The notes under the pieces: generated by a model
Databases searched by the model: none
Seen by the model: the letters and a program-made list of their open reading frames with translations, nothing else
What the model was told of the DNA's origin: nothing
In this document: piece by piece, positions 1 through 64,000 of the stretch
Numbering within the stretch: the first letter of the stretch is position 1
How the letters are laid out: every line of letters begins with the position of its first letter
Source: an uncultured Lachnospiraceae bacterium
GTDB taxonomy: Bacteria > Bacillota > Clostridia > Lachnospirales > Lachnospiraceae
NCBI GenBank assembly: GCA_934317845.1
Contig: CAKRES010000005.1
Coordinates: 51,988 to 115,987 of the forward strand
DNA length: 64,000 bases
Reading direction: 5' to 3'
Position numbers and translations under genes: made by a program

Positions 1-140
1 CAAAAGCATCCGCTCATCCATAAAATACTTGGAAGAAGTGTTTGGGAAAACCAGATCATGATAATTCCACAGATTCAACAAAACAAACAACAGCATGGGC
101 GGAAGAAACACCGTACCCCGGAGCCGACACCATGTTTCAT

Positions 141-974
141 TCACCAGCCTTTTAATATACATAAATATCCATCCTCTAATGTAGGGGAAAGCTCCTTTTC
201 TGTCCCCGAATCAGGAAGCAGTATGCGAATCTTTTCGCATCCTTCTTTTTCATATTCCTTTACAAGGATTCCTTGTATTTCTCCAGCTTCATAGGCTCTT
301 TTATCCATTTCAAAAACCTTTCCAGCGGCACAGGAAATAACCTCCTCGCAACTGCCTTTTTTCTTTATCTGACCATCCTGCATAATCTCCACATAATCTC
401 CGATATAATCAATATCATCCACGATGTGTGTGGAAACAAGGATCATCTGCCCACTCCGCTTCCGTTCTTTTATAAAGTTTTTAATCCGGAGCCGTTCTTC
501 TGGATCCAATCCTGCCGTCGGCTCATCAAGTAATATAACATCCGGGTCTCCCAAAAATGCCTGCATGATTCCCACACGTCGTATCATGCCACCGGAAAGC
601 TTTGCTCCTTTGCAGTCTGCCTGTTTGGTTAAATGCAAACACTCCAGCAGCTCCTCTGATTCCTTTTCAATCACAGCTAAAGGAAGCTTCTTCATTGTAC
701 CAAGATAATGCATCAACTGGCGCACTGTCATGTTCGGAAATAAACCGAATTTTTGCGGCAGATATCCAATCTGTTTTCCATTCAATTCTTGCCCGTTTAA
801 CCGCACTGCTCCCTTAGACTTTGGATATAATCCGGCAATCGAGCGAAGAAATGTTGTTTTTCCTGCTCCGTTTGGTCCAAGCAATCCATGAATCCCCTCT
901 TCCATGTCCATCGTAATATCGGAAATAACTGTTTTCTTCCCAAAACGCATCGTGATATGTTCTACACTCAGCAT
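141..974 (-). CDS. ABC transporter ATP-binding protein
   Basis: Walker A GPNGAGKTT, ABC signature LSGGM, Walker B ILLDEP; GGAGGG RBS upstream of ATG at 974. Confidence 0.85.
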   Translation of the reverse strand: MLSVEHITMRFGKKTVISDITMDMEEGIHGLLGPNGAGKTTFLRSIAGLYPKSKGAVRLNGQELNGKQIGYLPQKFGLFPNMTVRQLMHYLGTMKKLPLAVIEKESEELLECLHLTKQADCKGAKLSGGMIRRVGIMQAFLGDPDVILLDEPTAGLDPEERLRIKNFIKERKRSGQMILVSTHIVDDIDYIGDYVEIMQDGQIKKKGSCEEVISCAAGKVFEMDKRAYEAGEIQGILVKEYEKEGCEKIRILLPDSGTEKELSPTLEDGYLCILKGW

Positions 975-987
975 ACTAACCCTCCTG

Positions 988-2649
988 CTATTGTGCTTTG
1001 TTTTCTGCCTTTACACGCTCCTGGTAGGTTGCAACATCCTCTTCTATACCACGCCAGATTACAATATCTGAACCAAACAAATAGACACCTGACATTTCCA
1101 GTGGAGAAATGACAACTGTGTTCGTTGTTACCGGAATATTCATTCTGGTATTTTTCCTTGGATCATATTTTACAGAAAATGCCGGATAAATGTATGTAAT
1201 TCCATCCTTTTCGTACTGCTCATAGTTGCCTGCAAGCAACGTCACTTGATTGGCCTTTCCAAAAAATTTCGTTCCCTTTTGTTTCAGATTACTGATCAGT
1301 TTCGTTTTTCCATCTGTCACAGTAAGTGAAAACTCACTTTCCTGCTGTGGAAGAGTACAGAGCCCGTTCCGGTCAATCGGACGTTTTCCACAAATCGGAT
1401 AATACGGAAAATTTCCCGGAAGATATGCACTCTTATCGGATGCATAATAGCGGTTCAACCACATTCCCTCATAGGTCATCCGAATGGCAGACAACTCTTT
1501 GCCATTGGGATAAACCGTAATGAAATTGCCCTCTCTTTGATAGGTAAGGCGATTTCCTTCTGCATCTGTTACTTTGATGTTTTTAGCCTTGTTATAAAGC
1601 GTAAAGGAGTACTCCGGCAAAGAAACATCCGATACCTTAAGCGTCATATCTGCCCGAAGCATCGGCACGGTTATCAGTTTCATTTCGTATTCTGTCACAT
1701 AAAAATTGTCTTCACCGATCCGACCAGCCAGCTGATCCTGCTGTCCTATTGCATCTGCCTCCTGATAAAGAGCATCTTTCTGATCTTCATAGCCCTCATA
1801 GCTTCCAGCACAAGGTCTTGTCCATGCCACAAAACCGCCCACAAAGATTAAAAGCAGTACGATTTGAAAAAGAATCAGCTGCTTTTTTCTGCTTTTTAAG
1901 TACCATGAAAGGCACAACAAAAACTGGCAGGCTGCAAAAATATAAACAGACTTACTTACAATATGAAGGGAAATCGGATACGGGTCACTAATATTTCCTA
2001 CGTATCTTGTTCCTACACCAAAAAACTGTGTGGCATCGCTAATCCCATATAAGTTTTCTTTTCCATAAAACAACTGGTTAAACCGTATGGTAATATAAAT
2101 GGTCGTGAACAGCAGCAAAAGGGAAGATACCAACCGGTTTTTCACCTGCCGCAAAATCATCCCAATGACACACAAGATCAGATTCGGCGTGGTAAAATAA
2201 ATCACCAATGCTTTTAGCATATAGAGAAGAAATACTGCCTTTTCTCCATGTATCGCCGCTACAAGCAGCACATATCCGATTGCCAGAATACTTTGTATCA
2301 GTACAAGACAAAGTAAAAAACAAAGCGCACTAAACTTTCTTTGCAAAAACGATACAGCCATAACATCAAGGCACTCTGCCATTTCATACTTTTCTGCACT
2401 TCCCACATATTCATAGGCAAGTATCATAAATACAATACCGGAATAAATCGTCAGTGGGAACAAGTGCTGTACGATATCTAAGCCGTCGAAAAACGCTCCA
2501 TACACTCGAAAAGAGATCACTGTTTCTACGATCAGATACCCCAGCAACAGCAGATTTCCGACCACATATAGAAAGAAGTACTGTCTGATGCTGCGAAACA
2601 GCATGTGATTTTGTTTTAGCAAAATACTCCCCCCTACCTGATATAACAA
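988..2649 (-). CDS. membrane protein, ABC-2 permease-like N-terminal TM bundle plus ~270-aa extracytoplasmic domain
   Basis: multiple hydrophobic helices in first ~280 aa, then soluble domain; sits directly upstream of the ABC ATPase; start uncertain (possible internal TTG/ATG). Confidence 0.5.
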   Translation of the reverse strand: MLYQVGGSILLKQNHMLFRSIRQYFFLYVVGNLLLLGYLIVETVISFRVYGAFFDGLDIVQHLFPLTIYSGIVFMILAYEYVGSAEKYEMAECLDVMAVSFLQRKFSALCFLLCLVLIQSILAIGYVLLVAAIHGEKAVFLLYMLKALVIYFTTPNLILCVIGMILRQVKNRLVSSLLLLFTTIYITIRFNQLFYGKENLYGISDATQFFGVGTRYVGNISDPYPISLHIVSKSVYIFAACQFLLCLSWYLKSRKKQLILFQIVLLLIFVGGFVAWTRPCAGSYEGYEDQKDALYQEADAIGQQDQLAGRIGEDNFYVTEYEMKLITVPMLRADMTLKVSDVSLPEYSFTLYNKAKNIKVTDAEGNRLTYQREGNFITVYPNGKELSAIRMTYEGMWLNRYYASDKSAYLPGNFPYYPICGKRPIDRNGLCTLPQQESEFSLTVTDGKTKLISNLKQKGTKFFGKANQVTLLAGNYEQYEKDGITYIYPAFSVKYDPRKNTRMNIPVTTNTVVISPLEMSGVYLFGSDIVIWRGIEEDVATYQERVKAENKAQ

Positions 2650-2852
2650 TTTTTATTAGTCATCATATGTTATAGTTTTACTTTTCTTTCATATTCATCG
2701 TTAAATTTTTAGAATATGCAGCTATACACATAGGGATACATAATAACATTGCAAAAAATAGAATTGAAATAACTCTTTTGGCTTTCATAGAACCATTATC
2801 TTTTCTATTTTTCTCAATTCTATACTATTCTGGCAGCATCGTCAACAAAAAC

Positions 2853-2900
2853 ACAAAAGATGGTAATGTAAAAATTTTACACCACCATCTTTTCTTTTGG
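2853..2900 (-). terminator. intrinsic terminator after asd (bidirectional hairpin)
   Basis: hairpin agatggtaatgtaaaaattttacaccaccatct flanked by A/T runs on both sides, immediately after asd stop. Confidence 0.55.
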
Positions 2901-2904
2901 TATT

Positions 2905-3999
2905 TTATTTCTTCTCAATATATCCCTGTGCCTTTAACAGCTCTGCACAAAGCACTGCTCCACCTGCGGCACCACGTACGGTGTTATGAGATAAACCGAT
3001 AAATTTCCAATCGTATACGCTGTCCTCACGGATACGTCCTACGGAAATACCCATTCCATTCTCATAATCTACATCTAAGGTTACCTGTGGACGGTTGTCT
3101 TCTTCCATGTAGCGGATGAACTGCTTTGGTGCACTTGGAAGCTTTAATTCCTGTGGCACACCAGAGAACTCCTCTAATTTCTGGATCAACTGCTCCTTGG
3201 TTGGTTTCTTTTTGAATTTTACGAATACAGCTGCCGTGTGTCCATTTAATACCGGTACACGTACACACTGACAGGTGATCACAGGAGTTGTTGCCGGAAC
3301 AATCTCTCCCTTTTCAAAATCTACATGTCCCCAGATACGAAGTGGCTCTTTCTCTGATTTCTCTTCCTCACCACCGATAAATGGGATGACATTTCCCACC
3401 ATCTCCGGCCAGTCCTTAAAGGTTTTTCCTGCTCCGGAAATTGCCTGATAAGTGGTAGCCACTACCTCGTATGGTTCAAATTCTTTCCACGCGGTTAATA
3501 CCGGAGCGTAGCTCTGGATAGAACAGTTTGGCTTTACCGCAACGAAACCACGCTTGGTTCCCAGACGTTTTTTCTGGCACTCGATCACCTTCATATGCTC
3601 CGGGTTGATCTCCGGTACTACCATTGGTACATCCGGTGTCCAGCGATGCGCACTGTTGTTTGACACAACCGGTGTCTCTGTCTTTGCATAGGCTTCCTCG
3701 ATCGCCTTGATCTCGTCCTTGCTCATATCCACTGCACTAAATACAAAATCTACCGTAGAAGCAACCTCTTCTACTTCATTTACGTTGTGCACGATAATAT
3801 TCTTTACTGCTTCCGGCATTGGAGTATCCATTTTCCAACGGTCTCCCACTGCTTCCTCATATGTTTTTCCAGCACTTCTTGGGGAAGCTGCAATGGTTAC
3901 TACCTCAAACCATGGATGGTTCTCTAACAGAGAGATAAAACGCTGTCCCACCATACCGGTTCCACCTAAAATACCTACTTTTAACTTCTCACTCATCAT
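2905..3999 (-). CDS. asd: aspartate-semialdehyde dehydrogenase
   Basis: N-terminal GILGGTGMVGQRF Rossmann motif, ~360 aa, ASADH-like throughout. Confidence 0.9.
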   Translation of the reverse strand: MMSEKLKVGILGGTGMVGQRFISLLENHPWFEVVTIAASPRSAGKTYEEAVGDRWKMDTPMPEAVKNIIVHNVNEVEEVASTVDFVFSAVDMSKDEIKAIEEAYAKTETPVVSNNSAHRWTPDVPMVVPEINPEHMKVIECQKKRLGTKRGFVAVKPNCSIQSYAPVLTAWKEFEPYEVVATTYQAISGAGKTFKDWPEMVGNVIPFIGGEEEKSEKEPLRIWGHVDFEKGEIVPATTPVITCQCVRVPVLNGHTAAVFVKFKKKPTKEQLIQKLEEFSGVPQELKLPSAPKQFIRYMEEDNRPQVTLDVDYENGMGISVGRIREDSVYDWKFIGLSHNTVRGAAGGAVLCAELLKAQGYIEKK

Positions 4000-4030
4000 C
4001 CGCTCTCCTTTTCTATTGATTCTGTCGGTT

Positions 4031-5194
4031 CTATTTGATCACACGTACCTTTACTACGCCGTCAATACTCTTTAATGCTTCTACTAATGTATCTGCCGGA
4101 ACACCATCTAAGTCAAGCATACAATATGCCCAGTCACCGCGGCTCTTGGAGATCATATTGGTTACATTGATATTCTGGTCTGCAAATACCTTTGTAAACT
4201 GGGTGATCATGTTCGGAATGTTCTTATGGTTGATCGCAATTCTTGCGGCACTGTCACATACGCCCATATCGCAGGCAGGGTAGTTGACAGAATTCTTAAT
4301 GTTACCATTCTCCATGTAATCCATGATCTCTTTCACTGCCATGATCGCACAGTTATCTTCGGATTCCTTGGTAGAAGCTCCCAGATGTGGAAGTGTAATA
4401 ACATTGTCCAATCCTGCAATAGCCGGATTTGGGAAATCGGTTACATATTTTGCCACTCTTCCGCTTGCCAGTGCTTCCTTCATATCTGCATCATTTACTA
4501 AAGTATCACGGGAGAAGTTCAAGATCTTCATACCGTCATGCATCAGTGCAAATGCGTCTTTGTTGAGCATTCCGATCGTATCCTTTAATGCAGGTACGTG
4601 TATGGTGATGTAATCACACTCTTTGTAAATGTCCTCGATATTGGTGATATGTTTGATATGACGGGATAATGACCATGCAGCATCGATTGATACAAATGGA
4701 TCATAACCATATACTTCCATACCAAGACGGAACGCGATATTGGCAACCTTTGCACCGATCGCTCCCAGTCCGATCACACCTAATTTCTTACCGGCGATCT
4801 CATTTCCGGCATACTGTTTTTTCTGCTTCTCTACCATCTTTGCGATGTTTTCATCGGAAGCATTTTCTTTTACCCAGTTATATCCGCCCATTAAATCACG
4901 GGAAGCTAACATAAGACCGGCTACTACAAGCTCTTTTACACCGTTGGCATTGGCACCCGGTGTATTGAATACAACGATTCCCTTTTCTGCACAGGCATCC
5001 AGAGGAATGTTGTTGACACCTGCACCGGCACGCGCAATAGCAGCTAAGTTATCGGAAAGGGTAAGCTCATGCATGGATGCACTTCTGACAAGCACTGCAT
5101 TTGCTTCACTGAATTCCTCTGTCATTTCATACTGCTCATTAAACAGATCCGTACCGCAGGCTGCGATAGGATTCAAACAATTTACCTTAACCAT
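4031..5194 (-). CDS. serA: D-3-phosphoglycerate dehydrogenase
   Basis: 2-hydroxyacid dehydrogenase fold with C-terminal ACT-like domain; adjacent to serC. Confidence 0.85.
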   Translation of the reverse strand: MVKVNCLNPIAACGTDLFNEQYEMTEEFSEANAVLVRSASMHELTLSDNLAAIARAGAGVNNIPLDACAEKGIVVFNTPGANANGVKELVVAGLMLASRDLMGGYNWVKENASDENIAKMVEKQKKQYAGNEIAGKKLGVIGLGAIGAKVANIAFRLGMEVYGYDPFVSIDAAWSLSRHIKHITNIEDIYKECDYITIHVPALKDTIGMLNKDAFALMHDGMKILNFSRDTLVNDADMKEALASGRVAKYVTDFPNPAIAGLDNVITLPHLGASTKESEDNCAIMAVKEIMDYMENGNIKNSVNYPACDMGVCDSAARIAINHKNIPNMITQFTKVFADQNINVTNMISKSRGDWAYCMLDLDGVPADTLVEALKSIDGVVKVRVIK

Positions 5195-5230
5195 TTTTAT
5201 GTCTCCTTATTCTCTGCATCTAACCTTATT

Positions 5231-6313
5231 TTATGCGTTCTCTTCTTCAAACTTCTTCATAAATGCAACTAACTTCTCTACGCCTTCGATCGGCATTGCA
5301 TTGTAGATGGAAGCACGCATACCACCAACGGTTCTGTGTCCCTTTAAGTTCACAAATCCAGCCTCTGTTGCTTCTTTTACAAACTTGGCATCCATATCTT
5401 TATCTCCGGTTACAAATGGAACATTCATCAAAGAACGATCCTCTGGAACCACGGTACCCTTAAAGAGCTTGGAAGAATCTAAGAAATCATATAAGATCTT
5501 TGCTTTCTTTTCGTTGATCTCTTTCATCTTCTCCAGACCACCTAATTTCTTTAAGTGCTTGAATACCTTACCGCAAATGTAAATGCCATAAGCAGGTGGA
5601 GTGTTATATAAAGAATTAGCGTCTGCCTGTGTCTTGTATTTTAACATTGTTGGAGTTCCTTCCATAACATCGTCACGGATCAGATCTTCACGGATGATAA
5701 CAACAACCACGCCGGCAGGTCCTACGTTCTTTTGTACACCAAAGTAGATCAGACCATAGTCGCTTACATTTACAGGCTGGGATAAGATGTCAGATGACAT
5801 ATCTGCCACTAAGATCTTGCCCTTCGTATTTGGAAGTTTCTTGAAGGTTGTTCCATAGATGGTGTTATTATGACAAATGTATACATAATCAGCATCCTCT
5901 GAGATTGGAAGATCCGAACAATCCGGAATGTACGAGAATGTCTTATCCTCTGAACTTGCAATCTTATTTGCTTTTCCGTATCTTGCTGCTTCCTGATATG
6001 CCTTCTTTGCCCACTGGCCTGTAACGATATAGTCTGCTACACCGTTTTTCATCAGGTTCATTGGGATTGCCGAAAACTGCTGGGAAGCTCCACCCTGTAA
6101 GAACAATACCTTGTAATTGTCCGGAATGTTCATCAGGTCTCTTAAATCCTGCTCTGCTGATTCAATGATCTCCTCAAATGCTTTCGAGCGGTGGCTCATC
6201 TCCATTACGCTCATGCCTGTTCCATTGTAATCAAGCATCTCATCTGCTGCTTCCTGTAACACTTCTACCGGTAACATAGAAGGTCCTGCTGAAAAGTTAT
6301 ACACTCTTGCCAT
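5231..6313 (-). CDS. serC: phosphoserine aminotransferase
   Basis: N-terminal YNFSAGPSMLP motif typical of SerC, 360 aa. Confidence 0.9.
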   Translation of the reverse strand: MARVYNFSAGPSMLPVEVLQEAADEMLDYNGTGMSVMEMSHRSKAFEEIIESAEQDLRDLMNIPDNYKVLFLQGGASQQFSAIPMNLMKNGVADYIVTGQWAKKAYQEAARYGKANKIASSEDKTFSYIPDCSDLPISEDADYVYICHNNTIYGTTFKKLPNTKGKILVADMSSDILSQPVNVSDYGLIYFGVQKNVGPAGVVVVIIREDLIRDDVMEGTPTMLKYKTQADANSLYNTPPAYGIYICGKVFKHLKKLGGLEKMKEINEKKAKILYDFLDSSKLFKGTVVPEDRSLMNVPFVTGDKDMDAKFVKEATEAGFVNLKGHRTVGGMRASIYNAMPIEGVEKLVAFMKKFEEENA

Positions 6314-6339
6314 TTTTTATTTTCCTCCTTTTATATAAC

Positions 6340-8031
6340 TTACTTTGTCTGTTTTGCCAGATCGTCACCATCGAATACTTCTTCTAAAGTTGCTCCACCC
6401 GGAACCATAGGGAATACTTTATCATCCTTACCGATCTGAGCATCGATCACAACCGGACCATCTGACTCTAACGCCTTTTTGAATGCGTCATCAAATTCCT
6501 GCTGGGTCGTTACCGTATATCCGGTCGCCCCCATTGCCTCAGCAATTTTTGCGAAATCTGCTTTATCCTCTAATACTGTATTGGAATACCGCTCGCCGTA
6601 GAACAATGTCTGCCACTGACGTACCATACCGAGTACATGATTGTTGATGACCACTTCAATGATCGGTACGTTATAACGGGCTGCCGTCATGATCTCCTGC
6701 ATATTCATACGGAAGCATCCATCTCCGGCAATGTTGATACATACCTGATCCGGTCTGCCATACTTGGCTCCGATACAGGCTCCGATACCATAACCCATTG
6801 TTCCCAATCCACCGGAAGTGATCAGTGTTCTAGGCTTTGAGTATTTGTAATACTGTGCTGCCCACATCTGATGCTGTCCGACATCGGTCGTGATGATCGC
6901 TTTTCCTTCTGTCTGGCGATAGATCGACTCCATGATCGAAGGACCGCAAAGTCCGGTCTCGGAATAATGAAGCGGATATTCTTTCATCAGGTTCTGCACC
7001 TTTTCCATCCACTCCTCATGCTTCAACGGTTTTGTGAGCTTATGATTTAACATTTCAAGTACACTTTTTACATCACCAACAATGCTTGCATGTACTTTGA
7101 TATTCTTGTTGATCTCTGCCGGATCAACATCAATCTGAAGAATCTTTGCTTTCTTTGCAAATTTGGAAGTATTTCCAGTTACACGATCGGAAAAACGTGC
7201 TCCCATTACGATCAACAGATCGCAATCTACTACGCTTAAGTTGGATGCCTTTGTTCCATGCATACCGACCATACCGGTATACCGGGGATCCGTCCCATCA
7301 AATGCGCCTTTTCCCATCAGGGTATCACATACCGGAGCATCAATTTTATCTACAAATTCTTTCAGTTCTGACTGCGCACCGGAAATGACAGCACCACCAC
7401 CTACCATGATCATTGGCTTTTTCGCCTTCTGGATCATCTCTACGGCTTTGTCAATATCCTTTCCACGAATCTGTTTGGTAGAGCGTGCGATCGGCTCCGG
7501 CGTCTTTGGAGTATAGTCTGTCTTATTTGCTGTAACATCTTTTGGAATATCAACAAGCACCGGACCCGGACGTCCTGTTTTGGCAATCTTAAATGCCTTG
7601 CGGATCGTGTCGGCTAACTCCTTTACGTCCTTTACAATAAAGCTGTGTTTGGTGATCGGCATCACAACACCTGCAATATCGATCTCCTGAAAGCTGTCTT
7701 TTCCAAGAAGCGGAACACCTACATTCGCTGTGATCGCAACAAGTGGAATGGAATCCATCTGCGCCGTTGCAATACCGGTTACCAGATTGGTGGCACCCGG
7801 TCCGGAGGTCGCCATACATACGCCTACTTTTCCGGTTACTCTGGCATATCCATCTGCTGCATGTGCTGCGCCCTGCTCATGCGAGGTCAACACATGATGA
7901 ATCTCATCTTCATGCTTATAAAGCTCATCATAAATATTTAAAATCGCACCACCCGGATAGCCAAATACAGTGTCTACCCCCTGCTCTTTTAAACATTCAA
8001 TTACAATCTCTGATCCAGTTAACTGTTTCAT
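6340..8031 (-). CDS. ilvB: acetolactate synthase large subunit
   Basis: ThDP enzyme motifs (GYPGGAIL, SGPGATNLVTG, GDG), 563 aa, next to ilvD. Confidence 0.9.
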   Translation of the reverse strand: MKQLTGSEIVIECLKEQGVDTVFGYPGGAILNIYDELYKHEDEIHHVLTSHEQGAAHAADGYARVTGKVGVCMATSGPGATNLVTGIATAQMDSIPLVAITANVGVPLLGKDSFQEIDIAGVVMPITKHSFIVKDVKELADTIRKAFKIAKTGRPGPVLVDIPKDVTANKTDYTPKTPEPIARSTKQIRGKDIDKAVEMIQKAKKPMIMVGGGAVISGAQSELKEFVDKIDAPVCDTLMGKGAFDGTDPRYTGMVGMHGTKASNLSVVDCDLLIVMGARFSDRVTGNTSKFAKKAKILQIDVDPAEINKNIKVHASIVGDVKSVLEMLNHKLTKPLKHEEWMEKVQNLMKEYPLHYSETGLCGPSIMESIYRQTEGKAIITTDVGQHQMWAAQYYKYSKPRTLITSGGLGTMGYGIGACIGAKYGRPDQVCINIAGDGCFRMNMQEIMTAARYNVPIIEVVINNHVLGMVRQWQTLFYGERYSNTVLEDKADFAKIAEAMGATGYTVTTQQEFDDAFKKALESDGPVVIDAQIGKDDKVFPMVPGGATLEEVFDGDDLAKQTK

Positions 8032-8062
8032 CTGTTTTCTCCTCTATGCATCTGCCTGTTTT

Positions 8063-9736
8063 CTATTTTGCCTTTGGCACCTCTAAGATTGCACCGCGGT
8101 TACCGCTTGTTACCATCGCTGCATAGCGTGCTAAATATCCGGTTGTAACCTTCGGCTCTCTTGGCTGCCATTTTGCTTTTCTTTCTGCCAGTTCTTCCTC
8201 AGAAACTTTCAGATTCAGGCTCAGATTATCAATATCGATGGAAATGATGTCGCCTTCTTCTACTAAAGCGATCGGACCACCAACTGCTGCCTCTGGTGAC
8301 ACATGACCAATAGATGCGCCACGGCTTGCACCGGAGAAACGTCCGTCTGTGATCAATGCCACGCTGGAACCTAATCCCATACCGGCGATCGCTGAGGTTG
8401 GATTTAACATCTCACGCATACCAGGGCCTCCCTTTGGTCCCTCGTAACGGATAACAACCACATCGCCTTCTACGATCTTGCCGCCCTTGATCGCAGCAAT
8501 CGCATCTTCCTCACAATCAAATACACGGGCAGGCCCTTCATGCTTCAGCATCTCCGGTACCACTGCGGAACGTTTTACAACGCTTCCATCCGGAGCAAGG
8601 TTACCACTTAATACCGCTAAGCCGCCTGTCTTTGAGTAAGCATTGTCCACGGTACGGATCACTTCCGGATTACGGTTGACCGCATTTTTGATGTTCTCGC
8701 CTACTGTCTTTCCGGTTACGGTCATACAATCTGTATGGAGCAGACCGATCTCCTCTAATTCTTTCATTACGGCATATACACCGCCTGCCTCATTTAAATC
8801 CTCCATATAGGTTGGACCGGCCGGTGCCAGATGACAAAGGTTAGGTGTCTTTGCACTGATCTCATTTGCAAACTTAATATCGAAATCCCAGCCAATCTCA
8901 TGTGCGATCGCAGGTAAATGCAACATACTGTTTGTAGAACATCCCAGTGCCATATCAACGGTCAATGCATTCATGATCGCATCTTTTGTCATAATGTCTC
9001 TTGGGCAGATATTTTTACGGTATAATTCCATTACCGCCATACCGGCATGCTTTGCAAGCTTGATACGCTCAGAATATACTGCCGGGATCGTTCCATTTCC
9101 ACGAAGTCCCATACCAAGCACCTCAGTCAGACAGTTCATGCTGTTTGCGGTATACATACCGGAACAGGAACCACAGGTTGGGCATACTTTGTTCTCAAAT
9201 TCTTCTACATCCTCTGCAGTCATTGATCCGGCCGCATAAGAACCTACTGCCTCAAACATAGAGGATAAGCTTCTCTTATGACCTTTCACATGTCCGGCTA
9301 ACATCGGACCGCCGCTGACAAATACCGTCGGAACGTTGACACGTGCGGCTGCCATCAGAAGTCCCGGTACATTCTTATCACAGTTCGGAACCATAACCAG
9401 CGCATCAAACTGATGTGCCTGTGCCATTGCTTCTGTGGAATCTGCGATCAGATCTCTGGTCACTAAGGAATATTTCATACCGATATGTCCCATGGCGATT
9501 CCGTCACATACTGCGATCGCCGGAAATACTACCGGCGTACCCCCTGCCATGGCAACACCTAATTTTACAGCTTCTACGATCTTATCCAGATTCATGTGTC
9601 CCGGTACGATCTCATTGTAAGAAGAAACAATACCAACTAATGGTTTCTCCATCTCTTCTTTTGTCATTCCCAGTGCATTGAACAGGGAACGATGTGGTGC
9701 CTGCTGCATACCTTTTCTTACATTATCACTCTTCAT
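8063..9736 (-). CDS. ilvD: dihydroxy-acid dehydratase
   Basis: ILVD/EDD family motifs (CDKNVPG, SGGPM), 557 aa. Confidence 0.92.
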
Positions 9737-9781
9737 ATTCTTACCTGCCTTATACTATATCTTTGCATTTCTGTTTGCTTC

Positions 9782-10864
9782 TTAAATGCGCTTGGTGATC
9801 TCATCACCCATTTCACTACAGGATACCTTCTTCATACCTTCGGAGTAAATATCACCGGTGCGGTAACCCTCTTTCAATACTGCTTTAACCGCATTCTCAA
9901 TTGCATCTGCTTCCTCATCCAGATCAAAGGAGAAACGAAGCATCATGGCAGCTGAAAGCACTGTTGCGATCGGATTGGCAATGTTCTGTCCTGCGATATC
10001 CGGTGCGGAACCATGACTTGGCTCATAAAGTCCAAACTTAGTTTCATTCAGACTTGCTGAGGATAGCATACCAAGAGAACCTGTTACCATAGCTGCCTCA
10101 TCCGATAAAATGTCACCAAACATATTCTCTGTTAAGATCACATCGAACTGTGCCGGATTCCGGACGATCTGCATCGCACAGTTATCTACCAGCATATGCT
10201 CATAGGCAACATCCGGATAATCTTTGGCAACCTCTTCGACTACCTTGCGCCATAATCTGGAAGAATCCAGTACATTTGCCTTATCCACACTTGTTACTTT
10301 CTTTCTTCTCTTTCTGGCAATATCAAATCCACGGATCGCGATACGACGGATCTCCGGCTCTGTGTAAGTCAGATTGTCATGTGCCGTCATCACACCATTT
10401 TCCATGCCGGTGCTGCGCTCGCCGAAATAAAGGCCTCCGGTCAGTTCCCGCATGATCATCATATCAAACCCGTCTGCACTGATATCCGAACGAAGTGGAC
10501 AAGCATCCTTAAGCTCCTCATAAAGATATGCCGGACGTAAGTTGGCAAATAAGTTCAGTTCTTTTCTGATCTTTAAAAGTCCTGCCTCCGGTCGTTTGGA
10601 TGGCTCTAATTTATACCATGGAGAGGTTGCTGTATTTCCACCAATGGATCCCATTAATACAGCATCCGATGCCTTGGCTGCTGCGATCGTTTCATCCGTA
10701 AGCGGAATCCCGTGTACATCGATCGAGGCACCACCCATCAAAAGCTGTTCGTAGTGAAACGTATGACCAAACTTATCTGCAACACGATCCAATACTTTCA
10801 TTGCCTCGGTCACGATCTCAGGTCCGATACCGTCCCCTTTAATGACTCCAATTTTAAATTCCAT
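9782..10864 (-). CDS. leuB: 3-isopropylmalate dehydrogenase
   Basis: [14 protein letters not shown]-terminus and isocitrate/IPM dehydrogenase signature, 360 aa. Confidence 0.9.
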
Positions 10865-10925
10865 TCTGTTTCATCCCTTTCGTTATCCGTTACAGATTCG
10901 GGTAGAATCCGCCCATTTAATCTAT

Positions 10926-10954
10926 ATCATATAACATTTTTTTCCTTATTTCAA
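10926..10954 (-). promoter_or_regulatory. sigma-A promoter of the leuB-ilvD-ilvB-serC-serA-asd run
   Basis: minus strand TTGAAA-17nt-TATGAT, short ~60-nt leader with no T-box or attenuator visible. Confidence 0.5.
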
Positions 10955-10978
10955 CTTTTTCTGTCCAAAGTACCGCGT

Positions 10979-12394
10979 CTACTGCCCGGCAGGAACTTTC
11001 ACCTCTACCGTTTTTGTTGTTTCATAGAAGTATTTTCCACCCTGTGTCATCGGCAGAATCACACAATTGCGAAGATCTACATTTTTACGTTTTACATTGG
11101 AACCGGAAAAAGTAAAGGTCAGTGCTTTGCTTGCACGCTGTGGGGTATTTAAGTTCAATTTGGAATAATAACGTTTCGCAACTACTTTGTTTCCATCTTT
11201 TACTACTACCGTAATTCCTTTGATGTACTGGATCTTATGCTTTGTTCCATTGATAAAATGTCCTTTCAGTCGGTACCCGCTCTTGGTTTTCTCAATGGAA
11301 GAAAAGCCGATCACACCAGAATTGTAGCTGTAACCATTTTTTGAGTACGCAGAGAACTTCTGCCTATTTTTCACAACCTTTACCTTACACTTATAAGAGG
11401 CTGCTCCCACTTTAGCCGTTACTGTCGCTTTTCCCTCTTTCTTTCCGGTCACCTTTCCCTTGGAAGATACCGATGCTACCTTTTTGTTTGAACTGCTCCA
11501 TTTAACCTGTTTGGCATGCTTTACAGAAAGTGTTTTGGAAAATCCTTTGGTCAGAGTAATACTCTTCTCGCTAATGGACAAATTCTTTACCGTTACCGTA
11601 ACGGTAAGTGTCTGTGTCTCCATCTGCGCCTTGATCTTTACTGTTCCGGCTTTTTTTGCCGTTACAACACCATTTTCGACGCTGGCAACGGCATCATTGG
11701 ATGATGTCCAGACTACTGTCCCATCCTCTGCCTGTTTCAGTTTTAAGTCCTGCTGCCCTCCTACTAATACTTTCTGACTTAAAGAATCAAAATAAGCCCC
11801 GATATAGCTGAGCTTCTTTGCACTGTTTTTCACATAATCATAAAGTGTTGAAGACTGCATCAGCGTCACTTCAGAAAGTGTCGTCTTTTGAAATACATTC
11901 TTTCCATAAGTGGTTGTCAACGCAGAAGAAGTCAGTGCCAATTTATCCATATTGGAAAATGCTCCGTCTGCTACCGTTTCCACAGATACCGGAAGAGTGA
12001 TCTCTTTGACTGCTTTACAGTTGGAAAATGCTTCCTTTCCAATGCTAGTCACGCCTGACTCAGCAAAGGTTATCGTCGTCAGCTTGGTACAATACTGAAA
12101 TGCCTGCGCTCCGATCGTTTTCACAGAAGCCGGAAGGGAAACCGTCACCATATCCGCACCATAAAATGCTTTGGCTGCGACCGCTGTGACCGTCTTGTCC
12201 CCGATCGTTTCAGGGATCATCACGTTCTCCTCTTTCGTATTCATTCCGGTAATGGTCAGTGTTCCATCTGCATTTGTCACATATTGATAGATCTCCTCGG
12301 CATTGCTGCGGGACGAAAATCCCAGCATGCATCCCAGAAGCACGATACTGAAAATAATTATTTTTCCTGTTTTTTTCACGTTTTCTTCCTCCAT
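10979..12394 (-). CDS. secreted cell-surface protein, BspA-type leucine-rich repeats plus Ig-like (Big_2) domains
   Basis: signal peptide, repeated 'TxIGxxAFxxCxxLxxITxP' LRR_5 units, then Big_2-like segments; own TTGCGC-17-TATAAT promoter at 12414-12442. Confidence 0.7.
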   Translation of the reverse strand: MEEENVKKTGKIIIFSIVLLGCMLGFSSRSNAEEIYQYVTNADGTLTITGMNTKEENVMIPETIGDKTVTAVAAKAFYGADMVTVSLPASVKTIGAQAFQYCTKLTTITFAESGVTSIGKEAFSNCKAVKEITLPVSVETVADGAFSNMDKLALTSSALTTTYGKNVFQKTTLSEVTLMQSSTLYDYVKNSAKKLSYIGAYFDSLSQKVLVGGQQDLKLKQAEDGTVVWTSSNDAVASVENGVVTAKKAGTVKIKAQMETQTLTVTVTVKNLSISEKSITLTKGFSKTLSVKHAKQVKWSSSNKKVASVSSKGKVTGKKEGKATVTAKVGAASYKCKVKVVKNRQKFSAYSKNGYSYNSGVIGFSSIEKTKSGYRLKGHFINGTKHKIQYIKGITVVVKDGNKVVAKRYYSKLNLNTPQRASKALTFTFSGSNVKRKNVDLRNCVILPMTQGGKYFYETTKTVEVKVPAGQ

Positions 12395-12572
12395 TTCTAC
12401 TACCTTTTTAAAAGGTGCTATCTCTGCTATTGATTATACTGATATTTTTTTGCCGGCGCAACTGTAGTTTTCACGAAAATGCAGCTGCCTTGCTGCTGAT
12501 TTCCGGCATCTTGTTTCATTTGCACTTTTTTTCCTGCGCGCATCTATGCTATACTGATGCTTAGAATACAAA

Positions 12573-13448
12573 ATGAAAGAAGGAACTGATATGATCACAG
12601 GGACTACCCGCCTGACCGGTCTGCTCGGCAGCCCGGTATCTCACAGCATCTCCCCGCTGATGCACAATGAAGCATTCCACCTGCTGGGACTCGACTACCG
12701 CTACCTGTGTTTTGATGTGGGAACGGAAGATTTAAAATGTGTGACCGATGCCTTCCGTGTTTTGAACGTACGAGGCTTCAACCTCACTATGCCGGATAAG
12801 ACTCGCATGTTTGAACTTGCCGACGAAGTATCTACAGCCGCTGCACTGATCGGTGCCGTAAACACTGTTGTAGTGGAAAATGGCAGATTACTTGCCCACA
12901 ACACGGACGGAACAGGATACATGCGGGCTGTAGCGGATGCCGGATATGATCTTACCGGAAAACATATGGTACTGCTTGGTGGTGGTGGAGCCGCGACTGC
13001 GATCGCGGTACAGGCTGCGTTGGATGGACTTAAGCGGATCACGATCGTAAACCGTGCCGGAAAATCATTTCAAAAAGCACAAACACTTGCCGATACGCTC
13101 TGTCAGAAAACAGACTGTCTGGTCGATACCTGCGCTTTAGAGGATACACAGACGCTGCGGCAGCTCTTACAGGATGCTGCTATTTTAACCAATGCTACTC
13201 CGGTTGGCATGGCTCCGAATGAGGATGCCTGTCCATTGAGTGATCCCTCTATGCTGCATCCCGGTCTGTTTGTTTCCGATATCATTTATAATCCAAGAAC
13301 CACACGACTGATGGAAGAAGCAAAAAAACGGGGAGCCGCTACCTGCAACGGTCTTTACATGCTCTTGTATCAGGGAGCAGAAGCCTTTGAACTTTGGACC
13401 GGACAACCAATGCCAATCGCACCGATCAAAGAAAAATTCTTTTCCTAA
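12573..13448 (+). CDS. aroE: shikimate dehydrogenase
   Basis: SxSPxMHN motif (SISPLMHNEAF), NAD(P)-binding GGGGAA, 291 aa. Confidence 0.88.
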   Translation: MKEGTDMITGTTRLTGLLGSPVSHSISPLMHNEAFHLLGLDYRYLCFDVGTEDLKCVTDAFRVLNVRGFNLTMPDKTRMFELADEVSTAAALIGAVNTVVVENGRLLAHNTDGTGYMRAVADAGYDLTGKHMVLLGGGGAATAIAVQAALDGLKRITIVNRAGKSFQKAQTLADTLCQKTDCLVDTCALEDTQTLRQLLQDAAILTNATPVGMAPNEDACPLSDPSMLHPGLFVSDIIYNPRTTRLMEEAKKRGAATCNGLYMLLYQGAEAFELWTGQPMPIAPIKEKFFS

Positions 13449-13681
13449 TGTTTAGAAATTCTGACCCGCCGGATCAGAAAATAGAGCACAAAAAGTAACA
13501 CTATGCCACTTTCACAAAGGAGCACTACATTTTTCGCAAGCAGTCCGGCTAGCAACAGTATAACAAACAGATATCCATGAAAGAGCAGATGATTTTCCAC
13601 ACAGGTAAGTCGTCTGCTCTTTTCGCTCTTACAGGCAACCGCCATTTTTTTATATAAGATACGATCCTGACATTGCTTCAT
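13445..13681 (-). CDS. small two-TM membrane protein (hypothetical)
   Basis: 79-aa ORF starting MKQCQ with GGGGGG RBS 6 nt upstream; two hydrophobic helices; lies immediately behind a strong terminator, so expression is uncertain. Confidence 0.3.
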   Translation of the reverse strand: MKQCQDRILYKKMAVACKSEKSRRLTCVENHLLFHGYLFVILLLAGLLAKNVVLLCESGIVLLFVLYFLIRRVRISKH

Positions 13682-13694
13682 TGTCATCCCCCCT

Positions 13695-13740
13695 TTTAAA
13701 ACAAAAAACATCTATTCCTTATGGAATAGATGTTTTTATT
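13695..13740 (-). terminator. intrinsic terminator (bidirectional) ending the YoaR-YlmH-Zn-ribbon unit
   Basis: perfect 12-bp stem aacatctattcc/ggaatagatgtt, 4-nt loop, T-run on the minus strand (TTTTTTGTTTT) and TTTTTATT on the plus strand. Confidence 0.7.
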
Positions 13741-13771
13741 ACTATATGATGCTTCTGATTTTATATGACAC

Positions 13772-14329
13772 TTACCATCTCATGCGGACAAAACGTGTTT
13801 TGCAAGCCGGACATACGATCGCCACACGTCCTTTTTTTCCGCGGTTTGGAATACGCACCTGTTGTTTGCAGCCGGGACATTCAAAGATATAATATTTCTT
13901 TTTCATTTCCCGTTCCTGTTCTTTTTCCTGTTTGGTCTCCTCATCCGGAACAACCTTGTTCTTCAGCTGCTCCACATAAGCCTTTTTATCCGCTTCTTTG
14001 AAATCTTTCATCTTACCGGATAGCTTTTCCCACAGTTTCACAAACAGTGCTTTACAACCGGACGTAAGACCGGCAAACAGCTCATTCTCTTTTTCATGAT
14101 AAGAAAATGGAGAAAAACAGCGAAACAGTCCATATCCGATCAGCACCAGTGCAAAGATTAAAAGCCCTACACTTTTCGCAAACAGATCGACCAGTAACAA
14201 TATAGCACCTACGATCCAAAAAAGGCCACTCAGATCATCCTCGCCTCGTTTTCCATTCGTCCATTTTGCCCATTGATTTGTGAAAAAGTCTACAATAATT
14301 CCTAATTTCTCTTCAATCCAATCAAACAT
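13772..14329 (-). CDS. membrane protein with C-terminal zinc-ribbon (two CxxC pairs)
   Basis: two TM helices, K/E-rich linker, C-terminal CPGCK...CPACK. Confidence 0.6.
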   Translation of the reverse strand: MFDWIEEKLGIIVDFFTNQWAKWTNGKRGEDDLSGLFWIVGAILLLVDLFAKSVGLLIFALVLIGYGLFRCFSPFSYHEKENELFAGLTSGCKALFVKLWEKLSGKMKDFKEADKKAYVEQLKNKVVPDEETKQEKEQEREMKKKYYIFECPGCKQQVRIPNRGKKGRVAIVCPACKTRFVRMRW

Positions 14330-14413
14330 CCCGCTATCATCCTTTCAAAAAGTATATCCTTCTCAAAGGTCCCCAGTTCCTTTAGTATACCACAGCCACA
14401 AGGCTTCGTAAAG

Positions 14414-15178
14414 TCAAGATTCATACCGGGTGATGCGGATCTTGAACTTGTCTTTTTTTGTTTTTGCTGCAATTTTATGAAAATAAAACCGTCCCTTTTT
14501 CCGGACAGATATCATACTGTCTTCTTTTACGATTCCACTATTATTTTCACATAATCTTCCGGACACAAATACGCGTTTTTCCCGGATGATACGCTGGCTC
14601 TCCTCTCTGGAAAGGCGAAATACTGCTGCTACGACAGCATCAAGCCGCAAGGAGGAAACCAAAAGTTCCGCTTCCTCTCCTTTGGAAAGAGAGAGGTTTT
14701 TCACCTCCTGCGCCTCGCAGTAGGATACCGTCACGATCGTATGACGTATCTTAGTCAGTTCTGTCCTGATATACTCTGCCATCTGCTGCATGCAGGCAAC
14801 ATAAATGACCGAGGATGTGATCAGAATATCTCCGATCATTTCCCGCTCTATTCCAAGATGCATCAGTGCGCCCAGACAGTCCCGATGCGTCAGCTTTTCC
14901 GCATATTTTTTGGAGACTGGGGTGAGTTTTAGTAAGCAGACCGGAGGCTGTTCCTCATAGCTGAATGTATCCTCATTTCCAAACACTGCAATATTGCGCT
15001 CACTCATCGGAAATATGCCATATAAGGAAACTGCAATTGGAAATTCCCGTTCCAATTGCAGTACCATGTCTTGTTCCATTTCATTTAAAAAATTGGTAAA
15101 TTCATAGCGATTGCTATGATAGGAGCGGTTGGCAAGCTCCATGAGACGCTTTCTGATCCGCTGCTCTTCTTCCTTCAT
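14414..15178 (-). CDS. ylmH: YlmH-family RNA-binding S4-domain protein
   Basis: matches B. subtilis YlmH blocks: HRDCLGALMHLGIEREMIGDILI and VSSLRLDAVVAAVF...KTKKDKFKIRI. Confidence 0.7.
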   Translation of the reverse strand: MKEEEQRIRKRLMELANRSYHSNRYEFTNFLNEMEQDMVLQLEREFPIAVSLYGIFPMSERNIAVFGNEDTFSYEEQPPVCLLKLTPVSKKYAEKLTHRDCLGALMHLGIEREMIGDILITSSVIYVACMQQMAEYIRTELTKIRHTIVTVSYCEAQEVKNLSLSKGEEAELLVSSLRLDAVVAAVFRLSREESQRIIREKRVFVSGRLCENNSGIVKEDSMISVRKKGRFYFHKIAAKTKKDKFKIRITRYES

Positions 15179-15181
15179 CTG

Positions 15182-16633
15182 TTAATCCTCCGCCTTTTCT
15201 TCTGTGGTTGCAGAAGGAACATTGGGATCCTCGTAAACAATGACCGGATATCCCTTTTCCATATTGTCGTAAATAGACACTGCCATGTGATACGGCAGAT
15301 TCACGCATCCGTGGGAACCCTTGTATTTATAAAAGGTGCCACCAAACACTCTTCTCCAGCTTGCATCATGGAAACCAATATTTCCATTAAACGGAATAAA
15401 ATAATCCACTTTGGAAGTATAGTTTTCTCCGACAAGCTGCACCTGATGGTTCTCATAAGTATGATCCTTATAGGTAACGGAATAGATACCGGAAGGGGTT
15501 GGATTTTTGAGTTTTCCGGTCACACAGTCTGCCTCATCTACTACCTTACCATTTTTATAAAGAATAACATGCTGTCTGGTCAGATTGACTTCTACATAGG
15601 TATTTCCTAAATCATCTTCTCCTCTTGCAGCTGCCTTTTGCAGATACTCTACCTCTTTGGTTCCACTCTTTTTCTCCTTAATAAATGAGATCAGACTTTT
15701 CGTTTCTGCATCCCGGTTGGTCCACCAGCCATAATCCCCTTTGCTTAATGTAACCGAATAACCATAGCTGGTCTGGAAAGTCCTGGTAGAGAAAATGGTA
15801 TCGTATTTCGATGCCATCTCGCCTACAAACTGTGCAACCTTCTCCTTGTCAAAAGAAACCTTGAGTTTGCCACTTACCTTCAGCCACGAAGCAATCTGAT
15901 CCGGTTCTACTGTTACCTGATCCGTTCCATAATCATAGGTTACCTTCGTATTGATGTACGCATTTGCCAGATCAAGTGCATCTGTCACAGCCTCGTCCTT
16001 TTCGTAATAGACCGGATTCACATAGCAGTCCTGTTTCTCTAAATTGAGGGACTCATTTAACTCTTTTACACAATTCTCAGCAGCTTCCTGTAATTTTGAA
16101 AGCTCCACCTTCGTTCCTACTGATTCCGGAACTGCTTCAAATTCTTTTTTCTCGCTATTATAGGAAATGGTTGCATCCACCGGAGCTTCCATGTTGGTTT
16201 CCTTTGCACAATCCAGTGCAAGAACCGCCTGTTTTAACCCCTCCTGATCGTAAGTTACATGTACTCCGATCGCTTTTTGCTGCGGCATGGCAAACGATAC
16301 CGGCCACAGCAGGGTACGCTGCTTCTTCACCAGATCATTCATGGAATCATCAAATACCACATCCATAGAAAAACTCTTACCGTTTAGATGCTCCGTTTTC
16401 TTCTGGCGTTCTTTTACTATAATATCAAAATTCTGCACCACATCTGTGATCGCTTCTTCGGCTCCTGCCACACTTCTCATGGAACAGGCTACCCCATTGA
16501 TCTTTGTACCGATCAGGAAATGAGACTGAAAGAACACAATTCCTGCCACATAAACTACCAGAAGAATACCAACAATGACCAGTAGCGTTCTTCCTACTTT
16601 TCCTTTTTTTCTGTTCGTTCTAATTCTTCCCAT
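15182..16633 (-). CDS. L,D-transpeptidase family protein (YoaR/VanW-like N-terminal region plus YkuD domain)
   Basis: N-terminal TM anchor, C-terminal YkuD catalytic block HGCVNLP; 483 aa. Confidence 0.7.
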   Translation of the reverse strand: MGRIRTNRKKGKVGRTLLVIVGILLVVYVAGIVFFQSHFLIGTKINGVACSMRSVAGAEEAITDVVQNFDIIVKERQKKTEHLNGKSFSMDVVFDDSMNDLVKKQRTLLWPVSFAMPQQKAIGVHVTYDQEGLKQAVLALDCAKETNMEAPVDATISYNSEKKEFEAVPESVGTKVELSKLQEAAENCVKELNESLNLEKQDCYVNPVYYEKDEAVTDALDLANAYINTKVTYDYGTDQVTVEPDQIASWLKVSGKLKVSFDKEKVAQFVGEMASKYDTIFSTRTFQTSYGYSVTLSKGDYGWWTNRDAETKSLISFIKEKKSGTKEVEYLQKAAARGEDDLGNTYVEVNLTRQHVILYKNGKVVDEADCVTGKLKNPTPSGIYSVTYKDHTYENHQVQLVGENYTSKVDYFIPFNGNIGFHDASWRRVFGGTFYKYKGSHGCVNLPYHMAVSIYDNMEKGYPVIVYEDPNVPSATTEEKAED

Positions 16634-16680
16634 GCTACCTACTTCCTTACATCGATCCTTTACGTACTCACCAATTTCTT

Positions 16681-16709
16681 ATCATACACTGTTTTCCATT
16701 GGTATGCAA
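16681..16709 (-). promoter_or_regulatory. sigma-A promoter of the L,D-transpeptidase operon
   Basis: minus strand TTGCAT-17nt-TATGAT. Confidence 0.5.
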
Positions 16710-16737
16710 GCGAATTTCCGCCCACTCACTTCAAATA

Positions 16738-19700
16738 TCACTGGAAACGTTTGACTGCTTTTTTATACTTTTCCTTGTGTGGACACCTGCGGTATGCTTC
16801 TTCATAATATTTTTTCGCCATTTTCAGGCAGTCCCCTTTTGTTTCTACTGCCACATAATCATCCAGCAGCTCCACTAATGAAGCAAACAGACTTTGCTCC
16901 GGCAACTCCACATCTTCCTGTATCTTTTCTTCTGCTTTTTCAAGTTCTTCTTTCCTGAGACGAACAAATTCCAAAAGTTCTGTGCTGGCAGGCTGTACCT
17001 CTTTGGCTCTGCGCTCATACATTTCTGCCATATCATAATAGACCTCATAGCAGCAGCACTTGGTACAATAAGCACAGCGTGGTCCATAATAAACCGCCCA
17101 GAAAAACATTCGGATCGACTCCTCATACATGCCCTTCCATGCATAATCCATACCAACACAATCTGCTGCACAAGCGTCCTTCGAATCCTGTTTTAACAGC
17201 TTGATGTCTTCCCGGAATGCCGCCTCATATAAAACCGCCCCCCGGTTTAAATCTCCCAATTTCTCATATAATACACCAAGTTTGGAACAGACATATCCAT
17301 CCTCCCGGTTAAGCTGGTATGCTTTTTCATAATATTTACATGCTTTTTTGAGATCATTTTTATAATCCAGATAGTAGCCACCCAGATATTTATAATACTG
17401 GCATTCATAATGATTGCCATAAGCTTTGCGATACGCCATACGCTGACTACGCTTTAGCGCACGCTTCCACACGGATATCATTGCCTTTTCCTCACCCGCA
17501 TGCTTAAACAGGTTCGCATAATGCGTGATTGTTTTCGTATAATCATCCTGGTAGGCTGGCTGCAGTAATTCCTGATAGATCAACGCACTCTGCTTTCGTT
17601 TCCCTTGTTCTGCATAAATATCCGCCAGCAGCAGTCTGGCCTCATAATAATAGGAAGTACTCTGATCCTTTATCTGCAGCAAATAAGAAACTGCCTGTTC
17701 TATTTTATTTAACCGCCTTGAAAGGCGTGCCGCTTCATAAACAATGCGAAGATTGGGATGTTCGTTCGCCAGTGCTTTTTCGTAATCCAGTAATGCTTCC
17801 TCTAAATGTCCGGTCTCCTTTGCCAGGAATCCAAGATTCGCCCATGCATAACAGTTCTCCGGGTTATCCTCTAATGCCATCTCGTAACTTTTCTTTGCTT
17901 CATTGTTGCGATCCAGCTCATTGTAGATAATCCCCTGATCTACATAGTAGTAATCCGATGGTGCCAGTGCAAGCTGGAGTGTCACCTCTTTCAATGCTTC
18001 TTCATAACATCCCTGCTCCATATAAATGTCACAGATACGTCCATGGATCCCCGGATGATCCGGATTTAACTCTGCTGCCTTCTGATAATACTGCAGGGCT
18101 TCATCCCTGTGATCCAGATCATGCTCCACATCCGCATAAAGCAGATAAAGTCTTGCCTCCCTGATTCCTTTTCTGAGCCATTCCTCCATCCGTTCTTTTG
18201 CTGCGTCGCTGTCATTTAAGGCACGGAGTGCCTGTACCTCTAACAACAGATATTCATATTTATAATCAACATTTAATTCAGCTGCTTTTTGTGCCAATGC
18301 AACCGCCTGTGTCAACTGTTTTTTCCGGTCACCCTCTTCCTCTGTATAGCAGAGTACACCGCGCTGATAATAGATCCGTCCTTCTTTACTGTGATTGGTG
18401 ATCGCCTGCTCCAGTAAAGCCTGTGCTTCTTCTCTCTTATCAAGATTCCGTTTTGCCTGTGCAAGATAGGATAACAACAGATCCGTCATACTGTCCGGAT
18501 AACTCATTGGAGCAAGCATCTGTTCCAATTCCTCATAGGCATCATACTCAGCAAATATCTTCGCTTTGATCTCAAATGTATCCATATAAGGAAGAATGGA
18601 AATTGCACGGTCACAAAGCTCCAACGCTTTTTCGTACTCTCCCATCCGGTAATATGCTTCCGCTTTAAAATGATAAAGATTCGGAATCTGGTTATCGTAC
18701 TGTAAGCCTACATCACAAATATCCACGGCATCCTGATATCGCTTTTCTTTCAGATAAATCTGTGCCAGACGATAGTAGATCCTTGGAGATGTTTCATCAA
18801 TTTCCTTTGCCTTTGCATAAACTTTCTTCGCCTGTTCTAATTGATCTGCCTCTCCATAGCAGTAACCTAAATCCTCATAATAAGCAAGTTTTTCCGGATG
18901 AAGTTCCACCAGACGCTCCAGTGCCGGGATCGCTTTTTCATAGCTCTTACGGTTCAGATCGATCAAGTCAATATACACACTGCTTTTTAATTCCAGATAA
19001 CGTGTTTCATCCGGATAATTCTCTGTTAAAGCTTCAAATATCTCTTCAGCCTCTTCATAATGGCAGGAATCCGCTAATGTCTTACAGTACTGATAAACCT
19101 TCTCCGGATCTTCCTTATCCTGTTCATAGGCTTCCTTCCGGCTTTCTTTGATCTCCTCATTGAGTGCCGCGCAAAAATTTCTGACGTAGCCATTGTAAGG
19201 AACAAGCTCCTGCGCTTTTTCGATGATCTCCAGTGCTTTTTCCAGATCATTTCTTCTCTGGAAGACCGCTGCCAATCCGATCATGGCTCCCACATGATCC
19301 TTTGTTTTATCAAGAATCTCCTGATATGCTTTTTCCGCTTCGTCATATCGTTCCACTTCCAGATAATAGCGCGCCTTCACTTGCACAAAACGTTCCTTGT
19401 CCGGTTCTGCCTCACGGTATGTCTGAAACACAGCTTCCGCTTCTTCTCTCCGCTCTAAATAGACAAGGGTGCGCAGCTTCAATTCTTCAATATCCGGATG
19501 CTTGACCGGGTACTTGCTTAACCTTGCAAGACTTTCCTCAATCTCTTCCTTTTCCCCCTCATTCATCAGATGATCCAGCTTGTAATATTCTTCCAGACAT
19601 GCATCATAATCCATCGGTTCCTCTGCTTTTAATAACAGATAACGGAAATTATCCGGATACTTTGCGTTAGAGAGCAGATACTCAATATAATTTTCCGGAA

Positions 19701-20136
19701 AATGATTCAGCAACTGCTGTTTCTTGGTTTCCCAATGAAAATACTCTTCTAATACATGTAACACCTCATGTGGCACCATAATATGTTCCGCCAGATAGAT
19801 CAAAAGCTGCTCGTTGCACGCATTGGCAGAATCAATCGCAAAGCAGACATCCTCCTCTAACAGTTCCTGCCATTTGCTGACATCAATTCTGGTTTCGTAA
19901 TTCTGATATATCTGATCTACCTTATCGATCCAAAGAGCAACCGGATCCTTCTCTGTTTCTTTTTCGTCTTCCTGATCCGCCAGTGCAAGTGCTTCTTCAT
20001 ATGCCTCACGCAGCCTCATGAATCCCTCATTGTCCACCTCCGGCCGATATTCCGGCAATAGCTTGGCATATGCTCTTTTGATCTGCCTTTTATCTTTGGT
20101 TGGTTCAATCCTTAATATCTGAAAGCATTTTGGCAT
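16738..20136 (-). CDS. large TPR-repeat protein with N-terminal degenerate J domain (HPD replaced by RPE) and C-terminal Cys-rich segment
   Basis: residues 1-55 align to DnaJ J-domain helices (FQILRI...IKRAYAKLLPEYRPE...MRLREAYEEAL); ~1000 aa of TPR-like repeats; C-terminal CAYCTKCCC. Confidence 0.7.
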   Translation of the reverse strand: MPKCFQILRIEPTKDKRQIKRAYAKLLPEYRPEVDNEGFMRLREAYEEALALADQEDEKETEKDPVALWIDKVDQIYQNYETRIDVSKWQELLEEDVCFAIDSANACNEQLLIYLAEHIMVPHEVLHVLEEYFHWETKKQQLLNHFPENYIEYLLSNAKYPDNFRYLLLKAEEPMDYDACLEEYYKLDHLMNEGEKEEIEESLARLSKYPVKHPDIEELKLRTLVYLERREEAEAVFQTYREAEPDKERFVQVKARYYLEVERYDEAEKAYQEILDKTKDHVGAMIGLAAVFQRRNDLEKALEIIEKAQELVPYNGYVRNFCAALNEEIKESRKEAYEQDKEDPEKVYQYCKTLADSCHYEEAEEIFEALTENYPDETRYLELKSSVYIDLIDLNRKSYEKAIPALERLVELHPEKLAYYEDLGYCYGEADQLEQAKKVYAKAKEIDETSPRIYYRLAQIYLKEKRYQDAVDICDVGLQYDNQIPNLYHFKAEAYYRMGEYEKALELCDRAISILPYMDTFEIKAKIFAEYDAYEELEQMLAPMSYPDSMTDLLLSYLAQAKRNLDKREEAQALLEQAITNHSKEGRIYYQRGVLCYTEEEGDRKKQLTQAVALAQKAAELNVDYKYEYLLLEVQALRALNDSDAAKERMEEWLRKGIREARLYLLYADVEHDLDHRDEALQYYQKAAELNPDHPGIHGRICDIYMEQGCYEEALKEVTLQLALAPSDYYYVDQGIIYNELDRNNEAKKSYEMALEDNPENCYAWANLGFLAKETGHLEEALLDYEKALANEHPNLRIVYEAARLSRRLNKIEQAVSYLLQIKDQSTSYYYEARLLLADIYAEQGKRKQSALIYQELLQPAYQDDYTKTITHYANLFKHAGEEKAMISVWKRALKRSQRMAYRKAYGNHYECQYYKYLGGYYLDYKNDLKKACKYYEKAYQLNREDGYVCSKLGVLYEKLGDLNRGAVLYEAAFREDIKLLKQDSKDACAADCVGMDYAWKGMYEESIRMFFWAVYYGPRCAYCTKCCCYEVYYDMAEMYERRAKEVQPASTELLEFVRLRKEELEKAEEKIQEDVELPEQSLFASLVELLDDYVAVETKGDCLKMAKKYYEEAYRRCPHKEKYKKAVKRFQ

Positions 20137-20154
20137 GTTTTTTCCCCCCGTTTG

Positions 20155-20871
20155 CTAAAATCGCTGCATGATCTTCATGATCTTAGCTGCATTTTGCGTG
20201 GACATAGCTGCAAATATATCCGCCCGTTTTTGCGGATCCAAATGAGACATGATCTCTGCCACCAATGTATAATCTCCTGTCATTCCTTCCAGTATTGCCG
20301 CAGCACTGGAAGCTTCCATGCTGTTATAGGTATCGACATAGGTCTGCATCGTCGGATCTAATGCCTGTGTTGAAGCTGCTGCATTTCCACTCGTCCCGGA
20401 TGCACCGGCAGTTCCGGCTGTTGCTGTATTTGCTTCCTGCGTCGTAGCTGACGCATCTGCTGTTGTAGTTGCCGCCTGCGTTGTAGCTGTTTCCGTTGTA
20501 GTAGCAGCTTCTGTTGTCGCCTGCTGTTTTTTGTCCTTTTTCTTTTTGGATGTATGTTTTTTATTGGCCAGTAAGGTATCATCCTGCGCAGATGCCGGAA
20601 GTATCTTATTGATATATGGCACATCCCCGATCACCGGACCTAATACATTGGAACCAAATCCACCCACATCAAACTTAATGAGCAAAAACAACAGTGCCAG
20701 CAAAAACAACACAATGAGCACCGTCAATCCAAATGTTCCCTGACTCGGTTCACTATCTGTTTTGATCTGCCTGATCTGCTTTTTATTCTCCTTCTGCTGC
20801 CGCTTTAAATCCTTGATCTGTGATCTGGCTTCCTGTTTTTTCCGTTTTAACTCTTCCTTATCTGCATCCAT
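20155..20871 (-). CDS. membrane protein: N-terminal coiled-coil, one TM, Thr/Ala-rich linker, C-terminal MgtE_N/FliG-N-like domain
   Basis: start placed at internal ATG (MDADKEEL) with AGGTGAG RBS; the ORF's first ATG overlaps the -10 box; C-terminal AAAILEGM...LDPQKRADIFAAMSTQNAAKIMKIM resembles the MgtE intracellular N domain. Confidence 0.6.
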   Translation of the reverse strand: MDADKEELKRKKQEARSQIKDLKRQQKENKKQIRQIKTDSEPSQGTFGLTVLIVLFLLALLFLLIKFDVGGFGSNVLGPVIGDVPYINKILPASAQDDTLLANKKHTSKKKKDKKQQATTEAATTTETATTQAATTTADASATTQEANTATAGTAGASGTSGNAAASTQALDPTMQTYVDTYNSMEASSAAAILEGMTGDYTLVAEIMSHLDPQKRADIFAAMSTQNAAKIMKIMQRF

Positions 20872-20899
20872 TTCACTCACCTGCTTTTTGTTTTTTGTT

Positions 20900-20928
20900 A
20901 TCATACCATATTTTTTATAGCATCACAA
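20900..20928 (-). promoter_or_regulatory. sigma-A promoter of the coiled-coil/TPR two-gene unit
   Basis: minus strand TTGTGA-17nt-TATGAT, ~25-nt leader to the AGGTGAG RBS. Confidence 0.5.
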
Positions 20929-20949
20929 CCAGAGCATTGTATTCCCAGA

Positions 20950-20985
20950 AACGGGATTATAATAAAGAAAGGCAGAGCCTTACGA
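20950..20985 (-). terminator. intrinsic terminator after ilvC
   Basis: GGCAGAG-8nt-CTCTGCC hairpin followed by TTTCTTTATT on the minus strand. Confidence 0.55.
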
Positions 20986-21017
20986 CTCTGCCTGATCTAT
21001 TTCCTTTTGATGAGAGA

Positions 21018-22110
<1,093 letters not shown>

Positions 22111-22111
22111 T

Positions 22112-22140
22112 GTATCTATATATCTGTCAACCCTTTTTTT
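22112..22140 (-). promoter_or_regulatory. sigma-A promoter of ilvC
   Basis: minus strand perfect TTGACA-17nt-TAGAAT. Confidence 0.6.
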
Positions 22141-22169
22141 CATCTTACGTAAAAACTTTTCAAAACTGT

Positions 22170-22874
22170 TTATCGATCTTCTGTCCATGGAAGCTGCTCG
22201 TTCCATACGGCATGATGCAAATGAATCGTCACTGCACTTTTCAGTGCCTGTGCATCCCGCATCTTTAAAAACTTCATGATCAGAATATGATCCTTATATG
22301 CATCTTCCGCTACAACAGTCAGGTTATACTTTAGAGAGATTGTCTTCTCGATCGTTTCGGTAAGCATCGGCATAAACTGACTTAAAAAATCGTTGTGGGA
22401 AGCCTTTAAGATCGCACCGTGAAAAGCACTCTCAGATGCAATACGCTCTGTTCCTTCCGGGTTTTTCAAAAGCTGCTGCTGACATTCCTCTCCCAGTGCA
22501 AGGATCTGCTCGATCTCCTCATCCGTAGCACGTTTGCAGGCAAGTGCTGCCGCCTCCGGCTCAAAGATCATACGCGCCTCATATAAATCCCGAAGTGTGA
22601 TCTTCATGTTAGAAAAATCCTGTATCTCAATTCTGCTGTTGACGATCTGATCTACCTCTTCTGCTACAAAGGTTCCTCTGCCACGCTTTACCTCCAGTAC
22701 ACCCTCGGAAGCTAAGATCCTTATTCCCTCACGCAGTGTGGTGCGGCTGACTCCTAAATGTCTGGATAACTCATTTTCATTGGGAAGTTTCTCCCCATAT
22801 TGATAAATATGTTCCTCAAGGATCATATTCCGAAGCTCCTCCGCAATTTTCTGGGCTAAATTTTCTTTCTCCAT
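22170..22874 (-). CDS. GntR-family transcriptional regulator with FCD (FadR-type) C-terminal domain
   Basis: wHTH block LPNENELSRHLGVSRTTLREGIRILASEGVL; start taken at MEKEN (GGAGAAG RBS) rather than the upstream ATG of the listed ORF. Confidence 0.8.
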   Translation of the reverse strand: MEKENLAQKIAEELRNMILEEHIYQYGEKLPNENELSRHLGVSRTTLREGIRILASEGVLEVKRGRGTFVAEEVDQIVNSRIEIQDFSNMKITLRDLYEARMIFEPEAAALACKRATDEEIEQILALGEECQQQLLKNPEGTERIASESAFHGAILKASHNDFLSQFMPMLTETIEKTISLKYNLTVVAEDAYKDHILIMKFLKMRDAQALKSAVTIHLHHAVWNEQLPWTEDR

Positions 22875-22997
22875 AATGCTTCTCCATTCGCAAGTGATAC
22901 CGACAGTCAAGTCCACCATTTTTATTTTCATCAAAAAAGTGCAGCTATCCTAAGACAACTACACTTTATTCTTCAGTTTCTTACTTCTCTCTTATCA

Positions 22998-23501
22998 TTA
23001 ATGATCCGATTCTGTCATTTCATAATTACCGCGGATCAGACCAGTTAAACCGGTTCTTACGATCTGACGGATCGTATAATCCTCTAACAGAGCCAGAAAT
23101 GCATTGATCTTGTTTGTGTTACCGGTCAGCTCGATCATCAGTGAGTGGATCCCCACATCCACGATCTTGGCACGGAACACATCTGCAATTGCAATGACAT
23201 CCTGTTTCTGCTGTCTGCTGCACTCCAGCTTGACTAAAACAAGCTCGCGGCATACCGACTCATCATCTTTTAATTCATCAATACTGATCACATCTTCTAA
23301 CTTCATCAGCTGTTTTTTGATCTGATCAATGATCGCATCATCCCCATGCAGTGCCACCGTCATACGGGAGTACTTAGGGTCCATTGTCTCTCCTACTGTC
23401 AGACTGTCAATATTATAGCCGCGTCGACTGAACAGTCCGGCTACCCGGCTTAACACACCTGATGTATTTTCCACTAACAAAGATAATACACTTCGTCTCA
23501 T
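22998..23501 (-). CDS. ilvH: acetolactate synthase small (regulatory) subunit
   Basis: ACT domain N-terminus (LSLLVENTSGVLSRVAGLFSRRGYNIDSLTV) plus ALS_ss_C, 167 aa. Confidence 0.88.
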   Translation of the reverse strand: MRRSVLSLLVENTSGVLSRVAGLFSRRGYNIDSLTVGETMDPKYSRMTVALHGDDAIIDQIKKQLMKLEDVISIDELKDDESVCRELVLVKLECSRQQKQDVIAIADVFRAKIVDVGIHSLMIELTGNTNKINAFLALLEDYTIRQIVRTGLTGLIRGNYEMTESDH

Positions 23502-23577
23502 GTTATATCCACCTTTCTATTTTGCAGCCACCATTGCAGCAACATCCATTTTCTTTCTCAATCTGTGCTGTGGCAGC

Positions 23578-24564
23578 TTATTTTTCCGTATCATTGGTAT
23601 CTACAATATCCTGTTGCATAACCGGATTGTACATAAAATCAGCAACGTCTTTTCTGACTACATCTGCATCAAAACGATATACGGTTACTCCGTCTACAGT
23701 TTCTACTGAATACTGTCCATCCGCAGGAAGCACATATTCTTTCACATTGTCTCCGCTCATGGCGATCACATCTGCCAGATATGTCGTAATCTCCTTTGAA
23801 GTAAGATCTGTCGTCATTGATTTTACAAGCTGTTTTACCATATCCAAAAGGCTGGATACAGATGACTTGGAGAGGGAACTGTACATTGCCTTCATCAGCT
23901 TACGTTCTCTTACAGTACGTCCATAATCCCCTGCTGCATCCTGCTTGATCCGCACATAAGCAAGTGCCTGTGTACCATTTAACAGATTCTCACCGATTGC
24001 AACATTTTTAACATTCTGATCTTCATAGTAATACTGCAAATACTTGGCTTCAAATTCCGTGACGTCGATCGTCACTCCACCGATCTTATCTACGATCGCA
24101 ACAAAGTCTTTAAATTCCACGATCGCATAATTATTTAACTGAATTCCATAATTGCTTGCAATGGTTTCATAGAGCAAGGAAATCCCACCAATGGAATATG
24201 CCATGCTCAGACGGTTTTCACCATAGCCGGGAATGTCTACATAAGCATCTCCAAGCAACGAGGTCATCTTTAACTGATTATTCTTTTTATCGATCGATAC
24301 GATCAGCATGCAGTCCGAACGACCATATCCTGTTTCACTGCCACGTTTGTCGGAACCTACCAGTAAGATGTTCTTAACCTTCTCATCCCCCGTCAGGCTA
24401 TAACTGCCCATCTTACTTTTATTCATATCCGCAAAGGAAACTACGGCATTTGCGTTTGATTTTTTGATCGTTTTATTCTGTTGTATTCCTTTGTATCCGC
24501 CAAAGCCTATTGCAGCAATGAATAGCAGAACAATCAGAATCTTCAGCCATTTGCTCATTTCCAA
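23578..24564 (-). CDS. LytR-CpsA-Psr (LCP) family cell-envelope polymer transferase
   Basis: N-terminal TM anchor, LCP block NILLVGSDKR...RSDCMLIVSID...RLSMAYSIGG. Confidence 0.8.
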   Translation of the reverse strand: MEMSKWLKILIVLLFIAAIGFGGYKGIQQNKTIKKSNANAVVSFADMNKSKMGSYSLTGDEKVKNILLVGSDKRGSETGYGRSDCMLIVSIDKKNNQLKMTSLLGDAYVDIPGYGENRLSMAYSIGGISLLYETIASNYGIQLNNYAIVEFKDFVAIVDKIGGVTIDVTEFEAKYLQYYYEDQNVKNVAIGENLLNGTQALAYVRIKQDAAGDYGRTVRERKLMKAMYSSLSKSSVSSLLDMVKQLVKSMTTDLTSKEITTYLADVIAMSGDNVKEYVLPADGQYSVETVDGVTVYRFDADVVRKDVADFMYNPVMQQDIVDTNDTEK

Positions 24565-24603
24565 TCACTCCATCTTCCCTACTTTTACAAACTCTTAGTT
24601 ACG

Positions 24604-24632
24604 ATTATAGTATGATTACGGTTGAAATTCAA
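24604..24632 (-). promoter_or_regulatory. sigma-A promoter of the LCP gene
   Basis: minus strand TTGAAT-17nt-TATAAT. Confidence 0.55.
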
Positions 24633-24668
24633 GCGAATCTTTCCCGATGCCCCGCGCATCCGATCCGT

Positions 24669-25574
24669 TTACGCTTCTCCTGTGATCAGCCACGGAGAAG
24701 GTTGTGCAATAAATACATTGTTATGATTGGTTTTCGATACGGAAATCTGCATTACTTCCGTATTGGAAATACCATATTTTTCAAACAATGGCTTGATCGC
24801 TGATAATGTATCTAATTCCAGTGTATAGACGACAAACTGCATATGCGGATTCTTTTGAAGCAGTGCCGCAATATTTTCTTCTAAATGCTTGTCTGCCACA
24901 ATAAAAGCAAGTCTTGGAACCGGAAGTTTCTTCCATGCCTCCTGATCTACTCCTTCAACGATCTCCACATTATGCACACCAAATTTGGCGGCGTTTTCTT
25001 CCATCGCACGCATGGATCCGGCATCCGGTTCTACTGCAATGATCGTACCCTCGCTTGCTGCGATCGCTGCCTCGATCACAATAGATTCTCCACTTACAAT
25101 ACAGATCGTATCCTGACGATCCACATCTAACAAACTCATGATGACGGCACGGATCTCATTTCCGACATAGCGGATCGGTCCCCGGCTGAAATTCTCATTC
25201 TTAATACCAATCCTGTAAGATTCTCTTGTGTTTTCGTTTGTTACAAATAATACCGTTGGCTCCTCAATCTCACGCCCCATTACACTTTGAATATCCGTGC
25301 TTAAAATATCACTTCCCGGTGCAGTGCCTGTTCCGATCATCACTTTACAAGCACCAAGTCCTGCCTCCCACAACTCATAGCATAAATCTTTATGGCTTTC
25401 GTCTGCAAAGATCATCACACGCTTGTGGCTTTCGATCAATGGTACTACATTTTTCTTTTTCCCACAGATATTCATCGGATGAATTTTCTCCGGACTCACA
25501 TCCATTTTCTCTGAGAAAAATCCCATCCAGTTTAGCATTTCCGTATTGCGAAAGGTATTTGTATTCTCACCCAT
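24669..25574 (-). CDS. CbiE/CbiT (CobL)-like SAM-dependent methyltransferase family protein, function uncertain
   Basis: C-terminal half resembles CbiT (RGPIRYVGNEIRAVIMSLLDV...IVIEAAIAA...IAVEPD); N-terminal half resembles the end of a tetrapyrrole-methylase fold; no other cobalamin genes nearby. Confidence 0.35.
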   Translation of the reverse strand: MGENTNTFRNTEMLNWMGFFSEKMDVSPEKIHPMNICGKKKNVVPLIESHKRVMIFADESHKDLCYELWEAGLGACKVMIGTGTAPGSDILSTDIQSVMGREIEEPTVLFVTNENTRESYRIGIKNENFSRGPIRYVGNEIRAVIMSLLDVDRQDTICIVSGESIVIEAAIAASEGTIIAVEPDAGSMRAMEENAAKFGVHNVEIVEGVDQEAWKKLPVPRLAFIVADKHLEENIAALLQKNPHMQFVVYTLELDTLSAIKPLFEKYGISNTEVMQISVSKTNHNNVFIAQPSPWLITGEA

Positions 25575-25592
25575 AGCTCTTACCTCCTGTTC

Positions 25593-26570
25593 TTATAGCT
25601 GCATCAAACGATCCCAGTATCCGGTCCAGAAACTCGGACTCATTGTAAGCTTGCGGATCATGCCCCGGCTTAAATGACGATAATTCTTGCCCAGCCGGTA
25701 TCCGATAAACTTACAGCTGTTTAACCAGATGGATCGAAACATCAGTCCGATCTTTCCACGCTTTAACATATGTCCTGCAGTCTTCACCACCAGACGCATG
25801 CCTTCTTTTTCTGATTTGATCTCTTTTAACAGACCGCCTGCCATTTCCTGCGATACCGCCAGATCAAAATTCCGTTTGAGCTGCTGCATTCCGGTGTAAT
25901 CATGCCAGTGTATCACTTTGGCATCTGCCGCATAATAAACAGCATAGCCTGCCTCGATCATAGACGCTGCCATCATCATATCCTCGTTAAAGATCGCGTG
26001 AAGCACAAAACCACCCATCTGCTCATAGGTGCTTCTGCGGTAAAGCGCACACACATTGGAGCAGAAAAAGGTTTTAATACCCAGCGTAGCGAGATCCTCC
26101 TTCGTCTTTTTCCTGCTTTCCGGCGGATAATTAAAGATTCTCGTATAATATTCCAGATAATTGGCCTGCTTATCTCCTAACTGTCTCGCATAAGAAACAC
26201 CGATCTCATCATCCTTCATCGGAAGCAATAACTGCTCGATCAGATGCTTGTTTTTCGGAACGGCATCCTGCGTCATAAACAGCAGAAAATCTGCGTCGGA
26301 CTGGCTGGCGGCCCGATTTCTTGTCCCACCATGATCAAATTCATATTTGGAAATATGATGCACCGTAATGTCTTCATAGTGATTGACTTCCTTATTCTTA
26401 AAAAAATTCTCTTCCGTATTCATAATATAGATATGTCGTGGCTTAATGGTCTGTTTATGAAGACGTTTGATCAAAGACTCCAGTTTTTCATCGGGATGAT
26501 AGGTCGGAATGATCACATCAACGGTCCCAATCTGTGCAATCGCATCGTAATCTATCGTTTTTTCTTCCAT
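25593..26570 (-). CDS. family 2 glycosyltransferase
   Basis: N-terminal VDVIIPTY, DxD-like DAD, 325 aa GT-A fold. Confidence 0.8.
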   Translation of the reverse strand: MEEKTIDYDAIAQIGTVDVIIPTYHPDEKLESLIKRLHKQTIKPRHIYIMNTEENFFKNKEVNHYEDITVHHISKYEFDHGGTRNRAASQSDADFLLFMTQDAVPKNKHLIEQLLLPMKDDEIGVSYARQLGDKQANYLEYYTRIFNYPPESRKKTKEDLATLGIKTFFCSNVCALYRRSTYEQMGGFVLHAIFNEDMMMAASMIEAGYAVYYAADAKVIHWHDYTGMQQLKRNFDLAVSQEMAGGLLKEIKSEKEGMRLVVKTAGHMLKRGKIGLMFRSIWLNSCKFIGYRLGKNYRHLSRGMIRKLTMSPSFWTGYWDRLMQL

Positions 26571-26610
26571 CTTAAATCACCTGCATTTCATTCTATATCA
26601 AGGACTGCTA

Positions 26611-28428
26611 CTATTCTTCCTGTACCTCATCGGTATTTTTCTCTACTTTGGTCGGCTTAATGAATAATTCCTCTAACTGCTTTGGTTCTACTACATTCGG
26701 AGCCTCTGACATAAGATCGGACGCATCCTTTACCTTCGGAAATGCAATCACATCGCGGATGCTCTCTGATCCGGTCATCAGCATGATCATACGATCAAAT
26801 CCAAATGCCAGTCCTGCGTGTGGCGGTACACCATATTTAAACGCATTCAGAAGGAAACCGAAACGGTCGTAGGCTTCCTCTTTGGAAAATCCCAGTGCGA
26901 TAAACATTTTCTCCTGTACATCGTTCATGGAAATACGGACAGAGCCTCCACCCAGCTCGCAGCCGTTTAATACAATGTCGTACGCTTTTGCTCTGGCTTC
27001 CCAAGGCTCCTTTGTATCTAATAACGCAAGATCTTCTTCCATCGGCATTGTAAATGGATGATGCATTGCCAGATAACGTCCCTGCTCCTCAGAATATTCA
27101 AACATCGGGAACTCAGTTACCCAGAGGAAGTTAAACTGCTTTGGATTGATCAGATCCATACGCTTTGCAAGCTCGATCCGGAGTGCTCCAAGCACTGCAA
27201 ATACTGTTTTATTTTTATCTGCTGCAAATAAAAGCAGATCGCCCGGCTCACCCTGCATTGCATTTACCAGTGCATTCATCTCTTCGTCTTTCATAAATTT
27301 AGCGAAGGATGACTTTCTCGTACCGTCCTCGCCGATCGCAATATATGCCAGTCCTTTTGCACCGTAGTCTTTCGCAAAATCTACTAAAGAATCAATCTTC
27401 TTACGTGGCATGCCGCCCTGTCCCTTCGCATTGATACCGCGGACCGAACCGCCATTTTCAATGGCACTCTTAAATACAACAAACTCACAATCCTTGACAA
27501 CCTCTGTCACATCATTTAATTCCATACCAAAACGGGTATCCGGTTTATCAGAACCAAAACGGCGCATCGCCTCTGCCCATGTCATGCGTTTCATTGGAAG
27601 CTCTACATCAACATCCAGCACTTCCTTAAATACTTTTGCGATCAGCCGCTCATTCACATCAATAACATCGTCCACATCCACAAAGGAAAGCTCCATATCG
27701 ATCTGGGTAAATTCCGGCTGTCGATCTGCACGAAGATCCTCGTCACGGAAACATTTAGCAATCTGAAAATAACGGTCATAACCGGAACACATCAAAAGCT
27801 GTTTAAAGATCTGTGGAGACTGTGGCAGTGCATAGAAATTGCCCGGATGCACACGACTTGGCACGAGATAATCTCTTGCTCCCTCCGGTGTACTCTTACA
27901 AAGTACCGGAGTTTCAATCTCTAAAAATCCCTCTTCTGTTAAAAACTGGCGGATAATTCCGGCAACCTTGCTCCGCATCATCAGGTTCTTCTGAAGATCC
28001 GGACGTCGCAGATCCAGATAACGATATTTCAAGCGGATATCTTCCTTTGTTTTGGAATTAGCCTCAATCGGGAATGGAGGTGTATCGGCTTCAGAAAGCA
28101 CACGCAGGGTATCTGCGATCACTTCAATCTCTCCTGTTTTTAAATTTTTATTGATGCCGCCTTCCCGCTCTACTACCTGTCCGGTTACAGCGATCACATA
28201 CTCGCCGCGAAGCTTGTATGCCTTATCAAAATCTTCCTTTGCAAGCTTGTCCTCATGGAAGGTGATCTGCAATAGTCCACTGCGGTCTCTTAAATCTACA
28301 AAGATCAGTCCACCGGTATTACGGGATTTCTGTACCCATCCCATCACGGTAACCTTCTCACCTACGTTTGCCCTGCTCAATTCTGCACATCTATGGCTTC
28401 GTTTCAAGCCTCTCATAGATTCTGCCAT
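26611..28428 (-). CDS. aspS: aspartate--tRNA ligase
   Basis: OB-fold N-terminus, class II aaRS motifs, 605 aa. Confidence 0.92.
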   Translation of the reverse strand: MAESMRGLKRSHRCAELSRANVGEKVTVMGWVQKSRNTGGLIFVDLRDRSGLLQITFHEDKLAKEDFDKAYKLRGEYVIAVTGQVVEREGGINKNLKTGEIEVIADTLRVLSEADTPPFPIEANSKTKEDIRLKYRYLDLRRPDLQKNLMMRSKVAGIIRQFLTEEGFLEIETPVLCKSTPEGARDYLVPSRVHPGNFYALPQSPQIFKQLLMCSGYDRYFQIAKCFRDEDLRADRQPEFTQIDMELSFVDVDDVIDVNERLIAKVFKEVLDVDVELPMKRMTWAEAMRRFGSDKPDTRFGMELNDVTEVVKDCEFVVFKSAIENGGSVRGINAKGQGGMPRKKIDSLVDFAKDYGAKGLAYIAIGEDGTRKSSFAKFMKDEEMNALVNAMQGEPGDLLLFAADKNKTVFAVLGALRIELAKRMDLINPKQFNFLWVTEFPMFEYSEEQGRYLAMHHPFTMPMEEDLALLDTKEPWEARAKAYDIVLNGCELGGGSVRISMNDVQEKMFIALGFSKEEAYDRFGFLLNAFKYGVPPHAGLAFGFDRMIMLMTGSESIRDVIAFPKVKDASDLMSEAPNVVEPKQLEELFIKPTKVEKNTDEVQEE

Positions 28429-28460
28429 TTTTTTATCCTCCTACTATTTGTATTCTTTTC

Positions 28461-29120
28461 TTAACTGGTTATTCCAACCGGCTCATTGCCGGATTTATTA
28501 AATTCATAATGGAACTCATCACTGGTAAACATCGAAAGCTTGCCAATGGAAAAGATCAGCTCATTGGACTGCACCACCCTTTGAAATGCCAGGAAAATAC
28601 GCATATCAAAATGACGCACCTCGTCAATCATCAGTTCCACTGCAGTATCTATATCAAATGCCTCCCGGTACGGCCGTTCTGAGATCAGTGCAGAAAAAAC
28701 ATCGCACACTCTTAAAATCCTTGCAAGATAAGGGATCTTCTCTCCTGCCAGATTTGCCGGATACCCGGTTCCATCGTAATTCTCATGGTGATATAACACT
28801 GCCTCACAGATCTTTGGATCAAATCCCTGCTCTGTAAGGATAGCATATCCTAACGTTGGATGAGTACGCACATAGCGGATCTCATCAATGCTCATTGACT
28901 GTTTCTGATCAGGATTCAGATTTACATAGGAATTTAACTGCATCTTTCCAATGTCATGTACCATCCCGGCCAATGCCGCTATAGCACACTCCTCCTCCGA
29001 CAGATTCAGTTCCTGACTTACTAAGTATGCCACATTGCTCACCAGCATCCCGTGTGTCAACGCCTTTGCAAATTCACTATCCACATTTTGATTCCAAATT
29101 CGTTCCATGCTACGGATCAT
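28461..29120 (-). CDS. HD-GYP domain phosphohydrolase (stand-alone)
   Basis: HD motif (VHDIGK), HHENYDGTGYP. Confidence 0.75.
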   Translation of the reverse strand: MIRSMERIWNQNVDSEFAKALTHGMLVSNVAYLVSQELNLSEEECAIAALAGMVHDIGKMQLNSYVNLNPDQKQSMSIDEIRYVRTHPTLGYAILTEQGFDPKICEAVLYHHENYDGTGYPANLAGEKIPYLARILRVCDVFSALISERPYREAFDIDTAVELMIDEVRHFDMRIFLAFQRVVQSNELIFSIGKLSMFTSDEFHYEFNKSGNEPVGITS

Positions 29121-29129
29121 TCCTCCCTG

Positions 29130-30569
29130 CTACATGCTCTCAAGCATATCACATTTTCGTTTGATCATCTCATCAATCCGTTCTACATAAAGCTTCACAT
29201 CTTTGACATTCTCGGTGCGTTCAATACGCTGTCCCTTTCCAAACACATACTTGCTGGCGGCTCCTGCTCCGAGTGCAAGGATCGTCTGCTTTTCTTCCAT
29301 GATAAGAATGTTGTAGATTCCTTCCTTCCCCGTACGGGCATATCCCACATTTTCAAAATTACCGGGAATGTTCTTCTGTCGGTACAAATAATACGGTTTC
29401 ATGGAGAGAGTTCTTGCCGTCCGGTCTGCCATCAAAAGCATCTCGTTCGTTGTTCCACGAGCCACATGTTCGTATTCTTCTCGCTTAGTATTTAAGTTGG
29501 CTGCTCGTTTGATCGCCAGCGAATGGATCGTTAGATTATCCGGACTTAATACTTCTATCTCAGAAAGTGTATGTGCCACCATCTGCTCATTTTCTCCTAA
29601 AAGCCCCATGATCAGATCCATGTTAATGTTGTCAAATCCCATCTCTCTCGCCAGATAAAAGGTTTCTTTTACCTGCTCAACGGTATGATTTCTTCCGATC
29701 AGCTTCAACGTCTGCTCATTCATCGTCTGCGGATTAATGCTGATCCTCGTTGCCGGGCTTTCAAGTATTGCTGCCAATTTGTCTTTGGTGATGCTGTCCG
29801 GCCGCCCCGCCTCAACAGTAAACTCCCGCATATAAGAGAGGTCAAAGGAAGCCTCGATCTTATGAAGCAGCCGTTTTAATTGTCCGGCAGTCAGCGATGT
29901 CGGCGTACCGCCACCAATATAAATGCTGTTGACATGCCGTCCCTTCATGGCATCCTTTGCAAAGTCAATCTCCCGAAAGAGTGCCGAAAGATATGTGTCC
30001 ACATATTCCTCATACAAGGTCAGCGGATACGAGGTAAACGAGCAATAAAGGCATCTTGACGGGCAAAATGGAATCCCGATATAAAGACTGTACTGTCTGT
30101 CATAATCAATTCCTTTTAAGATTTCCTGCTCTTTTTTTGCAACCTCTAAGCTTAATTCTGCTTTCTGGTCAGATGCCACATAATCCTTTTTGAAACGGGC
30201 AAGTGCCTCCTGTTCGCTGCATCCTTGTTCCAGATATCCGGTTATGATCTTAACCGGACGGATCCCCGTCAGCGTGCCCCACGGCAGCGTGTGTCCACAG
30301 GCTTCGCAGAGTATGCTGTAAATAGCTTCCTTGACTGTGTTTCTGGTCAGCATTTTATCCCGGTAATCCCCGGAAAAGGACCGTTTGATAACGCTGCCAT
30401 CTTCGGTTTGAAATACCGCCTGATGCTCCCCTTCTTCCTGAAAGGTCACCGTAAGCTGCATTCTGGTATTGTCTCGTGCCGGCACGATCTTTTCATTCTC
30501 ATAAAACGCCTGTAACAGCGTGCGGATATCATAATCGTACCGTTCATCGTTTTGTATCAATCCAATCAT
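29130..30569 (-). CDS. hemZ: radical SAM coproporphyrinogen-III oxidase-like protein (HemZ family)
   Basis: CPSRCLYCSF CxxxCxxC motif, HemN-like core with ~150-aa N-terminal extension, 479 aa. Confidence 0.65.
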   Translation of the reverse strand: MIGLIQNDERYDYDIRTLLQAFYENEKIVPARDNTRMQLTVTFQEEGEHQAVFQTEDGSVIKRSFSGDYRDKMLTRNTVKEAIYSILCEACGHTLPWGTLTGIRPVKIITGYLEQGCSEQEALARFKKDYVASDQKAELSLEVAKKEQEILKGIDYDRQYSLYIGIPFCPSRCLYCSFTSYPLTLYEEYVDTYLSALFREIDFAKDAMKGRHVNSIYIGGGTPTSLTAGQLKRLLHKIEASFDLSYMREFTVEAGRPDSITKDKLAAILESPATRISINPQTMNEQTLKLIGRNHTVEQVKETFYLAREMGFDNINMDLIMGLLGENEQMVAHTLSEIEVLSPDNLTIHSLAIKRAANLNTKREEYEHVARGTTNEMLLMADRTARTLSMKPYYLYRQKNIPGNFENVGYARTGKEGIYNILIMEEKQTILALGAGAASKYVFGKGQRIERTENVKDVKLYVERIDEMIKRKCDMLESM

Positions 30570-30573
30570 AATC

Positions 30574-31209
30574 TTACATATATGGGTTCTCTGCCCGTTC
30601 TATCTCCATCGTCGTTGTTGGTCCATGTCCCGGACATACTTTTACATAATCCCCGATATCAGCATATTTTACCCGGATGGAATGTAACAATGCCTTGGCA
30701 TCTCCGCCCGGAAAATCCGTTCTTCCCACGCTTCCTGCAAACAGCGTATCCCCGGAAAAAAGCACCTCATCCTCGATCGCATAAAAGCTCATGCCGCCCG
30801 GTGTATGTCCTGGTGTATGAATACAGCGGAAATGTGCTCCTGCAAACTCCAGTTTATCTCCATCATGCAAAAATTCATCTGCATTGACCGTACATGGTCT
30901 TCCAAAAGTTTCACTCAAATTCTGCTCTGTGCTCTGTAATGTCTCCCGCTCTTCATAACAGGCATAGGTTTTTAAGGAGTGAAAAGACTCCTTCAATGCT
31001 GCCACACCATCAATGTGATCATAGTGCCCATGTGTCAATAAAATGGCAACCGGACGCATTCCGTTATTCTCTAATACATCCCGGATCAGATACCCTTCTG
31101 CCCCCGGATCGATCACAACTGCTTCCTTGGTATCCTTATTGCATAACAAATAGCAGTTGGTTCCTAAATTACCTACCTGTTCTGTAAGAAGCATCATGTG
31201 TTGTCTCAT
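30574..31209 (-). CDS. MBL-fold metallo-hydrolase
   Basis: THGHYDH motif, GHTPG; start moved to MRQHMM (AAAGGAG RBS), 16 nt after the relA stop. Confidence 0.8.
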   Translation of the reverse strand: MRQHMMLLTEQVGNLGTNCYLLCNKDTKEAVVIDPGAEGYLIRDVLENNGMRPVAILLTHGHYDHIDGVAALKESFHSLKTYACYEERETLQSTEQNLSETFGRPCTVNADEFLHDGDKLEFAGAHFRCIHTPGHTPGGMSFYAIEDEVLFSGDTLFAGSVGRTDFPGGDAKALLHSIRVKYADIGDYVKVCPGHGPTTTMEIERAENPYM

Positions 31210-31225
31210 AACAAACTCCTTTCCA

Positions 31226-33532
31226 TCAGCCTGTTGTTCGTTCAATATCAATGATCCCATCCAGAGAACGAAGCTTTGTGATCAGACTGTTTAATTCTGA
31301 TGTACCACTTGTTTCAAAGGTAATGGAATACGTAGATTTTCCCTGTTTACCATTTCTGGCATTCAACGAAATGACATCAATCCCCCGCTCTGTAAATACC
31401 TTCGTGATATTCATGAGCAGATTCTGCTGCGTATACGCATAAAGCGTGATCTCAGTTTCAAATCGTTCTCCGTTTTGATCCTGCTCTTTCTTATCCCATT
31501 CCGCCTCGATCAGACGCTGCCGGTCCATCTCATCCATTGCAAGCAGATTAACACAATCTGTCCGGTGCAGGGAAATACCACGGCCTCTGGTAATAAAGCC
31601 CACGATCTCATCTCCCGGAACCGGGTTGCAGCAGCGGCTGAAACGAACCGAAACATCATGAAGTCCTCTGACCACAATGCTGTTTTTCCGGCTGCCCTGT
31701 ACCTTTTTCGGTTGTGCCGACGGAGCACCAAGCTCCTCTAAAATCTCCTCGTTGCTGACCAGCTTTGGATGCTCTTTCTCGTATTCCTCCATGAGCTTAT
31801 TCATGACCTGGCCTTCTTTTAATCCACCGTGTCCGATGGCCGCCAGTGCAGAGTCCCAGTCATGAAAACCATACTTGATCTGTACTCTTTCCTTGTACTG
31901 TGGCTGAAGATACTTGGAAAGTTCTAAGCCCTTTGTCTTGCAGTATTCATGCAACAGTTCTTTTCCGCGTACAATATTTTCTTCTTTAAATTCTTTTTTA
32001 AACCACTGGTTGATCTTATTCTTTGCCTGTGAACTCTTTACGATCTTTAACCAATCACGACTTGGTCCCTTGGCATTCTGAGAGGTCACAATCTCCACCC
32101 GGTCACCATTTTGCAGGATATAATCGATCGGCACCTGCTGTCCGTTGACTCTGGCACCTACCATTTTATTTCCTACCGCACTGTGAATACTATATGCAAA
32201 ATCGACTGTTGTGGAACCATTTGGCAGGTTCTTCACATCACCATCCGGAGTAAAGCAATAGACCTGCTCAGCATAAAGATCCAGATCAGTCTTTACAAAG
32301 CTCAAAAACTCATGATTGCTCTCGGCTTCCTGCTGCCACTCTAAGATCTGGCGCAGCCAGCTTAACTTCTCCTCCTCCTGATCCTTGGTCGTACCGGTTA
32401 AATTCTCTTTGTATTTCCAATGAGCAGCAATACCGTACTCTGCCGTGCGGTGCATTTCATAAGTCCGGATCTGAATCTCAAACGGCTGTCCGTTATGTCC
32501 GATCAATGTCGTATGCAGTGACTGGTACATATTAGACTTTGGCATTGCGATATAATCCTTAAACCGCCCCGGAATCGGAGTATAATTCTCATGGATCACA
32601 CCCAGTGCCGCATAGCAGTCCTTGACCGTTTCCACCTTGATACGCACCGCAAACAGATCATAGATCTGATCCAGTGTTTTGTGCTGGTTGCGCATTTTCT
32701 TATAAATGCTGAAATAATGCTTGACACGCCCATCCACTTCCGCATCAATGCCTGCTTCCTTCATCTGTTTACTTACTTCCGATACGATCGTACGAATAAA
32801 GTCATCACGTTCATTTTTGCGCAATGCGATCTTATCATCCAGATCCTTGTACTCTTCCGGATGCAGATATTTTAAGGAAATATCATCAAGTTCGATCTTA
32901 ACTTTAGAAATACCAAGACGGTGTGCGATCGGAGAATAGATCTCCATTGTTTCCCTTGCCTTTTCAATCTGCTTTTCCGGTTTCATATACTGAAGCGTAC
33001 GCAGATTGTGCAGACGATCCGCCAGTTTTATGATAATGACACGGATATCCTTTGCCATTGCCAAAAACATTTTTCTTAAATTCTCAGCCTGAATATCATC
33101 CTTGGTGTTCGCAAAATTCAGTTGTGTCAACTTTGTGACACCATCTACCAAAAGAGCAATCTCCTCATTAAACTCCTGCGCAAGTTCCTCTCTGGTCATC
33201 ACGGTATCTTCCACGACATCATGCAGGATACCCGCCACGATCGTTTCTTTATCAAGCTCCAGCTCTGCCAAAATGATCGCTACGCAAAGCGGATGAATGA
33301 TATATGGTTCTCCGGATTTCCGTCTCTGCCCTTCATGCGCCTTTTTGGCAATATGATAGGCTTTCTCGATCATGCTGATATCTGTATTCGGATGATACAT
33401 TCTCACACTATTGATCAAACGCTGATAAAGTTCCTCCGGATCTGTAAAATCAGCAGGCGTACTGATGTCCTTTTCTATATGTTTTCCGTCTAATTCCAGA
33501 CTGCTTCTTCCAAAGCTCGTTGGTTCTTCCAT
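31226..33532 (-). CDS. relA: bifunctional (p)ppGpp synthetase/hydrolase Rel
   Basis: HD hydrolase (HDVVEDT), synthetase, TGS and ACT regions; 768 aa. Confidence 0.92.
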   Translation of the reverse strand: MEEPTSFGRSSLELDGKHIEKDISTPADFTDPEELYQRLINSVRMYHPNTDISMIEKAYHIAKKAHEGQRRKSGEPYIIHPLCVAIILAELELDKETIVAGILHDVVEDTVMTREELAQEFNEEIALLVDGVTKLTQLNFANTKDDIQAENLRKMFLAMAKDIRVIIIKLADRLHNLRTLQYMKPEKQIEKARETMEIYSPIAHRLGISKVKIELDDISLKYLHPEEYKDLDDKIALRKNERDDFIRTIVSEVSKQMKEAGIDAEVDGRVKHYFSIYKKMRNQHKTLDQIYDLFAVRIKVETVKDCYAALGVIHENYTPIPGRFKDYIAMPKSNMYQSLHTTLIGHNGQPFEIQIRTYEMHRTAEYGIAAHWKYKENLTGTTKDQEEEKLSWLRQILEWQQEAESNHEFLSFVKTDLDLYAEQVYCFTPDGDVKNLPNGSTTVDFAYSIHSAVGNKMVGARVNGQQVPIDYILQNGDRVEIVTSQNAKGPSRDWLKIVKSSQAKNKINQWFKKEFKEENIVRGKELLHEYCKTKGLELSKYLQPQYKERVQIKYGFHDWDSALAAIGHGGLKEGQVMNKLMEEYEKEHPKLVSNEEILEELGAPSAQPKKVQGSRKNSIVVRGLHDVSVRFSRCCNPVPGDEIVGFITRGRGISLHRTDCVNLLAMDEMDRQRLIEAEWDKKEQDQNGERFETEITLYAYTQQNLLMNITKVFTERGIDVISLNARNGKQGKSTYSITFETSGTSELNSLITKLRSLDGIIDIERTTG

Positions 33533-33567
33533 CCTATCACCTCGCTGCTTTTATTCTCTGTTTTCTT

Positions 33568-34092
33568 TTATTTGCCCGGATAAGAAATAACAGAAGCAAC
33601 GTCATATCCTTTTAAGCGTTCTCTTCCTTTCAATCCTGCCAGCTCCATCAAAAAGATTACCTTGACTACCTTTCCACCTAACTCTTCGACCAGCTTGATC
33701 GCTGCTTCGATCGTACCTCCGGTTGCAATAAGATCATCCACCAATACTACTTTCTGTCCCGGCTTGATAGAGTCCTTATGCATCTCGATCGTTGCCTGTC
33801 CGTATTCCAGATCATAGGTTGCTTCCACCGTCTCACATGGCAGCTTTCCCTTTTTACGGATCGGTACAAATGGCTTGTTGCAGCTATAAGCGATCGGTAC
33901 ACCAAAAATAAATCCTCTGGATTCCGTTCCTGCTACGACATCGTACTCCACGTTATCTAACAGATGCTTCATCTCGTCAATAGCAAGATGCAATCCCTCT
34001 GCATCGGAAAGTACCGTTGTGATATCGCGAAACATAATTCCTTTTTCCGGAAAATCCGGTATGGTTCTCACGTAATCTTCCACTTTTTTCAT
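33568..34092 (-). CDS. apt: adenine phosphoribosyltransferase
   Basis: PRTase motif VVLVDDLIATGGT, 174 aa; classic apt-relA linkage. Confidence 0.92.
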   Translation of the reverse strand: MKKVEDYVRTIPDFPEKGIMFRDITTVLSDAEGLHLAIDEMKHLLDNVEYDVVAGTESRGFIFGVPIAYSCNKPFVPIRKKGKLPCETVEATYDLEYGQATIEMHKDSIKPGQKVVLVDDLIATGGTIEAAIKLVEELGGKVVKVIFLMELAGLKGRERLKGYDVASVISYPGK

Positions 34093-34174
34093 GTTCGTTC
34101 CTCTTTTCTATCGAAATTCTAAACATCCTATTCTATTTTAACAGATGAAAAGATTTTTTCAATGTGTTTCTCCA

Positions 34175-35974
34175 TTATTCTTCATATTTCGCACTGATTA
34201 GTTTTAATTCCACGGAAACATTTCCCATATATTCATTTAACGTCGGCTGATACAAAATGGAAACCGGAAGCATCAGTCGCCTGCCAGATGCCTCTGCTTC
34301 TTTTATCCGGCGAACAACCGGCTCAGGAAATGTCTCAAACAGAGCAAATGGTTCCGCCCCAAAATAAACCGCGTTCACGTGCTTTCCGGTTGGTGTAAGC
34401 AGATTTAACCGCAGTACATTCTGCCGTTTTCCTACTACCTTCACAGTAGTCAGTGTCATATGTTTTTCTGCAAACAAGGCTCTGGAATTCCCATTTCCCG
34501 TCGGTTCCAGCAAAGAAAGCTGTTTTACGAAAGCTTCCCCGATATATTCTACCGGCATTTTCAGATCGATCACATATTTTCTTGCAAGATCTTCCTCAGA
34601 AAGATTTGCGCTTTCATTCAGTCGTTTCCGAAGCAGGGGAAGTTTCGCCTCTTCCAACGTAAAGCCTGCTGCCATTTTATGTCCTCCTACCTTTAAGAAA
34701 CAGTCTTTGTTCTCCATCAGTGCTGCAAACATATCATATTCCGGAATAGAACGTCCGGATCCCTTGACAATTCCCTTTTCCTTTGTATTCGTCAAAAGGA
34801 GCGTCGGTTTTCCAGTATGTTCTCTTACACGTCCTGCCACAATTCCTGCAATGCTTTCATGGCAGTCAGGCAAATGCAATACCAGGACTGCATCCTGCCG
34901 GTACAACTCACTGTCCGCTATGTGGATTGCCAGCGTCTCATTCTTCTTTGACATCTCCTGCCGGAGCTCATTCATTCTTTTTAACTGCTGTGCCCGATGT
35001 TCCGCCTTTTTCTCATCCGTCTCCAACAACAGTTTCAGCCCCCACTTGGCAGACGAAAGCCGCCCCATGGCATTTAAGCACGGACCGAGGGTAAACCCAA
35101 AGCTGTAAGCATTGATGCGTTCCGGCTCCAGCTGATTTACTTCGATCAAAGCAAGCAGCCCAGGCTCTAACGTGCGTTCCCTCACCTTTTTTTGCAGCAT
35201 GGAAATTCCCCGTTTTACAATATCACGATTTTCCTTTTGCAACACCATGACATCACAGACCGTTGCCATAGCAAGATAAGGATACAACCAGTCAAGCTCT
35301 TGCGCTTCTCTTCCCATCGCCACATAAAGCTGCTTCATCACTTTAAAGGCAACTACTGCCCCGCAAATTTCCACAAACGGGTATCCACAGCCCGGCTGTT
35401 TAGGATCTACGATCGCATCAGCATCCGGAAGCTCCTGCTGTGCTTCATGGTGATCTGTGACAATCACTGTCATCTGAAGCTTCTTCGCCAGTGCGATCTC
35501 CTCTACTGCAGCAATTCCATTGTCACAGGTAAGGATCGTATCCACGCCTTCCTCCTGTGCATTTTTGATCAGCTCTGCATTTAACCCATATCCATCCCTG
35601 ATCCGGTGCGGGATCACGTAATCTACCTGTGATGCATCCTTTCCCAAACCGCGAAGCAGCTCCTGCAAACAGGTATAAAGTACATAATTACTGCAGATAC
35701 CATCTACATCATAATCAGAAATAATGCGGATACGTGCTCCCTCACATAATTTCTCCCGGAGGATGTCTACCGCTTTTTGCATGTCCTTTAACAAATGATC
35801 CTCTGTCGCTTCTTTCGTCCTCATTCCGAGATACTGTGCCATCTGCTCATAAGTGGTAAGATCACGGTTTCGCATGATCCGAACCAGTACAGGGTCTACC
35901 TTTAGTTGTTCTGCCAGCGCATGAAAATCCGCCGCTTTATTAAATACTGTCCATATTTCCTGCATTTTAATCAC
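34175..35974 (-). CDS. recJ: single-stranded-DNA-specific exonuclease RecJ
   Basis: DHH motifs (ISDYDVDG, VTDHH) and DHHA1 domain, 599 aa; upstream of apt-relA as in Bacillus. Confidence 0.88.
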   Translation of the reverse strand: MIKMQEIWTVFNKAADFHALAEQLKVDPVLVRIMRNRDLTTYEQMAQYLGMRTKEATEDHLLKDMQKAVDILREKLCEGARIRIISDYDVDGICSNYVLYTCLQELLRGLGKDASQVDYVIPHRIRDGYGLNAELIKNAQEEGVDTILTCDNGIAAVEEIALAKKLQMTVIVTDHHEAQQELPDADAIVDPKQPGCGYPFVEICGAVVAFKVMKQLYVAMGREAQELDWLYPYLAMATVCDVMVLQKENRDIVKRGISMLQKKVRERTLEPGLLALIEVNQLEPERINAYSFGFTLGPCLNAMGRLSSAKWGLKLLLETDEKKAEHRAQQLKRMNELRQEMSKKNETLAIHIADSELYRQDAVLVLHLPDCHESIAGIVAGRVREHTGKPTLLLTNTKEKGIVKGSGRSIPEYDMFAALMENKDCFLKVGGHKMAAGFTLEEAKLPLLRKRLNESANLSEEDLARKYVIDLKMPVEYIGEAFVKQLSLLEPTGNGNSRALFAEKHMTLTTVKVVGKRQNVLRLNLLTPTGKHVNAVYFGAEPFALFETFPEPVVRRIKEAEASGRRLMLPVSILYQPTLNEYMGNVSVELKLISAKYEE

Positions 35975-36063
35975 TCCGTATCATCCGCCGTTTTTGGCCG
36001 GCTTATAAAAAAGGGAGTTCCATCAATATTGACTGGAACTCCCTGATCTATCCCTTTACTTCC

Positions 36064-38373
36064 TTATTTGCGTTTCTTTTTTCCGCCTTTTTTCTTAGAA
36101 GAGGATTTTTTTGCAGAAGCGGATGGTTTGGCAGCACTCTGTGCTTCCTTACCTGCCTTTGCTTTGGCTTTTGCCTCAGCCTGACGCTCTAATTTTGCCT
36201 TTGCAGCTTCTTCTGCTTTCTTCACACCTTTTCTCTTAAACAGATACCATACCGGACCGGTAATACATACAGAGGAGTATGCACCACACACAATACCTGT
36301 CATCAGCGCAACAGCAAACTCATTTAATGATTTTGCTCCCATCAGCCATAACATGAATACCATGATAAAGGTGGTAACAGAAGTATTGATCGTTCTTGTA
36401 AAGGTCTGTGAAATACTGGTATTTACAATCGTATCTAAGCCAACCTTAGCAATGCTCATGCTTCTTAAGTTCTCACGGATACGGTCGAAAATGATGATCG
36501 TCGCATTGATCGAATAACCTACGATCGTCAGCATACATGCGATAAAGGTTGCACCTACAACCAACTGTCCTACAGAGTACAGACAGAATACCACTAATAC
36601 ATCATGGCACAGCGCCAATACTGCAGAACATCCAAACTTCCAGTCTTTGAATCGGAATGCAATATAGATCAGCATCAGGATCGTTGCGATCACGATGGCG
36701 ATCACGGCATCTCTTCTTGTCTCACTACTGATCGTTGCAGAGATATTCTCTGTCTCGATCGCATTTTTCAGCTCGATCGCCTTATCCTTTTCTAAGGCAT
36801 CCTGCACGGCGTCACGCTGTGCTACACTTAACTGCTCTGTCTTTACAATGATCTGGTTGGCATTCTTAACTGCCTGTACCTGAACCGTACCTTCTGAAAT
36901 ATCTGCAGCCTTGGCAACTACCGGTTTTACGATTTTTTCTGCTTCCTTGACTGTCATATCATTCTTCAGTGTCAGTGTCATCGTCGTACCACCGACGAAG
37001 TCCAGATCATAGTTCAATGTACTTCCTGTCTTTTTCTTGTTCATTGGAAGTGCCACAAGACCTACCACGATCACTAACAGGGAAATTACGATACAGAACT
37101 TGCTGAGTTTTACATAGTTAAATACCTTGGTCTCTTTTGCTTTACCATATAATGCCGGTTTCTGTACCCCTACGCTGTAGAAAGAATTCAATAGCCACTT
37201 GGTGATAACTAATGCGGTAAACATGGAAAGGATAATACTAAGTGCTAAGGTCTGTGCAAATCCACGTACTGTACCAGAGCCCTTTAAGTATAATACTGCT
37301 GCTGCGATCAAGGTGGTAATGTTACCATCTAAAATAGCAGATAACGCTTTATTGTATCCGGAATTTAATGCAGTCTTTACAGACTTGCCATCACGGATCT
37401 CCTCTTTGATACGGGTAAAGATGATGACGTTGGCATCCACCGCCATACCAATACCTAAGATCACACCTGCCATACCAGGAAGTGTCAAAGTAACATTAAA
37501 TCCATTTAATGCCAGTAAGGTTAATAAGATGTATGCGATCAGTGCTAATGATGCAATGAATCCAGGCCAGAAGTATACTACGATCATGAATACACAAATG
37601 ATCACAAGACCAATGGCACCTGCTTTTAAACTGGTAGTAACGGCCTCAGAACCTAACTGTGCTGCTACAACCTGGGAACTCATCTCTTCCAGCTCTAATG
37701 GAAGTGCACCGATACGGATGTAGGTAGCTAAAGATTTTGCTTCATCCAAGCTCTCCTGTCCGGTGATCACACATTTACCATCTGTGATCGCTGCCTGAAC
37801 AGTTGGGGCACTGATAACTTCACCATCATAAATGATGTAGATCTGTTTGCCGATGTTTGCACTTGTAGCATCACCGAACTTCTTTGCGCCATCTTTGTTA
37901 AACTCTAATTCTACGACATTTTCTTTCACACCGGTGGTGCTGTCAGTCTGTGTATTGGCCTCCGCACTGGTAATATCAGATCCGGTCACTACCTGTGTAC
38001 CATCTGCTAACTGGAATACCAAAGAACCCGGTTTACCAAGATCCTCTAATACTTTGTTTGCATCTGTCTCGCCCGGAATCTCCACCTGAATACGGTTGCT
38101 TCCTACCTTATATACGTTTGACTCAGTGCTGTACTCCTGTACACGCTCCTGGATCTTCGCAATCGTATCATTGATCTCGGTATCTGTCGGATTGTCCTCT
38201 TTTACCTGATAGGTAATGCTGACACCACCTGCCAGATCCAATCCCAGTTTAATGTGGGAAGCTGTTCCTTTGTGCTGCTTGCCAAGTCCCTGAAGAATAA
38301 TGAAACCTGCAAACACAGAAAGGATGATGAAGCATAAAATGATCAATATGCTTTTCGTTTTCTGATTCTTCAT
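36064..38373 (-). CDS. secDF: protein translocase subunit SecDF (fused) with Lys/Ala-rich C-terminal tail
   Basis: 12 TM segments in two SecD/SecF modules, 769 aa; last ~57 aa are low-complexity K/A-rich. Confidence 0.88.
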   Translation of the reverse strand: MKNQKTKSILIILCFIILSVFAGFIILQGLGKQHKGTASHIKLGLDLAGGVSITYQVKEDNPTDTEINDTIAKIQERVQEYSTESNVYKVGSNRIQVEIPGETDANKVLEDLGKPGSLVFQLADGTQVVTGSDITSAEANTQTDSTTGVKENVVELEFNKDGAKKFGDATSANIGKQIYIIYDGEVISAPTVQAAITDGKCVITGQESLDEAKSLATYIRIGALPLELEEMSSQVVAAQLGSEAVTTSLKAGAIGLVIICVFMIVVYFWPGFIASLALIAYILLTLLALNGFNVTLTLPGMAGVILGIGMAVDANVIIFTRIKEEIRDGKSVKTALNSGYNKALSAILDGNITTLIAAAVLYLKGSGTVRGFAQTLALSIILSMFTALVITKWLLNSFYSVGVQKPALYGKAKETKVFNYVKLSKFCIVISLLVIVVGLVALPMNKKKTGSTLNYDLDFVGGTTMTLTLKNDMTVKEAEKIVKPVVAKAADISEGTVQVQAVKNANQIIVKTEQLSVAQRDAVQDALEKDKAIELKNAIETENISATISSETRRDAVIAIVIATILMLIYIAFRFKDWKFGCSAVLALCHDVLVVFCLYSVGQLVVGATFIACMLTIVGYSINATIIIFDRIRENLRSMSIAKVGLDTIVNTSISQTFTRTINTSVTTFIMVFMLWLMGAKSLNEFAVALMTGIVCGAYSSVCITGPVWYLFKRKGVKKAEEAAKAKLERQAEAKAKAKAGKEAQSAAKPSASAKKSSSKKKGGKKKRK

Positions 38374-38375
38374 GT

Positions 38376-39818
38376 TTAACTCTCCTTTTCTTCCGCCAAA
38401 GCGGCTTTAATCATGATTGCACATTCTACCCGCTTGCGTTCCAGCTCGCATCCTACTTCATAGGTATCATTGATATCCCCATGAAAATTGTAGGAATTTG
38501 CGGCACAGCCGCCGCTGCAGTAAAATCTCGCAAAGCATTTTCTACATTTATCCTTTGCATATACATTGCAAAGTTTAAATTCATCCCGGATAGCTTCTTT
38601 GGTGATGCCGTCATCAACATTTCCCATTAAGAAGTCCTCTTCTCCCACAAACTGATGACACGGATACAGATCTCCCCAAGGTGTCACAGCCAGATATTCT
38701 GTGCCTGATCCACATCCTGACAATCGTTTGGCAACACACGGTCCCTGATTGAGATCGATCATAAAGTGGAAGAAATTAAATCCATTCCCCTCTTTCTGCC
38801 GTGCTACCATCTCTGCCGCCAATTTGTCGTATTCCTCTTTTAACTGGTCAAGATCTTCTTCGCGTATCGCATAATCTGCTTCCGGACCGGCCACCACCGG
38901 TTCCACAGAGATCTGCTTAAACCCAAGATCTGCCAGATGTAAAACATCCTTTGAAAAATCCAGATTGTGGTGGGTAAATGTTCCACGCACATAATAATTG
39001 GTCTGATTTCTTAACGCAGCAAATTCCTGAAACTTTGGAAGGATGATGTCATAGCTGCTCTTTCCGTTTCTGGTCGGACGCATGTAGTCATTGATCTCTT
39101 TTCTTCCATCAATGGATAATACTACATTTGCCATTTCGCGGTTGGCAAATTCCATCATTTCTTCATTTAGTAAAATTCCATTCGTCGTCAAGGTAAATCT
39201 GAAATTTTTGTCATGTTCTTTTTCAATGGACCGTCCATATTCTACAAGCTGTTTGACTACTTCCCAGTTCATCGTCGGCTCTCCGCCAAAGAAATCCACT
39301 TCGAGGTTTCTGCGGTTACCAGAGTTGGCAACTAAGAAATCAAGTGCCTTTTTTCCCACTTCAAAGGACATGAGTGCCCGTCTTCCATGGTACTCCCCTT
39401 CTTCCGCAAAGCAGTAGCGGCAGCCCAGATTACAATCATGGGCAATGTGAAGGCAAAGTGCTTTTACAACAGTCTTACGTTTCTTAAAATCAATGACGTA
39501 GTCCCGGTACTCATCCGGAGCAAATAACAGGCCCTGCTCCTTGAGTTCCTCAATCTCCTCCATCGCTTCTTCAACATCTGCACGCGGATACGCCTCACTG
39601 CAGGCATCCACGATCTGCTGTCTGACTTTCTCCGGAAGTTTCACCTGACAACTGTCACAGTTTTTTGCACAAGATGCATCCTCTGACTCACAGAGCGTTT
39701 CGTATGCCTCACTGTAACGAGCCAGTACATCGTATACCACATCATCAACTACATGAACGGAGCCACTGCAAACATCAAGAACAATATTGTATCCATTATT
39801 CTTATACTGATGTATCAT
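38376..39818 (-). CDS. scfB: SCIFF peptide radical SAM maturase (SPASM domain)
   Basis: CNLGCRYCF radical SAM cluster motif, C-terminal Cys-rich SPASM region, encoded immediately downstream of a SCIFF precursor gene. Confidence 0.85.
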   Translation of the reverse strand: MIHQYKNNGYNIVLDVCSGSVHVVDDVVYDVLARYSEAYETLCESEDASCAKNCDSCQVKLPEKVRQQIVDACSEAYPRADVEEAMEEIEELKEQGLLFAPDEYRDYVIDFKKRKTVVKALCLHIAHDCNLGCRYCFAEEGEYHGRRALMSFEVGKKALDFLVANSGNRRNLEVDFFGGEPTMNWEVVKQLVEYGRSIEKEHDKNFRFTLTTNGILLNEEMMEFANREMANVVLSIDGRKEINDYMRPTRNGKSSYDIILPKFQEFAALRNQTNYYVRGTFTHHNLDFSKDVLHLADLGFKQISVEPVVAGPEADYAIREEDLDQLKEEYDKLAAEMVARQKEGNGFNFFHFMIDLNQGPCVAKRLSGCGSGTEYLAVTPWGDLYPCHQFVGEEDFLMGNVDDGITKEAIRDEFKLCNVYAKDKCRKCFARFYCSGGCAANSYNFHGDINDTYEVGCELERKRVECAIMIKAALAEEKES

Positions 39819-39840
39819 CTTTTACTCCTTATATTCCAAA

Positions 39841-39875
39841 CAATATAAAAGGCTATTCAATGCTATGAATAGCCT
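39841..39875 (-). terminator. hairpin attenuator/terminator between scfA and scfB
   Basis: 10-bp perfect stem AGGCTATTCA/TGAATAGCCT with 6-nt loop, followed on the minus strand by TTTTATATTGTTT. Confidence 0.55.
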
Positions 39876-39902
39876 TTCTCTTACATCACATTTCGTATGC
39901 AA

Positions 39903-40046
39903 TTACTTCTGAGTCTCGCAAGTCTGGTTACCAACGGTACATGAAGTCTTGCATGCAGACTGGCAGGAAGTCTGGCACTCGCCGCATCCGCCTTTTGCCA
40001 TCGTATTCTTTAACGTCTTGGTTGTTAATGTCTTAATGCGTTTCAT
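39903..40046 (-). CDS. scfA: SCIFF ribosomal peptide precursor (six cysteines in forty-five residues)
   Basis: 47-aa ORF absent from the >=60-aa track: MKRIKTLTTKTLKNTMAKGGCGECQTSCQSACKTSCTVGNQTCETQK; GGAGG RBS 7 nt upstream; extended -10 promoter TGcTATAAT at 40067-40075. Confidence 0.85.
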   Translation of the reverse strand: MKRIKTLTTKTLKNTMAKGGCGECQTSCQSACKTSCTVGNQTCETQK

Positions 40047-40146
40047 ATTTGCGCCTCCTTAATTCTAACTTCCAACATTATAGCACATCAAAAAATATCT
40101 GAAAAGTATTTTTTTACAATCTTTGCGTCACCTTTGCAATTAGAAT

Positions 40147-41052
40147 TTACTGATGCAGAATCGTATCATATAACAATGCCATACGGATCCACATGCCATT
40201 ATGTGCCTGTTCAAAATATTTTGCCCGTGGATCGTCGTCTACCTCCGGTGCGATCTCTGCATTCCTTGGCAATGGATGCAACAGGATCGTATCTTTTGAA
40301 AAACGGCTCATGACATTTTTATCAACAATAAACTCCTTCGTTGCCAGATCACTCTCCGTAAACCGCTCCAGCTGGGTACGGGTGCTGTAGATCACATCAA
40401 TATCCTCCGGCAGATCTTCAAAACTGCTGCATGGAATATACGTCGCACCAAAATGGTGCAGATACTCTACATATTCCTTTGGCAGAGCAAAATGTGGCGT
40501 AGAAAGTCCGTAGATGATCACATGGTCAAATACCGTAAGCAGTTTGATCAGAGAATGCACCGTACGTCCAAACAAAAGATCACCCACCATTGCTACAGAT
40601 ATATGGTCAAATTTTTTGCCGCATTTGTGCATCGTATAAACATCCAGCAATGACTGGGTCGGGTGGGAACCACTTCCACTCCCTGCGTTAAAGATCGGCA
40701 CCGTGGAAACCGCAGCAGCACGCTGTGCCGCATCCTTATCGAAATGACGCATGACAATTCCGTCCGTATAGCCACTGATCACCCGGATCGTATCCTCTAA
40801 TGTTTCTCCCTTGGTCGCAGAGGATGCCTCTTTCGCATTCTCCGTGCTGATATTCTTAGCTCCCAGACGTAAGATTGCCGATTCAAAGGAAAGTCGGGTA
40901 CGGGTGCTTGGCTCAAAGAACATCGTAGCGATCACTTTTCCTTTTAAGCTTTCCTCATATTTTTCCGGATGGGTATTCATATCATCTGCAATCGAAAACA
41001 AATGCTCCAGATACGCACGATCAAATTGTTCACATGAAATAATATGCTTCAT
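40147..41052 (-). CDS. pyrB: aspartate carbamoyltransferase catalytic subunit
   Basis: STRTR, HPTQ and HPLPR motifs; 301 aa; no pyrI or other pyr genes adjacent. Confidence 0.8.
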   Translation of the reverse strand: MKHIISCEQFDRAYLEHLFSIADDMNTHPEKYEESLKGKVIATMFFEPSTRTRLSFESAILRLGAKNISTENAKEASSATKGETLEDTIRVISGYTDGIVMRHFDKDAAQRAAAVSTVPIFNAGSGSGSHPTQSLLDVYTMHKCGKKFDHISVAMVGDLLFGRTVHSLIKLLTVFDHVIIYGLSTPHFALPKEYVEYLHHFGATYIPCSSFEDLPEDIDVIYSTRTQLERFTESDLATKEFIVDKNVMSRFSKDTILLHPLPRNAEIAPEVDDDPRAKYFEQAHNGMWIRMALLYDTILHQ

Positions 41053-41168
41053 TTTTCTTCTCCTTCGCTCTATATAAATGTTTTTATCATAATTTTCCGG
41101 ATCGTCTCATACAGTATAGCAGATGCTCCACAAAGACAGCAACACCAGCCACGACCGGGAGGTATATT

Positions 41169-41528
41169 ATGACACAAAAAGGTAAACTATTAGAAACTCT
41201 CAAATGCCTATTGCTTTCCTATGCAGCTACCATTATTTTTCTCCTGCTGCTCACCTTTTTGGTGTACCAGTTTCAATTAACCTCTGCGATCACCAACATT
41301 GCCATCATCTGCATCTATATCCTTACCTGTTTCTTTGGCGCATTCCGGCTCGGAAAACAGGTGAAACAGCAACGTTTTCTCTGGGGACTGATCCTCGGGG
41401 CATTTTATATTGCCTTGCTTCTTCTGATCTCTCTGCTTGTCAACCACACCATTGCTCTGTCTACGACCAATCTTACGGTTTTTGTTCTATGCCTGGTAAG
41501 TGGTATGCTTGGCGGTATGACCAGCTAA
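41169..41528 (+). CDS. small integral membrane protein (hypothetical)
   Basis: 119 aa, 3-4 predicted TM helices; divergent from pyrB. Confidence 0.5.
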   Translation: MTQKGKLLETLKCLLLSYAATIIFLLLLTFLVYQFQLTSAITNIAIICIYILTCFFGAFRLGKQVKQQRFLWGLILGAFYIALLLLISLLVNHTIALSTTNLTVFVLCLVSGMLGGMTS

Positions 41529-41560
41529 GAAAAAGACGCTGACAAAAATGTCAACGTCCC
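41529..41560 (-). terminator. bidirectional intrinsic terminator (yajC / plus-strand membrane protein)
   Basis: GACGTTGACA-TTTT-TGTCAGCGTC hairpin followed by TTTTTCTT on the minus strand. Confidence 0.5.
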
Positions 41561-41565
41561 CACTT

Positions 41566-41907
41566 TTACCGCTCCATGGAAATAGTTGTACCATCCGGCT
41601 TCTCTACCGTCTGAATTGCAGTCTTTCTCATTGGAATGCGACAGTTCTTGTTGCTTCCAAATTCTACGACAACCACATCATCCTGAATATCAATGACAAC
41701 ACCATAAAAACCACTGGTTGTGATAATGCTGTCTCCCTTTTCCAATGCATTGTTCATCTCCTGCATAGACTGCTGCTGTTTCTTCTGTGGACGGATCGCC
41801 ATAAAATAAAACATAGCAACAATGATCACAATATAGATCACGATCCAGCCGATCGTCATTCCACTGCCGCCTGCACTCTTTGCTGCTGTCAAATACATAT
41901 TTAACAT
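41566..41907 (-). CDS. yajC: preprotein translocase subunit YajC
   Basis: single TM then YajC block GDSIITTSGFYGVVIDI; own TTGACG-17-TAAAAT promoter at 41934-41962. Confidence 0.85.
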   Translation of the reverse strand: MLNMYLTAAKSAGGSGMTIGWIVIYIVIIVAMFYFMAIRPQKKQQQSMQEMNNALEKGDSIITTSGFYGVVIDIQDDVVVVEFGSNKNCRIPMRKTAIQTVEKPDGTTISMER

Positions 41908-42006
41908 ATTACTTTCTCCTTTATATCATAATCTAGGGTAAATTTTACTTTTTTTCCACCCAAACGTCAAGTACTTCTTCCTTCATTTCACCATTTCTAC
42001 ACAAGC

Positions 42007-43158
42007 TTACTTTTGCTGCATTCCCATAAGCTTCTGCTTCTTGTACTCCTGATAGCGATTTTCGCGGATCGCCTCCCGGATTTCCTCCATCATGTGATTA
42101 TAAAAATAAAGATTATGGAGTACACAAAGCCGCATGCCAAGCATCTCTTTTGCCTTTAACAGATGGCGGATATAGGCTCTGCTGTAATGCTTACACGCCG
42201 GACACTGACATCCTTCTTCGATCGGACGCTCATCCAGTTCATATTTGGCATTAAAGAGATTGCGTTTTCCTTCATTGGTATAAACATGGCCATGTCGTCC
42301 GTTACGGCTTGGATATACACAGTCAAAGAAATCCACACCTCGCTCTACCGCTTCTAAAATATTGGCCGGAGTTCCCACTCCCATTAAATACGTTGGTTTG
42401 TTTTTCGGCAAATGCGGCACAACCTCATCTAAAATGCGATACATTTCCTCGTGCGTTTCCCCAACAGCCAGTCCTCCTATGGCATATCCATCCATGTCCA
42501 TGGCAGCGATCGTCTTTGCATGATCCACACGAATATCTTCAAACACACCGCCCTGATTAATACCAAAGAGCAGCTGCTCTTTATTGATCGTTTCCGGAAG
42601 GGAATTCAACCGTGCCATCTCTGTTTTACATCGTGCCAGCCATCTGGTTGTACGATCCACAGAATTTCTGATGTAGGTACGATCGGCCCGGCTTGAGGGA
42701 CACTCATCAAATGCCATCGCGATCGTAGATCCCAGATGTGACTGGATCTGCATACTTTCCTCCGGTCCCATGAAAATGCGGCGTCCATCCACATGCGACT
42801 GAAAGGTAACGCCCTCTTCTTTGATCTTTCTGAGTCCCGCCAATGAAAACACTTGAAATCCACCGGAATCCGTAAGGATCGGACGATCCCATACCATAAA
42901 TTTATGCAGTCCCCCCATTTTATAAACAACTTCATCTCCCGGACGCACATGCAGGTGGTAAGTGTTGGAAAGCTCCACCTGTGTTCCAATCTCCTTTAGA
43001 TCCATCGTAGAAACCGCTCCTTTGATCGCACCGATCGTTCCTACGTTCATAAATACAGGAGTCTGTATCGTACCATGCACCGTTTCCATCACTGCACTTT
43101 TGGCGCGCCCATCCTGTCCTACAATTTTATATGTCACTTGCTTCACTATCCTTTCCAA
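42007..43158 (-). CDS. tgt: queuine tRNA-ribosyltransferase
   Basis: TPVFMNVGT, LTDSGGFQ, zinc site CxCxxC...H; 383 aa. Confidence 0.9.
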   Translation of the reverse strand: MERIVKQVTYKIVGQDGRAKSAVMETVHGTIQTPVFMNVGTIGAIKGAVSTMDLKEIGTQVELSNTYHLHVRPGDEVVYKMGGLHKFMVWDRPILTDSGGFQVFSLAGLRKIKEEGVTFQSHVDGRRIFMGPEESMQIQSHLGSTIAMAFDECPSSRADRTYIRNSVDRTTRWLARCKTEMARLNSLPETINKEQLLFGINQGGVFEDIRVDHAKTIAAMDMDGYAIGGLAVGETHEEMYRILDEVVPHLPKNKPTYLMGVGTPANILEAVERGVDFFDCVYPSRNGRHGHVYTNEGKRNLFNAKYELDERPIEEGCQCPACKHYSRAYIRHLLKAKEMLGMRLCVLHNLYFYNHMMEEIREAIRENRYQEYKKQKLMGMQQK

Positions 43159-44251
43159 AAAAATGCCTGATTCGATCCATCCGGCTCGTCATGCTCTTTA
43201 ACACGGCATCCAGCACAGTTATAGCTGTCATTGCCTCTACCACAACAACCGCCCGCGGCACAATGACAGGATCGTGTCTTCCCTTGATGGAAATCTCGAT
43301 GTTATCTCCTTCACGATTCATCGTCTGCTGCGTTGCCGCAATGGATGGGGTTGCCTTAAATGCAGCTCTGATCCTGATCATGGAACCATCACTCATACCG
43401 CCCAAAATACCTCCGGCATGATTCGTATGTTTTAAAACATGACCTGTCTCATCCTGATAAAAGCCATCATTATCTTCACTTCCGCTAAGCTTCGCTGCAG
43501 CCATCCCTTCGCCCACTTCAAAGCCCTTTACTGCTCCGATGGAAACAATCGCCTTGGCAAGTTCAGCGTCCAATTTGTCAAATACTGTCTCGCCGATACC
43601 CGGCATCACACCGTCCACGACACATTCCACAATACCGCCAACGGAATCCTTTTCCTGCATTTTCTGATCGAGCAGTGCCTGTGCTTTTTGCGCTGCTTCC
43701 TGATCCGGCATACAAAGTGGATTGTTATCACGCTCCGCTAGTGTAACATTCGTTTCGTTTATCGATACGTCCCCGATGGCACTGGTATAGGCGCACACCG
43801 TAATCCCAAGTTCTGAAAGTACCTTCGCTGCGATCGCTCCGGCCGCCACTCTTGCGATCGTTTCCCTGCCGGAGGAGCGTCCGCCACCCCGGTAGTCGCG
43901 GAAACCATATTTTTGATCAAATGTATAATCCGCATGTCCCGGACGATAATAGGATGCGATCTCGCTGTAATCCTTTGATCTCTGATCTTCATTGTAAACG
44001 ATCATTGAGATTGGAGTTCCGGTTGTTCTTCCCTCAAACACGCCGGATAAGATCTCTACCCGGTCGGATTCCTTGCGCATTGTAGTATATTTGCTCTGAC
44101 CGGGTTTTCTGCGGTCTAAATATATCTGAATGTCTTCTTCGGTGAGTGCAAGTCCTGCCGGACACCCGTCTACAACTACTCCTATTCCTTTCCCATGAGA
44201 TTCTCCCCATGTTGTGATCCGAAAGATCGTTCCAAATGATGAACCAGCCAT
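43127..44251 (-). CDS. aroC: chorismate synthase
   Basis: N-terminal [15 protein letters not shown] signature, 374 aa. Confidence 0.92.
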
Positions 44252-44321
44252 GCGTTTTCTCCTTCTTTCCTCTGCTGTCTGTGCCTATGGCAAACAATAG
44301 TAACAGTCTATCAAAACCCAT

Positions 44322-44367
44322 TAAAAAAAGCAAGTACCGCTCTTTCTCAAAGAACCATACCTGCTTT
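44322..44367 (-). terminator. intrinsic terminator after the ABC/GldG-like operon
   Basis: 9-bp stem AAGCAGGTA/TACTTGCTT (one G-U), 21-nt loop, then TTTTTTTAAT on the minus strand. Confidence 0.45.
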
Positions 44368-44383
44368 TATACTTTTTAATGAC

Positions 44384-45919
44384 CTAGGAACGTTTCCGTA
44401 CCACGATCACAACAATTCCTAACACGATCAAAAGTACCGGAATACCAATCAGACCGATTGCCGTGATCATCTTTGATGCAAAGGAAGTAAATACCGCATG
44501 CGTATTCGTAACAGTCGGAGATTTGACTGCAATCTTACTTTCCTGTGCAGTCATATAATTGACTGCATTACAGTAAAAGCTTGAGTTCGCACCGGATACC
44601 ACCGAATCAATATCTGATACATCCATAGAGGAAGAACCGGATACAAATACTACACCTTCGTCATCCTTGTTGGTTACTATCTGCGCAATGGCAAATGGAC
44701 CATCAATATCATCCTTTGTTTTTTCTCCACTGCCAGAAGAAACATCTACCTTGGAGAAGGAATCATTTGATGTAACCAAAAGATCTGTTACTGTGTAGCC
44801 ATCTACCTTTTCTGCGCTAAGTCCCTTGCTGACCGGAGCTAAGATATGCATGCTCTTGGAACTGATTGGCTGGGTAATATCATGAGAAGCTAAGGTTGGC
44901 AGCAGGTAGGTTGGATAATTACCCATGTAATAACCGGAACCATTTTCTACCACAATACCTTCATTGACTTTCACACCATATTTGAGCAATAATGCATTTA
45001 ACTTCTCGTAGGTCTGATTTGGATTCAGAGTGACAAAAAGTTTTCCACCATTGTCCATATATTCTTCGATATTCTCCACCAGACTATCGGAAAGATCACT
45101 GGTTGGAGAATTAATGATCAATAATTTACAATCCTTTGGAATACCTCCGGATACAACAACATCTAACGATTCAATGTCATAGTTGTCATTGCTTAATCCA
45201 CTTTGGAAATTGTCACTTAAATCTGTTTCACCCTGACCGGTCAGTGTGTATACTTTGGTCGCTTCTCCCGTCATACAATAATCAATGGCCGAAACCAGTT
45301 TTGATTCCAGATTGACTGTAGTAGATGCACTTCCATCCTCGCCATAATCATAGGAAACATAATCACTACTGCTAACATAACGACTTCTGTCATTTCCTAC
45401 CACGATCATATCATTCTCTGCTGCGGTTGAACCATCCGTAATGTATTTCGATGCAAAGTCCGGATAAAGCTCTAAGTCTTTATATTCTACGTTTACATAT
45501 TTGCTGGCATTTTCAAACTGATCTAAGATATTAGTGTAAACACTGTTGGTATTTCCTTTTGCATTTAAGAAGTAGACCGTGATCTTCGTATCCTTCTTCA
45601 AGGTATCCAACATCTTCTCCGTTGCATCTGAAAGTGTATAAAGCTTGGAAGAAGTCAGATCAATGCTCCAGTTTTTAGATGATAAAAATACATTCAGGAT
45701 GATCACTGCTGCGATCACTACTACAACTGCTACTGTGGAAAGGATGCCATGACGCACTTTGCGCTGTGATATGGTAAGATCCTTTTTCTCTTTTTTGTCT
45801 TTCTTTTCCTCTACAACTTCCACCACAGGTTCTGTCTGGGTAGATTTCGTGTCTTTCGTTATTTCATTTTCATTATTCTGTTCTTTGTTCGCCACAATCT
45901 TACCCTCCTTTAATTCCAT
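44384..45919 (-). CDS. GldG-like ABC-transporter auxiliary component
   Basis: N-terminal cytoplasmic K/E-rich stretch, TM, large extracytoplasmic domain, C-terminal TM; last gene of an ATPase-permease-auxiliary trio. Confidence 0.6.
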   Translation of the reverse strand: MELKEGKIVANKEQNNENEITKDTKSTQTEPVVEVVEEKKDKKEKKDLTISQRKVRHGILSTVAVVVVIAAVIILNVFLSSKNWSIDLTSSKLYTLSDATEKMLDTLKKDTKITVYFLNAKGNTNSVYTNILDQFENASKYVNVEYKDLELYPDFASKYITDGSTAAENDMIVVGNDRSRYVSSSDYVSYDYGEDGSASTTVNLESKLVSAIDYCMTGEATKVYTLTGQGETDLSDNFQSGLSNDNYDIESLDVVVSGGIPKDCKLLIINSPTSDLSDSLVENIEEYMDNGGKLFVTLNPNQTYEKLNALLLKYGVKVNEGIVVENGSGYYMGNYPTYLLPTLASHDITQPISSKSMHILAPVSKGLSAEKVDGYTVTDLLVTSNDSFSKVDVSSGSGEKTKDDIDGPFAIAQIVTNKDDEGVVFVSGSSSMDVSDIDSVVSGANSSFYCNAVNYMTAQESKIAVKSPTVTNTHAVFTSFASKMITAIGLIGIPVLLIVLGIVVIVVRKRS

Positions 45920-46779
45920 CTTTTCTTTTCAATCATGTGTACTGTTAAAAACAGAAATACACCTGCAAATGACAGATAGTATACCACTGCACTGACATCT
46001 AAAAGTCCATTGATGAAGGAATTCGTGTAACGCTCCATCATGGAGAACCAGTCGATCACTTTGGAAAGCCCATCATCATACATGGATGGTTTGATAAAAT
46101 ATACTAATGCGATTGCGCCTGCTCCAACGATACCAGAAACCACAGAAGGCAGCACCTTTTTTGTGGAAACATAAAACAGTATCATCACTGCAACAACTAC
46201 ACAGGCATAAAAGATAATGCTGTATCTTGCTCTTCCCGGAAGATTGTTTGAAATGTTATTCAGGAAAAAAGAAGCAAAGATCAATACAGCCGTCACAACC
46301 GCAGATACGATCTGATTCTCCGTCAAGGAAGAGATAAAGAAACCAACTGCGATCAGAGCAGCTCCTACTAAAAAGTAACCAAACATTCCCAATGCAACCG
46401 TCGTCCACTCTACATCACCATAAAAGTGAAGCATAAACGGATAGAGCATGATGATCACCAATGCGATCACAAATAAACTAAGTACCGCAAGATATTTTCC
46501 GATCACAATCTTTATTACGCTGATCGGAGAAGTCAAAAGAAGCTGATCTGTTTTTTGTTTGCGCTCCTCAGACCAAAGGCGCATCGTGATGATCGGCACT
46601 AACAGTCCTAACCATGTACAGGTACTTGGAAGTACATATCCGGTAAAATCTGTGAGGGAATATCCCACACAATAATATACAAAGTAAATTCCAACTAATA
46701 CCACAAATGCAGCCAGAAATAAATAGGCAATCATAGAGGTGAAATAACCTTGCATTTCTTTTTTATAAATCGCTAACAT
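45910..46779 (-). CDS. ABC-2 family transporter permease
   Basis: six hydrophobic helices, 289 aa, translationally coupled to the ATPase (ATGA overlap). Confidence 0.7.
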   Translation of the reverse strand: MLAIYKKEMQGYFTSMIAYLFLAAFVVLVGIYFVYYCVGYSLTDFTGYVLPSTCTWLGLLVPIITMRLWSEERKQKTDQLLLTSPISVIKIVIGKYLAVLSLFVIALVIIMLYPFMLHFYGDVEWTTVALGMFGYFLVGAALIAVGFFISSLTENQIVSAVVTAVLIFASFFLNNISNNLPGRARYSIIFYACVVVAVMILFYVSTKKVLPSVVSGIVGAGAIALVYFIKPSMYDDGLSKVIDWFSMMERYTNSFINGLLDVSAVVYYLSFAGVFLFLTVHMIEKKRWN

Positions 46780-47840
46780 TACTCTTCCTCCTTTTCTTCT
46801 GAGGCTGCATCTGTCTCTGCTGTCTCTTCTGTAGTCTCAGCAACCGGTGTCTGCTCGTCTGCATCCTGCTTAGATGCTTTCTCATCCTCGTCATTGGTGA
46901 GCTTTAAGAAGACTTCCTCTAACGATAAGCTCTCTCTTGAAATACGTCGAACCGGCATTTTCTTTTCTGCAAACAGATAGAACAGGTCATCGTTCTTATC
47001 CTCATCTGTTTTCAGCAGCACATGTACTTCTAATACATCGTCGATCTGCTCACCAAAATCGAAACTATCCACATAATCGATATTCTGCAATACTGCTTCA
47101 ATCTGCTCTTTTGTTCCTTTGATCTCCATTGACACATGACTCTGATTAGAGTACTTCTTGGACAGATTCTCCGGTGTATCCTCTGCTACTACAACTCCCT
47201 TGTTGATAATGATGATGTGATCACACACCTCACTAACCTCTGATAAAATATGGGAGCTTAAAATAACGGTATGTTCTTTTGATAATCCACGGATCAATTC
47301 CCGGATCTCTACCACCTGACTTGGATCTAAACCTACTGTCGGCTCATCTAAGATTAAAATAGGAGGATTGCCAAGCAGTGCTGCTGCAAGGCCCACTCTT
47401 TGGCGGTATCCTTTGGAAAGCTTACTGATAATACGCCGGGCGCGATCCGTGATCTTGGTGATCTTCATCACCCGTTTTACCTCTTCCGGACGCTCTTTTT
47501 TCGCCACACCTTTTAATTCTGCCACAAACTTCAGATAAGACAGTACCGTCATATCCGTATAAAGCGGCGGAATCTCCGGCAGATAACCAATGGCACGTTT
47601 TGCCTCTTTTGGCTCTGTCATAATATCATGGCCGTCAATCTTTACAGAACCACTCGTGGCACTGATGTATCCGGTAATGATATTCATTGTGGTGGACTTA
47701 CCAGCTCCATTCGGACCGAGCAGACCAACTACCTGGCCTTCTTCCACATGTAAGCTAAGACCTTTGACCGCTTCAAACTTGCCATAGTTCTTAACTAAGT
47801 CTTCTACTACAATCATAATATCCTCCTTTTTGCCCTGCAT
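46779..47840 (-). CDS. ABC transporter ATP-binding protein with acidic C-terminal tail
   Basis: Walker A GPNGAGKST, LSKGYRQR signature, ILILDEP; extra ~45-aa D/E-rich tail. Confidence 0.85.
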   Translation of the reverse strand: MQGKKEDIMIVVEDLVKNYGKFEAVKGLSLHVEEGQVVGLLGPNGAGKSTTMNIITGYISATSGSVKIDGHDIMTEPKEAKRAIGYLPEIPPLYTDMTVLSYLKFVAELKGVAKKERPEEVKRVMKITKITDRARRIISKLSKGYRQRVGLAAALLGNPPILILDEPTVGLDPSQVVEIRELIRGLSKEHTVILSSHILSEVSEVCDHIIIINKGVVVAEDTPENLSKKYSNQSHVSMEIKGTKEQIEAVLQNIDYVDSFDFGEQIDDVLEVHVLLKTDEDKNDDLFYLFAEKKMPVRRISRESLSLEEVFLKLTNDEDEKASKQDADEQTPVAETTEETAETDAASEEKEEE

Positions 47841-47937
47841 TTGCAGAACATGTTTTCCTAACCTTTACTGATAGTAAAATACAAATGTCACTATTCTGTG
47901 AACAAATTTCCAAAATTTTGCAAACCGGAAATTTTGA

Positions 47938-49368
47938 TCACTGTTCCAGCTTTGGCACTTTGGTTCCCCGCATCTCAATGATCGGAACTCCTTTTCCCTC
48001 AATGTAATCCTTCGTAATAGTCACTCTTCCGATGTTTTCATCCCGTGGGATCTGATACATGATATCCAGCATAAATTTTTCAATGATCGCACGAAGCGCA
48101 CGCGCTCCGGTATCTTTCTTCACCGCCTGCTCTGCAATCGCCTCAAGCGCGCTGTCATCAAACTGAAGATCTACTTCATCCAATGCCAGAAGCTTCTGGT
48201 ACTGCTTTAAGATCGCATTTTTCGGCTCCTTTAAAATCTTGACAAAGGCATCCTTATCAAGATGCTTCAATGTATAAATGATCGGCAGTCGTCCGATAAA
48301 CTCCGGGATCATACCGTAAGTTCTTAAATCTTCCACCGTCACCTCTTCCAAAACATCCTCATCATCAAACTGGTCTTTTAATTCCGCATTAAATCCCATC
48401 GTGGAATTTTTCAGAAGACGTTTCTTAATAATCTCTTCCAGATCAGGAAATGCACCACCACAGATAAATAAAATATTTCTTGTATCAACTGTGGTAAGCG
48501 GCACCATCGCGTTTTTGGAGCTTGCTCCGACCGGAACTTCCACTTCACTGCCCTCTAACAGCTTTAATAAGCCCTGCTGTACCGACTCTCCGCTGACATC
48601 ACGGCTGTTTGTATTTTTCTTTTTCGCAATCTTGTCAATCTCATCAATGAAAATGATCCCCTGCTGCGCCCGCTCCACATCATTATCCGCCGCCGCTAAA
48701 AGCTTGGAGATCACGCTCTCCACATCATCGCCGATATATCCGGCTTCGGTAAGAGAGGTCGCATCCGTGATCGCAAGCGGCACATTTAAAAGCCTTGCCA
48801 GTGTTTTTACAAGATAAGTCTTGCCGCATCCGGTCGGTCCGATCATTAACATGTTGGACTTATCGATCTCAATGTCGTCCATCGTGTTGGTAATGACTCT
48901 TTTATAGTGGTTGTAAACAGCAACTGAGATCACCTTTTTTGCATAATCCTGCCCGATCACATACTCATCTAACATTGCTTTGATCTTGTGTGGAGAAGGA
49001 ATATTAGAAAGAGTAAGCTCCGGTTCTTTTTCTTTCTTTTTCTTCTGCTTTTGTGGTTTTACCTTCGGAGTTTTTCCCATCCCCATATCGGAAAGCCTCG
49101 ACAGATCAAAATTGCTCATATCCATAAACTGGATGTTGCCACCTGCTAACCCATCAAATGTTTTCTGCATACAATCCTGACAGATACAGATATCATTTGG
49201 CATATGTATCAGGCGTCCGGCAATGCTTTGCGGGCGATGGCACAGATAACAATACTCCTCATAGCCGTCCTTGTCATCATCATTCTCTTCTTTTTTGCTA
49301 TTCTCATCAAAAAGCTCATTTCCCTGCTCATCTACTTCATTAAAATTTAAATCATCTTTATCTGACAT
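47938..49368 (-). CDS. clpX: ATP-dependent Clp protease ATP-binding subunit ClpX
   Basis: C4 zinc finger (CYLC...CQDC), AAA+ Walker A GPTGCGKT, 476 aa with ~38-aa acidic N-terminal extension; no clpP adjacent. Confidence 0.88.
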   Translation of the reverse strand: MSDKDDLNFNEVDEQGNELFDENSKKEENDDDKDGYEEYCYLCHRPQSIAGRLIHMPNDICICQDCMQKTFDGLAGGNIQFMDMSNFDLSRLSDMGMGKTPKVKPQKQKKKKEKEPELTLSNIPSPHKIKAMLDEYVIGQDYAKKVISVAVYNHYKRVITNTMDDIEIDKSNMLMIGPTGCGKTYLVKTLARLLNVPLAITDATSLTEAGYIGDDVESVISKLLAAADNDVERAQQGIIFIDEIDKIAKKKNTNSRDVSGESVQQGLLKLLEGSEVEVPVGASSKNAMVPLTTVDTRNILFICGGAFPDLEEIIKKRLLKNSTMGFNAELKDQFDDEDVLEEVTVEDLRTYGMIPEFIGRLPIIYTLKHLDKDAFVKILKEPKNAILKQYQKLLALDEVDLQFDDSALEAIAEQAVKKDTGARALRAIIEKFMLDIMYQIPRDENIGRVTITKDYIEGKGVPIIEMRGTKVPKLEQ

Positions 49369-49411
49369 AGTTACTCCTCCATTACTGTTTCACGCTAAAT
49401 CAACAACAACT

Positions 49412-49441
49412 AGTATAACTAGGAATCAGATCCCTTGTCAA
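49412..49441 (-). promoter_or_regulatory. sigma-A promoter of clpX with a palindrome over the -10
   Basis: minus strand TTGACA-18nt-TATACT; 13-bp palindrome CTAGTATAACTAG (49410-49422) spans the -10. Confidence 0.5.
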
Positions 49442-49458
49442 TTTTTTTACCCTAACAA

Positions 49459-50850
49459 TTATTGCCACACATCTTTCAACAACGTCACTGCCGCCGCAAT
49501 CTCCTCCTCGGACAACTGGGCAAATCCCATCAAAAAGGTCGGGTACATCCGAAAATATGGTGCGATCATATAACGAGACAGCGGATAAAGCTTCATTTTC
49601 TGCTGTTTTGCTGCCTTTAAAAGTTCCTCCTCGGGCATTTTTCCAAGCCATTCGAGTACAACATACGATCCTGCATTGGATCCACTTAACCGTACCCGGT
49701 CGCCAAAACGTTTCAATTCCCTCATCAGGATGTCATGTCTGGTTTTATAACGTTTTCGCAAACGGTTTAAGTGACGTTCAAAATATCCCTGTGCCAGAAA
49801 TTTGGTCATGATCGACTGATCCAGACGTGATACCGTACAAGGGAAGCTCTTAAACATCTGCCGGTAGTTGTAAAGAAGCGGATCCGGAAGTACCATGTAG
49901 CTCATTCGGATTGCCGGAGAGATTACTTTTGAAAAGCTTCCAAAATAGATCACCTTTTTGCCGTGATCCATACTTTGCAGTGCCGGGATCGGACGTCCAT
50001 GATAACGGAATTCGCTGTCGTAGTCATCTTCAATAATATACCGGGACGGTTCAAAATTTGCCCAGTTTAACAATTGTGTGCGCCGGCTGGCTGGCATGAC
50101 CATACCAAGCGGAAATTGGTGTGACGGTGTCACATAGGCAATATTTGCTTCGCTTTCGATCAATTGATCGACCGACAATCCATTTTCATCGACCGCGATC
50201 GGAGCTACTTTTCTTCCGAGTGACGTGATCGTGTCATAACTGGAACGATATGCCGGATTTTCCATTGCAATATAACTTTTTTCTCCCAGCAGGCGAAGCA
50301 ACAGCATCATCAAATACTGGCTTCCGGCTCCAATCACAATATTTTCCGGTTTTGCATATACCCCACGATTTTGCCGCAGATAATTGGATAGCTCCTGGCG
50401 CAGACCAAAATCTCCTTGCGGTTCACTGCTTTGAAATAATGTACCATCATCATAATTGATGCACTCCTTAGAGAGCTTTCTCCAGTAGGTGTCCGGAAAA
50501 TTAAGGGCATCCGCTCCTGTCGGGGAAAAATCATAGGTGACCACTTCTTCCCGTATCTGCTCTTCTTTATTCTTCGGATAGGCAACCGGAACAATGCGCA
50601 GCAGTTCCTCAATATTGCTGGCATAATAGCCACTCTTTTCCTTCGCCTCCACATAGCCTTCCGCCACAAGCTGGGCATATGCCATATCGACCGTACTGCG
50701 GCTGACAGAAAGATGCTCGGATAGCTTTCGGCTGGATGGCAGTTTTTCATGACAGGCAATCCGCCCCGCTTTGATCTCTTCTCTGATATACTGATAGATC
50801 TGTTCATAATAGGGGGTATCACTATTATTTTTTAAATAGATGGTAAGCAT
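49459..50850 (-). CDS. MocR-type GntR-family regulator fused to a PLP aminotransferase-like domain
   Basis: N-terminal wHTH (KLPSSRKLSEHLSVSRSTV), C-terminal class I aminotransferase-like fold, 463 aa. Confidence 0.8.
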   Translation of the reverse strand: MLTIYLKNNSDTPYYEQIYQYIREEIKAGRIACHEKLPSSRKLSEHLSVSRSTVDMAYAQLVAEGYVEAKEKSGYYASNIEELLRIVPVAYPKNKEEQIREEVVTYDFSPTGADALNFPDTYWRKLSKECINYDDGTLFQSSEPQGDFGLRQELSNYLRQNRGVYAKPENIVIGAGSQYLMMLLLRLLGEKSYIAMENPAYRSSYDTITSLGRKVAPIAVDENGLSVDQLIESEANIAYVTPSHQFPLGMVMPASRRTQLLNWANFEPSRYIIEDDYDSEFRYHGRPIPALQSMDHGKKVIYFGSFSKVISPAIRMSYMVLPDPLLYNYRQMFKSFPCTVSRLDQSIMTKFLAQGYFERHLNRLRKRYKTRHDILMRELKRFGDRVRLSGSNAGSYVVLEWLGKMPEEELLKAAKQQKMKLYPLSRYMIAPYFRMYPTFLMGFAQLSEEEIAAAVTLLKDVWQ

Positions 50851-50923
50851 CCATTTCCTCCTTTACAAAAAGCCCAAGATCCCGTAGGAATCCTGGGCTT
50901 ATCAATCCTTCTCTGGGTACCTT

Positions 50924-51742
50924 TTATTTGGCTTTGTATTCACTCACCTTAATTGAGGAAATGGTGACTGCCTCTTTCGGCATATCATTTTCATCCGTTT
51001 CCACTGTTGCGATCTGATCTACAATATCCATTCCATCGATCACCTGTCCAAATACCGTATAGCTTCCCTGCAGCCATGGCGCACCACCGTACTGCTCATA
51101 TGCTTTTTTCTGCTCATCAGTGAAGGTATATCCGTTCTTTTCGTAATTATTCATGTCCTCTTCTGTAACCTTTGCCATCTGTGTAATGAAGAACTGGCTG
51201 CCGTTACTTGGGTCTACTCCGGAATTGGCGTAGCATAAAGAACCGCGGAGCACCATCGCCTGCTCAGAGATTTCATTGTAGAATGGCTCACCCCAGATAC
51301 TCTCGCCACCGATACCACTACCTTCCGGATCACCGCCCTGGATCATGAAATCATTGATCACACGGTGGAACGTCAGTCCATCATAGTAGCCTTCTTTGGC
51401 ATGTGTCACAAAATTCTTCACTCCATATGGTGCGATCTTATCGAAAAATTTCACTGTAATATCACCATAATCTTTTACCGAGATCGTAGCGATCGTCTCG
51501 CCCTCTTTCGGCTCAGCCATCTGGTCAAATCCATCGATCGTATCTGCCTTTGTCACCCCGGTCATATCCATGGTGGAGCCATCACTGGCTTTTTGTTTTT
51601 CCTGCGTTGTTTTCTCTGTTGTTTCCTCTGTAGTATTTCCGGAAAGAACATCTTCCTTTTCCGGGATACCGTCCTGCTTTCCACATCCGGCTGATAAAGC
51701 CAGCAGACCAACAAGCAGTACCATCATCATCCATTTTTTCAT
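50924..51742 (-). CDS. cyclophilin-type peptidyl-prolyl cis-trans isomerase, lipoprotein
   Basis: lipobox LSAGC, cyclophilin signature FHRVINDFMIQGGDP. Confidence 0.85.
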   Translation of the reverse strand: MKKWMMMVLLVGLLALSAGCGKQDGIPEKEDVLSGNTTEETTEKTTQEKQKASDGSTMDMTGVTKADTIDGFDQMAEPKEGETIATISVKDYGDITVKFFDKIAPYGVKNFVTHAKEGYYDGLTFHRVINDFMIQGGDPEGSGIGGESIWGEPFYNEISEQAMVLRGSLCYANSGVDPSNGSQFFITQMAKVTEEDMNNYEKNGYTFTDEQKKAYEQYGGAPWLQGSYTVFGQVIDGMDIVDQIATVETDENDMPKEAVTISSIKVSEYKAK

Positions 51743-51759
51743 GTCTTTTCTCCTTATCT

Positions 51760-53004
51760 TTAACTTCTATAATCGCCATTGATCTTAACATAATCATAGG
51801 TCAGATCACAGCCCCATGCTTTTGCCGCTGCCTCTCCCTGATGCAGATCGATCTTTGTTACGATCTCTTCCTCTGCCAGGATCTTTGCAGCTTCTTCCTC
51901 CGAAAATGCAACACCGGCTCCATGTTCACAGACTAATACACTGCCTGCTTCTGATTCCAATGATACGGAAACCAGATTGATATCAAATTCTGCCGGAGCA
52001 TAACCAATCGCACAGAGCACGCGTCCCCAGTTGGCATCCTCTCCGAAGATTGCACACTTATAAAGCATAGAACCCGCCACACTTTTCGCTACCGTGATCG
52101 CACTCTCCAGATCCTTTGCCCCGCTCACTTCTACCTCTAAAAGCTTGCTGGCACCTTCTCCATCCTTTGCCAGCATCCGGGTCATATTGCTCATTACAAT
52201 GTAAAGAGCCTGTTTAAATATTTCATAATCGGAACCTTCCTCCGTGATCTTGGCATTTCCGCTAAGGCCATTTGCCATCACACTCACCATATCGTTGGTG
52301 GAAGTATCTCCGTCGATCGTCAGACAGTTATAGGTTACCTTTACAATCTCAGATAATGCTTTCTGGATCAGTTCTTCGGAAATCGCCACGTCTGATGTGA
52401 CAAAATTAAGCGTTGTTGCCATGTTTGGATGGATCATTCCGCTTCCCTTTGCCATACCGCCCAAATGACAGGTACAGCCACTAATCGTAAAGGAAACTGC
52501 AACCTCCTTCGGAACAGTATCCGTTGTCATGATCGCATTGGCTGCCTTTTTGTGTCCTTCTACACAAAGACCGTCCGCCAGCGTTTTCATAGATGCCGCA
52601 AATGGATCCATAGACATCGGCTGTCCGATCACTCCGGTCGATGCAACGATCACTTCCTCCGGTTTGATCTTAAGTGTCTCTGCCACAAGCTCACAGACAC
52701 CATTGGCAATCTCTAGGCCGTTGGCATTACAGGTGTTGGCATTTTTGGAATTGGCTACGATTGCCTTTGCCCGATTGCCGGATCGTTTTAAGTTCTCCTT
52801 TGTCACAAGGATCGGAGCACCCTTCACCTTATTGGTCGTATATACGGCTGCTGCCGCACAAGGGGCTTCACTATATACTAAGCAGAGATCATTTTTCTTT
52901 TTGTCCGGATTCAATCCGCAATTGACGCCGTTTGCCACAAATCCCTTTGCCGCACATACCCCGCCGTCCACATAGGTATATCCTTCATATTCCTGCATCT
53001 TCAT
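51760..53004 (-). CDS. argJ: bifunctional glutamate N-acetyltransferase / amino-acid acetyltransferase
   Basis: ArgJ self-cleavage site region (ATML context) and overall ArgJ family similarity, 414 aa. Confidence 0.85.
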   Translation of the reverse strand: MKMQEYEGYTYVDGGVCAAKGFVANGVNCGLNPDKKKNDLCLVYSEAPCAAAAVYTTNKVKGAPILVTKENLKRSGNRAKAIVANSKNANTCNANGLEIANGVCELVAETLKIKPEEVIVASTGVIGQPMSMDPFAASMKTLADGLCVEGHKKAANAIMTTDTVPKEVAVSFTISGCTCHLGGMAKGSGMIHPNMATTLNFVTSDVAISEELIQKALSEIVKVTYNCLTIDGDTSTNDMVSVMANGLSGNAKITEEGSDYEIFKQALYIVMSNMTRMLAKDGEGASKLLEVEVSGAKDLESAITVAKSVAGSMLYKCAIFGEDANWGRVLCAIGYAPAEFDINLVSVSLESEAGSVLVCEHGAGVAFSEEEAAKILAEEEIVTKIDLHQGEAAAKAWGCDLTYDYVKINGDYRS

Positions 53005-53075
53005 TTTATTGTCCTCCTAACCATGTCACTTCATACCACCTAATATACTACTTTTTTCTTTGCTTGTCACTGCCC

Positions 53076-54185
53076 TTATTTCAGCCAGATAAAATTGTCA
53101 TCCGTACTGAAAAAGTCCATGTTGTAAAGCAGTATCACATCATCATATCCCTCATCTTTGATCTTCTTTTTTAAATCTTCCTTGTAATAACGAAGGTCAC
53201 ATACCTCGATCGTATCATAGTGATCTGCTAAAAATGGAAGCAGAGCATGGCTATAGGAATCTTTAAGCACCAATGCCTTTTTGCCTGTGCCTGCATTGCT
53301 CCTGATCGTTAAAAACGGATGATTGCCATCTAAGAAATAGGTGTATTTGTCCTTCGTATAAAGTCTGGACGGAACAAACAAGGAATTGATATGACTGCCA
53401 TCCTCGAACGTCACCCGGTAAGCCCCAAATAAATTCGTAAAGACTTCAATGGAGTCCTTCTTTTTTATGGAAAGCGGTGCCTTGGAGTAAAGGGAGCCCA
53501 AAAAGGAATCACTCTTGCTGCTCTCCTCGTAAAAGGACAACGGATGCGGCGTCTCATTCCATGCCTTTAACAGTGCCTTGTAACCATAGTATGCGCCCCG
53601 CATCGTCCAGTGATGATCGGTTTTAAAATAAATGTATTCCTCTTTGTGTGCCGTCAGAAGTGAGGTTGGGTCTACCAGCTTCGCATTCTTTATTCCATTT
53701 TCTACCTTTTCTCTGTCCTTTTTGGCAGACGACATCACGACATGAGATGGAAGCTCCTCCGGATATATGCTCTGTACATTCGGTGCAAGCAGGAACGTGA
53801 CACGGGTCTGTCCCTTGATCTCTTTTGCAAAGGCATCTACAAACTGGATGTTCTTTTGCAATGTTTCTTCATCCGGTTCATATTTTTTGATATAGCGGCC
53901 GTTCTTTCCAAAGTAAACACCGCCGCTTTCCTTTTTATTCATCCATTTTTCCATCGTGGTCTTTGCTACAATAAACAGATCCTTTCCTGCGATCTGATCT
54001 GCCATGTATTCCTCCACCTCATCCATATATGTACCATCCTTGATGGAAGAAAGCGTTAGCTTTGGAGCCTGCTTTAAATAACGGTTTTCCATAGCAGAAT
54101 ACTGTCTTGGACGCAGCAAAAGAGATGCGGTCAAAAAGGAGACAAGTATTGTTAGAAAGAAAAATGCAATTACTCTGTTTTTCAT
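53076..54185 (-). CDS. DHHW-family protein (MBOAT partner)
   Basis: N-terminal TM anchor and DHHW motif (FKTDHHWT); directly downstream of an MBOAT gene. Confidence 0.7.
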   Translation of the reverse strand: MKNRVIAFFFLTILVSFLTASLLLRPRQYSAMENRYLKQAPKLTLSSIKDGTYMDEVEEYMADQIAGKDLFIVAKTTMEKWMNKKESGGVYFGKNGRYIKKYEPDEETLQKNIQFVDAFAKEIKGQTRVTFLLAPNVQSIYPEELPSHVVMSSAKKDREKVENGIKNAKLVDPTSLLTAHKEEYIYFKTDHHWTMRGAYYGYKALLKAWNETPHPLSFYEESSKSDSFLGSLYSKAPLSIKKKDSIEVFTNLFGAYRVTFEDGSHINSLFVPSRLYTKDKYTYFLDGNHPFLTIRSNAGTGKKALVLKDSYSHALLPFLADHYDTIEVCDLRYYKEDLKKKIKDEGYDDVILLYNMDFFSTDDNFIWLK

Positions 54186-54203
54186 ATCAGAAGTCCCCTT
54201 TCA

Positions 54204-55628
54204 TCAGAATCGGAAATATAAAAACGGATTAAAGCTGGCACTGACCAGATACGCAACACAGAGGAAAAACAGTCCAAAGAGCAGCACGATCTGCACTCCG
54301 CCAAAAAATACGGAACGTTCCCGTTTCCCTGTTGCAAAGAAAAAGTCTGCCAGATTTTTCGGCACATTGGTCGCACCGACCGCCGCCACGATAAACAGGA
54401 TCGCATAGGAAGTCAGATAATAGAGCGCATTCTCATTTACAAATGCAAGGGAAGCGCATCCAAACATGCCCTTTATACTGTGAAAAAAGTCTCCCATATC
54501 CGAAGCTGCAAACATCGTCCAGCTGATGACAACCAGAACCATGGCATAAATCCGTCCTACAAACTTTGGTAGCTTTTGAAGCAATTTTAGCAGACATACT
54601 TTTTCCAGGATCAGCCATACGCAGAAATAAAGTCCCCATCCGACAAATGTCCACTGTGCCCCATGCCAGATTCCGGTCAGCAGCCATACAATGATGATAT
54701 TGCGGTACTGCTTCCATTTTCCTGCCCGGTTTCCACCGAGGGGGATGTACACATAGTCACGGAACCACGAGCTTAAGGAAATATGCCATCTGCGCCAGAA
54801 TTCTGTAATGCTTGCCGACATGTACGGATAGTTAAAGTTCTCCAGAAAATGAAATCCAAACATGCGGCCCAGTCCGATCGCCATATCAGAATAACCCGAA
54901 AAATCATAGTAGATCTGGAAGGTATAAGAAACTGCCGCCAGCCATAAGAGTAACACAGACTGCTGGTCATCCGGCAGGGCATGTACGGTATCATAAAGCT
55001 GTCCGATCGTATTGGCGATCAGCACCTTTTTTCCAAGTCCCACAATAAAACGACGTGCGCCGAGTGCAAATTCATCAATACTCTCCACCCGGTGGGCAAG
55101 CTCCTTTTCCACTGTCTCATATCGGACGATCGGGCCGGCGATCAACTGTGGAAACAAGGATACATAAGCAGCTAAATGGATCACATTTTTCTGCACGGCA
55201 ACCTTTCCGGCATACACATCGATCACATACGATAAGATCTGGAACGTGTAAAAGGAAATACCGATAGGCAGTGCGATATTGGCCAGCGGAAGGTGGGTAT
55301 GAAACAGATGGTTCGCATTTTCCAATAGAAAATCCGTATATTTAAAAACTACAAGCAGACCGATATGTACGAAAATACTGCATATCAGCCAAAGCTTGGC
55401 CGCTCCCGGATCGTTCTCCTTCTTTTTCCGGTCGATCAAACGTCCCATCCCGTAGGAAAACAGAATGGAAAAGATCATCAAAAACAAATATACCGGCTCT
55501 CCCCACGCATAAAAAAAGAGACTTGCGATCACCAGTACCAGGTTACGTGCCTTTCCTTTTACTGCAAAATAGGCAAGCAATACGATCGGCAAAAACAGAA
55601 ATAAAAATACGACACTACTAAATACCAT
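54204..55628 (-). CDS. MBOAT-family membrane O-acyltransferase (AlgI/DltB-like)
   Basis: multi-pass membrane protein with conserved His block WRRWHISLSSWFRDYVYIPLGG, 474 aa. Confidence 0.8.
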   Translation of the reverse strand: MVFSSVVFLFLFLPIVLLAYFAVKGKARNLVLVIASLFFYAWGEPVYLFLMIFSILFSYGMGRLIDRKKKENDPGAAKLWLICSIFVHIGLLVVFKYTDFLLENANHLFHTHLPLANIALPIGISFYTFQILSYVIDVYAGKVAVQKNVIHLAAYVSLFPQLIAGPIVRYETVEKELAHRVESIDEFALGARRFIVGLGKKVLIANTIGQLYDTVHALPDDQQSVLLLWLAAVSYTFQIYYDFSGYSDMAIGLGRMFGFHFLENFNYPYMSASITEFWRRWHISLSSWFRDYVYIPLGGNRAGKWKQYRNIIIVWLLTGIWHGAQWTFVGWGLYFCVWLILEKVCLLKLLQKLPKFVGRIYAMVLVVISWTMFAASDMGDFFHSIKGMFGCASLAFVNENALYYLTSYAILFIVAAVGATNVPKNLADFFFATGKRERSVFFGGVQIVLLFGLFFLCVAYLVSASFNPFLYFRF

Positions 55629-55717
55629 ATGACTTCTTCCTTCACATCCAACTATTCGACATCATTCTCTCTTACTGTACAACAAGACTACCGCAAAAAG
55701 CAAGAACAGTTTTGGTT

Positions 55718-57709
55718 TTATGAGAGGGCAAGATATCCATTCTCCAACGCATACGCAAGGTGAAACGTTTTGGTCTCCCCGCTCTCCTTAAAATAAATGC
55801 TGACACGCTTGGCATCTGCATACGTGATCGTTCCCTCTCCATAAATCTTATGAATAACATCACGTCCTACCGTAAAGCAGCGGCGGTCGTATTCCAATTC
55901 ACTGACAAAGCGGGAGGCGGTCGCTGTTTTGTTAAAGATCTTGTTGACCACATAGATCGTCAGATGCTGTTTTGCCCTCGTCATTGCCACATAAAACATC
56001 CGGCGTTCTTCCTCGATCTCCTCTTCCTTTACTGCCTTTTTGTGTGGAGTGATCCCCTCACAGGCATCCATAATAAATACGGCATCATATTCCAGTCCCT
56101 TGCTCTGATGCATGGTGCTTAACACCACCGCATCCTCTTTATCCGTTAAATGTCTGGATGCTTTTAACTGTTCTTTGTATTCCTGCATATGTAAAAACCA
56201 GTCTTCATAGGTACGATACTCTTTTGCCGACTCCTGCACCTCTTCCAATATATCAAACAATTCTTCCTCATTCATGCGGCGTTCTTTCGCATATTCTCTG
56301 ATATAATCATCGTACCCGATGCCTTTTCTGATGTAATTGACTGCAGCATAGGGAGCCATCTTCTTTAGCAGACTGATCTGTCCGGCAAAGTTCTCCAGAC
56401 GTTCTACCATCCAGTCACGATTTGCCACTTTCATTTTCAGCCGCTCAAAATCCACAATATCCTGGTCCAGCAGATCCCGGCTGATATAACGGTTCGGGCG
56501 GTTCATCACGGTCAAAAACAATGAGCGGCGCATATCACCTAACCCCATCCGGATATAGTTTAAAATATTGACACAGATCCAGTGGTCATAAAGATTAAAC
56601 ATCCCGTCCTTCATGCAAAACGGAATGTTATACTGATGCAGCCGCTCGGTGAGCATACGTGGCTGCAGATTCGTGCGGAATAATACCGCCATATCCTTAT
56701 AGAGCATGCCGGCGGCATTGTACTGCTTGATCTTTTCGATCAGATCGAGATGCTCCTGCTTCTGTGTATCAAAACGCAGCACAGACACCTCTTCCCCACT
56801 GCCACTGTTTGCCACCACTTCTTTTTCGTAACGTTCCTTATTATTGATGATCACGCGACCGGCAGCAGCCATGATCTCCTCGCTGGAGCGGTAATTGACT
56901 CCAAGAAGTACCTTTTTGGCATTTGGATAATCATCTGTAAAATGAAGCATGATCTCCGGTCTTGCCCCACGGAACCGATAGATCGACTGGTCATCGTCCC
57001 CGACAATAAACAGATTATCCTCCGGTCTGGCAAGCATTTTCACGATCTCGTACTGTAACTGATTGATGTCCTGAAACTCATCAATCAATATGTAGCGAAA
57101 CTTCTTCTGCCACATTGCTAAAATATCCGGACGTTCCTTTAATAAGGTATAGCAATAGCTCTGCATATCATCAAAATCGATCAGATTGGCCTGCTGGCAC
57201 CGACGGCAGTACCCTTCATAAATACGCCGGAACACATCATCGGAGCAGCTGGTGCTGTAATAGTTGGAAACCTCCATCATTTCCCCTTTGACAAGAGAAA
57301 TCTCCGCTAAGATCTCCTGAATGAAATCCGCCTCGTCCGACAGATCGAGATCTTCCTTTTGCACCAGCTCCCTGATGTATTGATATTTGATCTCTTCCTT
57401 TATGATGTTTGCAGGTGTGTAGTGATATGCCTGTTTTAAGATCCAGAAAAAAACGGAGTGAAAAGTGCCAAAGGTCGCAGCGGTGTGCGCCCCTCCCATC
57501 AAAGTTTCAAACCGTGCTTTCATTTCATTTGCAGCCGCTCTGGTAAATGTGATCACTAAGATCTGTCCGGGATGAATCCCATACTGCTCGATCAGATAGC
57601 GGGTGCGCTCTGTGATCACCGATGTTTTTCCGGAGCCCGGAGCGGCAAGGCAGAGAAATGGCCCCTTGTCGTGTGCAATTGCCTGTTTTTGTTCCTTTGT
57701 ATATTCCAT
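55718..57709 (-). CDS. UvrD/PcrA-family ATP-dependent DNA helicase
   Basis: Walker A AAPGSGKTSV, UvrD motifs; start set at MEYTKEQ (GGAAAGG RBS) rather than the upstream ATG of the ORF track; short (~660 aa) with a distinct ~80-aa C-terminal domain. Confidence 0.8.
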   Translation of the reverse strand: MEYTKEQKQAIAHDKGPFLCLAAPGSGKTSVITERTRYLIEQYGIHPGQILVITFTRAAANEMKARFETLMGGAHTAATFGTFHSVFFWILKQAYHYTPANIIKEEIKYQYIRELVQKEDLDLSDEADFIQEILAEISLVKGEMMEVSNYYSTSCSDDVFRRIYEGYCRRCQQANLIDFDDMQSYCYTLLKERPDILAMWQKKFRYILIDEFQDINQLQYEIVKMLARPEDNLFIVGDDDQSIYRFRGARPEIMLHFTDDYPNAKKVLLGVNYRSSEEIMAAAGRVIINNKERYEKEVVANSGSGEEVSVLRFDTQKQEHLDLIEKIKQYNAAGMLYKDMAVLFRTNLQPRMLTERLHQYNIPFCMKDGMFNLYDHWICVNILNYIRMGLGDMRRSLFLTVMNRPNRYISRDLLDQDIVDFERLKMKVANRDWMVERLENFAGQISLLKKMAPYAAVNYIRKGIGYDDYIREYAKERRMNEEELFDILEEVQESAKEYRTYEDWFLHMQEYKEQLKASRHLTDKEDAVVLSTMHQSKGLEYDAVFIMDACEGITPHKKAVKEEEIEEERRMFYVAMTRAKQHLTIYVVNKIFNKTATASRFVSELEYDRRCFTVGRDVIHKIYGEGTITYADAKRVSIYFKESGETKTFHLAYALENGYLALS

Positions 57710-57833
57710 GAAACAACCTTTCCATATTGTCATATTTTCCGCGCCTATTATAGCACGAAACACTGCATTTTGAAATTTTCTTATCACCGTATTTTGTTTT
57801 TTCTATTTTTTCATGGCATCGTCTTTTTGTTCA

Positions 57834-57842
57834 TGCTATAAT
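57834..57842 (+). promoter_or_regulatory. extended -10 promoter (TGcTATAAT) of xpt-pbuX
   Basis: TGCTATAAT ~38 nt upstream of the xpt ATG; no room for a purine riboswitch. Confidence 0.45.
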
Positions 57843-57879
57843 CAGAGATATTTTGTATGAAGGAAAGGCAGGAAACAGG

Positions 57880-58461
57880 ATGAACTTTTTAGAAGAACGT
57901 ATTCAAAAAGACGGAATTGTAAAGGAAGGAAATGTATTAAAGGTAGACAGCTTTTTAAACCACCAGATGGATATTCATTTGTTTGATGAAATGGGAGCGG
58001 AATGGAAACGCCGTTTTCATGACAAACCGATCAATAAGATCTTAACGATCGAGGCATCCGGCATTGGCATCGCCTGTATTGCAGCCAGACATTTTGATGT
58101 TCCGGTGGTCTTTGCGAAAAAGTCAAAGAGCATCAATATTGAAGGAGATATGTATGTTGCAGAGGTAGAATCCTTCACCCACAAATGCAAAAATCAGGTG
58201 ATCGTATCCAAAAAGTTTTTAAGCCCAAACGATCACGTCCTGATCATTGACGACTTTTTGGCAAATGGATGTGCCCTGCAGGGATTGATCTCGATCATTA
58301 CAGAAGCCGGAGCCAGCATAGAAGGCATCGGTATTGCTGTAGAAAAGGGCTTTCAGATGGGTGGCCGTACGATCCGAAACCTCGGCTATCCGTTAGAGTC
58401 GCTTGCCATTGTAGAAAGCATGGATGCCGCATCCGGCACCATCACGTTTCGGGAACAGTAA
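57880..58461 (+). CDS. xpt: xanthine phosphoribosyltransferase
   Basis: PRTase motif [11 protein letters not shown] and Xpt family similarity throughout; start at MNFLEER with AGGAAA RBS. Confidence 0.88.
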
Positions 58462-58488
58462 GAGAACTAATACAAGGGAGGAACTCAC

Positions 58489-59817
58489 ATGAGTACAAAA
58501 CATACGACAAGCGTAGAAAACATTTATCAGTTAGATGGCAGGGTGCCTGTTTCCCGTGCCATTCCATTTGGATTACAGCATATCCTGGCCATGTTTGTTG
58601 CCAATATGGCACCGATCATCATCGTTGCAGGAGCCAGCGGTGTCTCCGGAAGTAAACTTGCCATGCTCATTCAAAGTGCCATGCTCATCGCCGGGATCGG
58701 TACACTGATCCAGCTATTCCCGATCGGGCGGGTAGGTTCCGGACTTCCGATCGTCATGGGAATCAGCTTTACCTTTGTTTCCATTTTCTGTTACATCGGA
58801 GTCAATTATGGTTACGGTGCGATCATGGGCGCCGTTTTGATCGGCGGTCTGATAGAAGGTATTCTCGGTCTGTTTGCCAAATACTGGATGAAGCTGATCG
58901 CTCCGATCGTTTCCGCAAGTGTAGTAACAGCCATTGGATTTTCCCTTCTTTCTGTCGGTTCGACTTCCTTTGGAGGCGGAAGCGGCAGTGAAGATTTTGG
59001 TTCTGCCAAAAACTGGATCCTCGGAAGTGTTACCTTACTATGCTGCATCTTATTTCACATTTTTGCCAAATCCTATTTCAAGCAGCTCTCCGTATTGTTT
59101 GGACTGATCGTTGGCTATCTGATCGCAATTCCGATGGGGATGGTGGATTTCTCCTCCCTCTCCGGCACATCTGTGATCGCTCTGCCACATCTTTTGCCAT
59201 TTAAAATGGAATTCCATCCGAATGCGATCCTTTCCGCTGTACTGATCTTTTTAGTCTCTGCCACTGAAACGATCGGAGATACCGAAGCACTTGCCAACTC
59301 CGGTTTAAACCGCAGTGCCTCCACCAAAGAGATCTCCGGCTCCTTAGCCTGTGACGGTTTCATCAGCTCACTATCTTCCCTGTTTGGTTGTCTTCCGATC
59401 ACTTCGTTCAGCCAGAACGTCGGACTGGTTGCCATGACCAAGGTCGTCAACCGTTTTACAATCGCAACCGGAGCCATCATTATGATCTTAGCAGGAATTT
59501 TCCCTATCTTTGGTTCCGTGCTTGCCACACTGCCGGATGCCGTACTCGGCGGATGTACGATCATGATGTTTGGAACGATCGTTGTCAGTGGTCTGCAAAT
59601 GATCGGAAAATGTGGCTACTCACAGCGCAACATTACGATCGTTGCCCTGTCTTTAAGTATCGGCATCGGCTTCACCCAGGTACCGGATCTGTTTGCTATC
59701 TTTCCAAAGATCATCGAAACCGTGTTTGCAGAAAACTGTGTTGCAGTTGTCTTTCTGGTAGCAGTCCTTTTAAATCTGGTATTACCGAAAAACATGGACG
59801 TAGAAAAGAAAAATTAA
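58489..59817 (+). CDS. pbuX: xanthine permease (NCS2 family)
   Basis: 12-14 TM, NCS2 signature region; immediately downstream of xpt. Confidence 0.88.
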   Translation: MSTKHTTSVENIYQLDGRVPVSRAIPFGLQHILAMFVANMAPIIIVAGASGVSGSKLAMLIQSAMLIAGIGTLIQLFPIGRVGSGLPIVMGISFTFVSIFCYIGVNYGYGAIMGAVLIGGLIEGILGLFAKYWMKLIAPIVSASVVTAIGFSLLSVGSTSFGGGSGSEDFGSAKNWILGSVTLLCCILFHIFAKSYFKQLSVLFGLIVGYLIAIPMGMVDFSSLSGTSVIALPHLLPFKMEFHPNAILSAVLIFLVSATETIGDTEALANSGLNRSASTKEISGSLACDGFISSLSSLFGCLPITSFSQNVGLVAMTKVVNRFTIATGAIIMILAGIFPIFGSVLATLPDAVLGGCTIMMFGTIVVSGLQMIGKCGYSQRNITIVALSLSIGIGFTQVPDLFAIFPKIIETVFAENCVAVVFLVAVLLNLVLPKNMDVEKKN

Positions 59818-59843
59818 CCGTTTTTAACAGACACCTAAAAATA

Positions 59844-59900
59844 AAAGTGTTCTTCTCCATACCGGGCAACTGCCTGATAAGGAGAGAACACTTTTGTTTT
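59844..59900. terminator. bidirectional intrinsic terminator between pbuX and the anti-sigma gene
   Basis: stem aaaagtgttcttctcc / ggagagaacactttt followed by TTGTTTTATTTT. Confidence 0.55.
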
Positions 59901-60603
59901 ATTTTACAGTAAAGGGACGGTATGTGGTTTTTTTGCCTGCTTTTTCCAGCACAAGGATCAGGTCTTTGTATCTTATGGTTTCATCACCTTCCGGCTCAAG
60001 CTTATAGGATAAATAGGAATCTGCTCCAATTTTGTAAGTTTCACTATGATCAGAAAGCCGGTGCGTTTCTGTTACATCCTCTAAAGTAAACTTCCACGAC
60101 AGCGTTTTATCATAATCGTCTACCTCTTTATAGCTGTCTTTCTTTACATCATATAAATATTTGATGCTTTCATCAGATTTGTAAAAACGCACATATTTTC
60201 CATCCGTTGATGCATCTACAAATACACAGGGATTTCCTTGTATCTGTGTCATCTGCAACGGTCTGAAATCGCAAAATCCAATGAGCTGTTCCTGTTTCAG
60301 ATCATACACCCAGATTCCGATGTAATCATACATAATGACCTGGTCTGCCCCATAATAAAGAATACTCGGCATCGTTGCTCCAAGCTGTATCTCTTCTTTT
60401 CCCTTTTCTGCTGCCACAGCTTTGTAAGAAGATCCTTTTTGAACATGTGGCATCACAAATGCAGCTACCACGAATAAAAATACCATACACGCTACAAGAG
60501 GGAACAGCTTTTTACTCCGTTTCTTTGGATTGCCGGTTCTTGCCTCAGCAATGTAATCCTCTCTGATCCCCTCCATCACTTCCAGAAGCTTCTCTTCTTT
60601 CAT
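59899..60603 (-). CDS. putative anti-sigma factor (single-pass membrane protein)
   Basis: 4-nt ATGA overlap with the upstream ECF sigma gene; short cytoplasmic N-terminus, one TM, ~170-aa extracytoplasmic domain of unknown fold. Confidence 0.55.
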   Translation of the reverse strand: MKEEKLLEVMEGIREDYIAEARTGNPKKRSKKLFPLVACMVFLFVVAAFVMPHVQKGSSYKAVAAEKGKEEIQLGATMPSILYYGADQVIMYDYIGIWVYDLKQEQLIGFCDFRPLQMTQIQGNPCVFVDASTDGKYVRFYKSDESIKYLYDVKKDSYKEVDDYDKTLSWKFTLEDVTETHRLSDHSETYKIGADSYLSYKLEPEGDETIRYKDLILVLEKAGKKTTYRPFTVK

Positions 60604-61160
60604 AGCTCATATCCCCTTTCTATCAGATAATCATGCAGTTTTTTTCTGATTCTCTTTAAGGTTACCGATACATGATTGGGTGTCATATCAAACCGCTGTG
60701 CAATGTCTTTTACGCTGTCTGCGTACCAGTATCGGCATACAAAGAGCTTTCTTTTTTCCTCTGGTAATTCCGTCAAAAAAGCATTGATACACTCTAACAG
60801 ATAGTTCTCCTCCCATTCTTCCTCCAGGTCTTTGGAACCGGAAAGCACCTCCTCAAGCTCCTCCAATACTAAGGGCAGTTGACCACCACCACGCTTTTTT
60901 CTCTTGTTTTTCTTATAACGGTTAATGGAAAGATTCCGGACAATTTTGCCAAGATAGGTAGAAAGCATTTGCGGTTTGTCCGGCGGGATCTTATTCCAGA
61001 GTACCAGCAAAGCATCATTTACACACTCCTTTGCATCTTCCCTGTTTCCTAATATATTTTCTGCAATCGTCATGCAATAGGAATCATATTTTTCTGCTGT
61101 GCTCAAGATTGCCTGTTCCTTACGTTCCCAATACATCTGTACGATTTTTTGATCCTCCAT
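60600..61160 (-). CDS. ECF-subfamily RNA polymerase sigma-70 factor
   Basis: sigma-70 region 2 and region 4 HTH (SVKDIAQRFDMTPNHVSVTLKRIRKKL); strong AAAGGAGGAAGG RBS. Confidence 0.85.
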   Translation of the reverse strand: MEDQKIVQMYWERKEQAILSTAEKYDSYCMTIAENILGNREDAKECVNDALLVLWNKIPPDKPQMLSTYLGKIVRNLSINRYKKNKRKKRGGGQLPLVLEELEEVLSGSKDLEEEWEENYLLECINAFLTELPEEKRKLFVCRYWYADSVKDIAQRFDMTPNHVSVTLKRIRKKLHDYLIERGYEL

Positions 61161-61354
61161 GCAACCTTCCTCCTTTCACCTTATTACACAACTTTAAGAG
61201 GAAAATGTGACATGGCATACTTAGTTTTTTTTAATTTGTATTTTCCTTTTCCGTGTCCAGACACGGGTTCAATTACATCTGCCTGAACTAAGTTGGTCAA
61301 AAAGTCTGTGAACATGAACCGTTGTTCTGATTGAAAAATCTTTCTCCTTCCTTA

Positions 61355-61400
61355 TACAAAAAAGCACCAAATGAATACTTGCGATCATCCGGTGCCAATT
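61355..61400 (-). terminator. intrinsic terminator ~350 nt downstream of leuC
   Basis: minus strand GGCACCGGATGA-10nt loop-TCATTTGGTGCT (12-bp stem with G-U pairs) followed by TTTTTTGTAT. Confidence 0.45.
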
Positions 61401-61565
61401 TTTCCTCAACTCATCCCACTATATCATTCCATCTCTGTTTCATTCCCTCATCTAAAAAATAACACAGTTTCAGCATAAAAACCTGTTTTCTAAAATTGAT
61501 CTGTTACCTGCGATTATCTAAAGTTTAATGCAGACAGTTTTTATCCACATTGACGAGTGCTTTCC

Positions 61566-61718
61566 GTAACCGCCCCAGTGGGTTTCAGGTAAGTTTTCAG
61601 GCTCATTTGCACGCGTCGGTGCTTATGCCCTGTATTTTAGGGCATTACGCACCGCTACGCAGTGCAACGAAGCGAGAGCGTGCCTGAAAAATACCTGATC
61701 CCACAAAGGGGCGTTACC
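61566..61718 (-). repeat. ~150-bp long imperfect palindrome / extended hairpin in the leuC 3' region
   Basis: left arm gtaaccgcccc...ggtgcttatgccc and right arm gggcattacgcacc...ggggcgttacc are reverse complements with a few bulges and one ~24-nt insertion; centre loop tgtatttta; locally GC-rich. Confidence 0.6.
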
Positions 61719-61743
61719 ATCCAGAGTCGGAAAATTTAATGCA

Positions 61744-62979
61744 TTACGGCATTACGATCTCGCCCACAATGGCAGAAGCTGCCGCAGTTGCAGGTGATCC
61801 CAGATAAATGCCAACTTTGGAGGTACCCATTCGTCCTAAGAAGTTGCGGTTATTCGTTGCAAGTACCTTCTCCCCATCGGTTAAGATTCCACCGCTTCGT
61901 CCACAGCACAATCCACAGCCCGGCTGGGTAATGATGCATCCTGCCTCTGCCAAAGTCTGCATGTAACCCTTTTCGATTGCTTCCAGATATATCTTACGGC
62001 TTGCCGGAGTAATGATACACTTCACGGCTACCTTCTTTCCCTTTAAGATAGAAGCTGCAACTTCCAGATCCTCTAAACGTCCATTCGTGCAGGAACCGAT
62101 AAATACCTGATCCAGCTTTGTTCCGGCAATCTCCTTCACATCATGGATATTGTCTACCTGGGAAGGACACGCACAGACTGGAACAAGATCCCTAGCATCA
62201 TAATGCATCACCTTACAGTAAGTGGCATCCTCATCTCCGTAGATCCAATCCACCTCATCCATGGCTACCTTGGAATACTCACAGGTCTTTTCATCCGGAC
62301 GGAACAGACATGCCTTTGCGCCGGCCTCGATCGCCATATTGGATATGGTCATACGGGATGCTACACTCATGGCATCCACCGCAGAACCACTGATCTCCAA
62401 TGCCTTATAAGTTGCACCGTCAGAGCGCAGATCACCGAGCAGGCGTAAGATGACATCCTTGGCATACACATTGTCCGGCAGGGTTCCATCAATCACAACC
62501 TTGATCGTTTCCGGCACACGGATCCACATTTCCCCGGTTCCCAAAATAGATGCCATCTCGGTATAACCGATTCCGGAAGAAAAGCAGCCGACGCAGCCAT
62601 AAGTGGTCGTGTGAGAATCCGTTCCAAATACAATATTTCCCGGCTTTGCATATCCGGCTTCCGTCATTAACTGATGACAGATTCCATCACTTCGATGGAC
62701 ATGGGTCAGACCATATTTCTTTGCAAACTGATCTCCAATCTTAAAATGGCGTACATCCTCTACCGCACTGGTCGGCACTAAATGATCGTAGATCAATACT
62801 ACCTTATCCGGATCCCAGAGCTTTTGAAATCCCATCTCTTCAAACTTTTCTGCCACAAACGGAATGAAAATATCATGGATCATGACACGGTCAACCTGTA
62901 CCGTTACAATATCTCCCGGCTTTATATTCTCCGCATCCGTATGGCGCGCTATGATCTTTTCAATTAACGTATGTCCCAC
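61744..62979 (-). CDS. leuC: 3-isopropylmalate (or related) dehydratase large subunit, archaeal-type LeuC/HACN family
   Basis: aconitase-family motifs GTDSHT, SCTNGR, GCGLCCG; 411 aa. Confidence 0.8.
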   Translation of the reverse strand: MGHTLIEKIIARHTDAENIKPGDIVTVQVDRVMIHDIFIPFVAEKFEEMGFQKLWDPDKVVLIYDHLVPTSAVEDVRHFKIGDQFAKKYGLTHVHRSDGICHQLMTEAGYAKPGNIVFGTDSHTTTYGCVGCFSSGIGYTEMASILGTGEMWIRVPETIKVVIDGTLPDNVYAKDVILRLLGDLRSDGATYKALEISGSAVDAMSVASRMTISNMAIEAGAKACLFRPDEKTCEYSKVAMDEVDWIYGDEDATYCKVMHYDARDLVPVCACPSQVDNIHDVKEIAGTKLDQVFIGSCTNGRLEDLEVAASILKGKKVAVKCIITPASRKIYLEAIEKGYMQTLAEAGCIITQPGCGLCCGRSGGILTDGEKVLATNNRNFLGRMGTSKVGIYLGSPATAAASAIVGEIVMP

Positions 62980-62993
62980 GTGTTTTCCCTCCT

Positions 62994-63485
62994 TTAAATC
63001 AAACCATTTCTCTTCTGCATCGCTTTTACCAGACCACCTGCATTGATAATATCCATGAGATTATCCGGAAGGCTCGCGATCGGATAGTCCTTTCCCTGAT
63101 AGGAAATATTTTCTCCGAGCGTTACGGTCAGGGAATCTCCCTCTTTTACCACATCCTGAATGTCACTGTTTTCAATCAGCAGCAGTCCATTGTTGATCGA
63201 ATTGCGGAAGAAAATGCGGGCATAAGATTTCGCGATCACACATTTCACCTTTAACGCCTTGATGATCTCCGGCGCCTGCTCTCTGCTCGAACCGCAGCCA
63301 AAGTTCTTTCCGGCTACGATAATGTCACCTTCTTTGATCTGCCCTGCCAACTCCGGACGAAGAGGAGAAAACCCATACTGTTTCATATCTTCTACACTTG
63401 GAAGTGCCAGATACTCGGTAGGAATGATAATATCAGTATCTATGTCATCTCCGAGCACCCATACTTTACCTGTAAACTGTTCCAT
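62994..63485 (-). CDS. leuD: 3-isopropylmalate dehydratase small subunit (archaeal type)
   Basis: 163 aa, swivel-domain motifs GDDIDTDIIIP, GKNFGCGSSRE. Confidence 0.85.
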   Translation of the reverse strand: MEQFTGKVWVLGDDIDTDIIIPTEYLALPSVEDMKQYGFSPLRPELAGQIKEGDIIVAGKNFGCGSSREQAPEIIKALKVKCVIAKSYARIFFRNSINNGLLLIENSDIQDVVKEGDSLTVTLGENISYQGKDYPIASLPDNLMDIINAGGLVKAMQKRNGLI

Positions 63486-63503
63486 TTTGCTGCTCCTTTC
63501 CTG

Positions 63504-64000
63504 CTATTTCACATCCTGCGCTCCGGTGATATAGCCTGCCACCGCACTGGCAGCAACTGTCGCTGCACTCGCCATATAAACTTTGGAGCTTGGACTTCCA
63601 CAACGTCCCTTGAAATTTCTCGTTCCGGTTGAGATCAATACTTCATTTTCACCGATCACGCCCTGGCAGCTTCCCCAGCATACCGAACAGTTCGGATTCA
63701 TGATCATTGCTCCCGCTTCCATCAAGGTTGAAATGATGCCCTCATTCATGGCATCAATATATACCTGCTGGGATGCAGGTGCCACAAGGAACCGCACCGT
63801 ATCTGCAACCTTTTTTCCACGTACGACATCTGCCGCTGCTCTCAGATCACACAGACGTCCATTGTTGCAGGAACCTAAAAATGCCTGATCGATCGCGATC
63901 TTTTCTTCTTTCACCTCGGAAAGCGTGGCAAAATTATCTACAAAGTCCGGTCTTACCACAACCGGTTCGATCTTGGAAAGATCATACTCATAAACGGCAG
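63504..64000 (-). CDS. second aconitase-family (LeuC-type) dehydratase large subunit, C-terminal part; the N-terminal part lies beyond the window edge
   Basis: C-terminal region (GSCNNGRL...NCSVCWGSCQG...GTRNFKGR) is homologous to the C-terminus of the leuC at 61744-62979. Confidence 0.65.
   Translation of the reverse strand, partial: AVYEYDLSKIEPVVVRPDFVDNFATLSEVKEEKIAIDQAFLGSCNNGRLCDLRAAADVVRGKKVADTVRFLVAPASQQVYIDAMNEGIISTLMEAGAMIMNPNCSVCWGSCQGVIGENEVLISTGTRNFKGRCGSPSSKVYMASAATVAASAVAGYITGAQDVK

Follow-up and report, generated by a model that had tools for sequence, protein, structure and literature searches.

The DNA analysed here (the window; 64,000 nt from an uncultured Lachnospiraceae bacterium) carries on its minus strand a SCIFF precursor gene, scfA, followed by the gene for its radical SAM maturase, scfB, and the identity of the pair is virtually certain. 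It is a genuine yet ordinary pair; both the family and its thioether chemistry have already been published. As a new member of a published family, the locus is by itself of little importance: the standard models of NCBI and Pfam pick up SCIFF/ScfB pairs automatically, nearly all Clostridia have one such pair per genome, and an enzyme structure has been solved. What is added here is one consistent layout, common to gut Lachnospiraceae and the characterised system of Acetivibrio (Clostridium) thermocellus, in which a dedicated promoter, predicted to be strong, precedes an invariant peptide gene, and a hairpin-bearing spacer leads on to a maturase gene that runs into secDF, the whole lying within the ancient tgt-yajC-secDF cluster. 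Taken as a whole, the locus is best explained, with high confidence, as a canonical SCIFF system with a strong scfA promoter and a leaky hairpin ahead of scfB-secDF. The comparisons below draw on 79 Lachnospiraceae loci and three Acetivibrio-type loci, a set outside which Clostridium sensu stricto and Thermoanaerobacterales loci fall; the peptide search retrieved close Lachnospiraceae relatives only, and the CteB sequence was used as the query for breadth.

The precursor gene occupies positions 39903-40046 (minus strand), where the original prediction had placed a 47-aa ORF, and its translation is exactly MKRIKTLTTKTLKNTMAKGGCGECQTSCQSACKTSCTVGNQTCETQK, as given there. The accompanying claim of a six-cysteine SCIFF peptide was borne out by the TIGR03973 search that had been proposed to check it, with a score far above the curated cut-off (83.7 against 50 bits, E = 6e-24), and by PF13165 (83.7 bits, cut-off 27, E = 8e-24), both matches being full length. 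A lysine-rich leader (MKRIKTL...) comprises residues 1-18/20 and is followed by the core GGCGECQTSCQSACKTSCTVGNQTCE, whose six cysteines are C21, C24, C28, C32, C36, and C43; the SCIFF hallmarks, namely six cysteines in about 45 residues and the conserved core GGCGECQTSCQSACKTSCTV(G/A)NQxCE, are thus both present. Residues C32, T34, and T37 coincide with the published numbering of the thioether donor and acceptors (PMC8326336). The core is identical across the 79 Lachnospiraceae loci and departs from that of CteA in a single residue. Among its 26 codons, no column varies at codon position 1, one varies at position 2, and 25 vary at position 3, which identifies the small ORF as a translated gene under strong purifying selection. 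Directly downstream and on the same strand lies the gene matching the TIGR03974 maturase model, with a spacer of 84 nt between the scfA stop (39903) and the scfB start (39818); this adjacency of the two genes recurs in 78 of 80 species loci, irrespective of the gene upstream.

The maturase gene itself (38376-39818, minus strand) encodes a 480-aa radical SAM/SPASM protein predicted to form thioethers on the SCIFF peptide. Here too the earlier annotation of a SPASM-domain radical SAM maturase stood, the ORF being present and the suggested TIGR03974 search returning 800.7 bits, far over the cut-off of 425, while the exception model NF040492 ('not_ScfB') scored 575.5 bits, under its cut-off of 855. 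The crystal structure of CteB (5WGG) is matched with E = 8e-187. The CxxxCxxC motif (C129-NLG-C133-RY-C136; 39434-39411) is invariant in an alignment of 47 sequences, and PF04055 scores 56 bits. The SPASM cysteines extend over residues 361-466 (38421-38738) and comprise the motif C425-x2-C428-x5-C434-x3-C438 (CX2CX5CX3C) together with C361, C369, C387, C457, and C466, all invariant in the alignment; TIGR04085 detects this region at 65 bits (cut-off 27), and the Pfam SPASM model alone scores 20.5, slightly under its gathering score of 21.5. An AF2 model of the enzyme has a pLDDT of 84.7. The fold and chemistry class are shared with other ranthipeptide-type radical SAM/SPASM thioether synthases, namely PapB of the PapA/PapB (freyrasin) system and QhpD, whose substrates are different, PapB acting on Cys-X3-Asp repeats and QhpD on a protein subunit. 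Membership of either family was ruled out, since the scores against NF047865 PapB (283 bits, cut-off 340) and TIGR03906 QhpD (262 bits, cut-off 453) both lie under the family cut-offs.

Upstream of scfA, a putative sigma-A-type promoter (40077-40105, minus strand) is preceded by an A-tract and consists of a -35 element TTTTCA (40105-40100), a 17-nt spacer, and an extended -10 element TGcTATAAT (40085-40077) that ends 30 nt before the ATG. The original prediction was right in proposing that scfA has its own extended -10 promoter with this very sequence, and erred only in its placement at 40067-40075, about 10 nt off. The match is 10/12, with the upstream TG. Of 76 related loci, 74 have an extended -10 element (TRTGnTATAMT) ahead of scfA, and the promoter is conserved in the A. 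thermocellus (CteA) and R. josui loci as well. The predicted GGAGG ribosome-binding site was likewise recovered, as AAGGAGG at 40060-40054 (minus strand), 7 nt before the ATG at 40046, and a GGAGG lies within 25 nt of the scfA start codon in 62 of the 76 related loci. A second site, AAGGAG (39825-39830, minus strand), serves scfB and precedes its ATG at 39818 by 6 nt.

Between the two genes lies a stem-loop (39878-39847, with a U-rich tail to 39837; feature 39837-39878, minus strand), a putative leaky intrinsic terminator or scfA 3' stabiliser. A hairpin with a T-run had been predicted in this spacer; its presence was upheld, and its dimensions needed revision, as the stem has 13 pairs (12 Watson-Crick and one G-U) rather than 10, encloses a 6-nt loop, and is followed by AUAUUGUUUG, with an interrupted U-tract (UUUUAUAUUGUUU). 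The stem, strong by its dG of about -17 kcal/mol, is rich in A-T, only 4 of its 13 pairs being G-C, and a simple terminator scan accepts the structure as terminator-like. The 84-nt spacer as a whole folds at -23.6 kcal/mol (z = -4.5), and none of 200 shuffles folded as well. When a hairpin was defined by a dG of -8 or lower and a T-rich tail by 5-of-8 T, the combination was found in 68 of 79 related loci (86%), whereas dinucleotide shuffles gave it in 11% of cases and reverse complements in 29%; the remaining 11 of the 79 loci have no hairpin of this definition. Spacers are always at least 70 nt long (median 109, and up to 280 nt in some loci). Since stem sequences differ between lineages, it is the structure and not the sequence that is conserved, and among the closest relatives the same stem is retained in spacers that have diverged elsewhere. 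The hairpin sequence occurs once in the window, which rules out an origin as a dispersed, REP-like repeat, and an Rfam scan of 30000-48000 (E <= 1) gave no match, whether to a riboswitch, a PyrR element, or a leader RNA of known type. We know of no description of a spacer hairpin or terminator element for SCIFF loci.

From this arrangement we infer termination with partial read-through. The strong sigma-A extended -10 promoter would drive scfA from a short 5' UTR, and the 13-bp hairpin, some 25 nt past the scfA stop, would work as a leaky intrinsic terminator, as a stabiliser of the 3' end, or as both. The bulk of the transcripts would then be scfA messages, short and stable, while a smaller share would continue into scfB, the secDF gene that abuts it, and probably recJ. 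Under this scheme the substrate peptide would far outnumber its maturase. The RRE-like N-terminal domain of ScfB would then bind the lysine-rich leader, and the enzyme would place one or more Cys-to-Thr thioethers in the invariant core, including that from Cys32 to Thr34 or Thr37, by homology to CteA/CteB and Tte1186a/Tte1186. That the hairpin attenuates transcription, as was originally proposed, is well supported by comparative evidence from the sequences, that is, by a hairpin spacer of at least 70 nt and a tight scfB-secDF junction. The proposed consequence, an excess of peptide over enzyme, holds in part: because the hairpin precedes secDF as well as scfB, it must be leaky, and it would set the ratio of peptide to maturase plus SecDF and not that of peptide to enzyme alone. 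Leaky terminators or stem-loops also follow the RiPP precursor genes in nisA-nisB (nisin) and sboA-albA (subtilosin), and by analogy the same logic would apply here, with a highly transcribed precursor gene, a hairpin, and modification genes reached by limited read-through giving an excess of substrate; the difference is that the downstream genes in the window include the housekeeping secDF in place of dedicated export or immunity genes. If the account is correct, the hairpin offers a simple handle for altering the peptide-to-enzyme ratio.

The leaky-terminator mechanism is favoured, with moderate confidence, over two other readings of the same spacer. The stronger of these, unlikely though deserving of attention, holds that the hairpin is no terminator and that scfA, scfB, and secDF are transcribed as one RNA, which would be cleaved endonucleolytically to leave an scfA fragment protected by the hairpin from 3' exonucleases, the excess of peptide then arising from differential mRNA stability. 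The U-tracts are indeed poor (the longest T-run is 3 or fewer in 48 of 68 loci, and the tail barely reaches 5-of-8 T in 62 of 68) and secDF, lying downstream, must be transcribed; given its AT-rich stem and interrupted U-tract, the window hairpin itself may give little termination or none and serve mainly in stability or processing. Against this, the T-rich tail is strand-oriented, as the excess of forward over reverse-complement occurrences attests, the hairpins of A. thermocellus and R. josui have canonical U5-U6 tracts, and stabilisation and termination are compatible with each other. The second and still less probable reading makes the hairpin an efficient terminator of a monocistronic scfA, with scfB-secDF expressed from a promoter of its own under independent regulation. 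A match to TTCATA-16-TATATT at 39869-39842 (minus strand), which overlaps the hairpin, could permit such independent transcription, and some spacers are as long as 280 nt, over 100 nt of which follow the hairpin in 4 loci, where a promoter could fit. Yet this is a weak match (9/12, lacking the TG), the region contains promoter-like sequences about as often as chance predicts (18 found, 13.7 +/- 4.3 expected), the spacers showed no further conserved extended -10 element, and in 14 loci the hairpin ends 30 nt or fewer before the scfB ATG (28 nt in the window locus), a stretch too short to accommodate another promoter. That the 47-codon ORF arose by chance and the hairpin is merely the pyrB terminator can be dismissed as next to impossible, for despite the shortness of the ORF and the lack of a pyrB terminator of its own before scfA, a chance ORF is ruled out by the HMM E-values, the codon-position pattern, and the recurrence of the ORF beside scfB with its own conserved promoter and ribosome-binding site.

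The true setting of the pair is a conserved tgt-yajC-(DUF3792)-scfA-scfB-secDF cluster. Its wedging between pyrB and secDF, as first described, is accurate as adjacency and misleading as context: pyrB (aspartate carbamoyltransferase; 40147-41052, minus strand; TIGR00670, 305 bits) neighbours scfA in just one of the 80 Lachnospiraceae species loci, the closest relatives having the order pyrB-PHP-scfA or PHP-scfA, and is a lineage-specific insertion between DUF3792 and scfA that lies outside the SCIFF system. Given this lineage-specific adjacency, pyrB was ruled out as a functional partner of scfA. Farther upstream lie the DUF3792 membrane-protein gene (41169-41528, plus strand; PF12670, 100.6 bits), which is co-directional with scfA in Acetivibrio-type loci and inverted in the window lineage, and yajC (41566-41907, minus strand; TIGR00739, 81 bits), an upstream member of the tgt-yajC-...-secDF cluster. 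On the downstream side, a fused secDF gene (769 aa; 36064-38373, minus strand) begins with an ATG 2 nt past the scfB stop and has its ribosome-binding site inside the 3' end of scfB, which predicts co-transcription of the two; across the loci compared, scfB and secDF are a median of 19 nt apart and at most 60 nt apart in 66 of 75 cases, ATGA overlaps among them. The queA-tgt-yajC-secD-secF cluster is conserved in many bacteria, including E. coli, and its tgt-yajC ... secDF order and strand are kept in the window, with the difference that scfAB interrupts it in Clostridia and that an inverted DUF3792 gene and pyrB do so too in the window lineage. In distant Clostridia the order is queA-tgt-yajC-DUF3792-scfA-scfB-x-secD-secF.

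The closest characterised counterpart is the CteA/CteB (thermocellin) system of A. thermocellus, for whose enzyme structures 5WGG and 5WHY are available and with which the window ScfB aligns over residues 72-472. The CteA core equals that of the window except for TVANQS in place of TVGNQT, and the two loci share a TGcTATAAT promoter, a peptide gene of 46-47 aa, a terminator-like hairpin spacer, the maturase gene, and secD/secF nearby. They differ in the spacer, which measures 84 nt in the window and 150 nt at the CteA locus, and in the U-tract, weaker in the window, the CteA hairpin (-15.9 kcal/mol) being followed by U6. The window secDF is moreover fused and abuts scfB, whereas an HD-domain gene intervenes in A. 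thermocellus, and the upstream neighbours are pyrB and the inverted DUF3792 gene in the one case and rluD-like and lspA genes in the other. The Tte1186a/Tte1186 pair of Caldanaerobacter subterraneus, the earliest SCIFF system to have been characterised in vitro, is a member of this family too (TIGR03973/TIGR03974), and its reportedly cross-linked residues, Cys32 and Thr37, are conserved in the window at the same numbering (PMC8326336; PMC8172795); coming from another order, Thermoanaerobacterales, it is likened here through its published residue numbering.

The statement that the product and function of the family are unknown is out of date. SCIFFs, which are ranthipeptides, have been shown to carry a Cys32-Thr37 or Cys32-Thr34 thioether in Tte1186a and CteA, the position being disputed between Thr37 in vitro and Thr34 in E. 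coli (PMC8326336), and a quorum-sensing role has been proposed, knock-outs in C. beijerinckii being read as quorum-sensing effects (PMC8102284). A quorum-sensing-like knock-out phenotype in two clostridia was the sole functional claim found in the literature searched. The same search gave no relevant paper pairing SCIFF or ranthipeptide with SecD or with a terminator, and earlier papers on the family could mention the neighbourhood. The operon link to secDF and the extreme conservation of the core lead to a concrete alternative hypothesis, here held to be improbable, in which the SCIFF, instead of being secreted as a signal or antibiotic, would be a housekeeping modified peptide that serves the cell envelope or, more narrowly, YajC-SecDF as an accessory of the Sec translocon, and would be co-expressed with SecDF by read-through; its place in that gene cluster would thereby be accounted for. 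In two clostridial orders the pair has yajC on one side and secD/secDF on the other, scfB and secDF appear operonic in Lachnospiraceae, and reviews argue against an antimicrobial role (PMC8326336). Every core residue is invariant, whereas signalling and antimicrobial RiPPs diversify, and no protease or exporter gene was present at any locus inspected; both features would be more in keeping with a partner inside the cell or in the membrane than with a diffusible signal. On the other hand, the gene order by itself may go back to an old insertion carried along in a conserved cluster, the Acetivibrio-type loci have another gene and gaps of 160-290 nt between scfB and secD, and the C. beijerinckii knock-outs have been interpreted otherwise (PMC8102284).

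The N-terminal domain of the window ScfB differs from that of CteB by an insert. Residues 1-36 align with CteB residues 6-41, and the model of this region shows three strands and then helices, as for an RRE; no RRE/PqqD Pfam match was reported in the protein, and the domain is split by a lineage-specific insert of about 26 aa (residues ~37-62; 39633-39710, minus strand), opposite a gap at CteB residues 41-51. Modelled at low confidence (pLDDT about 57-62, and below 50 for residues 47-53), the insert has four cysteines, Cys43, Cys50, Cys54, and Cys57 (C-x6-C-x3-C-x2-C), and within the comparison set it occurs only in the window ScfB and in homologues P0002-P0009 and P0016. Through these four cysteines, in the predicted leader-binding domain, ScfB of this lineage may hold an extra metal or Fe-S centre.

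The 47-aa ORF at 39903-40046 on the minus strand (scfA) translates to MKRIKTLTTKTLKNTMAKGGCGECQTSCQSACKTSCTVGNQTCETQK, identical to the peptide first read from the DNA, and carries the ribosome-binding site AAGGAGG (40060-40054) 7 nt from its ATG. Against TIGR03973 (curated cut-off 50) and PF13165 (cut-off 27) the peptide scores 83.7 bits each, and the 480-aa product of scfB (38376-39818, minus strand, with its own AAGGAG site) scores 800.7 bits against TIGR03974 (cut-off 425); the search with the two TIGRFAM models proposed in the original prediction thus matches both above cut-off and confirms the predicted radical SAM protein as a SCIFF maturase. Apart from small corrections to the coordinates and the hairpin length, the observation of a SCIFF pair is confirmed, and the interpretation placed on it is supported. 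The locus belongs to a well-known SCIFF kind and is no discovery in itself, since standard pipelines would annotate the pair automatically; moderate residual interest lies in its conserved promoter-peptide-hairpin-maturase-secDF architecture and in a Cys-rich insert of the maturase.

Conservation was assessed in 80 species-level loci, nominally Lachnospiraceae, whose ScfB proteins share 68-76% identity with that of the window. scfA lies directly upstream of scfB in 78 of these, the remaining two contigs ending too near scfB to judge. Across the 79 sequences compared (78 loci plus the window), the core GGCGECQTSCQSACKTSCTVGNQxCE is invariant except at x, and 78 distinct nucleotide sequences of its 26 codons yield just three peptide sequences. 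No alignment column varies at codon position 1, one does at position 2, and 25 do at position 3, and pairwise identity is 99.3% at first and second positions versus 54% at third positions. At the level of comparative sequence, this pattern proves that scfA is translated and that purifying selection upon it is unusually strong, covering every residue and extending beyond the cysteines alone.

Upstream of scfA, a promoter-like site (TTTTCA-17 nt-TATAAT, minus strand, 10/12 match) comprises a -35 element at 40105-40100 and the extended -10 element TGcTATAAT at 40085-40077, in which a TG stands two bases before the -10; the element had been predicted correctly, albeit at coordinates roughly 10 nt too low (40067-40075). 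An extended -10 (TRTGnTATAAT or TRTGnTATACT) recurs in 74 of the 76 loci whose upstream sequence is long enough. In most cases an A-tract lies before it, and it ends most often 32-35 nt (30 nt in the window) before the start codon; the loci of A. thermocellus and R. josui carry the same TGcTATAAT as the window. Because this element persists while the gene upstream of scfA varies from locus to locus, scfA is predicted to have its own conserved, strong promoter.

The 84-nt spacer between scfA and scfB contains a stem-loop at 39878-39847 (minus strand) with a 6-nt loop and 13 pairs (12 Watson-Crick and one G-U), rather than the 10 bp originally predicted for a hairpin at this place, followed by the tail AUAUUGUUUG, in which the U-tract is interrupted. 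The hairpin sequence occurs only once within the 64-kb window, which rules out a dispersed-repeat origin. The folding energy of the window spacer is -23.6 kcal/mol (z = -4.5; none of 200 shuffles as good), and the median z-score across loci is -3.7. Spacers are always at least 70 nt long (median 109, maximum 280), and 68 of 79 (86%) hold one hairpin with dG <= -8 kcal/mol and a T-rich tail directly behind it, versus 11% of dinucleotide shuffles and 29% of reverse complements. A typical hairpin has 11 pairs (dG -15.6 kcal/mol) and begins 28 nt beyond the stop codon; a hairpin is also present in the spacers of A. thermocellus, R. josui, and P. thermosuccinogenes, with U5-U6 after it in the first two. 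The spacers of the three nearest relatives diverge in both length and sequence around the stem AAGGCUAUUC...GAAUAGCCUU, which itself stays conserved; as stems differ between lineages, it is the structure of the hairpin, not its sequence, that is conserved.

The fused secDF gene (769 aa; 36064-38378 on the minus strand, including the scfB junction) begins 2 nt after the scfB stop codon (TAA AC ATG), with its ribosome-binding site within scfB. The median gap in Lachnospiraceae is 19 nt, with 66 of 75 loci at or under 60 nt and several ATGA overlaps, and recJ, apt, and relA often lie downstream of secDF. This tight, conserved junction implies that scfB and secDF would be transcribed as a single unit located downstream of the hairpin, a RiPP maturase being co-transcribed with a housekeeping translocon gene. 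In 14 loci and the window (28 nt), the distance from hairpin to scfB ATG leaves too little room for an independent promoter, and the U-tracts are mostly poor (longest T-run at most 3 in 48 of 68 loci); together with the downstream unit, these features point to a leaky terminator and/or a 3'-end stabiliser, not to complete termination. The predicted excess of scfA over scfB mRNA is the best-supported reading of the conserved hairpin and junction, and we infer that secDF would be affected likewise.

The tgt-yajC-secDF cluster is widely conserved. Minus-strand order in the window is aroC, tgt, yajC, pyrB (40147-41052), scfA, scfB, secDF, and recJ, with a plus-strand gene for a 119-aa DUF3792 membrane protein (41169-41528; PF12670, 100.6 bits) between yajC and pyrB. 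To describe the SCIFF genes as wedged between pyrB and secDF is accurate in the literal sense but misleading, as pyrB adjoins scfA in only one of 80 species loci. The closest relatives show yajC, inverted DUF3792, pyrB, PHP, and scfA, or the same order without pyrB, while A. thermocellus (source of the characterised CteA/CteB pair), R. josui, and P. thermosuccinogenes show (queA-tgt-yajC-DUF3792)-scfA-scfB-one gene-secD-secF. These gene orders mark scfAB as an ancient insertion into the tgt-yajC-secDF cluster, and the yajC-scfA interval is a variable slot. The DUF3792 gene is co-directional and just upstream of scfA in Acetivibrio-type Clostridia and inverted in the window lineage, where pyrB has been inserted after it, as has a PHP-domain gene in relatives. 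In the window pyrB stands alone, other pyr genes not being adjacent; an Rfam scan of 30000-48000 (E <= 1) gave no PyrR-binding or other element in the upstream interval 41053-41168, and there is no terminator-like site between pyrB and the scfA promoter.

ScfB matches the crystallised SCIFF maturase CteB (5WGG/5WHY; E = 8e-187), scores 575 against the 'not_ScfB' exception model (cut-off 855), and falls under the cut-offs for PapB, QhpD, and all other radical SAM peptide maturase families in the profile search. The radical SAM motif C129-x3-C133-x2-C136 and the SPASM motif C425-x2-C428-x5-C434-x3-C438 with flanking Cys are invariant among 47 aligned sequences, and the AlphaFold model is confident overall (pLDDT 84.7, pTM 0.85). 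In contrast to CteB, window ScfB contains an insert of ~26 aa (residues ~37-62; 39633-39710, minus strand) in the N-terminal leader-binding domain, between the first helix and the next conserved helix, bearing Cys43, Cys50, Cys54, and Cys57 and modeled (AF2) with low confidence. The pattern C-x5-9-C-x3-C-x2-C recurs only in the nearest relatives (homologues P0002-P0009 and P0016), being missing from two close relatives whose ScfB has 455 aa, from all other Lachnospiraceae matches, and from the CteB group; the insert may form a structural zinc site or an additional Fe-S site.

The SCIFF family was reportedly defined by bioinformatics in 2011. The assertion that its product and function are unknown is only partly current: a Cys32-Thr37 thioether is formed in vitro by Tte1186 and CteB (PMC8326336), and expression in a heterologous host yielded a Cys32-Thr34 S-C(gamma) link, with the class renamed ranthipeptides (PMC8326336; PMC10114670; PMC8172795). 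In C. beijerinckii and C. ljungdahlii, knock-outs altered sporulation and agr expression, which was read as quorum sensing (PMC8102284). The window peptide keeps Cys32, Thr34, and Thr37 in the numbering of the published cross-links (PMC8326336; PMC8172795). A recent pangenome preprint again finds a single conserved SCIFF cluster in each species, across clostridial orders. The literature search returned no relevant paper pairing SCIFF or ranthipeptides with SecD or a terminator; primary papers lay outside it, so novelty is unclaimed. The SecDF/YajC linkage might bear on the function of SCIFF, which gives it moderate interest as well.

The nearest named ScfB relative (84% identity) is from a Lachnospira sp. 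MAG, and proteins 100% identical to window ScfB occur only on short ENA metagenome contigs. Two metagenomic homologues (P0015 and P0037) contain internal tandem duplications of 50-90 residues, repeating the N-terminal domain or radical SAM segment, that probably reflect misassembly and not genuine variation. For tgt, the longest ORF begins at a TTG (43158) and shares 32 nt with the end of aroC (43127-43158, minus strand); its HMM match starts at residue 10, and translation probably begins at a codon further downstream. Among comparison loci L002, L004, L008, L027, L064, and L076, several MAGs are labelled Bacteroidales, Bacteroidaceae, Bacteroides thetaiotaomicron, Bulleidia, or Gastranaerophilales; these loci show a typical Lachnospiraceae scfA-scfB-secDF arrangement (ScfB identity 71-75%), and the labels most likely reflect binning contamination or mislabelling of public records.

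Follow-up and report, generated by a model that had tools for sequence, protein, structure and literature searches.

An extended palindrome behind a leuC-like gene is probably one copy of a previously undescribed Lachnospiraceae repeat family

The window analyzed here is a 64,000-nucleotide stretch of DNA from an uncultured Lachnospiraceae bacterium close to Anaerobutyricum and Anaerostipes, the protein from L013 (MAG JBNMLP01) being 99% identical. Forty-eight of the 52 long ORFs of the window lie on the minus strand, suggesting one replichore with strong co-orientation, and neither a tRNA nor an RNA at the level of Rfam was found anywhere in the 64 kb. The gene of interest is the last (fourth) of two tandem pairs of small and large subunit genes adjoining thiC. 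A preliminary description of the locus had named it leuC and placed its stop at 61744. The stop was correct, while the identity as LeuC was reduced to a family-level match (aconitase / 3-isopropylmalate dehydratase large subunit, NF001614) below the LEU2 equivalog cut-off, and the gene is therefore called leuC-like below. The tandem subunits (window 61744-63959; L003 1913-5414) measure 158, 419, 163 and 411 aa; the final large subunit passes only subfamily-level NCBIfam models, and LeuCD could be either pair.

On the minus strand, the hairpin that is the subject of this study begins 25 nt after the leuC-like stop codon, and the nearest terminator-like site follows about 170 nt beyond it. This plausible minus-strand terminator, at about 61396-61358, agrees with the intrinsic terminator that had been placed at 61355-61400, and was missed by the consensus scanner because of its loop size. 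Further downstream, also on the minus strand, are an ECF sigma factor gene (60600-61160) and a putative anti-sigma gene (59899-60603), whose 234-aa product had no family match and is presumably an anti-sigma factor. This pair (59899-61160) was absent downstream of the operon in all loci of other species that were fetched. The features of the locus are as follows.

61744-62979, minus strand: large subunit gene of the aconitase / IPM-dehydratase family, 411 aa, stop codon 61744-61746 (context)
61566-61718: whole extended hairpin, a 'W' type copy of the palindromic element (model R1: 188.7 bits on the plus strand, 41.8 on the minus strand)
61566-61602, plus strand: left outer arm, pairing with 61682-61718, fast-evolving between paralogous copies
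61603-61606, plus strand: junction linker TCAT, the short side of an asymmetric internal loop (linker 3-4 nt in all copies)
61607-61667, plus strand: conserved core, with exact motifs in every full copy parsed by regular expression
61607-61615 / 61658-61667, plus strand: core helix P2
61616 / 61657, plus strand: covarying Y-R pair of the core
61617-61622 / 61649-61654, plus strand: core helix P3, CGGTGC / GCACCG
61655-61656, plus strand: CT bulge of the core
61623-61625 and 61645-61647, plus strand: TTA/TTA loops of the core
61626-61644, plus strand: variable apical hairpin P4
61671-61681, plus strand: side mini-hairpin AGC-GAGA-GCG(T) with the GNRA tetraloop at 61674-61677 (GNRA in all 12 parsed copies)
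61682-61718, plus strand: right outer arm, sharing 31-mers with copy B of the trmB locus
61489-61565, plus strand: 'tail', common only to some copies (window, L013, L107)
61358-61396, minus strand: plausible intrinsic terminator of the operon transcript, with a 12-bp stem, two G.U pairs, a 10-nt loop and a U6 run (context)

Positions 61566-61718 form an extended imperfect palindrome, a hairpin of about 57 pairs with a z score of about -8 on either strand, closed at its ends by the pairing of GTAAC (61566-61570) with GTTAC (61714-61718). RNA folding of 61540-61740 gave -88.3 kcal/mol on the plus strand (z -8.6) and -88.9 kcal/mol on the minus strand (z -7.4), where the transcript is predicted to form the extended helix; none of 200 dinucleotide shuffles was as good on either strand. 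When a 170-nt fold was slid over the whole window with correction for GC content, the site ranked first on both strands (z -6.1 and -6.8). It is the most extreme fold within the 64 kb, no comparable long hairpin was found elsewhere in it, and the window contains a single copy of the element. The hairpin has a GC content of 0.54, the flanking intergenic DNA 0.36 and the window 0.44. The imperfect palindrome of about 150 bp, its higher GC content and the absence of an ORF with a ribosome binding site, all of which had been proposed beforehand, were thus borne out by the sequence and the extreme folding energies, but the insertion of about 24 nt that had been described in the right arm proved to be an internal loop of 4 nt versus 14 nt. 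No T-run directly follows the hairpin on either strand, and it therefore does not have the form of a Rho-independent terminator. The element contains no credible ORF. A 45-aa ORF at 61550-61687 was rejected as protein-coding: the apical insert is 17, 18, 19, 28, 69 or 72 nt long in different copies and varies by non-multiples of three, so that no frame is conserved.

Comparison with the related copies described below gave a consensus for the centre, which reads on the window plus strand CG-Y-CGG-YRC-TTA-(apical hairpin, 17-72 nt)-TTA-...-CCG-CT-R-CG-(8-13 nt)-AGC-GNRA-GCG. In the window, the 14-nt side of the internal loop (61668-61681) forms the small side hairpin AGC-GAGA-GCG. The shared core comprises about 75-110 nt, and whole copies about 150-260 bp. 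Its blocks matched exactly in every copy detected by regular expression, and no further copies appeared when mismatches were allowed in the core pattern; the exceptions are L273, whose bulge is TT and not CT, and the decayed copy C2 of L266. The loop of the side hairpin was GAGA, GAAA, GCAA or GGGA in the 12 parsed copies, in every case GNRA. The Y-R pair was T-A in seven copies and C-G in five, helix P3 occurred as TGC/GCA, CAC/GTG and TAC/GTA, and the sequence of P2 was wholly different between subfamilies with its pairing always kept.

The outer arms, by comparison with this centre, are free to vary. Distant copies share little or no arm sequence, yet the two arms of each copy pair with each other almost entirely by Watson-Crick pairs. 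Even the homologous arms of the window, L141 and L143A copies are only about 70-75% identical, the changes (C-G to T-A, G-C to T-A and G-C to A-T) having occurred on both arms. An origin of the arms by copying of host flanks was ruled out by the L273 insertion, which includes the arms and thus shows that they belong to the inserted block. The tail of the window copy holds a weak promoter-like pair on the plus strand (-35 TTGATC, 61496-61501; -10 TAAAGT, 61519-61524). A 13-nt direct repeat, AAAGTTTAATGCA at 61520-61532 and AAAATTTAATGCA at 61731-61743, brackets tail and hairpin; it was considered as a target duplication and rejected, probably not being one because the left copy accompanies the tail in L107 and L013.

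A search of the genome collection with the upstream (leuC-like) protein yielded 80 orthologous loci. The hairpin was also present on six other contigs of the same species, at 95-97% identity. Against the most divergent strain, L013, the hairpin differed by 2.0% and the two flanking coding sequences by 2.7-3.1%, while the remaining spacer differed by 28-32%; segregating sites numbered 8 in the 153 positions of the hairpin and 159 in 490 positions elsewhere in the spacer. On these sequence comparisons the hairpin is conserved between strains as well as coding DNA, which suggests a function at the level of the host and counts against a repeat. The copy in the window is intact, and the description of a decayed element did not hold.

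In most of the loci from other species, homology ended at the leuC-like stop codon and was followed by ordinary short terminators; in about 75 other species such a terminator follows the orthologous gene and the element is absent. Unrelated long near-perfect palindromes were seen directly after the orthologous gene in L027 (about 4250-4400) and L023 (about 4350-4420), one of them about 150 nt long with AT-rich arms and without the core motif of the family. The spacer after the leuC-like orthologue seems prone to hosting palindromes.

The same core recurs in copies that occupy at least six further intergenic contexts in Lachnospiraceae, and also on a predicted viral contig; all copies found were intergenic. 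A metagenome scan with a 20-mer from the arm detected one extra locus, L107, adjoining trmB and carrying one full and one partial copy, and a spurious ORF through the element matched three database 'proteins', leading to loci L143 and L141/L142. An all-against-all representative search with the same spurious ORF gave zero new loci, its two long matches being unrelated repetitive proteins, and a protein search with concatenated six-frame peptides gave no match. In L107, L143, L265, L266 and L269 the copies lie between trmB and a peptidase or ABC gene, and in L141 and L142 the copy follows a GntR-ABC operon and faces ybjQ. Covariance model R1, built from the close copies, recovered the remote relatives L056, L050, L055, L091 and L144. 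The L056 copy and a decayed remnant in L050 lie directly after the orthologous aconitase-family gene, in the same position and orientation as the window copy; the L055 copy and, in L091, an inverted pair 135 nt apart are located upstream of the aconitase-family operon. The core model R2 added a copy just after the tRNA-Lys terminator in L273, and found none in about 75 other Lachnospiraceae loci. The neighbouring genes are unrelated and the orientation of the copies is mixed (upstream of genes, in divergent spacers, in either direction), which ruled out a cis-regulatory RNA tied to a single class of genes. Neither a promoter nor a terminator recurred consistently across the copies. Short repeated motifs, ATATC(T)GCGGAACTGGAAT, were observed upstream of an SPFH-like gene in L056 (4440-4570), L055 (4250-4400) and L058 (4250-4275); they look like an operator array, and a similar GGATATCC occurs in the outer arm of the L056 copy.

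The copy on the predicted viral contig, L144, was found by the covariance model. A looser core pattern run on viral contigs gave, among the matches listed, chance matches in GC-rich DNA with only L144 as a real copy, and scans of viral contigs with arm patterns specific to the window found nothing. BLAST searches of plasmids and phages with three different copies gave zero matches. In L144 the core-like motif is at 8-79, a second, partial copy of the GNRA side-hairpin region is at 1423-1487, and a match to group II intron domain V/VI (RF00029, 45 bits) lies about 1.2 kb off.

Filled and empty sites were found at three kinds of locus. In L273, a 244-nt block consisting of the whole palindrome (255-498), immediately after the T-run of the tRNA-Lys(ctt) terminator, is absent from L271 and L272, the flanks of which are 82-85% identical. 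Comparison with the empty L271 site (436-439) allows a duplication of TA/ATA, but the site is an A/T run. The aconitase-operon site is filled in L056, holds a remnant in L050 and is empty in L051, L058 and L055; about 300 extra nt in L056 stand against about 20 nt in L051 and L058, and no target-site duplication was visible at L056. The trmB spacer carries copies in one species, where it measures 805-1115 nt; in two sister species it is empty and 335-370 nt long. Among strains whose TrmB proteins are 99-100% identical, this spacer carries two to four copies in both orientations: one inverted and one intact direct copy in L265, and two inverted, one direct and one 5'-truncated copy in L266, L269 and L143. 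Between two copies in L265 (9500-9790), GATTGACT..CTACGGATATCGATA is repeated imperfectly several times; no tandem repeats in the trmB spacer were reported by Tandem Repeats Finder.

The L107 copy is a chimera, in which a left arm of the window type with its tail of about 80 nt is joined to the right arm of another copy, the breakpoint lying within the shared centre. The element family thus disperses, is gained or lost as a whole block, clusters, and recombines between copies through the shared centre. A mobile palindromic repeat (MITE/ERIC-like) had been among the roles first suggested for the hairpin, and this suggestion gained support because related copies exist elsewhere with insertion and absence differences, clusters, truncations and recombinants. 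Runs of 31-mers at 61605-61659 and 61677-61709 of the window copy recur in other copies. Short-k Logan contigs (k=31) that reach a copy all end inside it (L001, L002, L009, L010, L267, L268 and L270) while multi-k ENA assemblies read through, which fits a multi-copy shared core in those samples.

The centre is strand-asymmetric, since the core model R2 scored 58-97 bits on one strand but no more than 14 on the opposite one. The strand carrying the GNRA loop is the window plus strand, i.e. the strand antisense to the leuC-like gene. In the core alignment fitted to the structure model, 87.4% of the cells pair, compared with 72.8% in shuffles (0 of 500 as high), and paired cells fell to 25-47% in slid controls. 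Eleven of 18 pairs had changed on both sides (matched in 1 of 500 shuffles), and helix changes were double in 47 cases and single in five. This significant covariation comes from an alignment fitted to the structure model, and covariation on the close copies alone was not significant. G.U (G.T) pairs were scarce, with 0-5 among the 56-85 pairs of a trimmed hairpin, whichever strand was folded, and up to 11 per 107 when the hairpin span was set more loosely. Wobble pairs were therefore rejected as a guide to the strand, being too sparse and evenly split between the two. In several distant copies the non-GNRA strand gives the better fold, and the hints of strand conflict, with GNRA on the plus strand and a REP-like G(T/C)AG-plus-hairpin on the minus strand. 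The scarcity of wobble intermediates may be better explained by selection on a DNA hairpin, or by intrastrand template switching, than by ordinary RNA evolution.

A search of the whole window against Rfam 15 at gathering thresholds gave no matches, a permissive scan of 60500-62500 returned only MIR2593 (24.9 bits against a cut-off of 96.2), and none of seven loci holding other copies had an Rfam match at any copy; Rfam thus offers no family for the hairpin in the window or at these loci. Literature searches turned up no description of a comparable repeat or RNA from the abundant gut Lachnospiraceae. The closest likeness is to extragenic repeats of other bacteria. ERIC elements are also imperfect palindromes of roughly 130-250 bp, intergenic and often transcribed, with a conserved centre and in either orientation; related species carry members of the same family at different loci, and orthologous copies diverge less than the spacer around them. 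They differ in host (Enterobacteriaceae or Vibrionaceae versus Lachnospiraceae), and in the three-way junction with its GNRA side hairpin and the unrelated arms of distant copies, which are features of the Lachnospiraceae element. The ERIC1R and ERIC2 core sequences were absent even with three mismatches, and the element is therefore not an ERIC.

REP, BIME and REPIN elements, which are mobilised by RAYT (TnpA-REP) HUH transposases, share the extragenic hairpins, single or clustered in alternating orientation, the conserved bulges and mismatches, and the joint change of the arms. The present family is likewise extragenic and forms clusters in alternating orientation (two to four copies in the trmB spacer, the inverted pair of L091). 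REP hairpins of 21-65 nt have a guide tetranucleotide, GT[AG]G, placed 0-2 nt 5' of the foot (PMC6006769). On the window minus strand GTAG (seven of 12 parsed copies) or GCAG (five of 12) occurs directly 5' of CGG...CCG and bears a resemblance to this guide. In the present element this tetranucleotide is a bulge inside a longer helix with a basal stem of 6 bp, while that of REP is at the free foot, and the GNRA hallmark is on the strand opposite to G(T/C)AG. REP/REPIN systems have a single-copy RAYT gene with REPs on its flanks; no Y1 transposase or RAYT gene was seen in the fetched neighbourhoods. The class 2 (RAYT-like) subclasses are sparse and occur mainly in Cyanobacteria, Bacteroidetes and Proteobacteria, and Clostridia are named only for the IS200-type subclass 1.1 (PMC6006769).

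TIR-type MITEs of Gram-positive and other bacteria, such as RUP, Correia and bcr1, are small, non-coding, multi-copy and intergenic, with presence/absence differences and long hairpins when transcribed, and the small, non-coding, multi-copy element described here has the same insertion polymorphism; the TA target duplicated by Correia and RUP may correspond to the TA/ATA at L273. MITEs, however, have constant terminal inverted repeats matching an autonomous IS and a variable interior, while the present element has an invariant centre and variable termini, its outer arms being the most variable part and distant copies having no terminal sequence in common. The attC sites of integrons are similar in that the arm sequence is specific to each site, the folded structure and its bulges are kept, and the function is strand-specific on single-stranded DNA. 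They differ in having conserved boxes at the base of the hairpin and cassette arrays beside an integrase, neither of which the element has; GTAAC...GTTAC of the window does not fit the R''/R' boxes RYYYAAC ... GTTRRRY and is not conserved in other copies.

Taken together, the element is probably a member of a previously undescribed REP/ERIC/MITE-like family of extragenic palindromic repeats, in which the hairpin would act as a single-stranded nucleic acid and of which the window contains one intact copy. A trans-acting factor would recognise the folded single strand, most likely DNA, as in REP/REPIN or other hairpin-dependent repeats, and the complementarity of the arms would be kept by selection on the hairpin or by intrastrand template switching. 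Besides the conservation between strains, several findings count against a repeat: no autonomous partner or mobilising enzyme was found, the termini are the least conserved part, unlike those of MITEs with terminal inverted repeats, and the three-way junction, the invariant GNRA loop and the conserved bulges have the look of a functional RNA. A structured non-coding RNA on the GNRA strand (the window plus strand), either a paralogous small-RNA gene or a module recognised by a protein, with the long basal stems as a stabilising clamp, is accordingly a possible though doubtful alternative; it would be new because no Rfam family matches. It is favoured by the strand asymmetry of the core (58-97 versus at most 14 bits), the GNRA tetraloop kept in 12 of 12 parsed copies through four sequence variants, the conserved CT bulge and TTA/TTA motif, the covariation of the Y-R pair, P2 and P3, and the position of the hairpin as a conserved island in a fast-evolving spacer. 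A promoter-like TTGAYY-N16/17-TA(A/T)AGT is also present about 40 nt upstream on the plus strand in the window, L003/L004, L013 and L107, but most copies have no such site upstream on the GNRA strand, none has a terminator downstream, and the hexamers of the tail are conserved no better than the spacer. G.U pairs make up only about 2% of the pairs and are no commoner on the GNRA strand than on the other, the changes in the helices are almost all from Watson-Crick to Watson-Crick, and several distant copies fold better on the opposite strand. Clusters, block insertions and copies that are truncated, nested or chimeric are what a repeat would show. GNRA-type loops such as d(GCGAAAGC) also form unusually stable DNA mini-hairpins.

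The selected 3'-UTR helix behind leuC of the preliminary description fared unevenly. At the window locus it is plausible, because the hairpin lies between the stop codon and the minus-strand terminator; the element would be transcribed on the minus strand within the 3' UTR of the operon, where a stable stem-loop would block 3' exonucleases or serve as a target of RNase III. As an explanation of the element in general, i.e. a locus-specific device that stabilises the mRNA 3' end or is an RNase III site, it is unlikely, even though the minus strand folds as well as the plus strand, the L056 and L050 copies follow the orthologous gene in the same position and orientation, and conservation of the hairpin between strains is strong. 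It cannot be the function of the family because copies also lie upstream of genes, between divergent genes and in either orientation, because about 75 other species have an ordinary short terminator without the element, and because the strand-specific GNRA tetraloop is antisense to the leuC-like transcript; the close relatives of L056 have empty sites in addition. A role in the leuC 3' UTR is at most a local side-effect. Very improbable is a signal on single-stranded DNA, such as a single-strand origin or primosome site of an integrated element or an attC-like recombination site. The long imperfect hairpin with bulged bases is almost purely Watson-Crick, is strand-asymmetric and carries a mini-hairpin of the GCGAAAGC type, and the GTAAC...GTTAC ends of the window recall the AAC/GTT triplets of attC, but these ends are not conserved in other copies, and the conserved part is the centre, whereas attC conserves the base. 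The copies are scattered singly in ordinary chromosomal spacers with no integrase, Rep, relaxase or cassette array nearby, and plasmids and phages gave no BLAST matches.

The extragenic repeat thus remains the preferred reading, and in annotation of the window the hairpin should be labelled as a repeat element and not as a regulatory structure of leuC. The REP, ERIC, BOX, RUP and Correia families influence how genomes rearrange, how stable mRNAs are and how strains are typed in well-studied pathogens. The visible effects of the present family are breaks in short-read assemblies, structural variants at the level of strains (two to four copies in one spacer) and recombination between loci. A more speculative proposal, to which we give only limited credence, is that the invariant centre, with its three-way junction, GNRA side hairpin, CT bulge, covarying helices and T.T (U.U) mismatch, serves for recognition in a hitherto undescribed system of Lachnospiraceae that depends on structure, either a new class of structured RNA with paralogous genes or a folded single-strand substrate of hairpin-guided mobilisation by a hypothetical new enzyme that would ignore the termini. 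With its unusual architecture, the centre fixed and the arms free yet strictly complementary, the family is a useful case for the recognition of hairpin repeats and for the upkeep of arm complementarity.
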